A DNA stretch of 64,000 nucleotides from Candidatus Uhrbacteria bacterium CG10_big_fil_rev_8_21_14_0_10_50_16 (GTDB lineage Bacteria > Patescibacteriota > Patescibacteriia > UBA9934 > UBA11717). Made by a program: the position numbers and the translations under genes. The notes under the pieces are model-generated. The model made no database searches and had not been told where the DNA came from. It worked only from the letters and a program-made list of their open reading frames with translations. The stretch covers positions 14,781-78,780 of the forward strand of contig PCYM01000002.1 in the NCBI GenBank assembly GCA_002774875.1. Reading direction: 5' to 3'. Shown in pieces: positions 1 to 64,000 of this stretch (the stretch's first letter is position 1; the number at the start of each line of letters is the position of its first letter).

Positions 1-234
1 TATCACCATGCCCTTACCGCAGCAGAAAATTCGGTCGTTTACAGCACACACGCGAGTGCCGTCGATAGTGCGCCTACGCAAAAACCTGTTACGTTATTTG
101 TTGGACCAGAAGGTGGATTTACCCAAGATGAAGTCGACTTTGCCGTGAGTCAAAACGCACAGATTGTCTCATTGGGAGCGTATCAGTTCCGTGCCGACAC
201 GGCGGCGCTGGTGGCACTTGCAAGAATTCAATAG
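1..234 (+). CDS. rsmE: 16S rRNA (uracil1498-N3)-methyltransferase RsmE-like, C-terminal fragment (5' end outside window)
   Basis: In-frame translation ...LFVGPEGGFTQDEVDFAVSQNAQIVSLGAYQFRADTAALVALARIQ* carries the GPEGGF...LG.RILR(T)ETAAL motif typical of RsmE C-termini; stop TAG at 232-234. Confidence 0.5.
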   Translation, partial: YHHALTAAENSVVYSTHASAVDSAPTQKPVTLFVGPEGGFTQDEVDFAVSQNAQIVSLGAYQFRADTAALVALARIQ

Positions 235-241
235 GTACCCC

Positions 242-278
242 AACACGCATTTCCCTATCGGCATGCGTGTTTTTTTAC
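242..278 (+). terminator. Rho-independent terminator (acacgcat...atgcgtgt stem + T7)
   Basis: Perfect 8-bp inverted repeat followed by TTTTTTT directly after rsmE stop. Confidence 0.6.
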
Positions 279-724
279 GTCACAGTTCGCTGGCCCACAG
301 ACTCAGCGCAAAAGATCAACAACTCGATTGATTGAAGCCTCATGGTCAAACACGTACGATCGTAGAGATTTGCACGTATGTGGATAAGGGTGCCTGTCCC
401 CTTTAGCCACACCAGTATCATCCAGCAATGTAGGAGCGAAGGGTTGTGTTTAGAAAAAGGGACAGTCGGATAGAGACGCACAAGACTTACTCCTGGCTAG
501 CTGTCTTCTGCGTGCAAGGGATTTAGCGAACGTCGTGATGAGGGTTTTGTATAAAAAGGGGCTCAGTTTATAAAACAGCTTGGCCCCGAGTTTTACGAGG
601 GTGTTTTATGAACTGCGTCAATGGGACGTCCGCAGGAGACGTTGAGTGTCCTTTTTATACAAAGCCCGAGGAACCCTTGACAAAACCCCCTTTTTAGGGT
701 AAACATCACACATAACTCTTAGAT

Positions 725-1993
725 ATGCTTATGCGATCCCATATCTCTTTCTTCGCCATTGTGGCGATTTTGTTCTCGTTTATACAGCCGATTGCCTCGG
801 CGTCGGCAACGTCCCTCGCTCCCATTACCCCATCGTGGAACACCAACGATGAACTTTGGATCGGCGCAAGTGCAACCTGGCAGTATCCAGGCTACTCCGT
901 AGCGCAGTATCAAACGGGCACCTTGATCAACTCAATGATCGATCAAATTCCCGCAGATCAATTTACGGACAGTCAGTTGACTTATGCGCGTACAGAAAGA
1001 CTCTCACATCCACTTGGGGGGAGCTCCCTACGCAATCAAGGATTCTTGCCTCTCACAGACACGTTTACCAATGTGTATCTCTATTCGTTTGTAGAGCATA
1101 AAATCGTTGCAACCGACTACAAGTTTCCAACGACTCGCTGGTGCGAATCTTGTTCAACGAGCCCAGGAGTCGGGACAAAATCCCTTGTTCAAATAAAGGA
1201 TGGGCAACTTCTTGTAACCGATGGTGATTTTAACTGGTATCTTTTGAATCCCTACACGTTACAAGCAACCGTTGTTGTAACAGCCGATACTCTTGAACAA
1301 AAAACGGGCGCACGATATGCATGGCTCCGTGTGATCAATAATCATATTGTCTCGGTTTCTGGTCCCGCATCAAACCTCGTAGCAGCCGGATTCGAGATCG
1401 TCTCTCCAACAGATGTCGTACGGACAAATCTCACTGGATCATTTAGCGAGCCATCCGTCTATTCTGTGTCGGATCAGTACGTCATTGTTACCGATCAGGC
1501 AAACGAAATGTTTACCGGTCAAATTGATGAAGGTGTCTATGTATCACAAGGAAGCACATTGACGAAAATTGGATTCACCGCGCGTGAACAAAATTCCAAT
1601 AACCCAGTGACCCTGCACGAACCACGCTTTATTTCTTCACAAGAGGTTGCTTGGATTGGAGCCGACAATAATCTGTACGTCGCCGATATTACTACGGCAC
1701 CCATGCAACACACGGGTGTTTTAGACACTCCTCGTGGTGTTCCGTTTCGTTCCATGTCCGATCCCAAGGTGTATTATCACGACGCACTTCCTGTGTATCC
1801 CTTTACACCACACGCTTACACATACGAATTTACAACCGAAGCGGATTACTTTGATGTCATGAATACGCAGAACTTTCAGGAGGTTCTCTATCTTCCCGAT
1901 ACTGCCGTGGATCACATTAAACTTCATTACGAGGTGTTAACGCAAGGACAACAGGTAGATATCCGAAGGACGATCTACGCAAACAAGCATTAA
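725..1993 (+). CDS. Secreted hypothetical protein (N-terminal signal peptide, 422 aa)
   Basis: ORF track; hydrophobic N-terminus ...AILFSFIQPIASASA; TTGACA-N17-TAAACA promoter at ~678-706; no recognisable domain. Confidence 0.55.
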   Translation: MLMRSHISFFAIVAILFSFIQPIASASATSLAPITPSWNTNDELWIGASATWQYPGYSVAQYQTGTLINSMIDQIPADQFTDSQLTYARTERLSHPLGGSSLRNQGFLPLTDTFTNVYLYSFVEHKIVATDYKFPTTRWCESCSTSPGVGTKSLVQIKDGQLLVTDGDFNWYLLNPYTLQATVVVTADTLEQKTGARYAWLRVINNHIVSVSGPASNLVAAGFEIVSPTDVVRTNLTGSFSEPSVYSVSDQYVIVTDQANEMFTGQIDEGVYVSQGSTLTKIGFTAREQNSNNPVTLHEPRFISSQEVAWIGADNNLYVADITTAPMQHTGVLDTPRGVPFRSMSDPKVYYHDALPVYPFTPHAYTYEFTTEADYFDVMNTQNFQEVLYLPDTAVDHIKLHYEVLTQGQQVDIRRTIYANKH

Positions 1994-2025
1994 AAAAACA
2001 GCCCTACGGGGCTGTTTTTGTTTCT
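1994..2025. terminator. Bidirectional rho-independent terminator (acagccc-tacg-gggctgt flanked by A/T runs)
   Basis: 7-bp stem with A-run upstream and T-run downstream between convergent genes. Confidence 0.6.
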
Positions 2026-2447
2026 AACACATGTGTGTCACCATCTTGTGATAGATAAAGGTCTAGGCCAGAAAGCGGTGTGTCGAGGCGCTCCGGCCAT
2101 TCGATCATCACGAGGTTTTTTGGATCGGCGAGTAATTCATCCAATCCAATCTGTCGCATTTCATTCGCATCAACGCGAGCTATTCGATACAAATCCACGT
2201 GAACGAGATTTGCGATCACCGCATGATTCACCTGGTGCACATTCACGAGCGTGTAGGTTGGACTCTTAACCGGACGCGTCACGCCAAGCGCCTTTGCTAC
2301 TCCTTGAACAAACGTGGTCTTTCCGGCGCCCAGATCTCCATGCAACAAAATCACGCGCGCAGCAATAAGTTGATCCACCATCTCTGCCGCGAGCACGTCC
2401 ATTTCTTCTACCTTGTGTGTTATGCACCTCATAGCTCCCATTTCCAT
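2004..2447 (-). CDS. tsaE: tRNA threonylcarbamoyladenosine biosynthesis protein TsaE (P-loop ATPase)
   Basis: Walker A GDLGAGKTT, ...LYLSQDGD... YjeE-like sequence; the 218-aa track ORF is trimmed to the Met at 2447; 3' overlap with tsaD. Confidence 0.7.
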   Translation of the reverse strand: MEMGAMRCITHKVEEMDVLAAEMVDQLIAARVILLHGDLGAGKTTFVQGVAKALGVTRPVKSPTYTLVNVHQVNHAVIANLVHVDLYRIARVDANEMRQIGLDELLADPKNLVMIEWPERLDTPLSGLDLYLSQDGDTHVLETKTAP

Positions 2448-3463
2448 TGTCCCCCCAAAATTTTTGCGGGGTCGGCGTCGATAATTAACGGATCCATGGC
2501 CACGCGTCCATCTACCAAAGCCCGCAAACCCGCCGCTCCAATCATCGCAGCGTTGTCCGTGGTGTATTTGATCTGCGGCACAAGCACGGAGACAGAAGTA
2601 TCGGAAAACGCTTCCATAAGTTGACGTCGCAACTCCGTGTTTGCCGATACACCTCCACACAGCATAACCGTGTTTGGTGCGTACTGTTCCGCGGCAAGCC
2701 GTGTTTTTGTCACCAGTACATCCACCACCGCCTGTTGAAACGAGGCGGCAATATCGGCAATAATCGTCGGTGTCAACTCTGCGTGTGATCGAATTTGATT
2801 ACGTACAGCCGTTTTGAGACCAGAAAATGATACATCCAAATCTCCCGAGTTGATCATGGGTCGTGGGAGCGTAATCGCCGTAGCGTCTCCGCCGAGCGCC
2901 GCCTTGGCAATACTTGGACCACCCGGATAGCTCAACCCAAGCTGTGCGGCCGTCTTATCAAAGGCCTCCCCCGCAGCATCATCTCGGGTTTGACCAAGAA
3001 AAACATACTCTCCATGGTCCTTCATGAGCACAATCTCCGTGTGCCCACCGGAGACCACGAGACAGAGAATCGGAAACGCGCTCGCCTCCACAGAGCTATC
3101 CAAAAAGTTTGCATAGATATGCCCTTCTATATGATCCACCGGGACAAGCGACACACCCCATGTGACCGCCAATGCTTTTGCCGTCTCCACGCCCACACGG
3201 AGTGCTGTTGCAAGCCCTGGTCCCGTAGTTACCGCCACCGCATCAAAATCCCCTTGCTTCCACTGCGTGAGCGCTTGGATCATTAACGGCAAAACAGGCA
3301 CATGCATACGTGCGGCAACCTCCGGCACCACGCCGCCATATTGTTGGTGCGTGGCGATCTGTGAGGAAACAAGATTCTCCACAACCACAAAAGATGTTCC
3401 GTCGCCCTCAACAATGGCGACGGCAGTTTCATCACAACTCGTTTCTATGGAGAGGATCTTCAT
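2429..3463 (-). CDS. tsaD: tRNA N6-adenosine threonylcarbamoyltransferase TsaD (Kae1/Gcp family)
   Basis: MKILSIETSCDETAVAIV... and His/Gly-rich metal-site motifs typical of TsaD; 344 aa. Confidence 0.85.
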   Translation of the reverse strand: MKILSIETSCDETAVAIVEGDGTSFVVVENLVSSQIATHQQYGGVVPEVAARMHVPVLPLMIQALTQWKQGDFDAVAVTTGPGLATALRVGVETAKALAVTWGVSLVPVDHIEGHIYANFLDSSVEASAFPILCLVVSGGHTEIVLMKDHGEYVFLGQTRDDAAGEAFDKTAAQLGLSYPGGPSIAKAALGGDATAITLPRPMINSGDLDVSFSGLKTAVRNQIRSHAELTPTIIADIAASFQQAVVDVLVTKTRLAAEQYAPNTVMLCGGVSANTELRRQLMEAFSDTSVSVLVPQIKYTTDNAAMIGAAGLRALVDGRVAMDPLIIDADPAKILGGQWKWEL

Positions 3464-3477
3464 GCGCCGTTTTTACC

Positions 3478-4464
3478 TTATCCTCGCCAAATTGTAAACC
3501 CAAGATACACAACATAGGCGATTGTAAACAAGGCGCCTTCCCATCGACTCAATTCGCCCGTCCGTTTTTGATTGATCATGAATGGAAACAGTATTGCTGT
3601 TGCCGCAAACGCCAAGAAGACATCAATCAGACCACCTGGGAAAACAGGAACCGGCAATATAATCGCCGTGACGCCCAAGATCCAAAGTGTGTTAAAGGTG
3701 ACCGACCCAACAATGTTCCCAATCGCCATGTCCGTTTGTCCACGGTATGCCGCCATCATGGTTGCAGCAATTTCAGGGAGGGACGTTCCGGCAGCAACGA
3801 TGGTAAGAGAAATAAATGCCTGGCTAAACCCAAGCGAGAGCGCCAAAGCACTTGCACTTTCTACGATCAATTCACCACCCAAAATCAATCCAACAAGTCC
3901 TCCAACAATCATGGCAATCGATACTCCCGTCCGTTGTTTTACAACAAAAATAAGATCCTTATCTTTTTTACTCTCACGCCTCTTAACCAACATAGGTTTA
4001 ATCGTGAAGTACAAAAATACAAAAAAGAATGCAATGAGTGCAATGCCTTCTCCACGCGAGAGAATATTTTCCGTTCCCGAGAGAGGACCATCCACCATCA
4101 GCGCAAACAACACACCAGCTCCCAAAATCGCAAACGGAATCTCACGCCAGACCGCAGAGCGTGCTACCACCAATGGTCGCACAAGTGCCGCAAGCCCCAA
4201 CCCCAGCAAAATATTTGCAAGGTTGGAGCCGATCACGTTTCCAAAGGCAATATCCGGATTGCCACCTGCGGCCGCGAACATATTAACTGCCAGCTCAGGA
4301 GCTGAGGAGCCAAAGGCAACAACCGTGAGTCCAATAAATAGGTTCGAGAAACCAAAACGCTTGGCAATCGACGATGCACCCTTTACCAGCTGATCTGCGC
4401 CCACAATGAGAGCAAAGAATCCTGCTAACAAAATAATGATTTGAAAAAACATGTATGAATACAC
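3478..4464 (-). CDS. Ca2+/cation antiporter, CaCA family (YrbG-like Na+/Ca2+ exchanger)
   Basis: Two alpha-repeat motifs (GSSAPELAV..., GTSLPEIAAT...) in a polytopic membrane protein, 328 aa. Confidence 0.75.
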   Translation of the reverse strand: MYSYMFFQIIILLAGFFALIVGADQLVKGASSIAKRFGFSNLFIGLTVVAFGSSAPELAVNMFAAAGGNPDIAFGNVIGSNLANILLGLGLAALVRPLVVARSAVWREIPFAILGAGVLFALMVDGPLSGTENILSRGEGIALIAFFFVFLYFTIKPMLVKRRESKKDKDLIFVVKQRTGVSIAMIVGGLVGLILGGELIVESASALALSLGFSQAFISLTIVAAGTSLPEIAATMMAAYRGQTDMAIGNIVGSVTFNTLWILGVTAIILPVPVFPGGLIDVFLAFAATAILFPFMINQKRTGELSRWEGALFTIAYVVYLGFTIWRG

Positions 4465-4600
4465 AAATAATAGTGATTCAAGTATAGCACCTCCCTCTTG
4501 ACAAAACGTCCACAGTGTCGTAGGTTATCCTCTCGCCTTGAGCGAGAAAAAACGGACACATCATCCTTAGAAATAAGGATCAACTGCGAGGAGGATCGAG

Positions 4601-6259
4601 ATGAACGTAGGACGGCTTTTGATGGCCTGTCTGCTGGTGGTGGCCATGAGCGCCTCCGCTTTCGGACAGGATTCGCTCACTCTGGTGCTCGTGGGTCAGC
4701 CGCGAGAGCCGCAGATGGTGCCCAAGGTCGTGAAGGCCTTTACCCGCGCAACGGGTGGTGGCGTGACGCCCACGTCCGCTGAGACCGCTCTGCCCAACCG
4801 GCAGGTGATGGAAGCTTGTGTGGACACGAACGCAGACTCCGTCTGTGAGAACATGGGCGTCAACACGCTCTACCGTCAGCCGGGCAACCTTCTGCTGGTG
4901 AGCGGTGCGGACCCCGAGTTTCACCCGTGCACGGATCGTGGATCCTACACCGCCATGGAGGCAGAGGACCAGTTCGTCGCCAACAGTCGTGGTGCGAGCA
5001 TCATCGATCAGATGGATGCACTCGCGTACGGAAAGGCTGCAACGGCGCTAATGACGCTCGGAGAGGTTAGCCTCCCTTGCCTCAACGAACGGTTGGAGGA
5101 AGAAACGTTCTGGCGGTATAACTTCGTGGCTGGGTATCTGGCCTACGAGACTGCCAACAACCACTCCGCCGGCATCGATGCCGCGCGGCCGTTCTTTCTG
5201 AACGCCCTCCACACATCTCCGGGTCACACCTGGGACGCCGACTACCCGCCGGCGGCACAGACCGCCTATGCCGAGGCCAAGGTGGCCCTGGTGAAGGAGG
5301 AAATAGGGGAGGTGAACCACGACGCCATGCGAGTGGTGACCCTCGGGGCGTTCGACGCTCTGACGGTAGACACCCAATCCTACGCCGAGGGGATGCACCT
5401 GCACCCCGGCCTGCACCTGCTCCAGTGGAAGTTCCAGGGTATGGAGTACACGCGTGTGTTCAGCGTCCCTGAGGGCGGCGTTGACCAGGTCCTTCTGCTC
5501 GTGGATGGCGCGAGCTGGGCGCAGGCCTTGCTCACCTTCCCCGAACAGCGCTCCCAGGCGCAACGTCTGGTGGTGGCCACAACTCTCAGCCTCATGACCC
5601 GCAACGGTCAGCGGTCGATGGGTGTCGTGGATCTTGCGCAGGACCCTCCACTGGGGCTTCTGTACAAAGCGGATGGCGAAGGCGTGCCACTCCCCGTGGA
5701 TCTGCCGACCTACACCGCCGCTGTAGAGGAGGGCGATGATGATGACGGTCCGGTCCGCCGGCCTCACGTGGAACCGTTCCAGACGGTGGACACCACGCCG
5801 GGTCAACTGGCGCTGGTGGCAGGCGGTGGGTTCAAGGGCTTCGGCCCGGCCACCTACGCCAGCGTCCACCTGGCGCTCGATGCCCACATCCGCAACGGCT
5901 TCGGCGTGGCCATTCAGGGCAACCTGGGGCTCACGTCCGTCTCCCTCCCGGATGGCACCAATGTCCTCGGAGACCTGGTCTCCCTAGGGCTGGGTGTGTG
6001 GTACCGGTTCTGGTCGCCGGTGGGGGTTCGCCCTCTCCTGCTACTAGATCTACTGCTGGACATCAACAGCTACGGCGTCAGTGCCCCCATCCCGCTCCCC
6101 TCCCTCACGGGCGGCGGCGGCGTGGAGGTGCTCCTGCCCGACTCCCGCTTCCGCGTCCGATTCGTCGGCTACGTGGGTGGTGGGTGGGATGGCACCACGA
6201 GTCGACCGCGCTACGGAGCCACGTCGGCTCTGGTGATGGAGCTGCGCCCGGCTCCCTAG
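4601..6259 (+). CDS. High-GC secreted hypothetical protein (552 aa, signal peptide, Cys-rich N-half, Gly-rich beta-like C-half)
   Basis: ORF track; GAGGAGG SD 7 nt upstream of ATG; GC ~65% with GC3 near saturation against ~48% flanks; shadow ORFs on other frames. Confidence 0.6.
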   Translation: MNVGRLLMACLLVVAMSASAFGQDSLTLVLVGQPREPQMVPKVVKAFTRATGGGVTPTSAETALPNRQVMEACVDTNADSVCENMGVNTLYRQPGNLLLVSGADPEFHPCTDRGSYTAMEAEDQFVANSRGASIIDQMDALAYGKAATALMTLGEVSLPCLNERLEEETFWRYNFVAGYLAYETANNHSAGIDAARPFFLNALHTSPGHTWDADYPPAAQTAYAEAKVALVKEEIGEVNHDAMRVVTLGAFDALTVDTQSYAEGMHLHPGLHLLQWKFQGMEYTRVFSVPEGGVDQVLLLVDGASWAQALLTFPEQRSQAQRLVVATTLSLMTRNGQRSMGVVDLAQDPPLGLLYKADGEGVPLPVDLPTYTAAVEEGDDDDGPVRRPHVEPFQTVDTTPGQLALVAGGGFKGFGPATYASVHLALDAHIRNGFGVAIQGNLGLTSVSLPDGTNVLGDLVSLGLGVWYRFWSPVGVRPLLLLDLLLDINSYGVSAPIPLPSLTGGGGVEVLLPDSRFRVRFVGYVGGGWDGTTSRPRYGATSALVMELRPAP

Positions 6260-6620
6260 GCTCTTGGAGCCCCTGACGACGCCCGTTCTGCATCCCCACC
6301 AATCTCGGTGGTCTGCAGAGCGGGTCGTTATTTTTTACACTATTCCTTGTTACGGGTTAACGGAACGCCCATTTTGGGCTAGTCTCCACGTGTTATCTAC
6401 AACCGAGCTGCCTATCTGCAGCTCAACACCCAGGATGAGTTCCTGTGTCACAGAATATTGTTCTGCCTGCTCTGCAAGCACAAGCTCATGCAGACGCGCG
6501 TCTTGATAAAGCTGGACACTATCCCGACACGTTCACCTGGATCGGCGACCCCGCTCCACCCCAGGATCTTCTTCGGAAGTCTCCCAGAGACGGTACTTAT
6601 TTTCACAAAATAAAAAACTC

Positions 6621-7874
6621 CTACCCGGCGGACATAATTTTATAAAACGTATCGCCTCTGCGAACGCGTGCGGTTACCTGCATCGTCATGTCCTCACCCT
6701 TATTGACCGTGGTGACATGCGTATCGTTGCACCAAATCTCTTCCGGCGTTTGACGCACAAACCCGGTCGTCTTTCCCACAAACACACAAGGCTCGCCCGC
6801 CGTAAATCCTTCTGCCTGCACGCGAATCTCGGCCACACCTAACTTGGGAAAGTAATTTAACACCGTTCCCACAAAGACCTTTTTTGTGGTGGCCTTACTA
6901 TCTGATCCTTGGCTCCAATATTTGTAGGCCAATCCACGATAAAATCCATCGCTTAATCCACGATTAAACACCGTTCCCAACCGCGTGTTCCACTGGCTGA
7001 TTTTTTCCTTTGTGCACGACCCATCGCCGATGGCCGCAAGTGCCTCCTTGTAACAGCGAATCACCACATCTACATATTCTGGCGGCTTTCCACGCCCTTC
7101 CACTTTCAAAGACACGGCACCAGACGCTACAATCTCATCAAGCATGCCAATGGTACACAAATCCTCCGTGCTCATAACAAACTCGTTGTCTACGTCTAAC
7201 TGTTTTCCTGTTGCTTTGTCCGTGACCGTGTACGCGCGACGGCAGGGCTGGCTACACGACCCACAATTAGCCGACGTGTTGTACATGTACAAGCTCATTC
7301 CGCATCTTCCACTCACCGCCACACACATGGCCCCGTGCACAAAAATCTCCACCTCCACCAACCGACCCTTTGGTCCGCGAATGTCCTGCGTTTTAATCAC
7401 GTCAACGATTGATTTGATCTGTTTAAGCGTGAGTTCGCGCGCAAGCACGACTCGGTCCGCCCACGTAGCAAAAAATTTTACGGCGTCGATGTTAGAAATG
7501 GAATGTTGTGTAGAAATATGAACCTCGACTCCTTGCGACTTTGCATAAGCGATTGTGGAGAGGTCAAACGCAATCACCGCGTCCACCTGTGCCAGCTTTA
7601 CCGCGTCTATCACCTGCTTCATCTCCTCCAAGTTTTGATCATACACAAGCGTGTTGAGCGCCAAATAGCATTTGACGTTGTATTGATGGCAAAGCGTGCT
7701 GATCTCCTGAATGTCTGCTAGGCCAAGGTGCGCAGAAGAGTTTGCGCGCATATTAAACCCATCCACACCAAAGTAGACCGCATCTGCCCCGGCGTTGATA
7801 GCGGCATGGAGCGCCTCGTAGGACCCTGCGGGTGCCAGGAGTTCGATGTGAGAAATGTCGGTAGGCGTTGCCAT
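6621..7874 (-). CDS. Peptidase U32 family protein (collagenase-like / RlhA-type)
   Basis: ELLAPAGSYEALHAAINAGADAVYFG... and C-x-C-rich central region typical of U32; start set to Met of MATPTDISHIELLAPAG. Confidence 0.75.
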   Translation of the reverse strand: MATPTDISHIELLAPAGSYEALHAAINAGADAVYFGVDGFNMRANSSAHLGLADIQEISTLCHQYNVKCYLALNTLVYDQNLEEMKQVIDAVKLAQVDAVIAFDLSTIAYAKSQGVEVHISTQHSISNIDAVKFFATWADRVVLARELTLKQIKSIVDVIKTQDIRGPKGRLVEVEIFVHGAMCVAVSGRCGMSLYMYNTSANCGSCSQPCRRAYTVTDKATGKQLDVDNEFVMSTEDLCTIGMLDEIVASGAVSLKVEGRGKPPEYVDVVIRCYKEALAAIGDGSCTKEKISQWNTRLGTVFNRGLSDGFYRGLAYKYWSQGSDSKATTKKVFVGTVLNYFPKLGVAEIRVQAEGFTAGEPCVFVGKTTGFVRQTPEEIWCNDTHVTTVNKGEDMTMQVTARVRRGDTFYKIMSAG

Positions 7875-8042
7875 AGAAGAGCTTGAGTTTACAAAAATCT
7901 GGGGGTTCTGGCAATGGTGGGTGGGCTGTATAAAGCAAGAACCGCCCACCGAGTAGACGCACCCCCTTCTTCACAAAACCAAGATCAGCTCGAAGACAAT
8001 GCCCATGCGATGGCAAGATCTATCTCTTTGTCCATACCTAAC

Positions 8043-8072
8043 TTGATAAAATACTAGAAAACACATACGATA
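8043..8072 (+). promoter_or_regulatory. Sigma70-like promoter TTGATA-N17-TACGAT, followed by a 10-bp perfect inverted repeat (8131-8172) in the leader
   Basis: Hexamers and spacing read directly; hairpin ctaccaaagc...gctttggtag. Confidence 0.4.
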
Positions 8073-8255
8073 TGCCTACAATATAGCCTAAACTGTTACG
8101 AAAGTCACAGCATGGCATAAAAATCTACCAAAGCACTGACCCCGTTGTCAGCGAGCTTTGGTAGGTCGTATGTCGAAAGGCATGCGTTGGGAGTAATCCC
8201 ACGAGCTGGCAGCGGGTTTTGTGCTGTCCGCTCGAATAAATCCTACCAAAGCGCT

Positions 8256-8651
8256 ATGACAACCTACAAACAAAATGGCTCCCACGATTGGTTGGGAGAT
8301 GCAGCGGAAAATTATGTCCGCTATTGTTTTGCACGCGAAGGCTACGAAGTCTTCGGGGCAGGTAAATAGGCGACAGACTGCGCCGTGCATGACAAGGAAA
8401 ACGACAAGTGGTATCGGGTAGAGGTGAAAAGCACAGATCGGCCAAAGCGACCTATACGACCAAGAATTTCAAACCTCGCCGGACGCGTAGACCTACTAGC
8501 AGAAGTAGTATTTTCTGATGACTCCGAACATCACAGTACGACCATGACGCTGACTTTGACGAAAATTAGTACAGAGGGACGAAGGGGTGAACGGTGTCCG
8601 ATCTGGGAAAACGGGGATGTGAAAGGGTTCCTTGCTGGACCTAACGGCTAA
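8256..8651 (+). pseudogene. YraN/UPF0102-like PD-(D/E)xK endonuclease interrupted by an in-frame amber (TAG at 8367-8369)
   Basis: Track ORFs 8145..8369 and 8385..8651 are in the same frame. The joined product MTTYKQNGSHDWLGDAAENYVRYCFAREGYEVFGAGK*ATDCAVHDKENDKWYRVEVKST... (~130 aa) has the spacing of the YraN pattern G..AE.A..YL...GY.........EIDLI...D...VFVEVK. Confidence 0.4.
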
Positions 8652-9618
8652 GCATTTGACCAATTGATCTAAGGTTCGAGCTCTTAATTATTTCGCCTAG
8701 ATTCCTTGTCTTTATTTCTTCGATGACCTTCGAATTTTCCTCGCGAGTTTTTAAGACTCTGTTAAGGAGTCTTTGGTTAGCGGTAACTACAAAACGACCC
8801 GCATGAAAGGCCACTCGTTTATTTACTTCTCTAACGATACGATGGTCTACGATCGCGACTGAAATGCCATCAAATTGATAACTCTTTTCCATTAGTAGAG
8901 TAGATCGTGGACCTATTGGTATGACGGTCTCTGTTATCGGACCGCAAGTAGTATAGCCAGTAGTTGTAACTAAAGGATTGTCACTACAAATAAACTGTCT
9001 CCCACTCGGCGCCACAAGTAATGTCCATCGTCGTTTGCTGTATTCACCCTTCATGAGTGGACCAATCATAGCCATTAATTTGAGATTATGATCATTACCT
9101 TCAACTTTCCATGTGATACCACTAGATGGATCAAGTGTATTCAATAACTCCTCTCGACTCGGTAATCCCTTGCCTGGATTCTCTGCTTTCCAGTCGATTT
9201 CAAACTCTCTAAATTTTTTCTTGTCACTCAATATGCTCAAAGCGCGATCGCGATGATCTTTTAGGGCGAGTTTATTCATCTGTTCATGACTGACAGGCGT
9301 GCGTACAGCCTGGAAACCAAAGTAATAGCAAAGGCTTTCACGTTCATCAGCCGATATATCCGAAACATCTAATGTTGCTAGCTTTGCGAGCGGTGCGGCT
9401 GCGGGACCCTCAATATCGTCTGCTAGCATTTCATCTATCGTAAAAGGAAGGTCCACAGGTGCATTCATCTCATAGTAATCTCTCTGGGCACAGATATTTC
9501 TTGGTGAGGTGATGAGTGATTTCTTCTCAGGGATCAAATAAGCAAATACCTGATCGTTTTCGTCAGCCCAGTGGCGAAGATGCATCTGCGCTACGACATG
9601 TTGATTTCTGGTCGGCAT
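8641..9618 (-). CDS. DUF4238-family protein (the family used by the single-gene anti-phage system Rst_DUF4238), 325 aa
   Basis: N-terminal QHVVAQMHLRHW resembles the DUF4238 H-Y-V-P-Q-F-Y-L-(K/R)-x-F motif; length is in the family range; located next to a tRNA; 3' end overlaps the YraN-like gene by 11 nt. Confidence 0.45.
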   Translation of the reverse strand: MPTRNQHVVAQMHLRHWADENDQVFAYLIPEKKSLITSPRNICAQRDYYEMNAPVDLPFTIDEMLADDIEGPAAAPLAKLATLDVSDISADERESLCYYFGFQAVRTPVSHEQMNKLALKDHRDRALSILSDKKKFREFEIDWKAENPGKGLPSREELLNTLDPSSGITWKVEGNDHNLKLMAMIGPLMKGEYSKRRWTLLVAPSGRQFICSDNPLVTTTGYTTCGPITETVIPIGPRSTLLMEKSYQFDGISVAIVDHRIVREVNKRVAFHAGRFVVTANQRLLNRVLKTREENSKVIEEIKTRNLGEIIKSSNLRSIGQMLSR

Positions 9619-9864
9619 GCTCTTAATCTTAGCACTTTTTTATCAAATCACTAACGCTCCTAACGACGAGGTTCAGATTTATTAGATATCTTCTCAACGC
9701 ATCGAGATGCCAGAGGACGCCAAAGACCCATTTATATTTATTAAAACCACGATGCAGCTTGTCATTACAGGGTAATGACCGCTGAAAGAGCGTCTGGCGT
9801 CGCTCTTTGGGTAGTGAGATTGTTTGTTGTATTAAAACCACACTTGAGCCCGTCCCTGCGGTAC

Positions 9865-9897
9865 AAAAAAGCCCCCAGATATACTGGTGGCTTTTTT
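9865..9897. terminator. Bidirectional terminator (gccccca-gatatac-tggtggc with A6/T6 flanks) immediately 3' of tRNA-Glu
   Basis: Stem-loop with one G.U, flanked by AAAAAA and TTTTTT. Confidence 0.6.
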
Positions 9898-9971
9898 GGT
9901 GACCCCACCGGGAATCGAACCCGGATTTCCAGGATGAAAACCTGACGTCCTAACCGCTAGACGATGGGGCC
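9897..9971 (-). tRNA. tRNA-Glu (anticodon UUC)
   Basis: Reverse complement GGCCCCATCGTCTAGCGGTTAGGACGTCAGGTTTTCATCCTGGAAATCCGGGTTCGATTCCCGGTGGGGTCACCA folds as a cloverleaf with anticodon loop TTTTCAT; CCA encoded. Confidence 0.85.
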
Positions 9972-10162
9972 ATGGTATTGCTCCTCTTACAGGCAAATGC
10001 AATGCCAGAGCGCGGAGAATATACGACATTCCACAGGGTCTGTCAATCCTATTCCGCGTATCCATTGACGAATCCACCCTGATTGCTATATTCGGCGTGG
10101 AGGAGCGTCATTTTAACGCACCAATAGTCATCTATACCGGTACGCCGGTAAAGGGAGGTAAC

Positions 10163-11686
10163 GTGACCAACCTGGGCGATACGTTTGGACCGTTTCAGCT
10201 CCAACGCCTCCTGGGCGAAGGAGGCATGGCCAAGGTCTATCTCGCGATTCAGCGCGGGGCACAAGGGTTTGAGAAGTCTGTTGCGCTCAAAGTGATCGAC
10301 CAGCGCGTCACGGAAGACGACCGTTTTGTGAAGGCCCTCATCAACGAGGCGCGGCTAGGTGGTCAGCTCAAGCACCCCAACGTGGTGGAGATCTACGGGT
10401 TCGATCGCGTAGAAGGTCAGTACTACCTGGCCATGGAGCTGGTAGATGGATGGACGCTGGATCAGCTCCTCAAGCCAAACGGCAAGACGAGCACCCCGCT
10501 CCCCGTAACCATTGCATTGGAACTTCTGGTAGAGGTCTGTAAGGGTCTCGCCTATGTGCACGGTCTTGCGGACAAGCACGACACCCCCATGCACCTGGTG
10601 CACCGCGACATCAAGCCAGCCAACATCATCGTGAGCCGGGCAGGAGAGGTCAAGCTGCTCGACTTTGGTATCGCCAAGTCGGACACCAGTCTCTACAAGA
10701 CCACCAACGCCGATGTCACCAAGGGAACCCCTGTCTACATGTCACCGGAGCAGGTGCGAGGTGAGTCTTTGGACGGACGCAGTGACCTATTTGCACTCGG
10801 AATCATCCTGCACGAACTCCTATCGGGTGAGGTGTTGCTGGCAGTAGGAACTCTTCTCGAGATCCTGAATCGGGTTCTCCAGTGCGAGCAACCCATTGTG
10901 CAGAATCGATTCAACGTGCACTCTCCCGCCATCCAGACGATCCTGAGGAAGTGTGTTCGTGCCAACGTCGGCGATCGATTCGCAAGCGCACAGGACATGC
11001 AAACAGCGCTCAAGCAAGCAAGAGCTGAGTTGGACGGGCCCACGCTGGTGGAATGGATCAAGGGAATGGCACCGCAAGACAGCCATCAACCATCCCCTTC
11101 CCCAACTCCCACTCCGGGACCCACACGTCAACAACAGACGCCCAAGCTTGCAAGTCCGGCTGTACAACTGGCGCCCGTGGCAGCCCCCGAGCCTACCGTG
11201 CATGTCACGGTCCCGGCTCCGGTGCAACCGTCACACAGGGTATGGGTCGGTGGCTTGGCAATCGGCGTTCCTGTGCTGGTAGCGATCGCTCTCATCTGGC
11301 CACGAGAGCCAGTTGAGCTTACTGCATCACCTCAAGCGTCGCACGTCGCCTCGTCGACTTTGCCAGGTTTAGGGGTTCTTCCCAACTTGGCGGTAGAACC
11401 AGGCCCGGCGTCCACGTCCCCGCGAGCCACTCGGCAACAACCGAGCCCCGCGCCCGTGGAAACAGGTACAGGAACACTGGTTCTCAACAGCCGACCATGG
11501 TCGCGTGTAGATGTCGATGGACAGTCCGTTGGCGTGACTCCTGTTCACGGATTCATGGTCTCCGCGGGTAAACACACGCTCGTGTTTCACTGCGGCGCCT
11601 GTTTGGATCAACAGGTCCAGACGCAGACCGTCACGGTAACCGTGGCCAATGGCGAGACCGTATCGCTCACTTCCGTTCGATTCTAA
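10163..11686 (+). CDS. Hanks-type Ser/Thr protein kinase with Pro-rich linker, TM segment and C-terminal PEGA-like domain (high-GC)
   Basis: LGEGGMAKVY..ALKV, HRDIKPANI, DFGIAK, GTPVYMSPEQ kinase motifs; C-terminal LVLNSRPWSRVDVDG...VTP..G (PEGA-like); start set at GTG 10163 six nt after the perfect SD AGGGAGGT, where the GC jump also begins. Confidence 0.8.
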   Translation: MTNLGDTFGPFQLQRLLGEGGMAKVYLAIQRGAQGFEKSVALKVIDQRVTEDDRFVKALINEARLGGQLKHPNVVEIYGFDRVEGQYYLAMELVDGWTLDQLLKPNGKTSTPLPVTIALELLVEVCKGLAYVHGLADKHDTPMHLVHRDIKPANIIVSRAGEVKLLDFGIAKSDTSLYKTTNADVTKGTPVYMSPEQVRGESLDGRSDLFALGIILHELLSGEVLLAVGTLLEILNRVLQCEQPIVQNRFNVHSPAIQTILRKCVRANVGDRFASAQDMQTALKQARAELDGPTLVEWIKGMAPQDSHQPSPSPTPTPGPTRQQQTPKLASPAVQLAPVAAPEPTVHVTVPAPVQPSHRVWVGGLAIGVPVLVAIALIWPREPVELTASPQASHVASSTLPGLGVLPNLAVEPGPASTSPRATRQQPSPAPVETGTGTLVLNSRPWSRVDVDGQSVGVTPVHGFMVSAGKHTLVFHCGACLDQQVQTQTVTVTVANGETVSLTSVRF

Positions 11687-11687
11687 T

Positions 11688-11750
11688 ACGCATCCGCGTC
11701 CATGTAACCTTCCGTTACTGGCCTCGCAGATGCGTCAATTTTTTAAAAAA
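11688..11750. terminator. Bidirectional terminator between convergent kinase and GGDEF genes
   Basis: acgcatc...gatgcgt stem followed by AATTTTTTAAAAAAAG. Confidence 0.45.
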
Positions 11751-11794
11751 AGTGAGATCGACGCACCCCGTTCTTGGGTACGCCGATCCGTTGT

Positions 11795-12424
11795 TCACTG
11801 TTGGCTCTTCTTGATTCGCTTGTTCGCGCTCATCGCCGCCGCCACCGGCTGGTAGAGCGAGGCTATGGGATTTTTGAGATCCTCTCGGGAGATGATCGTG
11901 CCAATCCCCCTGTGGATACCCAAACCCCAAAACGGCGTATTGAGCGCGACGAATTCCTTCTCACCCAGCACAAACTCCAGACGCTGCGCAACCCTCCGTG
12001 TCACTTCAAAATCCGCACCTGGTAATAAGACCACGAACTCATCTCCACCCACGCGCGCCGCCGCATCCAATGGGCGCAGAACGGACAAAGAGTCCGTGTC
12101 GCCCGTGTAGACGGCGCCCAGAACCTTCCCCACGTGCCGCAACACATGGTCTCCCGTGGGCTGACCGTACGTGTCATTGATCTGCTTGAACCCTTGGAGG
12201 TCTAAAAAGATCACGCTCAAAGGTTTTCGCTCTCGCATGCACGTCGCCGCCATACGCAACAAGGTCTCTTCCATTCCACGGAGGTTCATTAACCCCGTGA
12301 GGTAGTCGGTTCGCGACATCCGTCGCTCATCCAAGAGCTGAGTCTGCAGTTCCCGAACGCGCGCATGAAGCGCCGCAACCGCTTCCGGCGAACAGTCGTC
12401 CGGCGGTGGTAAAGATGATTTCAT
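11795..12424 (-). CDS. Diguanylate cyclase (GGDEF domain)
   Basis: RVGGDEF active-site motif and GLMNLRG region; AAGGAGG SD upstream of Met at 12424. Confidence 0.75.
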   Translation of the reverse strand: MKSSLPPPDDCSPEAVAALHARVRELQTQLLDERRMSRTDYLTGLMNLRGMEETLLRMAATCMRERKPLSVIFLDLQGFKQINDTYGQPTGDHVLRHVGKVLGAVYTGDTDSLSVLRPLDAAARVGGDEFVVLLPGADFEVTRRVAQRLEFVLGEKEFVALNTPFWGLGIHRGIGTIISREDLKNPIASLYQPVAAAMSANKRIKKSQQ

Positions 12425-12541
12425 GGCTCCTCCTTGGGCACTACATGCCAGCAAGCGTTCCGGAGAATCCGGTGCTCATCCACCATACAAACAAAAAAAC
12501 AGGTATATGTCAACACCTGCCATCTACTCATGATGAAGGTT

Positions 12542-12853
12542 TTAAAAATCCATCATCGTGTCAAGACTCGGCGCCTCCCCCGAATATAACCGCACGAGTT
12601 CTGGCACGTCCTCTACACGCACGTCTCCCAACCACACATTGTCTGGCATCACGACCACGGTGACGCCCGTGCTACATTGCCCCAAGCACCCGGTGCGACT
12701 TACACGAATATCAAACGCCGCCTCTGCAAATCCTAATTTAAGTGCGTCATACACCTCCTCTGCCCCTCGTTGCATGCAACACGCACGGCCGTCAGGTCTG
12801 TCATTGAGGCAGACAAGAATTAATTTTCTGTACACGCGTTCTGGGGTTTTCAT
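12542..12853 (-). CDS. (2Fe-2S) ferredoxin-like protein, thioredoxin-fold ferredoxin/NuoE-like family
   Basis: Four Cys in C...C...C..C-like spacing (LVCLNDRPDGRACCMQRG... GCLGQCSTG), 103 aa. Confidence 0.55.
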   Translation of the reverse strand: MKTPERVYRKLILVCLNDRPDGRACCMQRGAEEVYDALKLGFAEAAFDIRVSRTGCLGQCSTGVTVVVMPDNVWLGDVRVEDVPELVRLYSGEAPSLDTMMDF

Positions 12854-12955
12854 ACTTTGTTGTGAGTTCTAAGTTCTGTTGATTCTATCAGCTAAAAAAC
12901 GTGACCGCGGGACTCAAGGTGAGAATCCCGCGGCCTTCCACGTTGTTGTTGGCCC

Positions 12956-13165
12956 TCAGCGCATGCAGTCCGCCCGCGCTTGCACGTCCCTCGTCACTCC
13001 AACAGCCGCACGCCAAGCATGCGGATCCGCCCCGAGAAGCCCGTCGATCTCATCGCCGTTCGAGACTCTGGGACCTCGTCCCATCGTCACACCAGCGCGA
13101 TTCGGCGACGCCTCGCTATTCTGACCGTCTCCCTGCTGTCCCTCGCCCTGTCCCTGCGACTGCAT
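12956..13165 (-). CDS. Small high-GC hypothetical protein (69 aa, Gln/Gly-rich N-terminus) in a promoter-to-terminator cassette
   Basis: Minus-strand TTGACA-N17-TAGTAT promoter at ~13215-13245, GGAG SD, ORF, then terminator hairpin ggccgcggga...tcccgcggtc + T6 at 12893-12930. Confidence 0.35.
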   Translation of the reverse strand: MQSQGQGEGQQGDGQNSEASPNRAGVTMGRGPRVSNGDEIDGLLGADPHAWRAAVGVTRDVQARADCMR

Positions 13166-13279
13166 GACTCATCTCCGTGCTCTCATTTCGAGCTCGCAGA
13201 TACTATTCTCATTTTCTCCTTCTGTCAATCATCCACAGAGAAGTTAGAATCCCCGCCATAATTCCTATATACTGTACCT

Positions 13280-13654
13280 ATGGATTTACACATTGGCACA
13301 AAAGAGCAGGATTGGGCAGACGTTGTAGAAGGTCAGCTTTCTGTTGATATTTTTGAGACAGAGGATCAAATCATTATCCAATCCGCCATTGCCGGTGTTT
13401 CTGCAAGTGATTTGGACCTCTTTGTAAATGCGGACATGGTCACCATCCGAGGAACCCGCCAACGCGACGCACGCACAAACACGGCCACTATGCATTACGA
13501 AGAGTGTTTTTGGGGAGCCTTTTCCCGCACCGTTGTCCTCCCTTCTCACATCAAGCCAGGAGACGCACAGGCAGAACTCAAAGACGGAATCCTAACGATC
13601 ACCTTACCCAAGGAGCACAAAGGAGGAGCATCTATACCTGTAACCGAACGTTAA
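13280..13654 (+). CDS. Hsp20/alpha-crystallin family small heat-shock protein
   Basis: Alpha-crystallin domain signature ...AELKDGILTITLPK... 124 aa. Confidence 0.8.
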   Translation: MDLHIGTKEQDWADVVEGQLSVDIFETEDQIIIQSAIAGVSASDLDLFVNADMVTIRGTRQRDARTNTATMHYEECFWGAFSRTVVLPSHIKPGDAQAELKDGILTITLPKEHKGGASIPVTER

Positions 13655-13655
13655 T

Positions 13656-13898
13656 ATGTTGTCGCACGCACGCCCCGCCATTGTTACCAATCTCACCGAT
13701 TCAACCATGGAGCTCACCCTAGACGATGTCTCCCTTACCTGGCCAAAATCCGAATTTCAAGAGATTTCCCTCGGTGACACCCTTTACCTCGTTCCCTTTA
13801 CAAAAGCCGGCTTAGAAGAAGAACGCAATGAGATTGCCAAGTCTCTCCTCAACACCGTTCTCAACCCAACACATGAAGATCAACCTCAAGGAGAATAA
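13656..13898 (+). CDS. Small hypothetical protein (80 aa)
   Basis: ORF track only; directly follows hsp20; overlaps the next gene by 26 nt. Confidence 0.3.
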   Translation: MLSHARPAIVTNLTDSTMELTLDDVSLTWPKSEFQEISLGDTLYLVPFTKAGLEEERNEIAKSLLNTVLNPTHEDQPQGE

Positions 13899-15828
13899 GA
13901 CACAACGCCTCGCTGCTATCAGTGTTCTTGGTAGTCTGTTGATTGTTTCGGTTATTGTTATTGCCGGCGTGAGTTATGCCTACGCGTATAACGATCGTTT
14001 TTTTCCAGGAAGTATTGTTGCAACCGTACCGCTCGGTGGTCTCTCCTATGAGTCAGGGCTCACAGCCGTCAATACACGCGTCGACGCGCTCATTCAGGAA
14101 GGAGCATCCATCACCATCAACGGAGAAACGCGCACCATTCCTTTGCAGATTCTTTCTCCTTCCGACCCAGATCTTACGCAGGATCTCGTAACCTTAGATG
14201 TCGCCCTATCTGTTCAAGACGCCTTCAACAAGGGACGCACACGGAATTTATTTGTGCGTGCCTGGGACATGGCGTTTTTGGGGCTCGTTCGTCCCTCTAT
14301 GCCAATCCATGTGGAGACAAATCGCGAGGCCATTGAATCAAATCTGTTAAAAACGTTTGAGGATTATTACAACCCCGCACAGGAACCTACCTTTACAATT
14401 ACCCATGTCGATGACGTGTGGGATGTGCAGGTTGTAGAGGGTCATTCTGGTCGCGCTTTCAATGTGGACGACGCGATTCATGCGTTTACTTCCATGATGA
14501 CGCAGCTCAATAATTCAGAGGTACGCATTGCTCTCGTCGATGAGGACCCCCAGATTACTACCGAACAAGCGAGTGCGCGTGTGGATCAGGTTATGGCCGT
14601 TTTGGAGGCCGCGCCATTTGATTTTATCTACGAACCAAGTCGATTCGAGTCGTTTTCTTATAGCCTCGAGGCTGTCGACCTTGCGGATACACTCCAACTT
14701 GAACGCACAGCAGATGATCGCATAGCGCTCTCGGTTCCTGACTCGCTACCACTGTTTGAAACCATGACGCAGGACATCAACATCGATGCGCGCAACGCAC
14801 GATTCGTGATGGAAAATGATCGTGTGCAGGAGTTTACGCCAAGCATCGAAGGACGCGCCGTAAATACGGATGCCGTTCGACTTGCACTTATAGACCGACT
14901 AAGTACATTTACGCCAATTAGTTCTGTCGTTCCTTCCAACGAACCAATCGCTATTTCTGTAGAACGCACAGAAGCCGACATTACCACCAATGAAGTGAAC
15001 GATCTCGGCATTAGTGAGATTATAGGCGTGGGTGTTTCCGATTTTCACAACAGTCCCGCCAATCGTATTGCCAATATTAAGCACGGCATGAGTAAATTAA
15101 ATGGAATGCTCATTGCACCTGGTGAGGAGACTTCGCTCCTGGAGCACTTGCGACCATTCACGATTGCAGACGGTTACTTGCCTGAGCTCGTCATTAAAGG
15201 TGATGAGATTATTCCAGAGGTTGCCGGAGGGTTGTGTCAGATTGGGTCTACCGCTTTCCGCGCTGTCATGAATTCCGGGCTTACCATTACCTCGCGTCGC
15301 AACCATTCGCTTGTCGTCAGCTATTACAACGACCTCACCAACGGCAACCCAGGAACAGACGCGACGCTCTACGACCCCGCTCCTGACTTTAAATTCATTA
15401 ACGACACAGGTCATTACATCCTCCTTAATACCGAAATGGACATGGCCACAAGCAAACTCTACTTTACATTCTGGGGAACCAACGACGGACGTAAGGGTTA
15501 CTACTCGCCTCCTGTTGTTCTCAACTGGAGTTCGGCAGGACCCGCTGTCACCACCTATACCACAAGCTTGGCACCTGGCGTTAAACGTTGTCAGTCGGCA
15601 CATCCCGGCGCCAACACCACGTTCAACTATTTTGTGGAGCGACCAGATGGAACCGTGGAGAAAACCGTGTATGAGAGTCATTACCGTGCCCTACCCGCAT
15701 CATGTCTTGTAGGTGTGGCGGCAGATAGGCTTGATCCAGACGGTAATCTGATTCCAGAGTCTGTCGAGCCTGCACCTGAGACTCCGATTATCGACGCTCC
15801 GGTAGAAGAACCGATCGCCGTAGAATAA
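13873..15828 (+). CDS. VanW-family protein with N-terminal transmembrane anchor
   Basis: VanW core ...EVAGGLCQIGSTAFRAVMNSGLTITSRRNHS...GTDATLY; start moved to MKINLKENK before the TM helix. Confidence 0.7.
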   Translation: MKINLKENKTQRLAAISVLGSLLIVSVIVIAGVSYAYAYNDRFFPGSIVATVPLGGLSYESGLTAVNTRVDALIQEGASITINGETRTIPLQILSPSDPDLTQDLVTLDVALSVQDAFNKGRTRNLFVRAWDMAFLGLVRPSMPIHVETNREAIESNLLKTFEDYYNPAQEPTFTITHVDDVWDVQVVEGHSGRAFNVDDAIHAFTSMMTQLNNSEVRIALVDEDPQITTEQASARVDQVMAVLEAAPFDFIYEPSRFESFSYSLEAVDLADTLQLERTADDRIALSVPDSLPLFETMTQDINIDARNARFVMENDRVQEFTPSIEGRAVNTDAVRLALIDRLSTFTPISSVVPSNEPIAISVERTEADITTNEVNDLGISEIIGVGVSDFHNSPANRIANIKHGMSKLNGMLIAPGEETSLLEHLRPFTIADGYLPELVIKGDEIIPEVAGGLCQIGSTAFRAVMNSGLTITSRRNHSLVVSYYNDLTNGNPGTDATLYDPAPDFKFINDTGHYILLNTEMDMATSKLYFTFWGTNDGRKGYYSPPVVLNWSSAGPAVTTYTTSLAPGVKRCQSAHPGANTTFNYFVERPDGTVEKTVYESHYRALPASCLVGVAADRLDPDGNLIPESVEPAPETPIIDAPVEEPIAVE

Positions 15829-15835
15829 AAAATAA

Positions 15836-15868
15836 AAACGCGCATCTCTTGGTGCGTGTTTTTTTTGT
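15836..15868 (+). terminator. Rho-independent terminator after vanW-like gene
   Basis: acgcgca-tctcttgg-tgcgtgt stem + T8. Confidence 0.55.
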
Positions 15869-16149
15869 CTCAACGTTGTATCAAACGTGTAAAAAATTTC
15901 CACCCGTCGCCAGCGTACAAGAAGCTTACAATACAAGGAAGAGTCGAGCCGGAGCCTGAGTCATCCTGCGAGTAAACTCCATGCTTGTCGTGCACGCTGG
16001 CGACGAGAGGAAAATCACAGGTCGCCGCTAGCGACTGGGAAAGGTATCACGCGAAGGCCATCCTGTCAAGTCAGCGAGGCTCCTCGAATCATTGCAGGAA
16101 GCATTTTAACACACCTGTGGATAATTTATAAGGAAATACATACATTTTG

Positions 16150-16200
16150 CTCGTAATCCAAACAAAAACACCCCACCGGATCTCCGGCAGGGCGTTTGCT
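16150..16200 (-). terminator. Rho-independent terminator after clpP
   Basis: Minus-strand ccctgccgg-agat-ccggtgggg hairpin followed by TGTTTTTG. Confidence 0.5.
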
Positions 16201-16779
16201 TTATTTGATAATCTTGTCAATGAGACCGTACTTCTTTGCCTCCTCCGAGGTCATAAAGTTGTCACGTTCTGTGTCATCTGTAACCTTCTTGAGTGGTTGA
16301 CCGGTGTTTTTTGCCAAGATTTTATTGAGATCATCCTTCATCTTAAGAATCCGCTCCGCATGAATCTTGATGTCCGTCGCCTGCCCTTGTGTTCCACCGA
16401 GCACCTGATGAATCATAATTTCTGAGCTTGGCAGACAAAATCGCTTTCCCGGCTCCCCCGACGAGAGCAAAAACGCCCCCATACTCGCCGCCATTCCCAC
16501 GCAAATCGTAGAAACATCCGGTTTAATGTAATTCATCGTGTCATAAATAGCCAGACCCGCTGTGACACTTCCACCCGGCGAGTTAATGTAGAGTTGAATA
16601 TCCTTTGCCTTATCTTCGCTGGCTAAAAAGAGTAACTGCGCAATAATCGTATTAGCCACCGCGTCATCAATCGGACCGCCCAAGAAAATAATGCGATCTT
16701 TTAACAAGCGTGAGTAAATATCATACGCCCGCTCTCCATTGGCGGTTTTCTCTATCACGGTTGGGATCAAATAACTCAT
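16201..16779 (-). CDS. clpP: ATP-dependent Clp protease proteolytic subunit ClpP
   Basis: ClpP catalytic-region motifs ([14 protein letters not shown]) over 192 aa. Confidence 0.9.
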
Positions 16780-16861
16780 ATGAATATAGATGTTGAACAG
16801 TAAAAGGTCGTGTGCAGATTATAGCAGATCTTCACGTAACGCGTGAACGATTTTAACAAAA

Positions 16862-17821
16862 TTAAACCACACAAACACAGTCGTCAACAATCTTGATCAC
16901 ACCCTTTACACTGAATCCGCACGCACCGGGGTGACCCCCTCCGCCCGTAAACTGCTTCGCAATGCGCGAAACATCATTATTGATAGATCGCATACTCACT
17001 TTTACCATCCCATCTGAGAGTTCCTTCAGGAAAAAAATCACCTTTACATGGAGCGTTGCCTGCAGGTAATCATGGAGTTCTCCAATGATTTCCGATCCGG
17101 TGCCGGTAAGATCGTAATCTTCTTGTTTGACCCAAAGTATCGCTGTATCAAATTCCCTATGATACACAAGTCGGCTTAACAAAATGCCCCAAAGCTGTAA
17201 TTGCTCAACGCCCATCTGACGCACAATGTTGTCGATCACTGTCTTAATGTTTCCTCCCTGTATGAGCAAAGCGCTCGCACGATCAATCGCATCGGAATTT
17301 GTTACGGGGTTGGAGAACATCCCCGTATCTGTGAGGATACCCGTCATTAAACATTTTGCCATGTCACGCGATAACGGTATGTTGTGGTGACGCAAATATT
17401 CGAAAACTACTTCACATGTAGACGAGACGTCCGAATGTACCACATTCACCTCACCAAACAGGGAGTTACTTGCATGATGGTCAAACAAAATGAGAGAGAC
17501 AGACCGATGGAGCAGCGAAAGGATATCCTTCACATACGATTCGCGTGAGGAGTCGAAAACAATTACAAGATCAATCGTTGGATTCTGGATCACAGATCGG
17601 TCTTCTGTAGCTTGTTCTATTCCTGGCAAAAATCGTAAAGAGATTGGAATCGCAGACCCTGCCACGTGCGTTACGCGCTTGTTTTGCCCCCGTAAATACT
17701 CCGCGAATGCCAAGCTGGACCCAAACGTATCACCGTCAGAGCGCTCGTCAGTCAACAATAAAACATGATCGGCTGGGTCGATCAATCGCTTGGCTCGCTC
17801 AAATGTCTCAATCATGGTCAT
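16862..17821 (-). CDS. DHH-family phosphoesterase, NrnA-like (oligoribonuclease/pAp phosphatase)
   Basis: DHH motif (LFDHHASN), DHHA1 GGGGH..A.G near the C-terminus. Confidence 0.7.
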   Translation of the reverse strand: MTMIETFERAKRLIDPADHVLLLTDERSDGDTFGSSLAFAEYLRGQNKRVTHVAGSAIPISLRFLPGIEQATEDRSVIQNPTIDLVIVFDSSRESYVKDILSLLHRSVSLILFDHHASNSLFGEVNVVHSDVSSTCEVVFEYLRHHNIPLSRDMAKCLMTGILTDTGMFSNPVTNSDAIDRASALLIQGGNIKTVIDNIVRQMGVEQLQLWGILLSRLVYHREFDTAILWVKQEDYDLTGTGSEIIGELHDYLQATLHVKVIFFLKELSDGMVKVSMRSINNDVSRIAKQFTGGGGHPGACGFSVKGVIKIVDDCVCVV

Positions 17822-18252
17822 AAGCCGTGCAGCATACGTTGATTTGAGGTGTCCGTCAAGGGTCGCTCGGGTTATGCTTAAAAAAGTGACTCGGAAGTAG
17901 AGACACGTCTTCGTGCCTTCGCACTCAGAAGACAGCTAGCCAGGAGTAAGCCTTGTACGTCTCTATCCGATTGTCCCTTTTTGTAAACACAACCCTTCGC
18001 TCCTACATTACCTGATGATACATTCTTATTTGGTTGCGGAGCCCCCCGATCACAAAACCCTCGTCACAACGTTTGCCAGAATCCTTCGCGTTCAGAGAAC
18101 AAATCTTTGCAATCTACCATCTACGATCGTGAGCCTAGCACCTTGAATACGTTTTCTCGTTTAGGGTTTATAAAGCTCGTCCCATGGGTCATTCTATGGA
18201 ATCGTATCCCACCCCTTTCTCACGACCGCCCACAATCTGCTATAATCTGGCC

Positions 18253-20508
18253 ATGTATTTGAAAGAGCTTACCTTGCAGGGATTCAAAACCTTTGCAAAG
18301 AAAACAACCATCCAGTTCATTCAACCAACGCACGATCGACGAGGCGTCACAGCTGTCGTTGGACCAAACGGGTCTGGCAAAAGTAACGTTGCCGATGCCC
18401 TTCGGTGGGTTTTGGGAGAACAAAGCATGAAGACATTGCGAGGCAAAGCGGCGCACGATGTGATTTTTTCTGGTTCTAACGGAAAAGGTCGCTCTGGGTT
18501 TGCAGAGGTTACGGTGCTTTTTGGTGAGGCGGACACGGTAGAGGGGGTCGATGCATCTGAGCTTTCTATTAGCAGACGACTGTACCGCGACGGAGAATCT
18601 CAATATTACATTAACAACCAATCCTCTCGCCTCTCGGACGTACACATGCTTTTGGCTCAGGCAAACGTTGGACAAAAAAGTTACGCCATTATTAACCAAG
18701 GACAAATCGATCACATTCTCGCCGCATCTTACGAGGAACGAAAGGCATTTTTTGACGATGCGACCGGCGTTAAACCACTCCAACTCAAGCGTCATAAGGC
18801 GGTACTGAAGTTGAATCGAACACGCGATAATCTGGGCCAGGCGGAGCTCCTATTAGAGGAGCTGGCACCACGTTTGCGAACACTTAAACGGTTGGTTAGT
18901 CGACTCAGCGAGCGAGAAGAAGTGGAGCGTGAGCTCAGCCTCAAGCAACTTGCCTACTATGGATCCCTCTGGAATCAGTTGCAATCCAAGATGCAAGCAG
19001 AGCTCGCTGTGTTTGCAACTCACGAGGCACAGGTAAAAGAGCAGCAAGCGGTTTTTGAACACGAACGCCAACAGTTTAAGGCACTCGAGCTTGCAGAAAA
19101 ACAAGAGAACGCTCCCGAGCAGGGATTAGAAGAACTCTCCGAGCTCCAACGGCGATACGAGGTTCTTCAGGAGCAACGCAACCATGTGCGCGAGGAACGG
19201 TTCGAGCGTGAAAAATCTCTCGAGTTGGCAAGGGCGGCTTCTACCACAAGCTGGACACCGCTTCCCCTCACCAAGATTATTGAGGGAATTGCCGCGGTTG
19301 CAAGTAGCATAGGTAACCTCAAGGCAAAATTAAAGGACGGAACGCTCACCGAGCAAGATCTAGACCATGCCGAGGCGTCGTCGAGTGGATTACTGAATCG
19401 TTTGCAAAAACCCGCACCTGTCGAGCACACACCAGACCCAGAAATTCTCAAACAACTGGAGCGTTTTAAGACCGAAGATGCCAAGATCGTGATTGAGCTC
19501 ACAACGCTCAAACAGGCCATGACAGACCTTGCATCGGCCTCAAAATCGGAGAAAAAAGAGCTGTTTGCTCTACAACACAGAATGCTAGAGGCACAGGAAA
19601 AACTGCATGCCCTCGAATCACGCCTCAATGAACACCGTGTCACACTTGCACGGATAGAGACACGCGCTGAGGACTTGGAACGAGACATGCGTCAGGTACT
19701 AGGTGAACGTATGGCCGAGGCAAAAGCTTCTAAAGAACAGGCTAATGCGGATGCACTCTACCCAGTCATTCAACAACTGCGACACAAATTAGATCTTATT
19801 GGCGGGATTGACGAGGAGACGGTTGCCGAGTTTGAGGAGGCTAAGGAGCGACATGACTTCTTGGACACGCAGATTGCGGATCTCGTACAGGCACTCAACG
19901 ACACGGAGAAAATCGTCAAAGAATTAGATGCGCAGATTACAAGCCAATCCAATAAAACGTTTAAGGAGATTCAGAAGCACTTTGAGCATTACTTTAAGAT
20001 CCTGTTTCGCGGGGGGACATGTGCACTTGTGGAGATAAAAGCTAAAGATCTCGCGCAGACGTCGGCAGATGAGACAAATTCCGTTACAGCGGAGGACGCA
20101 GAAGATGCGGCTCCTCCAATGAGTAAGCAGGAAGGCGAGCGCGTTGTGGGAATTGAGATTCAGGCCACGCCTCCCGGGAAAAAGCTCAAGAGTATCAATC
20201 TCTTGTCCGGTGGCGAGCGAGCGCTCACATCCATTGCGCTCATTAGTGCCATTATGGCCACTAATCCGTCACCGTTTGTGGTGTTGGACGAGGTGGACGC
20301 GGCGTTGGACGAGGCAAACACGGTGAGATTCGCAGAGATTGTAGAAGAGCTCGCCGGAAAGACACAGTTTGTACTTATTACGCACAACCGAGCTACCATG
20401 CATGCCGCCGACGCCCTTTACGGTGTCACCATGCAAAGTGACGGCATCTCGCAACTGATATCGGTCAAACTAGAGGAAATTGAGCAACAAGGAACCGCCC
20501 GGCGTTAG
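18253..20508 (+). CDS. smc: Chromosome segregation protein SMC (short ~750-aa form)
   Basis: N-terminal Walker A GPNGSGKSN, long coiled coils, C-terminal LSGGERALTSIAL...VLDEVDAALD signature/Walker B; start at ATG 18253 just after TATAAT. Confidence 0.8.
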   Translation: MYLKELTLQGFKTFAKKTTIQFIQPTHDRRGVTAVVGPNGSGKSNVADALRWVLGEQSMKTLRGKAAHDVIFSGSNGKGRSGFAEVTVLFGEADTVEGVDASELSISRRLYRDGESQYYINNQSSRLSDVHMLLAQANVGQKSYAIINQGQIDHILAASYEERKAFFDDATGVKPLQLKRHKAVLKLNRTRDNLGQAELLLEELAPRLRTLKRLVSRLSEREEVERELSLKQLAYYGSLWNQLQSKMQAELAVFATHEAQVKEQQAVFEHERQQFKALELAEKQENAPEQGLEELSELQRRYEVLQEQRNHVREERFEREKSLELARAASTTSWTPLPLTKIIEGIAAVASSIGNLKAKLKDGTLTEQDLDHAEASSSGLLNRLQKPAPVEHTPDPEILKQLERFKTEDAKIVIELTTLKQAMTDLASASKSEKKELFALQHRMLEAQEKLHALESRLNEHRVTLARIETRAEDLERDMRQVLGERMAEAKASKEQANADALYPVIQQLRHKLDLIGGIDEETVAEFEEAKERHDFLDTQIADLVQALNDTEKIVKELDAQITSQSNKTFKEIQKHFEHYFKILFRGGTCALVEIKAKDLAQTSADETNSVTAEDAEDAAPPMSKQEGERVVGIEIQATPPGKKLKSINLLSGGERALTSIALISAIMATNPSPFVVLDEVDAALDEANTVRFAEIVEELAGKTQFVLITHNRATMHAADALYGVTMQSDGISQLISVKLEEIEQQGTARR

Positions 20509-20524
20509 TCGGGTGGTTTTTTTC

Positions 20525-20553
20525 TTGACAGTTTTTTAGGTTTTTCCTACACT
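20525..20553 (+). promoter_or_regulatory. Sigma70-like promoter TTGACA-N17-TACACT heading a ~190-nt mini transcription unit
   Basis: Hexamers read directly after the SMC terminator. Confidence 0.45.
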
Positions 20554-20707
20554 TGAGGCCTTCTCCCTCCGTGTTCGAAACCAGGTTACGAAAGGGCCTG
20601 CCTATCGTGTACGCTCCCATCAGCCCCATCAGCCTCCAGATCGTCTTCGGCTGGGGTCGCGCCTGCGACCTGCTCGATCCCGGCATCTGAGCACAACACT
20701 TCTTCCT

Positions 20708-20750
20708 CTGATCGGCGGCCCTCTCAGGGTGCGCCGATCAGTCTTTTTTG
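20708..20750 (+). terminator. Strong rho-independent terminator (10-bp perfect stem ctgatcggcg...cgccgatcag + T6)
   Basis: Perfect inverted repeat followed by TCTTTTTT. Confidence 0.7.
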
Positions 20751-20941
20751 AGCGGTGTTTAAGAAAACAAAGACGATAAACACGCTCTTACAAGCTCATG
20801 CTTGACATTTTCTTGTATTTCTCGTATTCTCACACCACTCTCGCGATCCGTCGTGAAGGCAGATGGTCCAACGCCAGTTAATCTGGAATATCTCGTTGGT
20901 CATTATCTACCTGTTTGTATCTATTCCTATCTATCAATTAC

Positions 20942-21442
20942 ATGTTGTCTATCCGTTTTCAACGCACAGGAAAGAAGAAAGCCCCACAGTACCGCGTGGT
21001 GGTAACCGAAAAAACTCGTGACCCATGGGGAAAGCATAACGAGATCGTCGGACACTATAACCCTCGTACCAAAGAAGCGGTTCTTAAAGAGGATCGTATC
21101 CAGTACTGGGTAAGTGTCGGTGCACAACCAACCAACTCCGTTCGCAACTTACTCATTCGCTTGAACGTAATCAAGGGCGAAAAGGTAAAATCCATCACCA
21201 TCAGCAAAAAGCGACAGGGTGCATTGGATGCTAAGAACACAGAGAAGATGGAGGCCCTTGCAGCCGCAGAAGAGGCAAAGAAGGCAGAAGCAGAAGCCAA
21301 GAAGGCGGCGGCTGAGGCTGAGAAAGCTGCTGCAGAAGAGGCAAAGGCAGCTGCAGAGACAGCACCTGTGGAAGAAGTACCTGCAGAGGTTGCTTCAAAG
21401 GTGCCAGAAGAAGAGGCTCCCGCAGAACCCGTTACAGAATAA
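20942..21442 (+). CDS. rpsP: 30S ribosomal protein S16 with Lys/Ala/Glu-rich C-terminal extension
   Basis: MLSIRFQRTGKKKAPQYRVVVTE...; the repetitive KAEAEAKKAAAEAEKAAAEEAKAAAE tail is unusual. Confidence 0.85.
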   Translation: MLSIRFQRTGKKKAPQYRVVVTEKTRDPWGKHNEIVGHYNPRTKEAVLKEDRIQYWVSVGAQPTNSVRNLLIRLNVIKGEKVKSITISKKRQGALDAKNTEKMEALAAAEEAKKAEAEAKKAAAEAEKAAAEEAKAAAETAPVEEVPAEVASKVPEEEAPAEPVTE

Positions 21443-21445
21443 CCC

Positions 21446-21475
21446 AAAACGAGCTCATCCGAGCTCGTTTTTGTA
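21446..21475 (+). terminator. Rho-independent terminator after rpsP
   Basis: acgagctc-atcc-gagctcgt + T5. Confidence 0.65.
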
Positions 21476-21738
21476 TAACTATATTTATTCTTCCCCCCTC
21501 CTTTTTGTTTCGCCAAAAAGGAGGCAAAAAGCATTGTGTCTGCACTGTGTGCGCCGTAAGACCCACGTCAACACTCCGCGTCGCTGCAGGTGTGTGCCGA
21601 TCGTGGCGATTCATACAGAATCTTCAATTGGCTACACGGCTTCGCTCTACAGAAGAGCTTCGTTTATGCCAAGGTCTTACCGGCGTACTCGTGGGGACAC
21701 GCGGAGGGAACTCTCGAAGATTGCTATATGGCGAGGGT

Positions 21739-22398
21739 CTATGTCTCCCCTGTTTTCCGATGTTCCTCTCGCCATTTGGCAATCTCCGCATGATTCCCCG
21801 ACAGCAACACGTCCGGAACGCGCCAGCCCTTAAACTCCTCCGGCTTTGTATATTGTGGGTATTCCAACACGCCTTCTTCATTGTGTGATTCATCTGTGAG
21901 CGTATCATCATTGCCCAATACACCCGGAATATTGCGCACGATCGCATCCGTCATCGTGAGCGCCGGCAGCTCACCACCGGTCAACACATAATTTCCCACA
22001 GAAAATGACTCATCCACGAGTTGATCTTCCACCCGCTGATCCACCCCCTCGTACCTGCCACACACAAAAATAAGATGATCATACTCTTTGGCTAGACGCT
22101 GGGCATCCTTCTGCGTGAACATCTTCCCTGCCGCCGAAGTCATAATCACATACGTGCTCTTTCGCTTTAAAAACGGTTTGAGCTTTTTGAGTGCTGCATA
22201 CATTGGCTCCACTTTCATAACCATTCCCGCGCCCCCACCATAGGGCGTGTCATCCACCTGCGCGTGTTTCCCCTCTGCAAAATCACGTAATTGCACAGCC
22301 TCAAGCTTGATCCCTATCCGCTGTGCGCGCCCCAAAATCGACCCGTCCAAATAGGGCTGAACCATCTCAGGAAACAATGTGAGAATTTGTATTTTCAT
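21739..22398 (-). CDS. trmD: tRNA (guanine37-N1)-methyltransferase TrmD
   Basis: SPOUT/TrmD motifs (GRYEG, TGGELPA) over 219 aa. Confidence 0.85.
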   Translation of the reverse strand: MKIQILTLFPEMVQPYLDGSILGRAQRIGIKLEAVQLRDFAEGKHAQVDDTPYGGGAGMVMKVEPMYAALKKLKPFLKRKSTYVIMTSAAGKMFTQKDAQRLAKEYDHLIFVCGRYEGVDQRVEDQLVDESFSVGNYVLTGGELPALTMTDAIVRNIPGVLGNDDTLTDESHNEEGVLEYPQYTKPEEFKGWRVPDVLLSGNHAEIAKWREEHRKTGET

Positions 22399-23078
22399 AC
22401 CTGTAGCAGTGCTTTTAGTAGATCTGCAGCCTGTTTATGACGCTTCCAGTCCGCATCGTTGGGTTTGAGCTCGTGCTGTTTTACGTCGAGCCGAGGAACA
22501 ATCAGGGAAAAAATATCCTTGTGATCAGCAATCCCCCTGGGCTCAATGTTTCCAAGCTCTAACAGCGAATTTGCGGCATGATAGCGTGTTAAATACCCGG
22601 GTGCATGAGCCACACGGTCCAGCAACGCATCCACAATCTCTTGGTCAATCGGCAGCTTGCGCGCCGCAATAATCGTATCCAGAGCGTGAATTCCTCGATC
22701 TTCTGTAACCATCCCTATGATCAAATCATGATACAGGGTCTTTTCCTTCTCCGTCGCCTCTAAATCATATTGAAAAAGAAATTGCGCAAGTGCCGCGATA
22801 AATCCACCTTTCTCTCCGTGAGCAACAAGCGGTTTTATGACCTCTACTCCTTTTTGTGCATCAAACACTGCCCACGCCGGAATCGCATCCACGTCTTTTT
22901 CCTCAACAATTCCACGTGTGAGCATTTTTGCCGTGTGAAGTCGCTCCTGTGGATCTTTTATAGCCCGAATCTGCTCCACATCTGGTCCACCCTCATGCCA
23001 CACCATGTAGGCCGGCCCAAACACACGTTCTCTAAACGCCTCGTAGGATTCGTTTGGATCAAATTGCTGCTGTTTCAT
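22395..23078 (-). CDS. Hypothetical protein (227 aa) co-transcribed upstream of trmD
   Basis: ORF track; 4-nt overlap with trmD; no recognisable motif. Confidence 0.5.
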   Translation of the reverse strand: MKQQQFDPNESYEAFRERVFGPAYMVWHEGGPDVEQIRAIKDPQERLHTAKMLTRGIVEEKDVDAIPAWAVFDAQKGVEVIKPLVAHGEKGGFIAALAQFLFQYDLEATEKEKTLYHDLIIGMVTEDRGIHALDTIIAARKLPIDQEIVDALLDRVAHAPGYLTRYHAANSLLELGNIEPRGIADHKDIFSLIVPRLDVKQHELKPNDADWKRHKQAADLLKALLQV

Positions 23079-23167
23079 AACGTGAGTTGACGTGTAATTC
23101 CTCTCTATACTATCATGCTTGCACTGACAGACGTCAGGGAGATTCTTATTAGACGTAACGAAACGCT

Positions 23168-23521
23168 ATGGCTGAGCAAGATCAGCAGTTTGTCGAGGAC
23201 GTGGTGAAAGCCATCGTCAATCATCCAGATGACGTACGCACAGAGCGTACCGTGGATGAACGTGGGGTGCTTATTACACTTCACACAAACCCAGAAGACA
23301 TGGGGTATGTGATTGGACGCAGTGGTCAAACCGCGCGTTCCATTCGAACGCTTCTCCGAATTGTGGGAGCCAAGAACAACGCCCGTGTGACCCTCAAAAT
23401 CATTGAGCCGGAAGGATCCACACATCGCCGACGCGACGAGATGGAACCCGAGGTTCAAGAAGACGAGGCTGGAATGGATGATGATATCGACACTTCAACC
23501 GTTGATGATCTAACCATCTAG
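23168..23521 (+). CDS. KH-domain RNA-binding protein (KhpA/YlqC-like) with acidic C-terminal tail
   Basis: KH core VIGRSGQTARSIRTLL; 117 aa. Confidence 0.65.
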   Translation: MAEQDQQFVEDVVKAIVNHPDDVRTERTVDERGVLITLHTNPEDMGYVIGRSGQTARSIRTLLRIVGAKNNARVTLKIIEPEGSTHRRRDEMEPEVQEDEAGMDDDIDTSTVDDLTI

Positions 23522-23583
23522 TCATGCAACCGCTACAAGACCTGCACGCAAACGTGCGGGTCTTGTTTTTGTTGCGTTTTTTC

Positions 23584-23613
23584 TTGACAATCTCGTTTGC
23601 CATTCTGTATGCT
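23584..23613 (+). promoter_or_regulatory. rRNA operon promoter P1 candidate TTGACA-N18-TATGCT
   Basis: Read directly; followed by strong SD + 22-codon ORF (23655..23723), a 9-bp GC hairpin (23723-23790) and a boxA-like CTCTTTTTATAACA (23796-23815). Confidence 0.45.
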
Positions 23614-23891
23614 TGTTTTTGTACAACGAGCTTCGGCTCAGAAAGGAGTCGGCCATGTTGGCCAACTTGCCGATCGACGGGCAGTGCCCGTCCCTCGTCT
23701 CGACGATCATCTGCGGGAGCTAGGCGCCCGTCTGCTCCAGCCCCCGCAGGGATCCTTCACCCCTTCTTCGGCCGACGCCCCACGGGCGCCGGCCGAACTC
23801 TTTTTATAACAGCTTTTATTGAATATTTTGATCCACAACCTCGCTCTTACCAATACCTCTCTAGCCCGCTTCCTCTCGCCTTTAAGAATCC

Positions 23892-23920
23892 TTGACAAGA
23901 TTTTCAGCCTGTATTACAAT
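23892..23920 (+). promoter_or_regulatory. rRNA operon promoter P2 TTGACA-N17-TACAAT
   Basis: Near-consensus hexamers ~265 nt upstream of the 16S 5' end. Confidence 0.6.
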
Positions 23921-24184
23921 TCCGTCGCATTGGAGTGATTCCTCTACCGACCTCATTCGGCCCCTGGCCAACGGTAGTTGAATATCGTCAAGGATCATTA
24001 CAAGGAAGCAAAGTTGGAGCTCATCCTGCACTTCTGAGATTTGTCTCGGAAGACGCACATGACTTCAATCTTTCACAATTGTGCATTACGTGATTGTAAC
24101 GTCTATTTCAAGTCCTTCTCTACTCCGAGAAGGCAACTGACAGATATTTATTGAATGTTTAATTTATTAAGCATTCGTAAGTGT

Positions 24185-25666
<1,482 letters not shown>

Positions 25667-25854
25667 AACGGAATTATACGTTGGTCGAGGTCTTGTACAT
25701 CAAGATCAGTCTCTCGAGACTAAAATCAAAGTCCGCGCAGTACCGCGGCAAGTAGACGTTGCAATCACGTAGCACACAATAAATAAACTCCCCATGTTGA
25801 GGCATGAGGAGTTTTTGTTTCTTTGACACGCTCAATAAGACACCGTAGGATAGA

Positions 25855-26538
25855 ATGACTATGCACCCCTGGGAACACGAATATCGACAACATCAACTAA
25901 TTCACGAGAATCTGGAACCGCTTGCCTGTGTCCGCGTTTTGTTGCGACAGCTCAAGAAACTGAAGTTTGATTTTGCCCATGCGCACGTCCTTGATTTAGG
26001 TACCGGCACTGGCAGACATGCACTTGCTTTTGCGGACAAGGGAGCAACCGCGATCGGTTACGACATCTCCCCTTCTGCTATCCAGATTGCAACGGCGAAT
26101 CAAACAGATCATCCAGGTACGGCCACCTTTTCTATTCGTGATATTGGTGAACCCTACCCTGTTCAGGACGCATCGATAGATCTTGTTCTCGATGTCACAA
26201 GCTCGCACGCCCTCATGCAGCCTCAGCGCTCTACCTACATCAATGAGGTGACACGTATACTCAAACCAGGCGGATATTTTTTTGTACGAACGTTTGCCAT
26301 GGAGGGTGATGCAAATGCCAAGCGGCTGATAAAAGAGTATCCAGGTCCAGAGCCAAGCACCTATATTCTCCCAGGGTTAAATCTTACGGAACGTGTTCTA
26401 ACAAAAAAGGAACTTATTGAATCATTTCCTCGGCTCACCCTTGTTACCCTTAAGCAAGTAACCGGGTACACTGTAGTTGCCAATCAACGCTATAAGCGCA
26501 ATTACTGGATCGCGCTCTTTCAAAAGCAGAGAGAATAG
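25855..26538 (+). CDS. Class I SAM-dependent methyltransferase
   Basis: Motif I LDLGTGTGRHA; TTGACA-N17-TAGGAT promoter just upstream; 227 aa. Confidence 0.7.
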   Translation: MTMHPWEHEYRQHQLIHENLEPLACVRVLLRQLKKLKFDFAHAHVLDLGTGTGRHALAFADKGATAIGYDISPSAIQIATANQTDHPGTATFSIRDIGEPYPVQDASIDLVLDVTSSHALMQPQRSTYINEVTRILKPGGYFFVRTFAMEGDANAKRLIKEYPGPEPSTYILPGLNLTERVLTKKELIESFPRLTLVTLKQVTGYTVVANQRYKRNYWIALFQKQRE

Positions 26539-26539
26539 G

Positions 26540-26578
26540 CAAACAAAAAACCGCCTCATAAAGGTGGTTTTTACTTAT
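26540..26578. terminator. Bidirectional terminator (ccgcct-cataa-aggtgg with A/T flanks)
   Basis: Stem-loop flanked by A6 and T5. Confidence 0.55.
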
Positions 26579-26582
26579 CTGG

Positions 26583-26657
26583 TGGTGCCGGGAGTCAGAA
26601 TTGAACTGACGACACGTGGCTCTTCAGGCCACTGCTCTACCACTGAGCTACCCCGGC
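26583..26657 (-). tRNA. tRNA-Phe (anticodon GAA)
   Basis: Reverse complement GCCGGGGTAGCTCAGTGGTAGAGCAGTGGCCTGAAGAGCCACGTGTCGTCAGTTCAATTCTGACTCCCGGCACCA; anticodon loop CTGAAGA. Confidence 0.85.
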
Positions 26658-26904
26658 GTTTTGGTTCCGCTTGTGTGTTCGCGATCTCTTTTTTCAGCCA
26701 TTCCGGTGCTCGACAACGTACATATTCGTACGTATTACTTTGCTCCTCATAGCTTTAAAAAGATCTCATCAAACACACTTCGCTCACATATGCACGACTA
26801 ACTTGCATCCGTACCATGATAGCCTTCAATGCACTTCGCTCGTATGGAACGCGCAAACAAATCCTGTAAAATACGTGATCAATCTCTATACACAAGAAAG
26901 TGAT

Positions 26905-26981
26905 TGGTGGGCGTGCCAAGAATCGAACTTGGGACCTCAGCATTATCAGTGCTGCGCTCTAACCATCTGAGCTACACGCCC
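26905..26981 (-). tRNA. tRNA-Ile (anticodon GAU)
   Basis: Reverse complement GGGCGTGTAGCTCAGATGGTTAGAGCGCAGCACTGATAATGCTGAGGTCCCAAGTTCGATTCTTGGCACGCCCACCA; anticodon loop CTGATAA. Confidence 0.85.
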
Positions 26982-27007
26982 GTTGTAACGGCGCTACTGT
27001 ATCAGTA

Positions 27008-28216
27008 TTGCCCCAACATGGCAAGAGTGCAATAATGATAGATATGAAACACCTCCTCACCCTCCTATCCTTCTCCCTCCTGCTTCTTCCCTCACCAGGG
27101 CACGCGGAGAGCCTCTACAGCCACGTTGCCGTCAGTTCTGGGGTCAACGCCCCAAGTTCGATTACAGGAGCACCAGACGGGGCTTCTACCACATTTACCT
27201 CCTCCACCTCCTGGGTGGAGCCAGGATTCCCTCAAACCTCCACTGGAGACGTCTCATTTCAATACACGGCCCCCTCCGACGACCTCTATTCCATGACGGT
27301 TAATTTTATGAATGGAGCGAGTATTGAGCATTCGGCGATCGTGATTTTTGTAGGAACGGCCCCAACGGGTATCGAGACGATTCAAAACCCAGATGGGGTG
27401 ACATTTGATCGCATTCACATCTCTCCAGATGATCCGTTATTTGGCATTGACGCCGTATGGATCGAAACTGCCGGATCAGATCCTGTGGTTGATCCAATCA
27501 GCGAGCCTGTAACACCCGTGGATTCCACGACAGACGACGCACTTACCGGACAGCCTGCTCCAGAGCCCTTAGATCGTCCAATCGGCTATCCTCGTCTTGT
27601 TAAACTCACAGATGATCACAACGCATCAACGCAATATGACACCGCTGTCTACGCGATCGATTCACAAGGAAAGCGTCGACCTTTCTCCAATGAGACCATC
27701 TACTTTTCTTGGTTTCCTGGGTTTGACGATGTAGAAGAAATCTCTGCAAGTGAGATGGCAAGCATTCCCCTTGGGGCGGCAATGCCCATGCATCAAGGGA
27801 CATGGCTTGTGAAAATTCAAAGTACACCGGACGTCTACGCCGTAGAACAAGGGGGTGTCTTGCGACGTATCCCCGACGAGACAACGGCACTTTATTACTA
27901 CGGACCAGACTGGGCAAAGCGCGTGCGTGATATTGCTCCCACGGATTGGCCGCGCTACACCAAGGGAGAAGATCTTTCCTACGTTCACCCAGATGACAGC
28001 ATTGTGCGGGACCAGAATCTTGTAGTGTGGCATATCAGAAACGGCGTAAAACGACAGATCTCAGAAAATGATCTAGCCTTCTATGGGATCGATGACGATG
28101 TGATCGTTTATAGCCTGTTTAGTGTCTTTAATCCTAGCCTCGTAGACCTTGTTGACTCCTACCCAATCGGCATGATGTACGACCGATCGGACGACTTTAA
28201 TTGGTACAGCTTTTAG
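27008..28216 (+). CDS. Secreted hypothetical protein (signal peptide, Pro/Thr-rich linker, 402 aa)
   Basis: ORF track; ...LLLLPSPGHA signal; true start may be Met 27035 or 27044. Confidence 0.55.
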   Translation: MPQHGKSAIMIDMKHLLTLLSFSLLLLPSPGHAESLYSHVAVSSGVNAPSSITGAPDGASTTFTSSTSWVEPGFPQTSTGDVSFQYTAPSDDLYSMTVNFMNGASIEHSAIVIFVGTAPTGIETIQNPDGVTFDRIHISPDDPLFGIDAVWIETAGSDPVVDPISEPVTPVDSTTDDALTGQPAPEPLDRPIGYPRLVKLTDDHNASTQYDTAVYAIDSQGKRRPFSNETIYFSWFPGFDDVEEISASEMASIPLGAAMPMHQGTWLVKIQSTPDVYAVEQGGVLRRIPDETTALYYYGPDWAKRVRDIAPTDWPRYTKGEDLSYVHPDDSIVRDQNLVVWHIRNGVKRQISENDLAFYGIDDDVIVYSLFSVFNPSLVDLVDSYPIGMMYDRSDDFNWYSF

Positions 28217-28311
28217 GGCTCGACAAAGGAATGGGCTTGTGGCATAATGCCTCCGCTGATGAGTCATAGAGATGTTAAAGGCCCTGGCGCCTTTGCTCGT
28301 TATGCGCGGAT

Positions 28312-28388
28312 CGGGCTGTAGCTCAGTAGGCTAGAGCGCTTGGTTTGGGACCAAGAGGTCGTGGGTTCGAGCCCCGCTAGCCCGACCA
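28312..28388 (+). tRNA. tRNA-Pro (anticodon UGG)
   Basis: CGGGCTGTAGCTCAGTAGGCTAGAGCGCTTGGTTTGGGACCAAGAGGTCGTGGGTTCGAGCCCCGCTAGCCCGACCA; anticodon loop TTTGGGA; terminator acaccacc-gaaa-ggtggtgt+T5 at 28391-28420. Confidence 0.85.
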
Positions 28389-28464
28389 TCATGAACACCA
28401 CCGAAAGGTGGTGTTTTTGTTGTATTTACTGGCATTTTTTTTAAAAAAATAGGGCGCAATACCT

Positions 28465-28493
28465 TGACAAAACACCAAAATCGTGTTATAACG
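28465..28493 (+). promoter_or_regulatory. Sigma70-like promoter TTGACA-N17-TATAAC in AT-rich DNA driving a high-GC ORF
   Basis: Read directly. Confidence 0.5.
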
Positions 28494-28529
28494 GCAGCAG
28501 TTTCCAAACCCCCGGATCTTGGAGGATCC

Positions 28530-28910
28530 ATGCAGAACGTGAACGTGACTGTTGCTGGCGAAATCACCACCCTCCCCTGGAAGGAGGCCCTCCACCTCCT
28601 CCTGGAGGTGACAGAGTCGAAGCTCGACTTCGGCGACGGAGTCGAGCTGTCCCGCATCGGACCCCTCTGGGGGATCCGATGGACCGGACAGCCGTCCGCC
28701 CACCCGGGCACGGTGGACACCGCGGACATCCGCGGTGTGACGGTTCAAATGCGCCGTCACGCGAGAGCCCTCCCCCAGGCGTTGGAGGGGCTCCTGCGGG
28801 GGTCCCACCGCCGGGTGAGCCTCATGTGGGGCAGCACCCGGCGGTATGCCGGGATGGCACTCGAGCTCGTCGTCGAGGACGACGAGCTCTACGCCACGAT
28901 CTCCGTCTGA
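28530..28910 (+). CDS. High-GC hypothetical protein (126 aa) in a self-contained cassette
   Basis: GGAGGA SD then ATG at 28530 (the track ORF starts earlier in AT-rich leader); GC3-saturated; followed by 9-bp perfect hairpin atgccccgc...gcggggcat. Confidence 0.5.
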   Translation: MQNVNVTVAGEITTLPWKEALHLLLEVTESKLDFGDGVELSRIGPLWGIRWTGQPSAHPGTVDTADIRGVTVQMRRHARALPQALEGLLRGSHRRVSLMWGSTRRYAGMALELVVEDDELYATISV

Positions 28911-28989
28911 CAACCCCTGCTATGCCCCGCTTCCCAATCCTGGGAGGCGGGGCATACTGTTTGACAAAAAAACGTGCAGTCTGTAGCGT

Positions 28990-29300
28990 ATAGGTAGTCC
29001 TTTTACAACAACAAAATCAATGACTCGAGAAGTAGTACTCTTATTACTCCCTGCAAAGCGAATCCGGGATGGTGGAAGCCGGATCATAGAATAAGAAGAA
29101 ATTGGACTCGATGAGATGACGCGTGCTTTTGTGCGTGTCCGGCATCCCCCGTAACCTTGGGATAATGTGTATCTACGGAGCACATGAAAGAGCCTTCTTT
29201 TTTTAGAAGGAATTGAGGTGGTACCGCGGTGGTGGAGAACCCCCGTCCTCAGACAACGTCTTGTTGTCTTTGGGCGGGGGTTTTTTGCCCCACGCAAGGA
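28990..29300 (+). promoter_or_regulatory. T-box riboswitch leader with intrinsic terminator
   Basis: Canonical T-box sequence AATTGAGGTGGTACCGCGGTG at ~29205-29225 (17/19 to AAUUAGGGUGGUACCGCGG); ~300-nt leader; terminator ccccc gtcc...gggcggggg + T6 at ~29242-29290 just before the SD of the downstream operon. Confidence 0.65.
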
Positions 29301-29307
29301 GTGTCTC

Positions 29308-30099
29308 ATGGATCTAACCCCTTTGTTCAAACATGCCTGGCGCGACCATGTCGGCATTGAGCGTGAATTTACGCTCAACCAGAATGAATGTGCCGTTCCC
29401 CTCTCACCTTCATTTCTTCGTTGCATGCATCATCTCCAACGTTCACTCGGACACAACCCAGATCGCTGGGCGCCAGAGCTCTCTGCGTGTCAGGTAGAGG
29501 ATCGTACTGTGCCTCATCGACGGCTCGCAACACTGCGCTCCGACCTGGCTAGTGCTCAGAACCGTGGAACACGCGTAGCTGCATCAATCGGGTGCAGGCT
29601 TGCGGCATCCGAAGTCGTTCCTCATGATGTCGTACGAGTTACGCATCCGAAGTACAGACATCTACAAGAACGTCTCCCGGAGAATGTTCTCATGGCTGCC
29701 TATCGAGTAGCGGGTGTCCATGTGCACATTGGATGTGGGTCTCTCCATGAAGCCGTGGAACGTCATGATCTGCTCTGCGATGCCCTCGTGGAGCTTGCTC
29801 GCATCTCTGACCACAGCAACGGTGAGCGGCTGCGACTGTACGGTGAGGTGTTAGCCTTCACCATGGGATCGAATGCGCCTAATACAATCGGAACCTCGCC
29901 ACATTACGAATCTCCAGAAGGCTGGCATGCACGCATGCGTGCGCTTGGAGTCGAGCAACTCGCCTCCTGTTACGACCTGGTTCGCATCACCAGTTACGGA
30001 ACTGTAGAGGTACGTATCTTCGGCATGACAGAGTCACCAGACGAGATCATTGATTGGGTAGAAAGGATTCATTCACTCGTCGGTATTACGACGATCTAA
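29308..30099 (+). CDS. Carboxylate-amine ligase, glutamate-cysteine ligase family 2 (YbdK-like)
   Basis: GCS2-like sequence over ~260 aa; AAGGAG SD 7 nt upstream of ATG 29308. Confidence 0.55.
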   Translation: MDLTPLFKHAWRDHVGIEREFTLNQNECAVPLSPSFLRCMHHLQRSLGHNPDRWAPELSACQVEDRTVPHRRLATLRSDLASAQNRGTRVAASIGCRLAASEVVPHDVVRVTHPKYRHLQERLPENVLMAAYRVAGVHVHIGCGSLHEAVERHDLLCDALVELARISDHSNGERLRLYGEVLAFTMGSNAPNTIGTSPHYESPEGWHARMRALGVEQLASCYDLVRITSYGTVEVRIFGMTESPDEIIDWVERIHSLVGITTI

Positions 30100-30137
30100 C
30101 GCCCCTGCCTGGGGGAAACCCCAGGCAGCTTACTTCT

Positions 30138-31004
30138 ATGCCTATTTCTTCTATTACAACACACACTGGCAGTTCACCTGGTCCCACGGTGACGATTCTT
30201 GGAGCGACCCATGGCGATGAACCAGGGGGTGTTCGAATTGTTGAGCGCCTTCGTAACTATCTTGATTCACAACTTTTTTATGGCACCGTCAACTTAGGAA
30301 TTGGAAATCCGGAGGCGTACAAACGACGATCTCGTTCTGCAGATCCCGATTCTAACACAAACATGAATCGCGTCTTTACAGCAAAGCGTCTTTTAGATCC
30401 GCAGCCGCGATCAAGAGATGTCCTTAGAGCTCAGGAGCTCGCACCACTTCTTGCAAAAACGGATTATCTTATAGATCTCCATGCGACAAGTCTTCCGTCA
30501 GAGCCGTTTCTCTGCTTTGGACTAAACCCTGAAAAACACTCCCCACTAACACGGTTCGCTCCAGTGCAACGTATTCTCATTGATTCAAATCATTTCATGG
30601 GTAAAGAGCTTGGAACAACGGATGCCTATGTGGATCGATCAGGTGGCATAGGTATTTGTTATGAAACAGGACAATGGTCCAATCTCTTACAACAGGATAA
30701 AGCTTACAAAGGCGTTCTGAATATGCTACAAGGAATCGGCGTGATCCCCAACGGTGCAGCCGTTACCGTACCTTCGCAGCAAATATATACAATCGTCGCG
30801 CAGGGTAAAGCAAAGAGTGCTACTTTCACCTTTGCACCGCGTGCTTCCCACAATTGGGCGCCTATTAAATGTCGTGAATATATTGGTTCACATGGCCACA
30901 GCACGGCCGAGCTCGCTACCCATAACGGCGTCATTCTGTTTCAAGTTCGTAAGGAACACATACGTCCAAATGGATTTCTCTATTCGATTGCTGCACCTGT
31001 GTAA
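30138..31004 (+). CDS. Succinylglutamate desuccinylase/aspartoacylase (AstE/AspA) family metallo-hydrolase
   Basis: Zinc-site motif ILGATHGDEPGG and second His region (IDLHAT). Confidence 0.6.
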   Translation: MPISSITTHTGSSPGPTVTILGATHGDEPGGVRIVERLRNYLDSQLFYGTVNLGIGNPEAYKRRSRSADPDSNTNMNRVFTAKRLLDPQPRSRDVLRAQELAPLLAKTDYLIDLHATSLPSEPFLCFGLNPEKHSPLTRFAPVQRILIDSNHFMGKELGTTDAYVDRSGGIGICYETGQWSNLLQQDKAYKGVLNMLQGIGVIPNGAAVTVPSQQIYTIVAQGKAKSATFTFAPRASHNWAPIKCREYIGSHGHSTAELATHNGVILFQVRKEHIRPNGFLYSIAAPV

Positions 31005-31042
31005 GTCTTTGTACCCGGTCCATTTCTTGCTAAGATAAAAGC

Positions 31043-31690
31043 ATGATCGCCTCTCAACAATCCTACAAAGAAGTTCTACGGCGACTACGGAAGCGATACA
31101 AAAAATCGCCAACAGATTTTGTGCACTGGTCTAACCCATTGGAATTGATCATGGGAACCGTACTGTCTGCCCAATGTACCGACAAGCGCGTTAACCAAGT
31201 CACAAGGGTGCTCTTTAAAAGGTATAAGACAGCAGCGGCTTACGCACAGGCGGATCTTGTGAAACTCAAGCAGATTGTTCGATCTACGGGATTTTATAAT
31301 TCTAAGGCACGTTATCTTAAAGGGATCGGCACGATCCTTGTTCGCGATCATGGAGGAAACGTTCCCGCGGATTATGATGCGCTCATGCAGCTCCCCGGCG
31401 TCTCCAATAAGACGGCAAATCTCATTATGGCAAAAGCCTTTGGGATAAACGTAGGTGTTGCCGTCGACACACATGTAAAGCGCATTGCTCCACGCATCGG
31501 ATGGGTGACAAAAACAGAGAACACCGCCAAAATTGAACGAGAGCTCAACGCCATTGCCGACCCCAAAGACTATCTTGATCTCAACGAGTACTTAATTTTG
31601 CTTGGTCGTGATGTGTGCGGCCGCACACCAAACTGTGCCGCCTGCCCGCTTAATGATCTGTGCAAAACTGGAATCAAAAACACCCACTAG
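31043..31690 (+). CDS. nth: Endonuclease III (Nth), [4Fe-4S] DNA glycosylase/lyase
   Basis: HhH-GPD region LPGVSNKTANLIM, C-terminal Cys cluster CGRTPNCAACPLNDLC. Confidence 0.85.
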   Translation: MIASQQSYKEVLRRLRKRYKKSPTDFVHWSNPLELIMGTVLSAQCTDKRVNQVTRVLFKRYKTAAAYAQADLVKLKQIVRSTGFYNSKARYLKGIGTILVRDHGGNVPADYDALMQLPGVSNKTANLIMAKAFGINVGVAVDTHVKRIAPRIGWVTKTENTAKIERELNAIADPKDYLDLNEYLILLGRDVCGRTPNCAACPLNDLCKTGIKNTH

Positions 31691-31722
31691 GGGTGTTTTA
31701 AAAACGCAGCAAAAAACGAACA

Positions 31723-33237
31723 CTACAACTGCCTAACCACTTTGATATTGGCACCAAGCTTACTGAACTTTTCGGCGATATCCTCGTATCCACGGTTAAT
31801 GGAATAGACGTTTCGCAACATCGATGTTCCCTTTGCCGACAACATAGCAATAAGAATTAACATCGCCGGACGCAGCGCCGGTGGCGTAGTAATGTCAGCG
31901 GCCGTAAAGGCGACCGGACCATCCACCTGCGCACGATGAATATCTAACAACGTCACCTTCCCTCCTACTTTGGTGAGCTCCGTGTAATAAATCGCGCGGT
32001 TCTCATACGGCCAGTCGTGGATGAGTGTACGTCCCTTTGCCTTACATGCAATCAGAACAAAGAAGGGAAGATTATCCATGTTAATCCCCGGGTATGGACG
32101 CGGCGCGATCTTATCGGTCAACGCGGTCAGAACCGAGGGCAACGTTTGAATATCCACCAATCGCGTCTGGCCATTATCCGCAAGGTACGACTTTTTGATC
32201 TCATACTTAAATCCCATATTGGAAAGATAGAGCAACTCCAGCTCAAGAAAATCAATGGGACAGCGTTTTAACGTGATAGACGAATCCGTAACAATCGCCG
32301 CCGCTAAAAATGACATAGCCTCAATAGGATCCTCGCTTGGCGCGTAGGTAACGTCCATATTGATCTCCGATTTTCCGTGGATGGTCAGCGTAGAGCTTCC
32401 AATTCCTTCGATTTTGACACCGAGTTTTTGCAAATAAAAGCACACATCCTGCACCATGTAGTTTGCTGACGCGTATTTGATTACGGTTATACCGTCTATT
32501 TTTGCCGCCGCCATCAGCACATTCTCCGTTACCGTGTCGCCCGCCTCCGACAAAATAATCTCAGCCGGTTTAGGGCGTTTTACCTCCACGTGATACACAC
32601 TTTCCTTGACCTGCACACGCAGCCCGAGTTTCTCTAACCCCTCCAAATGTGGGTGTACGCTGCGCGTTCCTAGTTTACAACCACCCGCATACGGGAGATC
32701 GAACGATTTTGTCCAATGCATGAGCGGCCCCATGAACATAATAATGCTCCTAGTTTTCGCACCCGCCTCTGCATCTAACCCAGCAAGATTAAGTTCTTTT
32801 GGCGGTGTAATTTTGAGATCATTCCCCTCTATCCACTTTACATTTACGCCGATACTCTCCAACACCTCAATAAGCCGATAGACTTCCTCAATACGAGGCA
32901 CATGCCTGAGTGTGGTGACACCATTATTGAGTAATGACGCACACAGCAAACCCACGGCAGCATTCTTAGATGTGCTCATGGTCACCGATCCTTTAAGCTT
33001 TTTGCCACCCACAATCTGAAAGTTGAGTGCACCTGTCCCAAGAGACACAATCTGATAGTTGAGCGCGCGAGAAATCCGAGAAAGCGTGTCCACACTCAGG
33101 TTTTGTTCTCCCCGTTCAATCCGCGCTACGGCACTTTGGCTTGTTTTGAGTTGACGCGCGAGGTCTGCCTGCGTCATGCCTTGCTGTTTACGTAGTTCCG
33201 TAATAAAGGCACCAATCTTTTTTTGTTCGGTTTGCAT
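31723..33237 (-). CDS. murA: UDP-N-acetylglucosamine 1-carboxyvinyltransferase MurA fused to an N-terminal XRE-type HTH domain
   Basis: Residues ~8-62 KIGAFITELRKQQGMTQADLARQLKTSQSAVARIERGEQNLSVDTLSRISRALN = HTH_XRE; from ~70 onward FQIVGGKKLKGSVTMSTSKNAAVGLL... aligns to MurA including catalytic Cys (GGCKLGTR); no stop between the two parts. Confidence 0.75.
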   Translation of the reverse strand: MQTEQKKIGAFITELRKQQGMTQADLARQLKTSQSAVARIERGEQNLSVDTLSRISRALNYQIVSLGTGALNFQIVGGKKLKGSVTMSTSKNAAVGLLCASLLNNGVTTLRHVPRIEEVYRLIEVLESIGVNVKWIEGNDLKITPPKELNLAGLDAEAGAKTRSIIMFMGPLMHWTKSFDLPYAGGCKLGTRSVHPHLEGLEKLGLRVQVKESVYHVEVKRPKPAEIILSEAGDTVTENVLMAAAKIDGITVIKYASANYMVQDVCFYLQKLGVKIEGIGSSTLTIHGKSEINMDVTYAPSEDPIEAMSFLAAAIVTDSSITLKRCPIDFLELELLYLSNMGFKYEIKKSYLADNGQTRLVDIQTLPSVLTALTDKIAPRPYPGINMDNLPFFVLIACKAKGRTLIHDWPYENRAIYYTELTKVGGKVTLLDIHRAQVDGPVAFTAADITTPPALRPAMLILIAMLSAKGTSMLRNVYSINRGYEDIAEKFSKLGANIKVVRQL

Positions 33238-33304
33238 AGTAAAAACATTTTATATCATATATGGTATATTGTCAATCAACAAAAACCTGCTATACTTGAG
33301 TCCT

Positions 33305-35104
33305 ATGGAAAAGCCCTCCGCCTTTTTGAGACAAGAAGCCAAGAAGCGACCCGAAGCTGCAGAAGTCCGCAGTGCAAAAGCTGCAGAGCTCGTTGAGGCA
33401 CGCACGCAAGACAGAGAACGCAGGGAGCGTCTTGCAGAACTCGCCGAGCAGATAGAAAACGGACGTTCGGAGGCATCACGCATAGAAGAAGGACTCCTTA
33501 CAGAGGCAGCGCAAGAACTCTCCACTGTGGAACAACAACTTAAAGAATTGCGAACCAGTAAACTCGCGGAAGTTTGGAATTGGAGACAAATCAAACAAGT
33601 AAAGGCAGAGATTGCACAGATACGAGCAAAACAAGGCGAGGGGGAATCCAGCCTGTACGTTGCTCAAGACTCCGTCAATAAGGCACAGGAACAACTGTAT
33701 GTCGCCAAGCAGAAGACGGATGTCCCATCGGCTCACGATATTTTGAATCAATACTACGAGGACGAGAAAGCTCTTTGGGAAAATCGTGAGGCTTCCATGG
33801 ACGATGTAGCTGAGTATTTTAGGGCAGACAAGCTTGCCGATATGGATATGGAGAGCTATGTGGACCTGCTGCGCCGCTTCCCTTCCGAAATGGTTACACA
33901 CGTTAGCCGTCGCGGCATCCGAGATCATGCCGAGCTTAGTTACCATACCTCTGGATTACAGGAATATCATGCAGCGTTTGATAGTGTCTTGGAAACAGGT
34001 CGGCTACAGTCAGCAATCAGTATTAAACTCGAAGGTGATCAAAAGGATGACGCGATTGCAAAACAGCTTAAATTAGACTCCTTTGCGACAAAAGAAGAAG
34101 CCTATGCGCATCTTGATCAACTAACCCAACGAGAAGGCTGGAATAGTTTTGCCGATCATAGCGCTGTTCATTTTGCCACAGAATGGGTGGCCGATGCCTA
34201 CTACGGATCCGAACGAGATAATGAAGTCTTTATTGCGTTTCCCTCTGCCCTTATTGCATCCGAATTCCAGTTTGGCGGGGGGCATGGTCGCGATCTTACA
34301 GAAGCAGGTGAAGACTCAGTAAGAAATGATTTGTGGGTTTGGCAAAAAGACGAGGAAGGCATCCCAATTGATGCAGGAGTCACATTCCTGCCAAAAGAAG
34401 CAGCCGTGGATCCAGAAACAGGCTCTCGCTATGAACTCGATACGGACAAAAACCCTATCGTTGATACGGAACGTGTACAACAATTAAAATCGGTACTTGA
34501 ATCCGGAGTCATTATTGAACTCGCAGCAGCATCCAGAGAAAAAGAATATGAATCCTACTCTCTTCCACCGTCAGAAAGAGTGTGGAGAAAAAAAGAGATA
34601 GAAACCGAGCTAAGGAAAAACATTCAAGAGGCACTGGGTATCTCTGATAAAACAGCCAAGGATGTACTCTATGACGTTGTGCCTCTCGTCGTCTTATCAG
34701 AGAGAGTTCAAAAAGCCCTTGCTGCAGAACCAGATCCAAACAACCAAGTAGTCGAGGATATGAATAACGCCCTTATTAAAATGGGCGCGTATTATAAAAC
34801 GGCAGAAAGGACGATTCCCTCTCAAGAGTATTGGAACAAACGATTCGAGGCGCACCCGGACCAAAAACCAAGTAAAGTCGTTTTTTACGAGGGGGACTCA
34901 CCTTCTGCCGCCCTCTATAAATGGCGAAAAGACAACGGGTTAACAAAACGCAGTGATAGCTTAGATGGCGACTTGAATGAAAAAAAGGTTACGACCGGAC
35001 AAGATACCATCGTCCAGTCTCGCTACAAAGACATTGCTCGTTCCATTATCGACAAACATTTTGATCAACAAGACACCTCCCAAACAGAAAAACAGGCCGC
35101 GTAG
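33305..35104 (+). CDS. Large hypothetical protein (599 aa; N-terminal charged coiled-coil region)
   Basis: ORF track, start moved to MEKPSAFL; no recognisable catalytic motif. Confidence 0.5.
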   Translation: MEKPSAFLRQEAKKRPEAAEVRSAKAAELVEARTQDRERRERLAELAEQIENGRSEASRIEEGLLTEAAQELSTVEQQLKELRTSKLAEVWNWRQIKQVKAEIAQIRAKQGEGESSLYVAQDSVNKAQEQLYVAKQKTDVPSAHDILNQYYEDEKALWENREASMDDVAEYFRADKLADMDMESYVDLLRRFPSEMVTHVSRRGIRDHAELSYHTSGLQEYHAAFDSVLETGRLQSAISIKLEGDQKDDAIAKQLKLDSFATKEEAYAHLDQLTQREGWNSFADHSAVHFATEWVADAYYGSERDNEVFIAFPSALIASEFQFGGGHGRDLTEAGEDSVRNDLWVWQKDEEGIPIDAGVTFLPKEAAVDPETGSRYELDTDKNPIVDTERVQQLKSVLESGVIIELAAASREKEYESYSLPPSERVWRKKEIETELRKNIQEALGISDKTAKDVLYDVVPLVVLSERVQKALAAEPDPNNQVVEDMNNALIKMGAYYKTAERTIPSQEYWNKRFEAHPDQKPSKVVFYEGDSPSAALYKWRKDNGLTKRSDSLDGDLNEKKVTTGQDTIVQSRYKDIARSIIDKHFDQQDTSQTEKQAA

Positions 35105-35123
35105 GACCTGTTTTTTTCTTAAA

Positions 35124-36026
35124 CTACTTGAGCCGAGAAACGTCGCGGGTAAAGCAGTCATGACCAACTTTATGCGCGTAAAAGTCACGCTCGGCGAGTC
35201 CACTTCCATAAGGAATTGGTCGTGAGTATCCCATGTCCGCGGTTGGTGCATAGGTAAACGTGGCACAAAGTTCATAGGTCGTGTCCGTCAACCGATTGTA
35301 CTCATACCCCTCACCCGTTTGTGGATCCACGGGTAACGTAAGGTATACGTTGACACCCGTAAGCGATTCTGGAAGTGCTGTTTGTTCATACCAATAGTTT
35401 TCTACCGCTCCTTGCACGGTCCACAAGTCTGTAACACGCTGGTTGTCTAACTTTTCTAGACGCTGTTGTGCGGGAGATTCCATGATAAAGAATCCGCCAA
35501 TCACGCTTGCTGCCAACAGCACCAACGTGACACGTGCCAACCACATCATCTTGACAGGCATTGCCTTAGCCTCGCGTCTGATATCCCAAATGTAATACGC
35601 AAAGACCGCAGCCGCAACAATTAATACGGAGAGGGTTTTAAGCGCAAACCGCATGGACAACTCGCCACCGAGAAAATTATAGATCAGCGTCGCGAGATCG
35701 ATCATAATAGTAATCCCCGACACAAATAGCGTGAGATGAATCAACCACCTACGAATCGCCAGGCTATATTTACCCGCGTGTGCCAGCATATCCTTGTTCA
35801 AAAACCACGCAACCCACACGTAAACCGGCGTAAATATGATCAGAACAGACAAAGAAACACGTAGGACGTCTGAAACATTATTAAAACTATTCACCGGATC
35901 CGGAAAAAAGTGGTTCACATATTGAAACAACGTCGAGATAGCCGACACAGAAATCGTATAAAGCGTAACGGTCACAAGGAGGTACAAGAACACGTCCCGA
36001 GCCGTTGAATTGGTTGTTTGGTTCAT
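35124..36026 (-). CDS. Integral membrane protein (multi-TM N-half, soluble C-half)
   Basis: Hydrophobic helices in first ~170 aa; 300 aa; family not recognised with certainty. Confidence 0.5.
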   Translation of the reverse strand: MNQTTNSTARDVFLYLLVTVTLYTISVSAISTLFQYVNHFFPDPVNSFNNVSDVLRVSLSVLIIFTPVYVWVAWFLNKDMLAHAGKYSLAIRRWLIHLTLFVSGITIMIDLATLIYNFLGGELSMRFALKTLSVLIVAAAVFAYYIWDIRREAKAMPVKMMWLARVTLVLLAASVIGGFFIMESPAQQRLEKLDNQRVTDLWTVQGAVENYWYEQTALPESLTGVNVYLTLPVDPQTGEGYEYNRLTDTTYELCATFTYAPTADMGYSRPIPYGSGLAERDFYAHKVGHDCFTRDVSRLK

Positions 36027-36100
36027 ATGGTATTAGTATAGAGCGGTTGCCCGTTTGCGACAAGCAACTACCAAAAAACCCGGTTTCCCGGGTTTTGTAT

Positions 36101-37900
36101 TTACATTTTTGAACCGTGACGTTTGCGATCCACCTCTGTGAGGTACTTTTTACGAATACGCGTAAAGTGGGGCGTTACCTCCACATACTCGTCTTCTACA
36201 ATGTACTCAAGTGCACGCTCAAGCGTCATATCCAACGGCGGCGTGAGGTTAAGTGCCTCGTCCGCACCGCTGGAACGCATGTTGGACAACTGTTTTCCCT
36301 TACATGGGTTAACGGTCATACTCTCTTTGGCGCTTGCCCCAATCACCATTCCCTCGTATACCTCAACGGTAGGCTCAATAAACAAGGTTCCTCGTTCCTG
36401 GAGGTTGGCGAGCGAAAATCCAAGTGCTTTACCTGTAACTCCAGAGATAATGGATCCCGTTGTGCGTTTCTCAATCTCTCCCTTGTACGGTCCGTAATGC
36501 GAGAAAATGTGCGATAGCGTTCCTTCGCCCTTGGTGGCCGTCACGAAATCCATACGGTATCCGAGCAATCCACGCGTAGGGATGACGTACTCAAGTCGCG
36601 TAAATCCGTCTCGGCTTTCCATGTTGATCATCTCGCCTTTTCGCTTTCCAAGCGCTTCAATGACGGCGCCCGCACTCACATCTGGCACATCAATTGTTAC
36701 GGACTCATATGGTTCTTCTTTTACACCATCAATCATCCGAATAATTGCTTGTGGCTGACTCACCTGTAACTCATACCCTTCGCGTCGCATGGTCTCAATC
36801 AACACCGCAAGGTGCATTTCTCCACGTCCACTCACATGGAACGCTTCACCAGTATCGGAATCCGTAATCTGCAATCCAACATTTGTCTCCAACTCGCGAT
36901 CAAGGCGCTCTCGAATCTGTCGGGACGTAACCAGGTTTCCATCTTTTCCAACGAACGGCGAACTGTTGGCCATAAAATCCATGGTCAACGTTGGCGGGTC
37001 GATGTGAATCGCAGGTAGCGCCTCCACGGTAGCGTCTTGTGCTACGGTCTCTCCTACGTTAATGTTTGGAATTCCGGCGATAGTCACCACGTCACCGGCA
37101 TAGGCCTCTTCCACGTCTCGCTTAACAAGACCCATCGTAGTTTGCAACTTGGTGATTTTTTGATTTTCCTTGGTTCCATCGAGTTTTGTAACCACAACGG
37201 ACATTCCTGACTTCATGGTTCCCTCTACGATGCGACCCATAGCCATACGACCAACGAATTTATCGTACGAGAGGTTGACCGGCTGCATGCGCATTGGCTT
37301 GCTATTCTCGCTCGGTGCTGGTGGCACGGTCGCCAAAATCAAATCAAACAACGGTTGCAAGTCGGTTCCCTGTACCCTTGGATCCGTAACGGCAATCCCG
37401 TCTCGTGCGATAGTGTAAATGTACTTAAAATCGAGCTGTTCATCTGTTGCACCCAATTCGCTAAACAAATCAAACACCATATCCACCACCTCATCTGGGC
37501 GTGCGGAGGGTTTGTCGATTTTGTTGATCACCACAATCGGCTTGAGGCCAAGTTCCAACGACTTGCGCAACACAAACTTGGTTTGTGGCATAGGACCCTC
37601 GTAGGCATCCACGAGCAAAAGCACGGAATCCACCATTTTAAGCACACGCTCCACCTCGGATCCAAAGTCTGCGTGACCTGGCGTGTCGATAATGTTGAGC
37701 TTGGTCTCGCCAAGCATAATAGCCGTATTCTTTGCGTAAATGGTGATTCCGCGTTCTTTTTCCAAGTCATTATTGTCCATCACGCGTTCTTCAATAATTT
37801 CCCGATCAGAAAAGGTACCAGACTGTTTAAGCATGGCGTCCACAAGTGTCGTTTTACCGTGGTCAACGTGAGCAATGATGGCGATGTTTCGAAAATCCAT
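36101..37900 (-). CDS. typA: Translational GTPase TypA/BipA
   Basis: AHVDHGKTT, DTPGHADF, NKID G-motifs and EF-G-like domains; 599 aa. Confidence 0.9.
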   Translation of the reverse strand: MDFRNIAIIAHVDHGKTTLVDAMLKQSGTFSDREIIEERVMDNNDLEKERGITIYAKNTAIMLGETKLNIIDTPGHADFGSEVERVLKMVDSVLLLVDAYEGPMPQTKFVLRKSLELGLKPIVVINKIDKPSARPDEVVDMVFDLFSELGATDEQLDFKYIYTIARDGIAVTDPRVQGTDLQPLFDLILATVPPAPSENSKPMRMQPVNLSYDKFVGRMAMGRIVEGTMKSGMSVVVTKLDGTKENQKITKLQTTMGLVKRDVEEAYAGDVVTIAGIPNINVGETVAQDATVEALPAIHIDPPTLTMDFMANSSPFVGKDGNLVTSRQIRERLDRELETNVGLQITDSDTGEAFHVSGRGEMHLAVLIETMRREGYELQVSQPQAIIRMIDGVKEEPYESVTIDVPDVSAGAVIEALGKRKGEMINMESRDGFTRLEYVIPTRGLLGYRMDFVTATKGEGTLSHIFSHYGPYKGEIEKRTTGSIISGVTGKALGFSLANLQERGTLFIEPTVEVYEGMVIGASAKESMTVNPCKGKQLSNMRSSGADEALNLTPPLDMTLERALEYIVEDEYVEVTPHFTRIRKKYLTEVDRKRHGSKM

Positions 37901-38021
37901 ATTAGGTGCAAAGAATCAATACCGGCGGAGTATAGCTGGAAATGCCGTTTTGGTCAAGTACAGGAGGTGTTAAAAGACAAAAAAAACACTCGGTTGTTGA
38001 GACTTCTGGGTGTTTGTCTGG

Positions 38022-38855
38022 TTATGACTGATTGGTATCAATAATGACACTCACCGGATCTCCCAAGTGGTCCCATGTACTTTCTGGGATGTTTGAGACG
38101 AGTTTTGGAACACCGTGATCCTCGTGCACACGCAACTCTGATACATAACCCGACAACTGTTCCTCGTCTCTCAGTCGATCCGCAAATTCTGGCGTCTCAA
38201 AATCTCTTACAGAATATCCTGGGAGCGGAACCCGAGAGAAGCTCTCCCCTTTTGATTGAGGCTCTACAAAAAGTGTCAATTCCATCATCGGTTGAATCAC
38301 ATGACACCAGGCCAGGTTATCGTCATACAGTGCCAACCGTTTGAGCCGCATCGACGCGCCGTGCTCAGACAGATAGTACAGCGAATCATCTGGACGAATT
38401 GTATCGGACACCTCACCTGGTGCACCCCCAGATTGAGTCGCAAACTTGTAGCGCCACACGGACTGTTTGTCTAAATATGCTGCGATATCATCCACGGCCT
38501 CTTTGGTAATACGACGATACGCGTCAGATGTTCGCTTAAGACCTACTAAACGTTTAACGGTTCTCACGCGTAGACGTTCCACCTCTTGCGAAACATGACT
38601 TAGCCCCTCCATTTCCCGCTCGGGAATCATAGGATACTCAAATGGTAACGCAGCAAGTTCACCTTTCCGTTCTTGCATTGCTCGCAGATGACCGATAACC
38701 AAGGAGGGTTTTACTGATTGTTCTGGTTTCTGTACCTCTCCTTCTAATACCTGTACCGGTTGTCGATATTTACTTTTAAGATCTGCCAAAAGACGATCGC
38801 TCCCCATGGCACGCAATCGCTCTTCCTCAGATGACCCACCTTTGTATTCACTCAT
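38022..38855 (-). CDS. Hypothetical protein (277 aa)
   Basis: ORF track; no motif recognised. Confidence 0.45.
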   Translation of the reverse strand: MSEYKGGSSEEERLRAMGSDRLLADLKSKYRQPVQVLEGEVQKPEQSVKPSLVIGHLRAMQERKGELAALPFEYPMIPEREMEGLSHVSQEVERLRVRTVKRLVGLKRTSDAYRRITKEAVDDIAAYLDKQSVWRYKFATQSGGAPGEVSDTIRPDDSLYYLSEHGASMRLKRLALYDDNLAWCHVIQPMMELTLFVEPQSKGESFSRVPLPGYSVRDFETPEFADRLRDEEQLSGYVSELRVHEDHGVPKLVSNIPESTWDHLGDPVSVIIDTNQS

Positions 38856-38876
38856 ACATTACACGTTCAAAATTCT

Positions 38877-39833
38877 TTATTTACAAAGATACTTATGGAC
38901 CACAAATCTAAACGGCAGCAACATAATTGCCCACGGGAATACTACGAGCACCGTTGCAAGGAGTACGTTTGGATCGGAAAAGTAGAGACCAGCAAGATAA
39001 ATAGCCAGTGTAAAGTTCATAAACGTCATGCAAATGGAAACGGCTGTACGATCATTGCAAGGACGCCAGTACGCCACAAAGTAGCCCGCCACCAGTAGCA
39101 AACTAATAAAACAGAACAAAGCGATAACGAGTGAGAGGAGTGTTTGATCAAGGTTGGTCAAAATGACATGCGATTGCTTTGCCACAACGCCCGCAATCAA
39201 CATGCCGAGTAGCAGAAGCGAGATCGGCTTAAAGGTAAATGCCATTTTCTGAATGTGCTTTTGAAAAAACGATCGAACACCCTGTGCGAGAACAAACGGA
39301 ATAACGATCACCTTCACTAAACTCCAAAACATCGTCACACCGCTCACGGTAACGGCAGTGCTCGCAAAAATACCAATCACAAACGGGATCGTAAACGGTG
39401 CTAGCAAGGACGTTGTGAGAGTAAGGACAAGTGCAACATCTGTTTTACCTCCTACAACCTCCGAGAGGAGAGGTGCTGTCATGCCCGTTGGCATTGCCGC
39501 AAGAAGCATGAGCGCAATCGCAAATTCCGGCACAATCCATTGCGCCAACAGATACACAACGGACGGCAACAGCAAGAGCATAAACACGTTTGCCGCAATC
39601 AACATCTTTGTATTTCTGACCGTGCGGAAAATCTCTGTTGGATTGAGCTTGAGGCTCGTGAGAAAAAAGATGATTTGCAAAAGAAGCGTCGCAAAGGGTG
39701 CGAAAATTATTGCGGAATCAGGAAGAAGCAAGCCTGCTCCAAGAGCCAAAAGAATAAGAAAGAAATAGGACTGGACGAGCTGTACGAACCATTGGATAAG
39801 TCTTTGTGACATAATAGCTTTAGTATACCTCAC
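38877..39833 (-). CDS. Bile acid:sodium symporter (BASS) family transporter
   Basis: ~10 TM helices with BASS-like repeats; start may be the downstream Met (MSQRLIQW, 39812). Confidence 0.6.
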   Translation of the reverse strand: MRYTKAIMSQRLIQWFVQLVQSYFFLILLALGAGLLLPDSAIIFAPFATLLLQIIFFLTSLKLNPTEIFRTVRNTKMLIAANVFMLLLLPSVVYLLAQWIVPEFAIALMLLAAMPTGMTAPLLSEVVGGKTDVALVLTLTTSLLAPFTIPFVIGIFASTAVTVSGVTMFWSLVKVIVIPFVLAQGVRSFFQKHIQKMAFTFKPISLLLLGMLIAGVVAKQSHVILTNLDQTLLSLVIALFCFISLLLVAGYFVAYWRPCNDRTAVSICMTFMNFTLAIYLAGLYFSDPNVLLATVLVVFPWAIMLLPFRFVVHKYLCK

Positions 39834-39857
39834 CGTCTCTGTTATACTGAGCCTACT

Positions 39858-40619
39858 ATGTTAAACAAATGGATCAACACGTTTATTCAACTTGGGTTGA
39901 GTGAAGTGGAATCAAAAATCTACTTTGCGGGGTTGGAGTTGGGGCCCACGAGCGCGCAAGAATTAGCACGCAAGGCGAGTGTCTCACGCACGGCCACGTA
40001 CGATGCGATTAATGCGCTCAAAGGGAAGGGATTGTTATCGACGTTTCAAAAGGGAGCAAAAACGGTGTTCACAATCGAGCAGCCTGAGGACGCGCTGCGT
40101 TACTTCCGCAAACAATCGCGACAAATGCGAGATAAGATTGAACTCATGGAAGAGGCCGTGCCGGAAATGAAAAGCCTCTCACCTGGGGAGAAGCCGTTTA
40201 TTCGATTTTACGAGGGACCCGAGGCATTGCGCAACTTATTTGCGGACGTACAGGCCGTCAATCCTCCTTCCATCTACGAGTTTGTAAATATTCAGGATGT
40301 GTATCATTCCGTGCACGACGGGACACCAGAGGTTAAAAAAATATTTGCCGAAGCTCACAATGTATCAGATCCATCACGGCAAGATATACGTCTCCTACAT
40401 ACGGGAAATGTACGAGAAAATTATCAACATCGTAAAGGCGTAGCGTTTCGACAACTGAACAATTCATTTGGTGAGTTTCACGGCGACATCTGGATTTATG
40501 GCGACCGAGTTGTGTTCACCTCATTTAAGGGATCCATTATGGCAATTATCATTCAAAGTGAAATGTTTTCTCAAACTGCCCGTGTCATGTTTGAAGCCGC
40601 CTGGTCTATAAGCAAATAA
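39858..40619 (+). CDS. TrmB-family transcriptional regulator (wHTH + C-terminal domain)
   Basis: N-terminal winged-helix EVESKIYFAGLELGPTSAQELARKASVSRTATYDAINALKGKGLL; paralogue of 45951..46757. Confidence 0.6.
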   Translation: MLNKWINTFIQLGLSEVESKIYFAGLELGPTSAQELARKASVSRTATYDAINALKGKGLLSTFQKGAKTVFTIEQPEDALRYFRKQSRQMRDKIELMEEAVPEMKSLSPGEKPFIRFYEGPEALRNLFADVQAVNPPSIYEFVNIQDVYHSVHDGTPEVKKIFAEAHNVSDPSRQDIRLLHTGNVRENYQHRKGVAFRQLNNSFGEFHGDIWIYGDRVVFTSFKGSIMAIIIQSEMFSQTARVMFEAAWSISK

Positions 40620-41079
40620 CAAACCGCGACCTGCCAGGTGGGCGGATCGCGGTCACAAGATCTGGCGGATCGCGGGGCGCGGACGTCGGAGAACCGACGC
40701 CGCACCCCGCTCTCCGCGCTTCTCAGCCGTTCATGGTGCCCTCCTGTGGCCATGGCTGGTGAAGCTATTCTTCCAACAAAGTTAAGGTCTCTGTGAAGAC
40801 CTGTCCTTGTAGATGCGACGCCGAGGGGGCGTCGTGGTTGGAGTCGCGTGGTACGCGACTTCCGGCCGGGTCTTTCACCCGGCGGAGGGCTGTGGGGGGG
40901 GCTAGCCGCCGAACATGGCGTACCCCTTTCCAGGTTTGATGAACGCATGAGCGCGTTCAATCAAAACCATCTATACCACAATTTTGCGGCTTTGTCAAGC
41001 GTAAGAGGCGTGTTTGTTCGCCTGCGACGTACTAAATAATCTTAAATTTACTGTGAGTTGTCCGCCAAAAGCGTACAAA

Positions 41080-41110
41080 ATAAACCGCTAACTTAAGCGG
41101 TTTATTTTAA
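41080..41110. terminator. Bidirectional terminator aaaccgct-aactt-aagcggttt
   Basis: Perfect 8-bp stem with A/T-rich flanks. Confidence 0.6.
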
Positions 41111-41126
41111 TTCTGGCAACAATGGA

Positions 41127-41155
41127 TTGACACAATGCCTCTTCCATGTTAATCT
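41127..41155 (+). promoter_or_regulatory. Sigma70-like promoter TTGACA-N17-TAATCT at the entrance of the high-GC island
   Basis: Read directly; no convincing ORF for the next ~1.1 kb. Confidence 0.5.
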
Positions 41156-42304
41156 GCTTTGTTCACTGATAGAGCACAACGCCTCAGTGATCCATGCATC
41201 TTACAAACAAACAGTGAAACAGGGCTTGTAACAACTACGTTGCAAGAACAAAGGACGATCGATATGGATCGTTCTCCTGGAATGTGCGTATGGCTGTAGG
41301 AAATTTCATGTAACGGCACTACAACGTACGGCAATCTGGATTAAAAAGGCTGGATCCATGGTCTACAACACCGTTTGAGACACATGTGTCCCCGCCACGC
41401 GGCCCCGCCGCGGATCTCTCGCTAGCACCACATAGACGCCATGCTATAGCTGGTAGCGGGAGATCCGCGGCAGAGGACGCAACCTGTCCAATCCGCACAA
41501 GAACTCTGTTGCCGGTGGGACGGCAAAACAGGGTGGGTGCTTGGCACACCCAGACCATCTGGTCAAAGATAACTCCTGGTAACAGGAGGAAACTCATGGC
41601 GGTAACACCATGGGGATGCGAAAGCATTCATAGCGCCACGCCTATCATGACGTATCCACGTTGGGTCGGGAGACCCCTCCAGGATCGGTACTGGAGTTGA
41701 TAGGTGCTTGCGGGTTGGAACCCTGCAAGAGTGAGTGCGGACAGTGGATTCTCCAATCCACGTTTGCACAGCAATGGTTTGGGCTACGCCCTCAACTGAT
41801 CGCAACCATTTTGTTACCGGCATCGCGCCCGAGTGGCGCGACCAATCAACCACCGGGTTGGTTTGCTGGGGCAATGGCGATCAGGTTGTATGCAAGGAAG
41901 GGCCTAACCGGTGAATCGTTCGTGTCAGTCATCTGCACGGCGATGATCCGGATAAAAAGGCGGATGGTTTGGGCGCCCCCCATTCCGTCCGCTCAACCAG
42001 GAGTCCCAGGCCGGCCAGCCAGGATTCTGAAGTTGAGAACTTGCATACTCCTAAGGCTGACACCCATCAGCCGACCGAATTCCATCGGGTTTTTCCGCTC
42101 AGACGGGCGGAAGACACACGGAAGGGTCAAAGACTGGTTGGCGGTCGCAACCGTCTCGCACAGCCTGAGAAGGCAACCAGCCGCGGGAGTAAGCACTTGC
42201 GTTACTTATTCCCACCTTATCTTCGCGCCCGAGCTTGCAATTCTGCTTGCTCGGACGCTCCACAAACTGCTTGAGTAACTCGAGCTGTTCGTGGAGGAGG
42301 AGCG

Positions 42305-42460
42305 ATGGCCATCACCCCCAGCTACGGAGTGGTGCGTCACGGCGCGGTCTGGTTTACCACCAGCCCGCAGCAGCTCAAGCGTGAGGCCCGTGAAAAGGCC
42401 GATCGCGAGCTGCAGGCGAAGCGACCTTGTGTCGTAATCCGCCGCCGCGCGCACCGGTAG
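42305..42460 (+). CDS. Small high-GC hypothetical protein (51 aa)
   Basis: GGAGGAGG SD immediately upstream of ATG; GC3-rich; below the track length cut-off. Confidence 0.35.
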   Translation: MAITPSYGVVRHGAVWFTTSPQQLKREAREKADRELQAKRPCVVIRRRAHR

Positions 42461-42681
42461 TCCTCATACGCTCGTGGGTCACACGAGCGTAAAAGGGTGC
42501 CGCAAACACCCTGCCCTAGCCAGGCAAAACCCCCGGGCTGCAGGTCCCATCTTGATTGAAAATTCCTGCACAACGTGGACCTGGGCACTGCTCGGGTCTT
42601 CCACAAAGGCGCGATCCTGTATGGCATTTTTGTGGAGGATACAACTCACTTACTGTTCTCGGAGGAGAACGAGGAGGTTCC

Positions 42682-42972
42682 ATGCGTCGATACACATTGT
42701 TCAGTAGCTGGCGTCGATCTGAGCTCGAGATCCCCTCCTCCGGGAGAAGGATCAAGAAGCTGGATAGGACGTTCGAGGTCGGCACCCCGCGGTACCTGAA
42801 GTGGCTCCGGCGCATGTTCCCCGATCAGGTTTACCTGGTCGTGGCGCAGGGAACCATGCCTCAAATGCTCGACCGCGTTCGCGCGCGGTTTGGACAGGAG
42901 GAGGTTCCCGGCGTGGTGTCTGCCACCGTTCAGCTTCAGCGGGACATCCGAGAAAACCCAAGTCTCTACTGA
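42682..42972 (+). CDS. Small high-GC hypothetical protein (96 aa, basic)
   Basis: GAGGAGG SD + ATG 42682 inside track ORF 42556..42972; preceded by a repeat-leader copy. Confidence 0.45.
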   Translation: MRRYTLFSSWRRSELEIPSSGRRIKKLDRTFEVGTPRYLKWLRRMFPDQVYLVVAQGTMPQMLDRVRARFGQEEVPGVVSATVQLQRDIRENPSLY

Positions 42973-42990
42973 AAGGAGGTGCTTCCGTGG

Positions 42991-43055
42991 CCTGAGGAGA
43001 ATCGCTTCTTGGGCCCTGCATAGAGTCTTTGCAAAACGAAGGTTCTATGGAGGAA
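42991..43055 (+). repeat. Repeated ~65-70-nt leader module (copy R1) with conserved 11-bp stem-loop ending in the SD
   Basis: GCCTGAGGAGAATCGCTTCTTGGGCCCTGCATAGAGTCTTTGCAAAACGAAGGTTCTATGGAGG is ~80% identical to the copy at 43711-43790; compensatory base changes keep the CAUAGAGUCYU/ARGRUUNUAUG stem. Confidence 0.55.
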
Positions 43056-43293
43056 AGGAAGTGTCAAATACCCCAGGTGGTATTGACGGCACTTCTGGCG
43101 CCTCACGACCATGTGCTCTCACCAGCACAAATTGGTCACAAAAGAGACGAACAGCAATGCGTCGCGGCTGCCAGTAGGAGGTATACGTACGAGGCCTGAG
43201 AAGATTCACTTCTCGGGCACTCTACAGAATTCTAGGCAGAAAAGGATTCTGAGAGTTAATCAATGTACGCAACAAGAGATTGGGAGGTGTGCG

Positions 43294-43569
43294 ATGAACA
43301 AGCTCAATGTGGTTGAGATAGGTCTTCGTAATGGCAAGGGTCTGAGCTTCACCTGCGGCAAGCTCTATGTCCGCATTACGGTAGACGGCCTCACGCTGCG
43401 CGTTGAGACCAACCTGCCGGTGCGGGCCAAGGAGCTGGCCGAGTCCGAGACGACCCCCGTTCGCCGGTCCGTGTTTGACCGCGCCGATGAGCTGCGCCGA
43501 GGAGGACGGCACAGCGACGTGGACGTGGCGGCAACAGGAGGGCGGCGGGTGATCCGACGCAGAACGTAA
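43294..43569 (+). CDS. Small high-GC hypothetical protein (92 aa)
   Basis: GGGAGG SD + ATG 43294 inside track ORF 43111..43569; preceded by a partial leader-module copy at 43194-43238. Confidence 0.45.
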   Translation: MNKLNVVEIGLRNGKGLSFTCGKLYVRITVDGLTLRVETNLPVRAKELAESETTPVRRSVFDRADELRRGGRHSDVDVAATGGRRVIRRRT

Positions 43570-43710
43570 ACCCCAGCCCGCGATCGGAACACGCGGCAAA
43601 GGCTGTTCCACCCCTCGCCCTCGCGAGCAGACCCCTTGCGTTTGAGCCACGCAATCGGGTCCCGTCCAGAACGGGGTAAGCCATCGCTCCGGGCGGTCAC
43701 GCGCCCCCTT

Positions 43711-43790
43711 GCCTGAGGTCAACTGATTCTCGGGCACTGCATAGAGTCCTTGCTGCACGAGGATTGTATGGAGTCTACAACTTTTGGAGG
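43711..43790 (+). repeat. Repeated leader module (copy R2) abutting the ATG of the 189-aa gene
   Basis: GCCTGAGGTCAACTGATTCTCGGGCACTGCATAGAGTCCTTGCTGCACGAGGATTGTATGGAGTCTACAACTTTTGGAGGTCACC then ATG. Confidence 0.55.
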
Positions 43791-43795
43791 TCACC

Positions 43796-44362
43796 ATGCG
43801 CCTGTTCGGACTTTCTGACTGTTACGATGCGATGGATCTGTACGTCTGCATCAACGGCAAGCACGTGCTCCTGTCCCGGTCGGAGGGGTGGGTGTCTGCC
43901 CGTGTGAAGCCGTGTGACAAGAGCTGTGTTCCCACGGAGATTGATCTGGAGGTGTGGCTGCAGAAGGCACCGCGGAAGGTCCGCAAGGATCCTCGGCTGC
44001 TCGCGTTCGTGGAGCAAGGAGTGCCCGCGTACACGGTGCACCGTTCCTTCGCCAAGCGCTCCGGCGGCAGCGAGACGGTCTGGATCGGCAACCTGGCGAT
44101 CACGTGGAGCTTTTGCGACGCGTCGCGGTTGAGCCAGCGGGACCGGTGGCGAGACCGCTTTGAGATCTGCCCCATCGGGGAGAATGATCTGCTGTGGTGG
44201 ATCCGCGACGTCCTCCCGTCCTCAAGACGGCTCGAAGACGTTGCCGAGGAGATCCGTCGCAATGACGATCTGCTCCTGAGCGAGCTCCGGCAGCGCGGCA
44301 CTCCGGACGCAAACACCCTGGACGCGGATGCCTTCCGGCAGTTTCTCTTGAACCTGCTGTAA
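43796..44362 (+). CDS. High-GC hypothetical protein (189 aa)
   Basis: Start at MRLFGLSD with GGAGG SD supplied by the leader module; terminator gccaaaatccc...gggatttggc+T7 at ~44400-44460. Confidence 0.5.
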   Translation: MRLFGLSDCYDAMDLYVCINGKHVLLSRSEGWVSARVKPCDKSCVPTEIDLEVWLQKAPRKVRKDPRLLAFVEQGVPAYTVHRSFAKRSGGSETVWIGNLAITWSFCDASRLSQRDRWRDRFEICPIGENDLLWWIRDVLPSSRRLEDVAEEIRRNDDLLLSELRQRGTPDANTLDADAFRQFLLNLL

Positions 44363-44592
44363 GAAGACGATCGTGCTCCCCAGCTCCCCGGTTCTCGGGT
44401 TGAGCCAAAATCCCTACGTCAATCCCATCTGTTCTTCTGGTGGGATTTGGCTTTTTTTGCTACATTTCTATTTAATTTTCATCGCCCAACAAACCTAGGG
44501 CGGCGGCATTTATTTATAAACAATACGACCTGAGACTTGATTATCTTATTTTTCTTTTAGGCTAAAATTAGCCATTTTTCCATGGTCACCTC

Positions 44593-44621
44593 TTGACAAA
44601 AGGTGTTTTTTATGGTATAAG
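44593..44621 (+). promoter_or_regulatory. Sigma70-like promoter TTGACA-N17-TATAAG in AT-rich spacer driving the next high-GC ORF
   Basis: Read directly. Confidence 0.5.
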
Positions 44622-44761
44622 ATTGTTACGCCAAAGGTGGAATAGGTTCACCTAACGCGCAGACGATCCGGAACGCTGATTCATACAGCATTCTGAAAGA
44701 CGATAACGGATCGGTCTCGTGCAAGCGAGATACCTATGAACGGGGCTTACCACCCCACGGA

Positions 44762-45460
44762 GTGATGATGGAAAAGGAAACCAACGTCATGGTGCGCCTC
44801 CCGGCGCGAGAATGGGAAATCCTCATCAAGGAGGTCCTCGCCGCAGAGGCAGATCTCCCCTCGTGGGAGTGGTGCAGAACAAGCGGAGCCCCCCGCGAGG
44901 AGGAGGGGCGGCGGCGCGATGCCGCCAGGACCGCTCTGAGGGTGGCCATGGGTCGCTCACCGGCCAACGAGAGGATGGAGGACCGTCTGGCCAACAAGGC
45001 CGGGTGCGTCCTCCTCGTGGACGGCCGGTTTGAGATCGGGGGCTCCGTTGGGGAGCGCAAGCTCCTGATCAACGGCCGAATCCGGGCCACCCTCCGCCTG
45101 GGGGGCCGTCTGGACGGCCGCGTGGATGTCGTCACCCGGGAGGCGGCCGAGGCCGCCTACCAGGAGCGACGACAGGCCTCCCGCCACGCCGAGGCCGCCT
45201 ACAAGGCGGCCCGGCAGGAGCTCATCCACGAGCTCCTGCAGGCGGACCTGGCCGAGCCCGCCGACTTCGGTCGGTGGACATACGCCTACGGGCAGTTCGG
45301 TGGGTATTTCTACCGAACGGGGGTGAGCGGCCCCCGCGTCGCCGCCAACTCCGCCTTCGTGGCGGCGTTCGGCCGCGACTGGAGGAAGACCGCCAACGAT
45401 CGGCGTTGCGAGAAGATCGAGCTCGAGCTCGATCGTCGGCTCTACGGCGCCCGCTACTAG
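44762..45460 (+). CDS. High-GC hypothetical protein (232 aa, Arg/Ala/Glu-rich)
   Basis: GGAG SD then ATGATG; GC3-saturated; followed by a terminator-like hairpin + T-run at ~45517-45575. Confidence 0.5.
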   Translation: MMMEKETNVMVRLPAREWEILIKEVLAAEADLPSWEWCRTSGAPREEEGRRRDAARTALRVAMGRSPANERMEDRLANKAGCVLLVDGRFEIGGSVGERKLLINGRIRATLRLGGRLDGRVDVVTREAAEAAYQERRQASRHAEAAYKAARQELIHELLQADLAEPADFGRWTYAYGQFGGYFYRTGVSGPRVAANSAFVAAFGRDWRKTANDRRCEKIELELDRRLYGARY

Positions 45461-45950
45461 CCCCCCAAAAAAATCCTGAGCAAGCAGGAACCCTTCGGAG
45501 CACATGTCTTGCTACATGTCTCCACCTACGCCCCGAACCACCCCCGTGCAAAATCACGGTCTGGAGGTCCGGGGTTTTGCGTTTTAAAATAGCTGTCTCT
45601 CTTAAACACCCGCATTTTTTTAACATGTTTTCCTGCGTGAGGAGATGCGACGGGTGAAGAAGATGAGATACATCTGACCGCCCAACCAAGAACCGACCCC
45701 CATCGATACGTCGATGAAGGGCGACGTCACTCGGTGGGCGGTTCTTGTTTTTGTTCGTCTCGCAGTAAACATCATTGATACGCCAGGCGAATATTTGAGA
45801 GGATAGTGATATAGGTTGAGTATTTCTACCAGGTGATCACTAATGACTTATGCCGTAGAATTATCCTCTACATCTCGATAAGCACGCATTGCCCTTTTTT
45901 CAGTACTTTGCTAAGTTACATACATGAGTAAGTAGATTTTATTTCCCCAA

Positions 45951-46757
45951 GTGAGCATAATCCCCTATCTTATGAGTGAGCTCAACACAATCAAAACGGC
46001 GCTACAACACCTGCATGCAAGCCCGAACGCCATTTCGTTCTTTCTAACGAGCTACAAGCTGAGTCGTTCTTCCGTTGGACTGATTGCCAAGACCGCCAAG
46101 ATGGATAGGTCTTCGGCATACATCGCCTACGAGCAACTCAAAGAGCTAGGTCTCATGGAGGAGGAGACGGTTGGCAGACGAAAGGTGGTTTGGACACGCG
46201 AACCAAAGGCCGTCATTGCTCGTCTACGCACCGAGATCCGCCGCATGCGAAGGCAGGTAGAGTCTATCGAAGAAGCAATGCCGGAACTCCTCGCACAGTA
46301 TGGCAGTCGTAATGACCGCCCCGTTCTGCAAGTATTTACTGGAAACGACGGTCTCCATCAGATAAAGAACGATATCTTGTCGGGCTCGGGCTTTGAGCTT
46401 CTCCTCATGTCCAACTTCCGTGAGGAGGCTGAGGTTTTTTCACGAGAGGAGCATGACAGCTTTATTCAACAGCGACTCTCGCAAAACATCACACTGCGTC
46501 TCATTGCGACAGACTCTCTCGAGGCACGCAAGATCCAAAGCTCCGATGCAAAAAATCATCGTGAAACTCTTGTAATAGAAGGTGATGCCCCATTTAATAA
46601 TGAAACCTACATCTACGGCAATAAGGTCGCGATGCTCTCATTCAATGAGCAAACTGGCGTTATTGGCTTTATTATTCAGTCAAAGGAGTTTGCAGATGCG
46701 CAGCGCTGGATGTTTGAGCAGATTTGGAAACAATTAAATACAAGTAACAAGACTTGA
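45951..46757 (+). CDS. TrmB-family transcriptional regulator, paralogue of 39858..40619
   Basis: C-terminal IYGNKVAMLSF...GFIIQSKEFADAQRWMFEQIW parallels IYGDRVVFTSF...AIIIQSEMFSQTARVMFEAAW of the first copy; start may be Met 45972. Confidence 0.55.
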   Translation: MSIIPYLMSELNTIKTALQHLHASPNAISFFLTSYKLSRSSVGLIAKTAKMDRSSAYIAYEQLKELGLMEEETVGRRKVVWTREPKAVIARLRTEIRRMRRQVESIEEAMPELLAQYGSRNDRPVLQVFTGNDGLHQIKNDILSGSGFELLLMSNFREEAEVFSREEHDSFIQQRLSQNITLRLIATDSLEARKIQSSDAKNHRETLVIEGDAPFNNETYIYGNKVAMLSFNEQTGVIGFIIQSKEFADAQRWMFEQIWKQLNTSNKT

Positions 46758-46794
46758 TAGCAGCTCACAACCGTTATCAAGGGACTATTAATCT

Positions 46795-47547
46795 ATGCAG
46801 ATCATTGTAAATAACCTTGATACGGAATATACGGATAACGGAGCAGGCGCAACAATCCTCTTGCTACACGGTTGGGGTACAAATGCGCGTTCGTTCAGCT
46901 CACTCACAAATATCCTAAGCTCCAACAATAGGTGCATATCTCTTTCTTTGCCCGGTTTCGGAAAGAGCGAGAACCCTCCTAAGGCATGGGCAGTTGAGGA
47001 CTACGCTGCGTTTGTTCGTCAGTTTCTAATAAAGCTCGACATAGACAATCCAGATGTCCTTATTGGACATTCATTTGGTGGTAGGATCGCCGTTAAGGCA
47101 GTTGCAACGCTCAAAATCTCTCCCAAGAAACTAGTGTTAATTGCTTCTGCTGGATTGGCAGAGGAGACCAAGCACGCATACTTGGCAACGGGAATCATAA
47201 AGATCGGAAAGATCGTCACTTCGATCCCGCCTTTTTCGATTGCACGAAATACGTTGAAGCGCGTAATGCGACGCGCACGTGCAAGCAAGGACTATACGGA
47301 AGCCGGTGCGCTCAAAGACACGTTCGTTAATGTAGTCAATGAACATCTTGGAACAGATGCAAAGAAAGTACGTACTCCAACGTTGCTTATTTGGGGTAAG
47401 GAGGACGCCGAAACACCACTTACAGAGGCAAACGCCTTCAAGCAGAGTATCCCCAACTCTGAGCTTTGCATTATTCCAAACGCCGGTCATTTTGTCTTTC
47501 AGGAACAGTCCCGTACCGTCGCAAGAGCCATAAAACATTTCCTATGA
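46795..47547 (+). CDS. Alpha/beta-fold hydrolase
   Basis: HGWG oxyanion region and nucleophile elbow GHSFGG. Confidence 0.7.
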   Translation: MQIIVNNLDTEYTDNGAGATILLLHGWGTNARSFSSLTNILSSNNRCISLSLPGFGKSENPPKAWAVEDYAAFVRQFLIKLDIDNPDVLIGHSFGGRIAVKAVATLKISPKKLVLIASAGLAEETKHAYLATGIIKIGKIVTSIPPFSIARNTLKRVMRRARASKDYTEAGALKDTFVNVVNEHLGTDAKKVRTPTLLIWGKEDAETPLTEANAFKQSIPNSELCIIPNAGHFVFQEQSRTVARAIKHFL

Positions 47548-48974
47548 CTACCTCTTTTCTATCTCGCTATCGTCCTCGATTCTTACGCTCACTCGTATAC
47601 ATGCTCCAAGCCACGGAATACAACATTGGTGATTACATCAACTGGCTCCACCGAACGCGTGACTTTAGTAAGGTCGAGAAGCGCAAGCAACTTAAGCAAT
47701 CGCACAAAGCGCTTGCTCTCCTGTACCTTGGCAGACTTCTTTGGCTCGCGCTCATACTGTTAGGCACTTCTCTTTCTGTTTATGGGTCAGCTATTGCTAC
47801 AAAACTCTTAGGCATCCTCGTACTCATGCTGTCTCCGTTTCTATTGGCGTACATAATCACGATCCCCCTATTTATTCTCAAACTATTTGTACAAAAACCC
47901 ATCGAAGCACTCATAATCTGGCGTGCGACGCAAACAATGGCACGTCACAAAGGGGTAAAAATTGCTATTGCTGGTAGTTACGGAAAAACATCCATGAGAG
48001 AAATGCTCCACACCGTTTTGTCTGAGGGTAAGCACGTTGCAGCCCCTCCACATAGTTACAACACGCCGCTAGGCGTTAGCGCTTTTGTTAAAACACTCAA
48101 AGGAGATGAGAAAGTGTTGATCTTTGAGCTGGGAGAATACTACCCGGGTGATGTAGCAAAGCTTTGCAAGATCGTGCAACCCGACATCGGGGTCATTACT
48201 GGAATCAATGAGGCACACCTGCAGAAATTTAAAACATTAAAGCAAACCGCCAAAACGATCTTTGAGTTAGCCGAGGCGTTACCATCGCAACCAGTTTATA
48301 TAAATGGAGAGAGTCAAATTGCGTGCACATATGCAAAAGAATCTCACATCCTTTATGACCAAAATGGAATTGGGAGCTGGCACGTACATAATCCAGCAAC
48401 AGACCTATCGGGCACATCTTTCACGCTCACAAAGGATGACCAACAGATCAAGCTCAAATCAAAACTTCTCGGCATGCATCAGATTGGTCCATTAGTCGCG
48501 GCAGTCGACATCGCTCACAAGCTCGGCCTAACAAACGAACACATTCAGTCCGGCGTTGCCAATACAAAACCATTTGAGCATCGCCTCGAACCAAGAGTTG
48601 ATGAAAGCGGTATTACAACGCTTGACGACAGCTATAACGGTAACCCCGACGGAGTACGTGTCGTCATCGACTTTCTTAAAACCCTCAAGGGTCGTCGATT
48701 CTATGTAACGCCCGGGCTCGTGGAGATGGGCTCGCGCTCAAAAGAGGTTCACATGAAGATTGGCCATCAGCTCGCTAGCGCGAAGATAGAGCGCGTCGTA
48801 CTAATAAGCAACTCTGTCACCCCCTATATTGAGCAAGGGTTGCGAGAAGCCAACTACAAGGGAGAAATTATTTGGTTCGATGATGCTCTCAAAGCCTACG
48901 CAACCTTGCCTAGCATGACCGTGAAGGGCGACATTATTCTTCTTCAAAACGATTGGCCCGATCAATATGCCTAA
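47544..48974 (+). CDS. murF: UDP-N-acetylmuramoyl-tripeptide--D-alanyl-D-alanine ligase MurF with N-terminal membrane extension
   Basis: Mur ligase P-loop IAGSYGKTS and C-terminal Mur ligase domain; ATGA overlap with the upstream gene. Confidence 0.75.
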   Translation: MTTSFLSRYRPRFLRSLVYMLQATEYNIGDYINWLHRTRDFSKVEKRKQLKQSHKALALLYLGRLLWLALILLGTSLSVYGSAIATKLLGILVLMLSPFLLAYIITIPLFILKLFVQKPIEALIIWRATQTMARHKGVKIAIAGSYGKTSMREMLHTVLSEGKHVAAPPHSYNTPLGVSAFVKTLKGDEKVLIFELGEYYPGDVAKLCKIVQPDIGVITGINEAHLQKFKTLKQTAKTIFELAEALPSQPVYINGESQIACTYAKESHILYDQNGIGSWHVHNPATDLSGTSFTLTKDDQQIKLKSKLLGMHQIGPLVAAVDIAHKLGLTNEHIQSGVANTKPFEHRLEPRVDESGITTLDDSYNGNPDGVRVVIDFLKTLKGRRFYVTPGLVEMGSRSKEVHMKIGHQLASAKIERVVLISNSVTPYIEQGLREANYKGEIIWFDDALKAYATLPSMTVKGDIILLQNDWPDQYA

Positions 48975-50112
48975 CAAGAAAACAATCGCAGTAATCTTTG
49001 GTGGGAAAAGTGCCGAGCATGACGTCTCTATTATCACGGCCCACACGCCCATCATCCAGTCACTTGTTGCTATGGGCAAGTACAACATCCTACCTATCTA
49101 TGTTACAAAGGACGGTGATTGGTATTCCGATGAAGCAATGAACGATATGGCTTACTTTAGGAAAGGTGGTATTGAAGGCAAGCTCAAGAAATTAAAGCCT
49201 CTTCAACTGTCACTCGGGAATGCTTTGTCTATTATTTTTCCAGGCATCATCCCGAAGACTGTAAAAGTCGACATTGTATTTCCAGCTATGCACGGAACGT
49301 TCGGCGAAGATGGGAGTCTCATGGGGGTTCTGCGCATGGCAAACGTTCCGTTCGTCGGTTGCGATCTTGCCGCATCTGCCGTTGCCATGGACAAGGTATT
49401 CACCAAGCAAATTGCAGAAGCAGAAGGCATCCCAGTTGTGCCGTATGTTTGGTTTACCAAACAAGAATGGCTATCCGATATGGACGTTTGCATCAAGAAG
49501 ACCGCCGGACTAACGTGGCCACTGTTTGTAAAGCCGGTACACCTTGGCTCATCTATTGCTATTACAAAAGTAAAGAATCAAACAGAACTCAAACGCGCTA
49601 TTGAAGTCGCATTTCATTATGACGACAAAGTGCTGGTTGAGGAGAGTGTAGACAATCTCATTGAGGTCACGCTTCCAATCATGGGGAATGACCAGCCCCA
49701 GGTTGCCAGCATTGAGCGACCTTTGAACAAGACAGAGTTTTTTAACTTTGAAGACAAATATCTGTCTGGCGGGAAAAAAGGATCGGGAGGTAACAGCGCT
49801 TATAGTGAAGTCCCTGCAAAAATATCATCAGATCTTGCACACAAAGTAGAAGAGCTGGGAAAACAAGTCTATCGCGTTCTAGGATGCACGGGCACCGCAC
49901 GCGTTGACTTCCTTATTAACTCAAAGCGAGAGCACATATTCGTTAACGAGGTGAACACGCTCCCCGGGAGTCTCTACCATCACAACTGGAAGATGTCGGG
50001 TGTGTCTAATATTGATCTTGTACGCAGACTTATCGAGCTCGGAGAGGAAAAATTCCTAAGAGAATCAACAATCGTACGTGTGTTTAAATCCAACGTGTTG
50101 CACAAAGACTAA
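48967..50112 (+). CDS. ddl: D-alanine--D-alanine ligase
   Basis: ATP-grasp Ddl pattern (IAVIFGGKSAEHDVSI..., FVNEVNTLPG). Confidence 0.8.
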   Translation: MPNKKTIAVIFGGKSAEHDVSIITAHTPIIQSLVAMGKYNILPIYVTKDGDWYSDEAMNDMAYFRKGGIEGKLKKLKPLQLSLGNALSIIFPGIIPKTVKVDIVFPAMHGTFGEDGSLMGVLRMANVPFVGCDLAASAVAMDKVFTKQIAEAEGIPVVPYVWFTKQEWLSDMDVCIKKTAGLTWPLFVKPVHLGSSIAITKVKNQTELKRAIEVAFHYDDKVLVEESVDNLIEVTLPIMGNDQPQVASIERPLNKTEFFNFEDKYLSGGKKGSGGNSAYSEVPAKISSDLAHKVEELGKQVYRVLGCTGTARVDFLINSKREHIFVNEVNTLPGSLYHHNWKMSGVSNIDLVRRLIELGEEKFLRESTIVRVFKSNVLHKD

Positions 50113-50168
50113 TGGCATATGCTCTCCCACCCTGCAACGAAAAACACCCCTTTCGGGGTGCCTTTCGT

Positions 50169-50244
50169 TGGAGCGGGTAGAGGGAATCGAACCCTCATCT
50201 CAAGCTTGGAAGGCTCGCATAATAAGCCACTATACTATACCCGC
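50169..50244 (-). tRNA. tRNA-Gly (anticodon UCC)
   Basis: Reverse complement GCGGGTATAGTATAGTGGCTTATTATGCGAGCCTTCCAAGCTTGAGATGAGGGTTCGATTCCCTCTACCCGCTCCA; anticodon loop CTTCCAA; T-arm GAGGG-TTCGATT-CCCTC. Confidence 0.75.
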
Positions 50245-50475
50245 ATATTGTTTAATGTACCTTCTTCCCTCTCCCGACTTCAGCCACTTTTCTCGAATGC
50301 GACCTACTATAAAGTCAGGATGAGTTTCCGTTAGAATAACACGGAACGGCCGTTTGTGTTTTGTTGATCGATTTCTTCCGGAATTGTGCTCACTTAATCG
50401 TCGATCAAGATCTTTACACATTCCTATGTACAGAGTCCCATCAAATTCACTCACCAGCGCATAGACAGTTATCAT
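50230..50475 (-). CDS. GIY-YIG nuclease-domain protein, YhbQ/UPF0213-like (81 aa)
   Basis: ITVYALVSEFDGTLYIGMCKDLDRRLSEHNSG matches the GIY-(x10)-YIG...R...H.xG core; its last 15 nt overlap the 5' end of tRNA-Gly. Confidence 0.65.
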   Translation of the reverse strand: MITVYALVSEFDGTLYIGMCKDLDRRLSEHNSGRNRSTKHKRPFRVILTETHPDFIVGRIREKWLKSGEGRRYIKQYAGIV

Positions 50476-50508
50476 AGCTCGGATTTTGTTTTCGTAGATG
50501 TAAATCCC

Positions 50509-50587
50509 CGAACCCTCATCTCAAGCTTGGAAGCCTGCCTGCCGGCAGGCAGGGCTCGCATAATAAGCCACTATACTATACCCGCAT
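50509..50587 (-). repeat. Partial duplicate of tRNA-Gly (positions ~1-57) with a 20-nt palindromic insertion CCTGCCTGCCGGCAGGCAGG at the anticodon loop; T-arm/acceptor 3' half missing
   Basis: 59 nt identical to the intact tRNA gene at 50180-50244 apart from the insertion at 50534-50553. Confidence 0.7.
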
Positions 50588-50712
50588 GTTCTTTTTCGTA
50601 GGCAACTATAACAAATAGGTCATTTTTTTGCAAGAGTTGATCCAGTTGGCCTTACTATTCATTGTTCTTATGAGGTAACTCATCGTAGAGAGCCATTTTG
50701 CCAATCCCTCAT

Positions 50713-51156
50713 AAAAAAGTGAAACGGCAGCCTCGGATGGCCGCCGTTCACGTACGTTGACATAGATTTGGGCTTTTTACACCCTACCCGCTTGAGTAAC
50801 CAGGACCTCGCACGCCCTTTCCGATGGTCACCTAGCGTCTGCAATACCCTAAGCGCGTTTCATACAAAAGTCGCGCGCTCCACAGGTCTCTCCGTACGTG
50901 GCTGACCAACCAACGTACCCCGTGTGGACTAACTACCGCAGGTGCTTTCTCACCTCAAATGATCCTCTTTGTCCAAGGTCGGTAGTTCTTTCACCTTCAG
51001 CGCGGCGCGAGCCGTGCGCGGAAGGTGTGGTCGAAGATGTCGAGTGGGGGGGTGTAGGCGTTTGCGGAGAGAGCTTCCGCTGCCTACATACATAGATTCA
51101 TACTGTCCTCCTTCCGTTCGACCTAACCTTTATACCCTAAAATACCATTTTGTCAA
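50713..51156 (-). ncRNA. Candidate ~410-nt non-coding transcript bounded by a TTGACA-N16-TATAAA promoter (51129-51156, minus) and a 14-bp hairpin + U6 terminator (50713-50751, minus)
   Basis: No ORF with SD in either strand; strong promoter and terminator on the same strand; identity (tmRNA/RNase P/SRP/other) not established. Confidence 0.4.
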
Positions 51157-51213
51157 TAGTTCGCGTATAAAACAATAAAAAAACGCCTAAAACGGCGCCA
51201 TTTTTAACAATCA

Positions 51214-51693
51214 CTACCCAACCAACCCAGCCCAGGCAATAGCTGCAGCATCGGCAGCGTCATCTGGTTTTGGAATCTCCTTTAGGTGCAAAATTCGCTT
51301 TATCATTTCCTGAACCTGCTGCTTGTCTGCTGCTCCATTGCCTGTGACGGACTGTTTAACTTGCCCAGGTCCCAACTCAATCACCTCTACTGTAAACGCA
51401 CCGGCGATTGCCAACACCACGCCGCGTGCCTCGGCCACCGCCAGAGCCGTGGTCTGATTATTAGAAAAAAACAATGTCTCAATCGCCAAGCGCGTGGGGT
51501 GATGTGTATCAAACAACCCGCGAACCTCCCTTGCAATCACACTCAATCGCTTTGCATGCGTGTCCGTCTTCTCCGTTTGAATACACCCCACATCCAACAA
51601 CGTTTCCTGTCCCACATCACCAACAATAACCGCATACCCCATGCGGTCGTATCCTGGATCAATCCCGAGCGTAACTTTAGGTGTTGTGTTCAT
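51214..51693 (-). CDS. ruvC: Crossover junction endodeoxyribonuclease RuvC
   Basis: LGIDPGYDRMGYAVI... RuvC N-terminus and catalytic acidic residues; start at MNTTPKV. Confidence 0.8.
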   Translation of the reverse strand: MNTTPKVTLGIDPGYDRMGYAVIVGDVGQETLLDVGCIQTEKTDTHAKRLSVIAREVRGLFDTHHPTRLAIETLFFSNNQTTALAVAEARGVVLAIAGAFTVEVIELGPGQVKQSVTGNGAADKQQVQEMIKRILHLKEIPKPDDAADAAAIAWAGLVG

Positions 51694-51709
51694 TCTATTG
51701 GCCAACACC

Positions 51710-52432
51710 CTACTTGATATTCGTAAACACCTCCTGCACATCATCCAAATCCTCCAACGCGTCGGTGATCTTCTCCACTTTTTCATGTGCTTCCTCATCT
51801 ACCTCCATGGGCATTTTGGACACGTACTGCAAACTCGCCTCTTCTGGCTTAATGTTCATAGCTTCTAACGCATCGATCAACGCTTTAAACGTATCGATCG
51901 CACCCGTAACAATCCACCCTTCATCACTTTCTTCAATATCTTCTGCGCCCGCCTCAATCAACGCAATCTCCATGTCCTCGGGTGAGACAACCTCGGCGTT
52001 ACGAGCTACAACCACCACGACTTTTCGATCAAAATTAAACAACACGCTCCCCTGTTCTGCGGGCGTAGCTCCCGACTTCTTAAGCGCCGTTTGAACCTCT
52101 GCCACAGTTCGATTCTTATTATCCGATAACGTCGAAATGACAAACGCGACACCCTTTGGGCCGTACGCTTCATACAATCCCTCCACCATCACGTTGCCTT
52201 CACCCTCACCAGTTCCACGCTTAATCGCGCGATCAATATTGTCGTTTGGCATGTTGGCCGCCTTGGCTGAGTCGACCGCAATGCGCAGCTTAAAATTCAT
52301 GCTCATGTCTCCCCCACCTTCACGCGCGGCCACCGCGATCGCTTTTGCAATTTTTGTAAACGCACCCGCACGTTTTGCGTCGGCTGCCCCCTTTTTATTC
52401 TTGATTTTGGACCACTTGTTATGTCCAGACAT
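51710..52432 (-). CDS. yebC: YebC/PmpR-family DNA-binding transcriptional regulator
   Basis: MSGHNKWSKIKNKKG...; conserved yebC-ruvC arrangement. Confidence 0.85.
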   Translation of the reverse strand: MSGHNKWSKIKNKKGAADAKRAGAFTKIAKAIAVAAREGGGDMSMNFKLRIAVDSAKAANMPNDNIDRAIKRGTGEGEGNVMVEGLYEAYGPKGVAFVISTLSDNKNRTVAEVQTALKKSGATPAEQGSVLFNFDRKVVVVVARNAEVVSPEDMEIALIEAGAEDIEESDEGWIVTGAIDTFKALIDALEAMNIKPEEASLQYVSKMPMEVDEEAHEKVEKITDALEDLDDVQEVFTNIK

Positions 52433-52460
52433 AGCGAGGAGTTAACAATGAATAGAAATG

Positions 52461-52970
52461 TTACTGCACCATGGCTGCCCAAACATCTTTGAGCGCGCGT
52501 GCGTCACTGAGCGCGTGATGTTCTGGGTAGTCGTTACCGTCTAATCCCAAATAATGCATCAACACGCCGCGGCGCTCGGATCGCATTTGACCCGGGTCTT
52601 GCCCATCGCCAAAGAGCATGGAGGCAAAATCGATCGGCATCCAATGAAAGGGAAGTGACTCTGTTCCAAAAAGCTTGACCATGTACACCATATCGTACTG
52701 CGGGACGAATGCTACCATGTGTGGTTTCCCTGCTCCCAAAAAATCTGCAATCTTCTTTTTTGCCTCGTCGCGCGAGATATTCTCTCCCGTGAGCGTTGGT
52801 AAAATATTGGTGCGAACCCACGGATGTATCTCTCCCTCATAGGCAATCTCCACATAGAATTCCTCCCCATTTGGCTTAACCATGCCCACCGATAAAATCT
52901 CACCTGTGTAGGGGTTGAGGTCCGTAAACTCTGTATCCACATACACAATATTGTTGGAAAATGCTTTCAT
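52461..52970 (-). CDS. DEDDh 3'-5' exonuclease (DnaQ/oligoribonuclease-like)
   Basis: Exo I VYVDTEFTDL, exo III H..SDA (HHALSDARAL); 169 aa. Confidence 0.65.
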   Translation of the reverse strand: MKAFSNNIVYVDTEFTDLNPYTGEILSVGMVKPNGEEFYVEIAYEGEIHPWVRTNILPTLTGENISRDEAKKKIADFLGAGKPHMVAFVPQYDMVYMVKLFGTESLPFHWMPIDFASMLFGDGQDPGQMRSERRGVLMHYLGLDGNDYPEHHALSDARALKDVWAAMVQ

Positions 52971-53048
52971 AGTGGTTGTATCCTACCAATCTGCGGCTAT
53001 TCTGTCACTCCAACCAAAAACCCCACGCACAAGGCGCGGGGTTTACTC

Positions 53049-53900
53049 TTACTGATTCCAAACGCGTTCGCACGACATGTGTCGTTTACCGATAATCTCG
53101 TTGCCGGACGTATCCGTCGCCGGTGAGTCTACACACGTCTCTACCATATCCGTTGCCTGTGTAGCACTATCCAGGATGTAGTAGCTCCACCAAACATTTC
53201 TCATGTCTCCACGACTTGTTCCCACGACGGTTTGATGAGGAAGGAAGTCACCTAAAAAGTACCCATCCTCCATAACACCACTGAGCGGTTGATAACGAAT
53301 AAATATATTTCCGTTCCACATCATCGGATGGCCATATCCTTCTCCGTTTTTGACAAAGGCATAAACCTCCGTACCAAACTTACAAAGTTGAATCTGATTA
53401 CCGTTCAGGTTGTTAGCCGTTTTTACGATTTTTTGTGTGAAGACCGCATCATTGATTCTAGGCACATAGTTGTTTTGTGCAACATCCGCTATTGTAAACG
53501 GTAGACCGTAAGATGAGACAGAAGATGTTTCACACGTTCGCGCCTGTTCGAACATGCCAGCCACAAGCTTTTGCATCGCCGTTTTATATCCCTGACCCGT
53601 CTGTGCGTCAACATCATACGTAATATCAAGCCCTGTTGCCGACAACTCTCCCAATCCAGGGAGTGTACTGTCGGATTCCGTAGACCCTTCTTCCACGATA
53701 TCCGATGCGACCTCGTTTGTTGCATCTGATTCTTCCGATCGCGGATTCGAGGATGTGACAACGACATCTGAGGAATCCGATTGGTGAACACCAAACCAGA
53801 TGGCCGCACCCGTCGCACTAAGCGCAAGCACAATGAGAATAATCACCAAGTACCACGGTGCGCCATGCGATGCTGATGTTGGGGGTGTAAATGATTCCAT
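53049..53900 (-). CDS. Membrane-anchored hypothetical protein (N-terminal TM, extracytoplasmic domain)
   Basis: ORF track; WYLVIILIVLALSATGAAIWF TM helix; terminator hairpin at 53005-53045. Confidence 0.5.
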   Translation of the reverse strand: MESFTPPTSASHGAPWYLVIILIVLALSATGAAIWFGVHQSDSSDVVVTSSNPRSEESDATNEVASDIVEEGSTESDSTLPGLGELSATGLDITYDVDAQTGQGYKTAMQKLVAGMFEQARTCETSSVSSYGLPFTIADVAQNNYVPRINDAVFTQKIVKTANNLNGNQIQLCKFGTEVYAFVKNGEGYGHPMMWNGNIFIRYQPLSGVMEDGYFLGDFLPHQTVVGTSRGDMRNVWWSYYILDSATQATDMVETCVDSPATDTSGNEIIGKRHMSCERVWNQ

Positions 53901-53989
53901 AATGGTTTCATTGTATCAAACTTTGAGATCAACCGGGAGCGACGTGGTCTTTTGCACAAAACAAAGAAGCGCCGAAGCGCTTCTTTGTT

Positions 53990-56900
53990 TTATTCCTCGT
54001 CCACGGACGCAAGTACCTCTTCTGTTGGCTCCTCGTCGTCCTCTGTATCTTCCTCAATCTCTTCGACGTCCTTTTCTACGACGTCTTCTACATCAGAAAC
54101 CTCACCTTCCGGTAACTCACCAATCGTCTTGGTTGTGGCCTCCATGATCTCATCGGCAACGGCGATCACGTCTCCCGCACGAGGCTCCGGTGTCACAACC
54201 TCATACAACTCAGGATCTTCCATGAAGTCTGGATCTTCCTCAAGTGGCAGCATGCCTGTACCTGCTGGGATGAGTTTTCCAATAATCACGTTCTCCTTAA
54301 GTCCACGCAACTCGTCCACCTTTCCGGTAACGGCGGCGTTAATCAACACGCGTGATGTTTCTTGGAACGATGCAGCAGACAGCCATGAGTCCGTAGAAAG
54401 CGAGACCTTGGTGATTCCTTGGAACATCTCCTCAACCGTCGCTTGCTTCTGATTCTTCTTGAGCTGATCGTTTGCAATCAACCACGTAGAACGCTCATAG
54501 ATCTCGCCTGGCAACAAATCGGTGTCCCCAGGATCTGCCACACGCACACGCGAGAACATTTGTCGCACAATCACCTCAATGTGCTTGTTGTTGAGCTTCT
54601 GTCCCTGTGACGCGTAGATGAATTGAATTTCCTTAGACACATAGCGCTCAACGGCGTTACGTCCCTTGGTTGCATAGAGCAACTGGAGGTCCAAGTGACC
54701 CTCGGTCAACTCGTCACCCGCTTCTACTTCATCTCCATCCTTCACGAGCACGGTAAATCCAGCTGGGACCAAGTACTCACGCGACTGCTGTGATTCAAAC
54801 ATCACGTGCACATGCGTTTTTTCGATCTTCACAACTCCATCAACCTCAGAAACGTGCTGCTCACCGTTTGGCTTCTCACAAACCACGTCTCCCGCCTTTA
54901 CCGTGTCGCCATCCTTAACTTTTACCTTTCCACCACGACCACACTTGTAAATCTTTACGTCCATCATCGCGTGATGAATCATAATGATCTTTTGTCCCGG
55001 TCGCGTATCTACAATCTTTTGACCCGTCTTGGATTCCAGAACCTCACGCTTTGTGGTCACAATCTCCACGGTTCCTGGAACCTCTGTCATAAGCGCGCGA
55101 TGCTTTGGCGTTCGTGCCTCAAACAACTCCTCCACACGTGGCAAACCTTGCGTAATGTCCTTACCGGCAACTCCTCCCATGTGGAAGGTACGCATCGTCA
55201 ACTGTGTTCCAGGCTCTCCAATGGACTGCGCGGCAATAATGCCAACCGCTGTTCCCATCTTCACGACCTTGTTGTGTGCAAGGTCATATCCATAACATTT
55301 GATACACAATCCACGACGTCGCTGACAACTCACCACGGATCGCACATGTGCCTCTTGTAACTCGGCCTCTGCCTCTTCGATCTCACGGATATGATCCTCT
55401 ACCACCAACTCACCAGCCTTGATTACCACTTTACGTGTTCCCGGCTTCTTGATATCAGACAATGCGTAACGACCGAGAATACGCACCGTAAGTGGCTCTC
55501 CAATCTCATCTGATTCTTCTTTGGTGAGCACGACACCTTCTGTATCTCCACAATCGTCCGTCACCACAACCACGTCTTGCGCCACATCCACCAATCGACG
55601 TGTGAGGTATCCGGCGTTTGCCGTTTTAAGCGCCGTGTCCGTAAGTCCCTTTCGCACACCATGAGAGGAGATAAAGAACTCCATTACATCCAATCCCTCT
55701 TTAAAAGATCCTTTGACAGGTAGCTCCAAGGTTTCTCCAGACGCCGACGACACCAATCCCTTCATACCGATCATCTGCGTCAACTGTCCCAAACTTCCAC
55801 GGGCACCAGATTCGATCATTGTGTACGCCGATCCGCGCTTTGGAAGCACGTCGCGTGACAAAATCTCAATCTGATCCTTTACGTCCGTCCAAATCTTTAC
55901 GATCGCGCTGTGTCGCTCAGAGTGTGTAAGTAGTCCTTGTGCGAAATGCTCGTCCACCTCCAATGCCTTTCGCTCTCCTTCCTTAAGGATCTCTGGCTTT
56001 TCTGGAATCGCTGGCAATTCTCCCATTCCCCAGCTAAATCCGGAGAGTGTTGAATACTTAAATCCGAGGTTCTTAAGACCATCAAGCAACGTTACGGTTC
56101 GAGGCTTTCCTTCTTTCTCCAAAACCGTACGGACAATTGCGGACAATTGCTTCTTGCCAAGCGTCTCATTGCGATAACCAATGACCTCTGGGATGTACTG
56201 GTTCACCAACCACCGTCCAACGGTTGTCTCCATACGCCCGTATCCTGGAACCACCATGGTCACCAACTCACGCATGCCAATTTTTCCTGCTTGCTGCGCG
56301 TAGAACGCATCTCGTGGCGTGGCAAATTCTTTACGCTCGCCTTCCGGCTTCTGTTCCTCGTCCAAAATCATGGTGAGGTAGAAACATCCCCAAGCAATGT
56401 CTTTTCCAGGACGCGTAATCGGTTCTCCCGCAGACGGCTTAAGCAAGTTACTTGATGCAAGCATCAAATGCTTGGCCTCCATACGTGCTTGTTTTGTAAG
56501 TGGCACGTGCACGGCCATTTGGTCTCCATCAAAGTCGGCGTTAAACGCGTCACACACTAATGGATGCACCTGAATCGCCTTTCCCTCAATCAACTTAGGT
56601 CGAAAGGCTTGAATTCCCAAACGGTGAAGCGTCGGAGCACGGTTCAACAACACATAGGAATCACGAATGATCTCTTCCAAAATATCCCAAACTTCCAATC
56701 GATCCGCTTCAATAAAGCGGTTTGCACTACGAATGTTATAGACGTACTCGCGTTGAATCAACTTGGAGATTACAAACGGTCGAAACAACTCCAATGCCAT
56801 ACGCTTTGGAATTCCACACTCTCCCAAGTTAAGATGTGGCCCTACAACAATCACGGAACGTCCCGAGTAGTCGATACGCTTTCCAAGTAAGTTCTGTCGG

Positions 56901-58123
56901 AAGCGACCTTGCTTTCCTTTAAGGTTATCTGAGAGCGACTTAAGCTGACGCTTACGTCCTGTTGCGGCAATTACTGTCTTACTGTGACGCGCACTATTGT
57001 CCAACAAGGCATCTACCGCCTCCTGCAACATGCGCTTCTCATTACGTTGAATCACCTCTGGCGCGTTCAATCCCTGCAATCGTCGCAAACGGTTGTTACG
57101 GTTAATCACACGTCGATACAAGTCGTTGAGATCCGACGTTGCAAATCGCCCGCCATCCAGCGGCACCATTGGGCGCAAATCTGGCGGAATCACAGGAACA
57201 GCCGTCATGACGGTCCACTCTGGGCGGATATGGTTAATCTCCAATGCTTTTAAAAGCTTTACTCGACGAATAATACGATCCGATTTTGCTTTTCCAGCCT
57301 CTTTCCCTTCCTGTTCTAACAACGCGATCGTCTCAGTGAGGTTCATGCGTTGCAACAAGCTTCGGATTGCTTCTGCACCAATAGACGCTTCAAAAATGTG
57401 ACCATAGCGAATGGACCAATCTTGGTAGGTGGTCTCACCAATCAACTGCATGGGACGCATGTCCTTCAGCTCCTTGTCCACGATCACAAAGTCTCCTTCC
57501 AGTTCTTCCAACTTGTGGTCGCGAATTTCAAGCAACCGCGCATCCTCTAATTTTAGCTTATCTGGTGTTCCCTCGAGGTTGGTCTTCGCACGATCTAAAT
57601 CGCGCTTGTACTCTCCTTCGATCATCTTGCGCTTGTTCTTGTACTCTGCCTGTAATTCCTCCAAGGCCATGGTGCGCGCGTTCTCATCCACGTCGGTAAT
57701 CACAAACTGCGCAAAGTAAATCACTTTCTCTAATTGCTGAACGGACAAATCAAGAATCGTTCCAATCTTGGAAGGCACGCCACGCAAGAACCAGATGTGT
57801 GATACAGGAACAGCAAGCTCAATGTGACCCATACGCTCACGTCGCACTAATGCATAGGTCACCTCTACGCCACACTTGTCGCAAACAATTCCTTTGTATC
57901 GTATTTTCTTGTACTTTCCACAATAACATTCCCAGTCCTTAGAAGGTCCAAAAATTTCTTCCGCAAACAATCCCATTTTTTCTGGTTTTTGTGTGCGGTA
58001 GTTGATGGTTTCCGGCTTTGTTACCTCACCATAGGACCATTCACGAATGACCTCTGGACTCGCCACGCGTAATCGGATCGAATCAAAGTCCGTCGCCTTC
58101 AATGTTTCTCTAAACATCGCCAT
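53990..58123 (-). CDS. rpoC: DNA-directed RNA polymerase subunit beta' with acidic C-terminal tail
   Basis: Zn-binding CxxC...CxxC N-terminus, NADFDGD active site, 1377 aa. Confidence 0.95.
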   Translation of the reverse strand: MAMFRETLKATDFDSIRLRVASPEVIREWSYGEVTKPETINYRTQKPEKMGLFAEEIFGPSKDWECYCGKYKKIRYKGIVCDKCGVEVTYALVRRERMGHIELAVPVSHIWFLRGVPSKIGTILDLSVQQLEKVIYFAQFVITDVDENARTMALEELQAEYKNKRKMIEGEYKRDLDRAKTNLEGTPDKLKLEDARLLEIRDHKLEELEGDFVIVDKELKDMRPMQLIGETTYQDWSIRYGHIFEASIGAEAIRSLLQRMNLTETIALLEQEGKEAGKAKSDRIIRRVKLLKALEINHIRPEWTVMTAVPVIPPDLRPMVPLDGGRFATSDLNDLYRRVINRNNRLRRLQGLNAPEVIQRNEKRMLQEAVDALLDNSARHSKTVIAATGRKRQLKSLSDNLKGKQGRFRQNLLGKRIDYSGRSVIVVGPHLNLGECGIPKRMALELFRPFVISKLIQREYVYNIRSANRFIEADRLEVWDILEEIIRDSYVLLNRAPTLHRLGIQAFRPKLIEGKAIQVHPLVCDAFNADFDGDQMAVHVPLTKQARMEAKHLMLASSNLLKPSAGEPITRPGKDIAWGCFYLTMILDEEQKPEGERKEFATPRDAFYAQQAGKIGMRELVTMVVPGYGRMETTVGRWLVNQYIPEVIGYRNETLGKKQLSAIVRTVLEKEGKPRTVTLLDGLKNLGFKYSTLSGFSWGMGELPAIPEKPEILKEGERKALEVDEHFAQGLLTHSERHSAIVKIWTDVKDQIEILSRDVLPKRGSAYTMIESGARGSLGQLTQMIGMKGLVSSASGETLELPVKGSFKEGLDVMEFFISSHGVRKGLTDTALKTANAGYLTRRLVDVAQDVVVVTDDCGDTEGVVLTKEESDEIGEPLTVRILGRYALSDIKKPGTRKVVIKAGELVVEDHIREIEEAEAELQEAHVRSVVSCQRRRGLCIKCYGYDLAHNKVVKMGTAVGIIAAQSIGEPGTQLTMRTFHMGGVAGKDITQGLPRVEELFEARTPKHRALMTEVPGTVEIVTTKREVLESKTGQKIVDTRPGQKIIMIHHAMMDVKIYKCGRGGKVKVKDGDTVKAGDVVCEKPNGEQHVSEVDGVVKIEKTHVHVMFESQQSREYLVPAGFTVLVKDGDEVEAGDELTEGHLDLQLLYATKGRNAVERYVSKEIQFIYASQGQKLNNKHIEVIVRQMFSRVRVADPGDTDLLPGEIYERSTWLIANDQLKKNQKQATVEEMFQGITKVSLSTDSWLSAASFQETSRVLINAAVTGKVDELRGLKENVIIGKLIPAGTGMLPLEEDPDFMEDPELYEVVTPEPRAGDVIAVADEIMEATTKTIGELPEGEVSDVEDVVEKDVEEIEEDTEDDEEPTEEVLASVDEE

Positions 58124-58134
58124 AGTGATGGGGG

Positions 58135-61100
58135 TTAGGCTCGGTCACGATCATGATCGTTTTGATCACGCTCGTGCGGCTCAAGAATCTTAGTACCGTC
58201 TCGCAGGAGTTCCACGTCCAATCCCAATCCCTTTAACTCGCGTGTTAACACGTTGAACGACTCTGGGATGTTGACCTTTTTAACACTATCTCCCTTGATA
58301 ATAGACTCATACGCTTTTGATCGCCCCGGAACGTCATCGGACTTGATAGTGAGAATCTCTTGTAACGTATGTGCGGCTCCATAGGCCTCCAATGCCCAAA
58401 CTTCCATTTCTCCAAATCGTTGACCTCCATGCTGGGCCTTTCCTCCAAGCGGTTGCTGTGTAATAAGCGAGTACGGACCAATGGACCGCTGGTGCATCTT
58501 GTCCTCGATCATATGTCCGAGTTTAAGCATATACATATATCCAACCGTCACCTGGTGCTCAAATGCCACACCTGTTCGTCCGTCGTAGAGCGTCTGCTGT
58601 CCGTTTTCGTTAAATCCTGCGCGCTCGAGCTCGGATCGAATCTCGTGCTCTTTTACGCCGTTCATTGGCAACGTCGCCACTTGGTAACCGTGTGCATTTG
58701 CCGCAAGCGACAAGTGAACTTCCAAAATCTGACCCAAGTTCATACGAGACACAACTCCCAACGGGGTCAAAATCACATCCACCGGTGTTCCATCTGGCAA
58801 GAATGGCATGTCCTCTTGTGGAACCACGCGGGAAATAACTCCCTTGTTTCCATGACGTCCAGCCACCTTGTCTCCAACCTGAATCTTTCGCAAGTTTGCA
58901 ATCGTCACCTCAACGGATCGGATCACCCCTGGTGCCAACTTATCTCCATCTTCACGTGTGAAGATTTTAACGTCGATCACTTTTCCATGGGCACCGTGGT
59001 CTAGGTAGAGTGAGGTGTCTCGCACATCACGCGCCTTCTCTCCAAAGATCGCACGGAGCAATTTTTCTTCTGCGGATAATTCCGTTTCTCCCTTTGGCGT
59101 AATCTTTCCAACAAGAATGTCTCCAGAACTTACCTCTGCTCCGACGCGAATAATGCCTTCGCTATCCAAGTTTTTAATCTTTTCTTCACTCACATTCGGA
59201 ATGTCGGCCGTAAGCACTTCTGGTCCCAACTTGGTGTCGCGCAATTCTAACGTGTGGCGTGACAAATAGAGCGAGGAAAGCGTGTCATCTTTTACTAATC
59301 GACTCGACACAATCACGGCGTCGTCAAAGTTATATCCATCCCATGCCATAAAGGCCACAAGGAGGTTTTGACCCAATGCCAACTCCGCGTTCTTGGTTGA
59401 AGCACCATCTGCTAGCGGCGCACCTGTTGCAACCTTGTCTCCCACGTTCACAATCGGACGCTGGTTCATGCCAGACGAGTGGTTGGAACGGTCAAACTTT
59501 GCAAGGCGGTAGCGCGTGTCCCCTTCATCTCCCTTTACAACGACATGCGAGCCACTTACTTCTGTAACAACACCCGACGCTGTTGCACGAACCACGTGAC
59601 CAGAGTCTAGTGCGGCTCGCGCCTCTACGCCCGTTCCAATAATAGGGGCTTCTGGTCGCACGGTAGGCACAGCCTGACGCATCATGTTCGTTCCCATCAA
59701 GGCACGCGTTGCATCGTCGTGCTCGAGGAAAGGAATCAACGCTGTTCCAACAGAAATAATCTGCTTGGAAGAGACGTCCATGTGCTGCACACGCTCGCGT
59801 GCAATCAATCGAGGCTCTCCACCTTCTCGACCCTCTACGTAGTCTTTAATAATGTAACCATCCTCCGTCATCTTGGTGGTCGCGATGGTTGTTGCCGTCT
59901 TTTCTTCAGAAAAGGCGTTCAAATATTCAATCTCATCTGTAACACGTGCACCCTTACTGTCTTGGACAACTTTTCGATAAGGCGTTTCAATAAATCCATA
60001 CTCGTTGATACGCGCATAGCTTGCCAAGTGACCCACAAGTCCAATGTTAGGACCCTCAGGTGTGTGAATTGGGCAAATACGTCCGTAGTGCGTAGGATGC
60101 ACGTCACGAACTTCAAATCCAGCACGCTCACGCGTGAGTCCACCTGGTCCCATGGCACTCAAGCGTCGCTTATGCTCCAACTCCGCCAATGGGTTTGCCT
60201 GATCTAGGAACTGAGACAACTGCGAGCTCATAAAGAACTCACGAACCGCACCAATCACAGGGCGTGCGTTAATCAACCGAGCAGGAGTCAATGTATCAAT
60301 GTCATGTGTGGACATGCGATCTTTTACAATACGCTCCATGCGCGCAAGACCGATACGGAATCGTCCTTGCACCAACTCTCCCACAGCACGCACACGACGG
60401 TTTCCAAGATGGTCCACGTCATCTGGTGGATCTTGCGTAATGTTAAGACGAATAATCTCGCTCAATACTTCCAATAAGTCATTCAACGACAAAATACGTT
60501 TTGATTCTGGCGCGACGTCTTCCTTGGCAGTCGACTTTCCAAAACGTACGTTAAACTTGTAACGTCCCACCTTGTCAAAGTCGTAACGATCAAAGTTGAA
60601 GAACATGGAATGGATCAACTGACGGGCATTGTCCACGGTTGCCAAGTCTCCCGGTCGAATACGCTTGTATACCTCCTTTAACCCCTCATCCCCGTTTTTG
60701 GAAGCATCCTTACTAATGGTTGCTTCGATGTAGTCCGCCATTGGATGCGTGTTTACGGCCTCAAACGCTTTGAGAATCGTCGCATCATCTTCCATTCCAA
60801 AAGCACGCAAGAGGGCCGTGGCAGCCACCTTACGCTTTCTGTCGATTTTTACCCAAATCACGTTGTTTGCATCTGTCTCGAACTCGAGCCAAGCACCACG
60901 GTTTGGAATAATCTTTGCACCGTAGTAGCGACGTCCGCGAATTGCGTTGGAGGTAAAGAAGACCCCACTTGATCGCACGAGTTGTGAAACGATTACGCGC
61001 TCAATACCATTAACAATAAAGGTTCCACGACCTGTCATAACAGGAAGGTCACCCAAATAAATCTCCTGCTCCTTTTCCTCGTTTGTACGAAGGTTTTTAA

Positions 61101-61392
61101 GCACCGCACGCACACGCAAAGGAGCCTCGTACGTTACGTTTTTCTCTTTTGAGGTAACCTCGTCGAATTTTGGTTCGTCGAGATAATGATCCAAGAGAGT
61201 CAACTCCAGGTCTCGGCCAATAAAGTCCGTGACGGGGTTAATCTCTTTAAATAGTTCCGCAATACCGTCGGTCAGGAACCACTCGTAAGAATCGCGCTGG
61301 ATACTTGCCAAAAATGGCAATTCCATGGCATCTGGAGCCGCTCCGAATACACGACGATCTGCTTCCTGAATAGGAAGACGTTTAAAAATCAT
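58135..61392 (-). CDS. rpoB: DNA-directed RNA polymerase subunit beta
   Basis: Start chosen at [17 protein letters not shown] (spacing matches E. coli M-x12-R-x-FGK); conserved beta-subunit blocks throughout; the upstream part of the track ORF is assigned to the leader. Confidence 0.9.
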
Positions 61393-61470
61393 ACCGGGCT
61401 TTAAGTTATGAGTTACCGGTGGCACCCTACGCTCTACGCATGTCCATCCACCAAAAGGTGGACAGAACAA

Positions 61471-61504
61471 CAAAAAACCTGTTTTCAACAAGGGAAAACA
61501 GCTG
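61471..61504 (-). promoter_or_regulatory. Leader attenuator/terminator upstream of rpoB (ctgttttc-ccttgttg-gaaaacag + GTTTTTTG)
   Basis: Perfect 8-bp stem followed by U-run on the minus strand, ~80 nt before the rpoB start; minus-strand TTGACA-N17-TAGTAT promoter at ~61676-61705. Confidence 0.45.
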
Positions 61505-61767
61505 TTACTTGCCTAATATTGGTGCAGCGACGCTGAATATCCGTTTCGCCACGAAAGCGGATAGAGCGTTTAGCATGGGGATGAAACTCACTGAATGGGG
61601 GTTAGGATTTAGTGAGTTTTGACCTGAGTCCGCTCGGATCAGCAGACCAAGACAGATCCGTCAAGAGCGTTGCAATACTATAGCGAAAAGACACATTTGT
61701 CAAACATGAGCAAGTATTCTGTCAAGAACAATCAATATTTAGCTAATACTAGGCGAATAACTATACC

Positions 61768-61797
61768 TTGACAAAATCTGCTTTTTCTGGTACATTC
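61768..61797 (+). promoter_or_regulatory. Sigma70-like promoter TTGACA-N17-TACATT heading a ~390-nt structured leader into the last high-GC gene
   Basis: Read directly; leader contains several perfect short hairpins. Confidence 0.45.
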
Positions 61798-62185
61798 GGC
61801 CGTTCATTAAAACCTGTATAACATTAGATTGAAGGAGGAAGAGGAGCGTTGGAAACCGGCTAGATTCGTTTAGCATGGCGACAGTGTTCTTGAGTCATCT
61901 ATCGGTGAAACTGGGTCTCACTCACTCTCTCCGAACAGATGCCTCGCGAATGTAGATTACCTTGGTAAACCTACATTCATCCCCTTCAATCTGCTGTGAT
62001 ACAGCAGGCGTTTCCCGCTTCACCCCAGAAACCTGTCGTTTTTGGCGATTTTCTGTGTTGAGGTGGGAGAACGAGCGTTCTTTCCATATTTAGCCTGCAA
62101 CCCCGTGGTGGGGAAGTTGGCTTTTTTGATACGTCGCCGCGTGTACGGCACGTTTTGCGGCAATGCCGTGGAAGAGGAGAGGGAG

Positions 62186-64000
62186 ATGAGCAAGACCATG
62201 CCGATCCGCCTGCGCCTGGCGGACAACGAGGAGGTCAGCGAGGAGATGCCCACCGGGCTCTCGTTCGGGGACATCCGGACCCTCGGGTTGCTGGAGGTCG
62301 CCGAGATCGGAACGCGCCTCGCGCTCCCCTCGGGGATCGAGGTAGTCCGGACAGAGTCCGGCCTGGGGTTCATCACCAAGACCGCGCCCGTGAGCACGGC
62401 CGCCCCGGCTCCCAAGGCCGAGGTGGTCCAGACCGCGCGCCCGGCGGCCAAGGAGCCGAGGGTGACCGCCCAGGTGGCGGACATCTTCGGCGGATCCGTC
62501 GCCGTCCCCTCGGGGCGGCTGGCGGTGGACGCCTCCGTCCCCGTCCCGGCACCCAAGGCCGAGGTGGTCCAGACCGCGACCGCGCCCCCGGCGGCCAAGA
62601 TCGAGATCAAGACGGGCTCCGCCCAGGTGGCGGACATCGTCGAGGACGAGGCCCGCTTGGAACGGGAGAAGAAGGCCGCCGCACACGCGGCCAACCTCGC
62701 GGCCCGGGCCGCGATCATCCCCGGACTGGTCGTCGCCCTCGTGGCGCTGGCCAAGGAGTTCCTCAAGGAGGGCGGCCACATGGCCGGCATCTTCCTGGAG
62801 GAGGCCTACGTCAAGTCCGGCCCCTTTGCCACCCGCGTGGTGGCCGAGGGGATCGAGACCATCGAGAACTCGGTCGTCATGGACGGCCGCGCCATCCTGA
62901 ACGCCCTCCGGGCGCTCAACTCCAACCACCCCCTCCGGGGGATGGTGGACGCGATGGTCCTGCACGGCCCCCATGCCGTGCACTACGATCGGATCTTGAT
63001 CAACCGGAACCCCAAGGGGAAGGTCTGGATCCTCCCCTTGTGGGCGCCAGTGGCCTCGGCCGTCACCGACCGGCTCAGGAACGAGCTGGTGGGCGTCGCC
63101 CGCTACACGAAGCTCAAGAATGAGCTTCGCCGCCGCCTCTCGGGCGGCGCCGTGGTCAAGGGCGGGCGGAAGATCGCCCGCCACCCCAACGGGGGCGTGG
63201 ACTGGGACAGGCTCCACGACAAGTTCGAGGGAAAGGAATCCCTCGAGGGCCGCAAGGTGGCTTGGGGCCACATTGCCCTCATCGGCGACTGGGCCTTCTG
63301 CCTGGACGCCACCGACTACGACAAGACGACGGTGGTCGCCGTCGCCGCGGAGCTCACGGACGAGGGCCGCAAGGAAGAACAGGCCAAGGTGCTCCAGGAC
63401 ATCAACTGGGCCAACCGGTCCGTGAACGGGGTCAAGTTGATCCCCTTCAACACCCGGCAGACCCCCGAGGGGGCCTACCGGGTGGACCGGATCCTGAAGC
63501 AGGACGGCACCTGCCCGATCAGCGGGCAGGAGATCCCCCAGCAGAAGGGGGGCGCCTTCCACTTCCTGGTCTACGCCCCCCGTGGTGGGAGTGATCCCGC
63601 CCAACTGGTGGAGGAAATGGGCTACGTCCCCCTCCGCCCCTGGGTGGGCTACGCCCTCCTGGAGGACCTCTCCATCCTCCCCACCGACTGGGAAGTGTGG
63701 CAGAGGTGGGAGATCGTGACGCGGTTCTCCGCCACGGTCTCGTTCGTGGCGGACAAGAGCATCAAGCTCGAGCCCGCCTCACCTCGCAAGAGCAAGGGGA
63801 GCGTCTCCCTGAGCTCCCGCAAGCTCAAGGAGGAGCGCTCCGACGCCGATGCCAGGAAGGCGCTCGGCGGGGGCAAGAAGAAGAAGGGCGGGGGGTCCAA
63901 GAAGACCACCCGCCGGCTCCGAGCACGGACTCCAATGTCGGTCACCGACCGCCTGATCGAGTCCTGGGAGCACAAGTCGCCCGAGGAGTTCGGGATCATG
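62186..64000 (+). CDS. Large high-GC hypothetical protein (at least 605 aa; 3' end beyond window) with tandem ~45-aa PAPKAEVVQTA...AQVADI repeats and Lys/Gly-rich segment
   Basis: Frame-2 ORF translated by hand with no stop from ATG 62186 (GGAGAGGGAG SD) to 64000; absent from the track (no stop in window); track ORFs 62155..63123(+), 62090..63604(-) are its shadows. Confidence 0.6.
   Translation, partial: MSKTMPIRLRLADNEEVSEEMPTGLSFGDIRTLGLLEVAEIGTRLALPSGIEVVRTESGLGFITKTAPVSTAAPAPKAEVVQTARPAAKEPRVTAQVADIFGGSVAVPSGRLAVDASVPVPAPKAEVVQTATAPPAAKIEIKTGSAQVADIVEDEARLEREKKAAAHAANLAARAAIIPGLVVALVALAKEFLKEGGHMAGIFLEEAYVKSGPFATRVVAEGIETIENSVVMDGRAILNALRALNSNHPLRGMVDAMVLHGPHAVHYDRILINRNPKGKVWILPLWAPVASAVTDRLRNELVGVARYTKLKNELRRRLSGGAVVKGGRKIARHPNGGVDWDRLHDKFEGKESLEGRKVAWGHIALIGDWAFCLDATDYDKTTVVAVAAELTDEGRKEEQAKVLQDINWANRSVNGVKLIPFNTRQTPEGAYRVDRILKQDGTCPISGQEIPQQKGGAFHFLVYAPRGGSDPAQLVEEMGYVPLRPWVGYALLEDLSILPTDWEVWQRWEIVTRFSATVSFVADKSIKLEPASPRKSKGSVSLSSRKLKEERSDADARKALGGGKKKKGGGSKKTTRRLRARTPMSVTDRLIESWEHKSPEEFGIM

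What the first reader, a model, noticed from the sequence alone, without database searches (positions are those of the whole stretch)
50713..51156. ~410-nt promoter-to-terminator non-coding unit on the minus strand between the tRNA-Gly element and ruvC
On the minus strand, TTGACA-N16-TATAAA (51129-51156) is followed by GC-mixed sequence without any SD-led ORF. This ends in a 14-bp hairpin gtgaa(a)cggcagcc-tcggat-ggccgccgttcac plus U6 (50713-50751).

Internal long hairpins occur, for example gtaggc...gcctac at ~51063-51096. Its size fits tmRNA, RNase P RNA or a long SRP RNA, but I could not match their conserved blocks by eye.
Basis: seen in the sequence. Interest (0 to 1): 0.5.

Follow-up and report, generated by a model that had tools for sequence, protein, structure and literature searches.

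The report
Orphan non-coding unit beside tRNA-Gly
A real promoter-to-terminator stretch of about 410 bases with no gene inside sits between ruvC and tRNA-Gly in a groundwater Uhrbacteria-like bacterium, but it is a young, lineage-specific patchwork built around a duplicated tRNA-Gly-type promoter. It is not a tmRNA, RNase P RNA, SRP RNA or any other known RNA.

Summary
The sequence features are real. On the minus strand, TTGACA-16-TATAAA (51156-51129) is followed about 408 nt later by a strong intrinsic terminator (stem 50751-50719, U6 50718-50713). No credible protein lies between them.

The housekeeping-RNA reading fails:
- Rfam gives no match at the gathering score or at E<=10, and ARAGORN finds no tmRNA.
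- The closest relative (Uhrbacteria UBA11717-like, RuvC 84%) has only the first ~105 nt fused directly to the terminator. The central 256 nt (about 51022-50767) is therefore species-specific.
- Relatives with RuvC 64-75% lack the unit; where the downstream DNA is held and a tRNA-Gly is present it follows ruvC closely.

Other findings:
- The promoter is one of three paralogous copies of a promoter module. The others are the tRNA-Gly promoter and a promoter at 44593 (+).
- The unit lies inside a recombination mosaic next to a GIY-YIG homing-endonuclease/tRNA-Gly element.
- Its shared part diverges about as fast as nearby neutral sites. Only two hairpins keep their pairing.

Best reading: an orphan, probably transcribed, non-coding unit created by promoter duplication and insertions. 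At most it is a young lineage-specific sRNA or leader. Interest is low.

The parts
51182..51199 (-). Terminator-like hairpin of ruvC (GGCGCCGTTTTAGGCGTT + T-run), immediately upstream of the unit
   Evidence: Conserved in L005.
51112..51190 (-). Promoter module (terminator tail, -35, -10 and the first ~10 nt of the transcript). It is paralogous to window 44568-44643 (+) and similar to tRNA-Gly promoters.
   Evidence: Local alignments against dinucleotide shuffles: versus p44593 z = 7-10, versus the L009 tRNA-Gly promoter z = 6-8, versus the window tRNA-Gly promoter z about 3. Generic promoters give z about 2-3.
51129..51156 (-). Sigma-70-type promoter TTGACA (51156-51151), 16-nt spacer, TATAAA (51134-51129). 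The inferred start is near 51122.
   Evidence: 5 sites against 0.41 expected. In L005 the -10 reads TGTTAA.
51023..51125 (-). 5' module shared with the sister species. Arms 51130-51117 and 51035-51022 pair 12 of 14 in the window but only 9 of 14 in L005.
   Evidence: nhmmer and BLAST matches q1-138. 11 substitutions in 102 aligned sites plus 3 gap columns. Inverted repeat I2.
51084..51111 (-). Shine-Dalgarno GGAGGA (51111-51106) plus a 5-codon mini-ORF, AUG 51101 to UAG 51084 (MNLCM; MNRYT in L005)
   Evidence: Start, stop and length are kept, but all three internal differences change the amino acid.
51053..51088 (-). Conserved two-tier hairpin UGUAGGC-AGCGGA...UCCGC-GCCUACA
   Evidence: z = -5.0 in the window and -3.65 in L005. 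The single stem substitution turns G-C into G-U.
50767..51022 (-). Species-specific 256-nt segment (boundaries +/-3 nt because of TC/TCT microhomology), absent from L005, L006 and L012
   Evidence: Fold z = -1.2. No Rfam, Pfam, phage or plasmid match and no match to any fetched locus. GC 56%.
50713..50766 (-). Terminator module: conserved left flank GUCAACGUACG, stem 50751-50719, U6 50718-50713
   Evidence: 92.9% identical to L005 copy 1. All 3 stem substitutions keep pairing through G-U. L005 has a second copy after ORF110.
50693..50705 (-). ATTGGCAAAATGG, a direct repeat (12 of 13) of ATTGACAAAATGG at 51157-51145, so that the two copies bracket the unit
   Evidence: family D2. Chance expectation is about 0.1 (my estimate), so it is only suggestive.

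Best explanation
The unit is an orphan, lineage-specific, non-coding transcription unit. It arose by duplication of a tRNA-Gly-type promoter module and by insertions and recombination at the ruvC/tRNA-Gly junction.

Inferred mechanism:
- Sigma-70 RNA polymerase starts near 51122 from TTGACA-16-TATAAA.
- It transcribes a ~100-nt 5' module containing a strong Shine-Dalgarno, a 5-codon mini-ORF and one stable hairpin.
- It then transcribes a 256-nt species-specific segment of unknown origin.
- It stops at a strong intrinsic terminator near 50715, giving an RNA of about 408 nt.
- The terminator also shields the tRNA-Gly / GIY-YIG operon just downstream from read-through.

Shown: the sequence signals, the restricted distribution, the 256-nt indel, the promoter paralogy, the mosaic setting and the absence of any family match.

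Inferred: that it is transcribed, and that it has no conserved function. At most it is a young sRNA.
For: - The signals are real.
- No known RNA family matches.
- No coding signal appears in any frame. The one phmmer hit of the 47-aa ORF is a repeat-protein artefact.
- Only two species-level lineages carry the unit. The sister lineage has the 5' module fused directly to the terminator.
- The relatives lack the unit. L097 runs ruvC, promoter, tRNA-Gly. L092 runs ruvC, tRNA fragment plus GIY-YIG, tRNA-Gly. L007, L009, L010 and L094 give no nhmmer match.
- The promoter module is paralogous to 44568-44643 (+) and similar to tRNA-Gly promoters.
- The unit sits in a mosaic. Identity at 4-fold sites is 38-47% in yebC and its upstream neighbours, 73% in ruvC and 91% in GIY-YIG, and the 256-nt indel lies where identity rises from about 87% to 93-96%.
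- The promoter plus 5' module differ at 16 of 133 sites against 21 of 207 at neutral proxies, Fisher p = 0.60. There is no sign of purifying selection on the sequence.
- In L005 the -10 is degraded to TGTTAA and the closing stem decays.
- In L005 the same promoter and leader precede an ORFan that has no homologue among 5.8 billion proteins.
Against: - The two hairpins are kept in both species, and all 4 stem substitutions preserve pairing through G-U.
- The -35 hexamer is perfect in both species.
- The Shine-Dalgarno and the start, stop and length of the mini-ORF are conserved.
- GC content (55%) is well above the neighbouring spacer (37%).
- If the local neutral rate is the 22% seen at 4-fold sites of the ruvC 3' part, the 5' module at 11% would be somewhat constrained.
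- With only two lineages, neither selection nor covariation can be tested properly.
- No transcription data were available.
Confidence: 0.55

Rival explanations
1. It is a functional, lineage-specific regulatory RNA. One version is a trans-acting sRNA. The other is a cis-acting leader in which translation of the 5-codon ORF modulates termination, controlling ORF110 in the sister species and read-through into the tRNA-Gly/GIY-YIG operon here.
For: - It has its own promoter and terminator.
- The Shine-Dalgarno, the mini-ORF frame and two hairpins are conserved with pairing-preserving changes.
- L005 has the layout promoter, leader, terminator, Shine-Dalgarno-sequestering hairpin, ORF110, terminator.
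Against: - No alternative antiterminator pairing with the terminator 5' arm was found by inspection.
- The peptide sequence is not conserved.
- ORF110 is an ORFan and is absent from the window.
- The 256-nt indel falls in the middle of the unit.
- The L005 -10 is degraded.
- Divergence matches the neutral proxies.
- There are no paralogues or homologues anywhere searched.
Confidence: 0.25
2. It is the decayed remnant of a small protein-coding cassette. The promoter, Shine-Dalgarno, start codon and terminator survive, while the reading frame was destroyed or replaced.
For: - A strong Shine-Dalgarno lies 4 nt before an AUG and about 20 nt after the inferred start, as at a normal gene start.
- The paralogous promoter module at 44593 drives a 232-aa ORF.
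- L005 has an ORF in the equivalent cassette.
- GC content is close to that of coding DNA.
Against: - The stop after codon 5 is shared by both species.
- No frame has a Pfam hit and the 47-aa ORF has no real homologue.
- There is no similarity to ORF110 at the DNA or protein level.
Confidence: 0.12
3. The whole ~440-bp unit is a small non-autonomous mobile element inserted into the -35 region of the ancestral tRNA-Gly promoter. On this reading the 13-bp direct repeats are a target-site duplication, and the unit's promoter is a hybrid of the target -35 and an element-borne -10.
For: - ATTGACAAAATGG (51157-51145) and ATTGGCAAAATGG (50705-50693) bracket the unit exactly.
- The repeat resembles the -35 region of tRNA-Gly promoters in relatives.
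- The locus is an insertion hotspot.
Against: - There are no terminal inverted repeats.
- There is no second copy in the window or in any of the 105 fetched loci.
- A 12-of-13 repeat in 650 nt is expected about 0.1 times by chance (my estimate).
- The similarity to p44593 runs on both sides of the repeat, which fits duplication of a whole module better.
Confidence: 0.06
4. It is a diverged housekeeping RNA (RNase P RNA, tmRNA, SRP RNA or 6S) that Rfam models miss, as happens for some CPR RNase P RNAs.
For: - The size fits.
- CPR RNase P RNAs are often missed at default thresholds (PMC8172020).
- None of these RNAs is found elsewhere in the 64-kb window.
Against: - Nothing matches even at E<=10, and ARAGORN is negative.
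- By inspection there is no GAGGAAAGUCC / ACAGAA...GCUUA pair of P4 strands, and no tRNA-like 3' end.
- The central 256 nt is missing in the sister species, and the whole unit is missing in five other relatives whose DNA downstream of ruvC is held.
Confidence: 0.01

Closest known systems
Young or orphan bacterial sRNA genes and spurious intergenic transcription units born from promoter duplication or insertion (general knowledge, not a curated family)
   Same: It has a stand-alone sigma-70 promoter and an intrinsic terminator, with no conserved ORF. It is restricted to one or two species, evolves fast and lies in a recombination or insertion hotspot.
   Different: Transcription is not shown here. 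It is unusually long (~408 nt) because of a 256-nt species-specific segment, and it carries a strong Shine-Dalgarno with a 5-codon ORF.
Leader-peptide transcription attenuators (for example trp- or erm-type leaders)
   Same: A promoter is followed by a Shine-Dalgarno with a very short ORF, then hairpins, then an intrinsic terminator. In the sister species an ORF follows.
   Different: No antiterminator alternative was found. The peptide is not conserved, no regulated gene follows in the window, and the downstream ORF in L005 is an ORFan.
Bacterial RNase P RNA (RF00010/RF00011), tmRNA (RF00023), SRP RNA and 6S RNA
   Same: Only the overall length and the promoter/terminator-bounded, non-coding nature.
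   Different: There is no covariance-model match and no conserved core sequences. The unit is not conserved even in the sister species.
tRNA-Gly promoter/leader of related Patescibacteria (L009, L097, L092 and the window's own at 50633-50605)
   Same: The unit's -35, spacer, -10 and first transcribed bases align with them (z up to 6-8).
   Different: The unit's copy no longer precedes a tRNA. The sequence after the leader shows no similarity to tRNA-Gly (z = -1.3).

Membership tests
Bacterial RNase P RNA | Match to the RNaseP_bact_a/b covariance models, including the P4 strands (GAGGAAAGUCC ... ACAGAA..GCUUA) | tested here: not met
   No hit at the gathering score or at E<=10 on 1601 nt and 426 nt. 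By inspection the motifs are absent from the sequence read.
Bacterial RNase P RNA | Essential gene, so the full-length RNA should be conserved in close relatives | tested here: not met
   The central 256 nt is absent in L005, L006 and L012. The unit is absent in L007, L009, L010, L092, L094 and L097.
tmRNA | tRNA-like domain (acceptor and T-arm) plus a tag-peptide reading frame | tested here: not met
   ARAGORN finds no tmRNA in the window. No Rfam tmRNA hit.
SRP RNA / 6S RNA | Match to the Bacteria_small/large_SRP or 6S covariance models | tested here: not met
   Searches return nothing.
Group I intron (for the 256-nt segment) | Match to Intron_gpI; a U before the 5' splice site and a G as the last intron base | tested here: not met
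   No Rfam hit. Whichever way the microhomology is resolved, the segment ends in A or U, not G.
Riboswitch / T-box / other curated cis-regulatory leaders | Match to any Rfam cis-regulatory family | tested here: not met
   The same search does find the window's T-box at 29011-29253, so the method works on this genome.
Sigma-70 promoter | -35 and -10 hexamers with a 16-18 nt spacer | tested here: met
   TTGACA-16-TATAAA. The motif is enriched 5 against 0.41 expected. Caveats: position 6 of the -10 is A, so one search did not list it, and the L005 -10 is TGTTAA.
Intrinsic (Rho-independent) terminator | GC-rich hairpin followed directly by a U-tract | tested here: met
   13 pairs, -22.8 kcal/mol, z = -5.6, U6. 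Conserved in L005.
Leader-peptide attenuator | Mutually exclusive terminator and antiterminator pairings coupled to translation of the leader ORF, with a regulated gene downstream | tested here: inconclusive
   The mini-ORF and terminator are present. No antiterminator was found by inspection. There is no downstream ORF in the window, and ORF110 in L005 is an ORFan.
MITE / small transposable element | Terminal inverted repeats, target-site duplication and multiple copies | tested here: inconclusive
   A 13-nt flanking direct repeat (12 of 13) is present. There are no terminal inverted repeats and no other copies.
Structured RNA in general | Covarying base pairs across homologues | not testable with these tools
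   Only two distinct sequences exist in everything searched.

The most novel reading that the evidence does not exclude
The conserved ~160-nt core (5' module with Shine-Dalgarno and 5-codon ORF, the hairpin, and the terminator) is a new leader-peptide-type regulatory RNA or a new sRNA of an Uhrbacteria lineage. On this reading the 256-nt segment is a lineage-specific structured expansion.
Probability: 0.08. Interest if true: 0.4.

Novelty: new member of a known kind. Interest (0 to 1): 0.15.

Why it matters
The main value is as a negative result. A promoter/terminator-bounded, GC-enriched, ORF-free 400-nt stretch in a CPR genome looks like a missing housekeeping RNA. That matters because CPR RNase P RNAs are often missed by the standard models. 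Here comparison with a single sister genome is enough to show that it is not one.

It also gives a small, clean example of how an orphan transcription unit can arise. A tRNA-type promoter module was copied, foreign or scrambled DNA accumulated behind it, and a terminator keeps it from disturbing the tRNA operon. All of this happens next to a homing-endonuclease element that appears to drive local gene conversion.

Tried and rejected
- **Rfam:** gathering score on the whole window, then E<=10 on 1.6 kb, on 426 nt and on the L005 short unit. Nothing matched except a spurious DnaX hit on the wrong strand.
- **ARAGORN tmRNA search**: none.
- **Coding:** Pfam on ORFs and on all stop-free frames gave none. 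phmmer of the 47-aa ORF against 1.84 billion proteins gave one hit, to a repeat protein through RALRPHLPSLKEL repeats, rejected as an artefact.
- **Homologue hunting:**
  - nhmmer and BLAST against the window and the loci fetched up to then (102) found only the same species and L005/L006/L012.
  - Phage and plasmid collections: none.
  - Viral contigs with two patterns: none.
  - Metagenome contigs with a 28-base core pattern: none.
  - GIY-YIG-anchored scans of viral and metagenome contigs returned only relatives at 43-52% identity, without the unit.
  - The genome-contig scan with RuvC returned one close relative (L012, the same lineage as L005); the rest were <=50% identical.
- **The 5' module as a degenerate tRNA-Gly copy:** rejected for the part after the leader (z = -1.3).
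- **The 256-nt segment related to tRNA-Gly, GIY-YIG or ORF110:** rejected.
- **The 256-nt segment as a group I intron:** rejected (no terminal G, no Rfam hit).
- **DGR template repeat:** considered because L005 has a bAvd-like gene nearby. Rejected because no second copy of any part of the unit exists in the window.
- **Purifying-selection test:** inconclusive.

Full report
**Setting.** The window comes from a Patescibacteria (CPR) genome close to Candidatus Uhrbacteria. The nearest RuvC relatives are annotated as such, and the only close genome in GTDB is Uhrbacteria UBA11717 (L012). Identical contigs come from groundwater-type metagenomes. On the minus strand the local gene order is rpoB, rpoC, two small ORFs, yebC, ruvC (51693-51214), the unit, a tRNA-Gly fragment, a GIY-YIG ORF (50475-50230) and tRNA-Gly(UCC) (50244-50169).

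**Observation.**
- TTGACA (51156-51151), a 16-nt spacer and TATAAA (51134-51129) are read directly.
- The generic promoter scan missed the site only because it requires a T at the last -10 position.
- The motif TTGACA-N16-18-TANAA occurs 5 times in the window against 0.41 expected, and one site lies about 265 nt upstream of the 16S rRNA gene. It therefore marks real promoters in this genome.
- The terminator is the strongest in the 3-kb scan. It folds as a 13-pair stem at 50751-50719 followed by U6, at -22.8 kcal/mol with z = -5.6. It folds better on the minus strand than on the plus strand.
- The internal hairpin is real but lies at 51088-51053 (z = -5.0).
- The expected transcript runs from about 51122 to about 50715, roughly 408 nt.
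- One correction: a strong Shine-Dalgarno (GGAGGA, 51111-51106) sits 4 nt before an AUG that opens a 5-codon ORF, and a 47-codon ORF starts at 51093.

**Not a known RNA.** Rfam 15 gives nothing in the unit at the gathering score. It also gives nothing at E<=10 when only 1.6 kb or 426 nt are searched. The sole hit is a DnaX frameshift-element match on the opposite strand, produced by the A-run plus hairpin. ARAGORN finds no tmRNA. Lui et al. report that CPR RNase P RNAs are diverged and that 10 of 35 fell below default thresholds (PMC8172020). A negative gathering-score search is therefore not enough on its own, so I relied on the lenient searches and on comparative evidence.

**Not coding.** No ORF or stop-free frame of the unit hits Pfam. 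The 47-aa ORF has one phmmer hit among 1.84 billion proteins. That hit is to a repeat protein through its RALRPHLPSLKEL repeats and is an artefact. The 47-aa ORF also has no start codon in the sister species.

**Comparative anatomy.** I fetched loci around RuvC homologues and searched them with nhmmer and BLAST. Only one other lineage has the unit: L005, L006 and L012, with RuvC 84% identical. In that lineage the promoter and the first ~105 nt are joined directly to the terminator (L005 6483-6621, then 6621-6680). The central 256 nt of the window (about 51022-50767) is therefore species-specific. Its boundaries are blurred by a TC/TCT microhomology.

L005 instead has a 110-aa ORF after this terminator, followed by a second copy of the terminator. 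That ORF is an ORFan, with only itself found among 5.8 billion proteins. It has no Pfam or PHROG match and no trace in the window.

Relatives with RuvC 64-75% lack the unit.
- L097 has ruvC followed directly by a promoter and tRNA-Gly.
- L092 has ruvC followed by a tRNA fragment, GIY-YIG and tRNA-Gly.
- L007, L009 and L010 have a tRNA-Gly 4-1,075 nt downstream of ruvC, and L094 has an unrelated ORF on the opposite strand there; none gives an nhmmer match.

An essential housekeeping RNA cannot have this distribution. The short L005 version also matches no Rfam family.

**Origin of the promoter.** The ~80-nt module around the unit's promoter (51190-51112) is specifically similar to three other sequences:
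- a module at 44568-44643 (+), which precedes a 232-aa ORF (z = 7-10);
- the tRNA-Gly promoter and leader of L009 (z = 6-8);
- more weakly, the window's own tRNA-Gly promoter (z about 3).

Unrelated promoters of the window give z about 2-3. The sequence after the leader shows no similarity to tRNA-Gly, GIY-YIG or ORF110. The unit is bracketed by a 13-nt direct repeat, ATTGACAAAATGG / ATTGGCAAAATGG. This fits duplication of, or insertion into, a promoter -35 region, but by my estimate it could arise by chance about 1 time in 10.

**Mosaic context.** Window and L005 differ strongly in the backbone. Identity at 4-fold degenerate sites is 38% in yebC and 47% in the two upstream ORFs, against 73% in ruvC and 91% in GIY-YIG.

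Along the alignment the identity changes as follows:

| Region | Identity |
|---|---|
| ruvC before ~51504 | about 66% |
| ruvC after ~51504 | >90% |
| intergenic spacer, promoter and 5' module | 84-88% |
| terminator and spacer (beyond the 256-nt indel) | 93% |
| tRNA fragment, GIY-YIG and several kb past tRNA-Gly | 95-97% |

The window also carries 5.7 kb (44422-50162, including ddl and a Mur ligase) that is not at this place in L005. The unit therefore lies in a recombination and insertion hotspot. A gradient of similarity centred on a homing-endonuclease element is what repeated homing with co-conversion would produce. That last point is inference.

**Selection.**
- In the promoter plus 5' module, 16 of 133 aligned sites differ.
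- In nearby neutral proxies, 21 of 207 sites differ. The proxies are the spacer and the 4-fold sites of the ruvC 3' part and of GIY-YIG. Fisher p = 0.60.
- The -10 is TGTTAA in L005, and the window has lost the upstream TG.
- The 14-nt closing stem (12 of 14 pairs in the window) drops to 9 of 14 in L005.
- The three internal mini-ORF codons all differ non-synonymously.
- In contrast, the hairpin and the terminator keep pairing in both species. All four stem substitutions are transitions to or from G-U.

Two local RNA hairpins thus seem to be maintained, but there is no evidence that the unit as a whole is a constrained, structured RNA. The whole-unit fold gives z = -2.25 and is equally good on the antisense strand. 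The 256-nt segment alone gives z = -1.2.

**Verdict.** The unit is best explained as an orphan non-coding transcription unit assembled from a duplicated tRNA-Gly-type promoter module, a short leader-like 5' module, a species-specific 256-nt segment of unknown origin and a strong terminator that insulates the tRNA-Gly operon (confidence about 0.55). Rivals:

| Rival | Confidence |
|---|---|
| young functional sRNA or leader-peptide attenuator | about 0.25 |
| decayed small-gene cassette | about 0.12 |
| small mobile element with a 13-bp target duplication | about 0.06 |
| diverged housekeeping RNA | about 0.01 |

With only two lineages available, covariation cannot be tested. Transcript data and more genomes of this clade would decide the question.

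Noticed in passing
window 50169-50645 (-); also L005 7218-7681 and L092 ~5530-5930: A promoter (TTGCAA-17-TATAGT, 50633-50605) drives a 5' fragment of tRNA-Gly (50585-50509) that is interrupted by a 20-nt palindrome, CCTGCCTGCCGGCAGGCAGG. An 81-aa GIY-YIG ORF (50475-50230) follows, and its 3' end overlaps an intact tRNA-Gly(UCC) (50244-50169). L092 has the same layout but with different GC-rich hairpins inserted in the tRNA fragment. L097 and L009 have a plain promoter and tRNA-Gly. This looks like a free-standing homing endonuclease that inserted into the tRNA gene and carries a replacement 5' tRNA part. The recurrent hairpin insertions in the leftover fragment are unexplained.
   Followed up: partly
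window ~51504 (inside ruvC) through 41315, compared with L005: There is a sharp mosaic. Identity at 4-fold sites is 38-47% in yebC and its upstream neighbours, 73% in ruvC and 91% in GIY-YIG. DNA identity is about 96% for several kb beyond tRNA-Gly. This suggests recent exchange between two species whose backbones are saturated at synonymous sites.
   Followed up: partly
window 44422-50162: A 5.7-kb segment (two ORFs of unknown function, an alpha/beta hydrolase, a Mur ligase and ddl) lies between tRNA-Gly and DNA that directly follows tRNA-Gly in L005. This is a rearrangement involving cell-wall genes.
   Followed up: no
window 44568-44643 (+): A paralogue of the unit's promoter module (TTGACAAAAGGTGTTTTTTATGGTATAAG) lies about 170 nt from the rearrangement breakpoint at 44421. 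It is followed by a ~140-nt leader and a GC-rich 232-aa ORF (44762-45460) whose function was not examined.
   Followed up: partly
L005 5539-5892; L008 5629-5982: L005 carries a 117-aa gene of the 23S rRNA intervening-sequence protein family (weakly bAvd-like) between yebC and ruvC, and L008 carries a 117-aa ORF (no Pfam hit on record) at the same position. In the window these two genes overlap with nothing between them.
   Followed up: no
L005 6742-7074: A 110-aa ORFan whose Shine-Dalgarno is sequestered in a 7-bp hairpin (CCUCCUA-UCC-UAGGAGG). It is flanked by two copies of the unit's terminator and has no homologue in 5.8 billion proteins.
   Followed up: yes
L092 ~5905-6110: The last 16 nt of tRNA-Gly (CCCTCTACCCGCTCCA) are repeated about 190 nt downstream of the tRNA. 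This looks like the scar of a small insertion at the tRNA 3' end.
   Followed up: no
window 8085-8202 (+), 29011-29253 (+), 24185-25665 (+): Rfam finds a LOOT RNA (78 bits), a T-box leader (97 bits, just above its cut-off) and a 16S rRNA gene with no 23S gene in the window, that is, unlinked rRNA genes as reported for many CPR (PMC8172020).
   Followed up: no
window 62001-64000, 5001-6000 and 42001-46000: GC islands of 0.67, 0.65 and about 0.58, against a window mean of 0.51. The 42-46 kb island is the region shared at about 96% identity with L005.
   Followed up: no

What the first reader, a model, noticed from the sequence alone, without database searches (positions are those of the whole stretch)
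62040..64000. At least 605-aa high-GC protein with tandem PAPKAEVVQTA repeats, missing from the ORF track because it runs off the window
Hand translation of frame 2 from ATG 62186 gives an uninterrupted ORF to position 64000.

The N-terminal third contains a ~140-bp tandem duplication; CCCAAGGCCGAGGTGGTCCAGACCGCG occurs at 62412 and 62552. The protein continues into Lys/Gly-rich low-complexity sequence.

The track's 322-aa and 504-aa ORFs here are shadows in other frames. A large repeat-bearing, compositionally foreign protein next to the rpoBC region is unexpected.
Basis: seen in the sequence. Interest (0 to 1): 0.5.

Follow-up and report, generated by a model that had tools for sequence, protein, structure and literature searches.

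The report
Foreign high-GC orphan gene, real
The open reading frame is a real 640-residue gene of unknown function with no relatives outside two sister Uhrbacteria lineages; its very GC-rich, foreign-looking DNA fills a variable slot between a new small RNA gene and ftsK, and its alleles split much more recently than the surrounding genome.

Summary
Frame 2 from ATG 62186 is open to base 64000. Identical contigs from other assemblies put the stop at window-equivalent 64108, giving 640 aa (NCBI hypothetical protein COV06_02055, Candidatus Uhrbacteria CG10).

- **Coding frame.** GC at codon positions 1/2/3 is 0.66/0.47/0.94, against 0.59/0.39/0.49 for rpoB. The 504-aa and 322-aa ORFs are shadows; JGI and ENA pipelines nevertheless called the antisense shadow.
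- **Orphan status.** An exhaustive HMMER search of 1.84 billion representatives found only the query's own cluster. An indexed search of 5.8 billion clusters added one 87%-identical allele from a sister Uhrbacteria lineage. Pfam, PHROGs, NCBIfam, PADLOC, PDB, phage and plasmid searches found nothing, and AlphaFold failed (pLDDT 32).
- **Context.** In five Uhrbacteria lineages rpoB is followed by a divergently transcribed, covariation-supported ~190-nt sRNA that Rfam lacks, then a variable slot, then ftsK. The slot holds this gene in two lineages, a 234-aa high-GC gene in one, and unrelated host-GC genes in two.
- **Divergence.** Between the two carriers, four-fold sites differ at 48-77% in nine flanking genes but 7.5% in this gene, in a mosaic pattern (2.5% centre, 12-21% ends).

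Best reading: a functional, fast-evolving accessory gene from a high-GC source, recently exchanged between lineages. Its biochemical role is unknown, possibly nucleic-acid binding through its basic tails.

The parts
61768..61796 (+). Sigma-70-like promoter (TTGACA, 17 nt, TG-TACATT) of the sRNA. It is the only promoter-like site upstream of the ORF.
   Evidence: 10 of 12 matches, extended -10. Conserved in the sister lineage. Equivalent promoters precede the sRNA in L009, L013 and L014.
61815..62004 (+). Core of a conserved structured small RNA: a closing stem of about 21 bp and three hairpin arms. Rfam lacks it.
   Evidence: nhmmer E = 1e-61 to 2e-36 in five lineages, single copy in the window. 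71 pairs, 93% paired, 18 pairs with compensatory changes, 0 of 500 shuffles reach this, slid controls 38-43% paired. No Rfam match. Fold z-score -4.5 for 61798-62200.
62005..62130 (+). 3' extension of the sRNA with two terminator-like hairpins (62025-62045 followed by a T-rich tail; about 62095-62120 followed by TTTTTT). It serves as the 5' untranslated region of the ORF if transcription reads through.
   Evidence: 86% identical to the sister allele. Read-through is inferred, not shown.
62172..62183 (+). Shine-Dalgarno-like purine run GAGGAGAGGGAG directly upstream of ATG 62186.
   Evidence: Read. Conserved in the sister allele.
62186..64000 (+). Coding sequence of the orphan protein. It runs on to a TGA at window-equivalent 64106-64108, giving 640 aa.
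62400..62642 (+). Diverged in-frame tandem duplication of about 47-51 codons (...VPSG...PAPKAEVVQTA.PAAK...AQVADI...). The copies differ by in-frame indels, and the sister allele carries a further 13-codon insertion here.
62696..62752 (+). Hydrophobic segment LAARAAIIPGLVVALVALA (residues 171-189). It could be a single membrane anchor or a buried helix.
   Evidence: Kyte-Doolittle mean of 2.26 over 19 residues. There is no signal peptide. Not conserved in the 234-aa protein of L009. Inconclusive.
63746..64000 (+). Start of the strongly basic Lys/Gly/Arg/Ser-rich C-terminal tails (net charge +5, +8 and +6 per 40 residues). They continue past the window end.
   Evidence: whole-protein pI 9.6.
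62090..63604 (-). Codon-aligned antisense shadow ORF (504 aa as listed; 490 aa as called by JGI and ENA). Not a gene.
   Evidence: Codon-position GC 0.93/0.46/0.67. Composition G 17.7%, L 14.5%, H 6.3%, with K, N, I, Y, M, W, S and T each at 1.4% or less. Its extent differs between alleles, 504 against 663 aa.
62155..63123 (+). Out-of-frame shadow ORF (322 aa).
   Evidence: Codon-position GC 0.95/0.68/0.46.

Best explanation
**What is shown.**
- The region 62186..64108 is a genuine single-gene cassette encoding a 640-aa protein. The cassette comprises a 5' UTR, the CDS, 3' hairpins and an intrinsic terminator.
- Its codon composition (GC3 0.94) is foreign to the ~50% GC Candidatus Uhrbacteria genome that carries it.
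- It occupies a hypervariable slot between a conserved stand-alone sRNA gene and ftsK.
- It exists only in two sister lineages.
- Its two alleles are far younger than the surrounding chromosome, in a mosaic pattern.

**What is inferred.**
- The gene came from a high-GC gene pool that has not been sampled.
- It has since been moved or homogenised between the two Uhrbacteria lineages by recombination, with the conserved sRNA and the ftsK upstream region as the likely homology arms.
- Reading-frame conservation, and purifying selection in the older-diverged ends, show that it is kept as a functional protein. The youngest tract shows relaxed or diversifying change.
- It is probably transcribed by read-through from the sRNA promoter.

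**Function (weakest step).** The protein has a small N-terminal beta module, a duplicated Pro/Ala/Lys linker carrying a VPSGR motif, one hydrophobic helix, an alpha/beta core of about 330 residues, and two Lys/Gly-rich basic tails (pI 9.6). The most likely role is a nucleic-acid-binding, possibly membrane-tethered, accessory protein. The available tools do not allow any enzymatic assignment.
For: **It is coding.**
- Codon-position GC is 0.66/0.47/0.94, and the amino-acid composition is normal.
- All indels between the alleles are in frame.
- A ribosome-binding site and a conserved ATG precede it.
- Terminator hairpins follow the stop in both alleles.
- The GC step coincides with the cassette at both ends.

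**It is not a chimera.** The sequence is identical in the window and in the independently assembled JGI and ENA contigs L003, L004 and L005. A Logan contig encodes the identical 640-aa protein. The sister allele is identical but for one base across three assemblies.

**It is an orphan.** Only the query's own cluster was found among 1.84e9 representatives, and only one other cluster among 5.8e9. The same holds for its antisense translation. Pfam, PHROGs, NCBIfam, PADLOC, PDB, phage, plasmid, viral-contig and metagenome-contig searches were all empty.

**The slot is variable.** Five lineages share rpoB, the sRNA, a slot and ftsK, with four different slot contents.

**The alleles are young.**
- Four-fold sites differ at 7.5% in the gene against 48-77% in nine flanking genes.
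- C<->G differences among G/C four-fold sites are 3.5% against 18-54%.
- dS is 0.11 against 1.1-1.9.
- The pattern is mosaic: 5/203 in the centre against 21/130 at the ends, Fisher p = 9e-6.
- The UTRs are at intermediate divergence of 14-20%.

**Selection.** Synonymous to non-synonymous codon changes are 17:12 in the older 3' end and 13:39 in the young centre.
Against: - **No expression data.** Nothing shows that the gene is transcribed or translated.
- **No donor identified.** A typical high-GC bacterial donor should have left homologues among 15 billion proteins.
- **High omega.** Omega is about 0.57 overall and about 1 in the central 400 codons, which is also what a decaying or non-functional acquisition would show.
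- **GC3 has not decayed.** It stays at 0.94-0.97 even where the alleles differ by 12-21% at four-fold sites, and C<->G makes up 12 of 26 four-fold changes. That divergence therefore happened under a GC-favouring regime. Simple residence in a 50% GC genome does not explain this.
- **Protein divergence is ordinary.** Amino-acid identity is 90%, within the range of the flanking proteins (63-97%). An old gene with constrained synonymous sites is not strictly excluded.
- **Function is weakly based.** It rests only on composition and charge. Both AlphaFold runs failed.
Confidence: 0.62

Rival explanations
1. The gene is an old, vertically inherited resident of the common ancestor of the two lineages. 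Its synonymous sites are held nearly constant by a second constraint. Candidates are a functional antisense gene (dual coding), selection for GC3, or mRNA structure.
For: - Protein identity of 90% is in the same range as the flanking proteins.
- A long antisense ORF is open in both alleles, 504 and 663 aa.
- Omega is similar in the sense and codon-aligned antisense frames, 0.57 and 0.60.
- Four-fold divergence is highest (12/58) in codons 521-640, which lie beyond the stop that ends the antisense ORF in the window lineage.
- C<->G changes are over-represented, which suggests that GC is being maintained.
Against: - The antisense product has a shadow composition: G+L is 32%, and K, N, I, Y, M, W, S and T are each at 1.4% or less. 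Its codon-position GC is 0.93/0.46/0.67.
- Its N-terminal extent is not conserved between the alleles.
- GC3 selection alone cannot explain why GC-neutral C<->G changes are 5-10 times rarer than in the flanks.
- The 5' end is fully covered by the antisense ORF yet shows five times the four-fold divergence of the centre.
- The non-coding UTRs show the same intermediate divergence as the gene ends.
Confidence: 0.12
2. The cassette is a recent acquisition that is not, or no longer, functional. It would be a foreign gene drifting neutrally that has simply not yet picked up a stop codon, because GC-rich sequence rarely does.
For: - Omega is about 1 in the central 400 codons (13 synonymous against 39 non-synonymous codon changes).
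- It has no homologues and no domains.
- AlphaFold gives no confident fold.
- Its codon usage is poorly matched to the host.
Against: - Five indels between the alleles are all multiples of three.
- About 130 substitutions produced no stop in the sense frame, while other frames carry 2-26 stops.
- The older-diverged 3' end shows purifying selection, with synonymous to non-synonymous changes at 17:12.
- The start codon, ribosome-binding site and terminator function are kept, the terminator through compensatory changes.
Confidence: 0.1
3. The cassette is a minimal selfish or mobile element. It would insert site-specifically, or home, into the 3' flank of the sRNA gene, with the orphan protein serving as its own mobility factor.
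For: - It sits at the same site in diverged genomes and has much lower divergence than the flanks.
- Its composition is foreign.
- The slot next to an RNA gene has different occupants in five lineages.
- The protein is basic and could bind DNA.
- The 234-aa high-GC occupant of the same slot in L009 shares a 20-24 residue motif and a basic tail.
Against: - No nuclease, recombinase or transposase domain was found.
- No terminal inverted repeats, and no direct repeats duplicating the sRNA 3' end, bracket the cassette.
- There is no second copy in the window or in any locus fetched.
- The other occupants of the slot are ordinary host-GC genes on the opposite strand.
Confidence: 0.1
4. The real gene is the antisense ORF on the minus strand (490 aa in the window lineage), as the JGI and ENA pipelines annotate it.
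For: JGI and ENA gene calls choose it. It is open in both alleles.
Against: - It has shadow codon-position GC and a shadow composition.
- It overlaps the sRNA 3' region.
- Its N-terminus is not conserved.
- The promoter, ribosome-binding site and terminators all fit the plus strand.
- The plus-strand ORF is longer and exactly fills the GC island.
Confidence: 0.03
5. The high-GC segment is an assembly chimera or a contaminant joined to an Uhrbacteria contig.
For: There is an abrupt 20-point GC step.
Against: - The junctions on both sides are identical in the independently assembled JGI and ENA contigs.
- The sister allele has the same junctions in three assemblies.
- Host genes flank the segment on both sides within single contigs of up to 413 kb.
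Confidence: 0.01

Closest known systems
Compositionally atypical, horizontally acquired orphan genes (genomic islets; the amelioration framework of Lawrence and Ochman, from my own knowledge)
   Same: It is a single accessory gene whose GC and codon-position profile differ sharply from the host. It is restricted to close relatives, lacks homologues, evolves fast and lies in a variable chromosomal slot.
   Different: GC3 is extreme at 0.94 and shows no sign of decay, even in the parts of the gene where the alleles differ by 12-21% at four-fold sites. No donor lineage is detectable among 15 billion proteins.
Integration or replacement hot spots next to tRNA, tmRNA and small RNA genes (from my own knowledge)
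   Same: The variable slot begins right after the 3' end of a conserved structured RNA gene. It holds different genes in different lineages.
   Different: There is no integrase, no att-like duplication of the RNA 3' end and no multi-gene island. The slot holds single genes, some with normal host composition.
Gene-specific sweeps, meaning recombination between diverged bacterial lineages (from my own knowledge)
   Same: One locus is nearly identical between lineages whose core genes are saturated at synonymous sites, with mosaic tracts of different ages.
   Different: The exchanged gene is itself foreign in composition. Only two lineages are available, so neither the direction nor the number of events can be resolved.
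Shadow ORFs opposite GC3-rich genes (a well-known gene-calling artefact, from my own knowledge)
   Same: The 504/663-aa antisense ORF and the 322-aa out-of-frame ORF arise because stop codons are rare in frames that read GC-rich third positions.
   Different: Here the artefact entered public protein sets: JGI and ENA pipelines called the antisense ORF (P0005, P0006, P0012). Sense-protein searches of those sets therefore cannot see this gene.
Lys/Ala/Pro-rich basic tails of nucleoid-associated proteins of high-GC bacteria, such as the C-terminal extension of mycobacterial HupB (recalled from memory; a lead, not a test)
   Same: It has Pro/Ala/Lys repeats (PAPKAEVVQTA.PAAK) and Lys/Gly-rich C-terminal tails, with pI 9.6.
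   Different: No HU/IHF or other DNA-binding domain is detected. The tails flank an unknown core of about 330 residues.

Membership tests
Any curated protein family (Pfam-A, NCBIfam, PHROGs, PADLOC) | Profile match at or near the family threshold | tested here: not met
   Zero families, even at E <= 1, in all four libraries.
Diversity-generating retroelement target gene | A reverse transcriptase nearby, and a template/variable repeat pair that differs at adenines | tested here: not met
   The neighbours are rpoB, the sRNA and ftsK. The two repeat copies are in-frame tandem units inside the gene, and their mismatches are C/T and T/A with indels, not adenine-specific.
Free-standing homing endonuclease gene | A LAGLIDADG, GIY-YIG, HNH or PD-(D/E)xK nuclease domain | tested here: not met
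   No Pfam or PHROG match.
Free-standing homing endonuclease gene | Same insertion site in diverged genomes, with element divergence far below flank divergence | tested here: met
   Four-fold divergence is 7.5% against 48-77%, at the same position between the sRNA and ftsK.
Insertion sequence or transposon | A transposase domain, terminal inverted repeats, target-site duplication and multiple copies | tested here: not met
   No transposase family. No inverted or direct repeats bracket the island. It is single-copy in the window and the loci.
Integron gene cassette | An attC recombination site at the cassette end, within an array next to intI | tested here: not met
   There is no integrase gene in the surrounding 20 kb. 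The 3' hairpins are followed by a T-run and read as a terminator. No attC model search was available.
Prophage or plasmid-derived gene | Similarity to phage or plasmid proteins or records | tested here: not met
   tblastn against 50,697 phage and 72,556 plasmid records found no match. IMG/VR has no relative. PHROGs gave none.
Anti-phage defence system component | Match to a PADLOC model, or a multi-gene defence-island context | tested here: not met
   No PADLOC match. The neighbours are housekeeping genes.
Known Rfam RNA family (for the upstream sRNA) | Covariance-model match | tested here: not met
   There is nothing at gathering thresholds in the window. Nothing reached E <= 1 in 61400-64000 except a spurious eukaryotic lncRNA hit inside the ORF.
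Cis-regulatory leader or riboswitch of the ORF (for the upstream RNA) | The RNA is always followed by a co-directional regulated gene | tested here: not met
   In L013 the RNA ends in its own terminator and the next gene is on the other strand. In L014 the next gene is a convergent tylF.
Integral membrane protein | A signal peptide or transmembrane helices | tested here: inconclusive
   There is one 19-residue segment with Kyte-Doolittle mean 2.26, containing an Arg. There is no signal peptide. No dedicated predictor was available.

The most novel reading that the evidence does not exclude
The slot beside the sRNA may be the docking site of an unrecognised gene pool of single-gene, high-GC cassettes that move among Uhrbacteria lineages. 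Their source could be an unsampled high-GC partner organism or element. The 640-aa and 234-aa proteins share the VPSGR motif and basic tails, and may act together with the adjacent sRNA, for instance as RNA-binding partners or as the cassette's own mobility factor. The window carries several other high-GC orphan genes, and about 14% of its bases lie in segments above 60% GC. That would fit a recurrent influx of this kind.
Probability: 0.12. Interest if true: 0.65.

Novelty: new member of a known kind. Interest (0 to 1): 0.4.

Why it matters
- **As a protein.** It founds a family with no detectable relatives among about 15 billion predicted proteins. It is kept in frame in a reduced (~1 Mb-class) CPR genome, so it probably does something lineage-specific.
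- **As an evolutionary case.** It is a clean example of a foreign-composition gene that was exchanged between lineages long after their core genomes diverged. Its GC3 has not decayed toward the host's. That points either to repeated import from a high-GC source, which could be a clue to an unknown partner of these episymbionts, or to an unexplained GC-maintaining force.
- **As a practical warning.** Metagenome pipelines called the antisense shadow, so protein-level searches of those resources miss genes of this type.
- **By-product.** The work turned up a covariation-supported sRNA that Rfam lacks, and a variable slot beside it.

Tried and rejected
**Searches that found nothing useful**
- Structure route: two AlphaFold2 runs, full length and core only, each with the only two sequences available, gave mean pLDDT of 32.2 and 31.8. 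No fold search was run, because matches to such models are meaningless.
- Homology route: the following were all empty apart from the query's own cluster and its sister allele.
  - Indexed search of the sense protein.
  - Exhaustive HMMER.
  - Indexed search of the antisense translation, done to catch copies that pipelines called on the wrong strand.
  - PDB sequences.
  - Phage and plasmid tblastn.
  - IMG/VR and JGI metagenome contig scans.
- The GTDB genome scan returned only the sister lineage.
- A 20-mer from the sRNA, scanned in metagenome contigs, gave one chance hit inside an enoyl-CoA hydratase gene.
- A covariance model of the sRNA could not be calibrated within the time limit, so nhmmer was used instead.
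- Literature searches found nothing on this gene or on high-GC orphan genes in CPR genomes.

**Ideas rejected**
- Paralogy with the other high-GC orphan gene in the window (4601-6259): no similarity.
- Full-length homology with the 234-aa L009 protein: BLASTP and hhalign support only a 20-24 residue motif. My by-eye alignment of the remainder is not supported.
- GC3 selection alone as the cause of low dS: rejected by the C<->G test.
- A leader or riboswitch reading of the upstream RNA: rejected because the RNA stands alone in L013 and L014.
- Sequestration of the ribosome-binding site, seen in the single-sequence MFE fold: the pairing is weak when inspected, so it is not claimed.
Full report
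**1.

- Translating 62186-64000 gives 605 codons with no stop.
- The ORF listing shows only the 322-aa (+) and 504-aa (-) ORFs there, because it omits ORFs that run off the source.
- GC rises from 0.44-0.50 before about 62000 to 0.65-0.74 after it. The window as a whole is 51% GC.
- The 27-mer CCCAAGGCCGAGGTGGTCCAGACCGCG occurs at 62411 and 62552.
- The duplication consists of three collinear blocks at 95-96% identity with spacings of 141, 147 and 153 nt. The best block has E = 2e-10. TRF does not score it, because there are only two copies and they differ by indels.

**2. Which frame is the gene**

- The sense frame has GC at codon positions 1/2/3 of 0.66/0.47/0.94. That is the signature of a coding region from a very GC-rich genome. 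rpoB and rpoC next door have 0.59/0.39/0.49 and 0.59/0.37/0.53.
- The 504-aa antisense ORF is the codon-aligned reverse frame (0.93/0.46/0.67). Its product is 17.7% Gly, 14.5% Leu and 6.3% His, and K, N, I, Y, M, W, S and T are each at 1.4% or less. The sense protein has an ordinary composition.
- The sense ORF has a purine-rich ribosome-binding site directly before ATG 62186. That ATG is conserved in the sister allele, whereas the ATG at 62198 used by NCBI is not.
- Both alleles end with GC-rich hairpins followed by T-runs.
- JGI and ENA pipelines nevertheless called the antisense ORF (490 or 663 aa), so their protein sets lack the real product.

**3. Identity, completeness and source**

- The indexed search found the gene as NCBI hypothetical protein COV06_02055 of Candidatus Uhrbacteria bacterium CG10_big_fil_rev_8_21_14_0_10 (P0001, 636 aa). 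It also found one 87%-identical protein from Uhrbacteria UBA11717 (P0002).
- Looking up the window's rpoB gave three further contigs (L003, L004 and L005) from two JGI and one ENA assembly. They are identical to the window across the sRNA and the ORF. A Logan contig encodes the identical 640-aa protein.
- L003 shows the stop at window-equivalent 64106-64108, a terminator, and then ftsK, an HTH_25 gene and recA in the same direction.
- The sister allele is present in three assemblies with one mismatch in 1965 nt. In the 64-kb contig L006 it also has ftsK downstream.
- An assembly artefact is therefore excluded.

**4. No relatives and no fold**

- phmmer against 1.84 billion cluster representatives returned only the query's own cluster.
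- Pfam, PHROGs, NCBIfam and PADLOC gave nothing at E <= 1.
- PDB sequences gave only noise. Phage and plasmid tblastn, IMG/VR and JGI contig scans were empty.
- Because pipelines may call the wrong strand, I also searched the antisense translation. It found only itself and the sister allele.
- AlphaFold2 with the two available sequences gave pLDDT 32, both for the full length and for the core. I ran no fold search.

**5. Genomic context across five lineages**

Cluster look-ups on neighbouring genes brought in three more Uhrbacteria lineages. All five share the order rpoC <- rpoB <- | sRNA -> | slot | ftsK ->.

| Lineage | Content of the slot |
|---|---|
| Window (L003) | 640-aa high-GC orphan gene, plus strand |
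| L006 / L001 / L007 | 654-aa allele of the same gene, plus strand |
| L009 | 234-aa ORF, 64-66% GC (GC3 0.79), plus strand |
| L014 | TylF-type methyltransferase, host GC, opposite strand |
| L013 | AAA_18-like P-loop gene, opposite strand |

- By rpoB, recA, ftsK and EF-P, the window lineage and L006 are sisters, and L009 and L014 are sisters (rpoB 96-97% amino-acid identity within pairs, 90-92% between pairs). Every pair differs at 41-70% of four-fold sites, close to saturation.
- The L009 protein shares only a 20-24 residue motif with the orphan protein: D.F.G.V.VPSGR..VD (BLASTP E = 1e-3; hhalign E = 1e-3, probability 20%). It also has a basic C-terminal tail. Common origin of more than that motif is not shown.

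**6. The upstream RNA**

- The 190-nt core at 61815-62004 is preceded by a TTGACA-17-TACATT promoter. It is single-copy in the window and present in all five lineages (nhmmer E = 1e-61 to 2e-36).
- Its consensus fold has 71 pairs, of which 93% form and 18 carry compensatory changes. None of 500 column shuffles reaches these values, and slid controls give 38-43% pairing with 1-5 covarying pairs.
- L014 carries a 156-nt insertion at the tip of the longest hairpin.
- L013 shows the RNA with its own promoter and terminator, followed by a gene on the other strand. It is therefore an independent sRNA gene and not a leader of the orphan gene.
- Rfam has no match.
- In the window the core is followed by two terminator-like hairpins, and no separate promoter precedes the ORF. 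I infer that the orphan gene is transcribed by read-through.

**7. The alleles are much younger than the chromosome around them**

| Measure, window lineage vs L006 | Nine flanking genes | Orphan gene |
|---|---|---|
| Four-fold sites that differ | 48-77% | 7.5% (25/332) |
| C<->G differences among G/C four-fold sites | 18-54% | 3.5% |
| dS | 1.1-1.9 | 0.11 |

The dS row is; the flanking dS values were computed for four of the flanking genes against L001. dN for the orphan gene is 0.06, giving omega 0.57.

- The C<->G comparison matters because those changes are neutral to GC content. Selection for GC3 alone therefore cannot explain the deficit.
- Nucleotide identity in the core of the ORF is 92-98%, against 78-89% in rpoB and rpoC.

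The deficit is mosaic.

| Codons | Four-fold sites that differ | Synonymous : non-synonymous codon changes |
|---|---|---|
| 1-122 | 9/72 | 11:16 |
| 123-520 | 5/203 | 13:39 |
| 521-640 | 12/58 | 17:12 |

- Centre against ends gives Fisher p = 9e-6. GC3 is 0.94-0.97 throughout.
- The 5' UTR is 86% identical and the first 95 nt of the 3' UTR about 80%. The terminator hairpin is only about 55% identical, with compensatory changes. Beyond it, apart from a few conserved blocks upstream of ftsK, the alignment is only about 60% identical and heavily gapped, and the sister allele has a 230-nt palindrome-bearing insertion.
- This pattern fits recombination tracts of different ages laid over a cassette that is younger than the split of the two lineages. 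A uniform synonymous constraint fits it poorly.
- Purifying selection is visible where divergence is older (17:12). The youngest tract is at about the neutral ratio (13:39).

**8. An unexplained feature**

- Of the 26 four-fold differences, 12 are C<->G. The flanking genes show 11-14%.
- Only 17 third positions are A/T in both alleles, against 18 and 13 that are private to one allele.
- The divergence between the alleles therefore accumulated under a regime that disfavours GC-to-AT change. Either it happened in a high-GC source before separate entries into the two lineages, or something maintains GC here. The present data cannot separate these.

**9. The protein**

The AlphaFold secondary structure is low-confidence.

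- Residues about 20-60 form a small beta module. This is the only part with pLDDT 50-63.
- Residues 60-150 hold two diverged units of 47-51 residues, carrying the VPSG motif and PAPKAEVVQTA.PAAK. They are indel-prone between the alleles.
- A long helix includes the hydrophobic stretch at residues 171-189.
- Residues 200-520 form a mixed alpha/beta core.
- Residues 521-640 form two Lys/Gly/Arg-rich tails around a short helical segment. The whole protein has pI 9.6.

No catalytic motif can be supported. A nucleic-acid-binding role is the most likely reading and is an inference from charge alone.

**10. Verdict**

- The gene is an orphan accessory gene of foreign composition, sitting in a variable slot and recently exchanged between sister lineages. 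This is a known kind of thing, with an unusually clean signature, an unexplained persistence of GC3 and an unknown function.
- The sRNA and the variable slot are the most reusable by-products.

Noticed in passing
window 61815-62004 (+), with promoter 61768-61796: A structured small RNA of about 190 nt that Rfam lacks. It is conserved in five Uhrbacteria lineages between rpoB and ftsK. It has 18 covarying base pairs, stands alone with its own terminator in L013, and carries a 156-nt hairpin-tip insertion in L014.
   Followed up: yes
window 61500-61700 (- strand), promoter-like site 61703-61675: The region upstream of rpoB is strongly conserved across lineages (for example GGGGATGAAACTCACTGAATGGGGGTTAGGATTTAGTGAGTTTTG). 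It looks like a conserved structured 5' leader of rpoB. There is no rplJ-rplL upstream of rpoB here.
   Followed up: no
window 4601-6259 (+): A second high-GC orphan gene (552 aa, 65% GC, GC3 0.78) with an N-terminal signal-like sequence. It has no Pfam or PADLOC match, only one other relative (73% identity, from a JGI contig), and no similarity to the gene studied here.
   Followed up: partly
window 42101-45601; also 10951-11701, 12901-13201, 28451-29001, 40601-40951: Further segments above 60% GC; together with the two orphan genes they make up about 14% of the window. ORFs 43784-44362 and 44762-45460 have GC3 of 0.81 and 0.86 and no Pfam family. L001 has another such gene (14452-14850, GC3 0.89). 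High-GC orphan genes seem to recur in these genomes.
   Followed up: partly
L003 7831-9303, L006 10001-11992 (equivalent to window 62090-63604, - strand): JGI and ENA gene callers annotated the antisense shadow ORF (490 and 663 aa) instead of the real gene. Public protein collections therefore hold the shadow (P0005, P0006, P0012), and for those contigs they lack the true product.
   Followed up: yes
L001 12150-12330 and L006 (rc), about 150-330 nt after the stop: The sister lineage carries an insertion of about 230 nt holding a perfect palindrome (AAATATTCAAACATGTGCCGATCGGCACATGTTTGAATATTT) and a partial second copy. It looks like a miniature inverted-repeat element. The UBA11717 contig (L001) departs from L006 exactly there, which suggests a rearrangement or a misjoin at the repeat.
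   Followed up: partly
L009 9635-9495 (- strand): Upstream of the sRNA, L009 has an extra unit that the window lacks: a TTGACA promoter, about 100 nt, and then a hairpin with a T-run. It may be another small RNA.
   Followed up: no
window 8085-8202 (+); 29011-29253 (+); 24185-25665 (+): Rfam matches to LOOT RNA (78 bits), a T-box leader (97 bits) and a 16S rRNA gene. No 23S rRNA match was listed anywhere in the window.
   Followed up: no
window 53049-53900 (-): A 283-aa gene just downstream of rpoC has no family match. It is the fastest-evolving syntenic gene between the sister lineages (63% amino-acid identity, omega 0.16).
   Followed up: no
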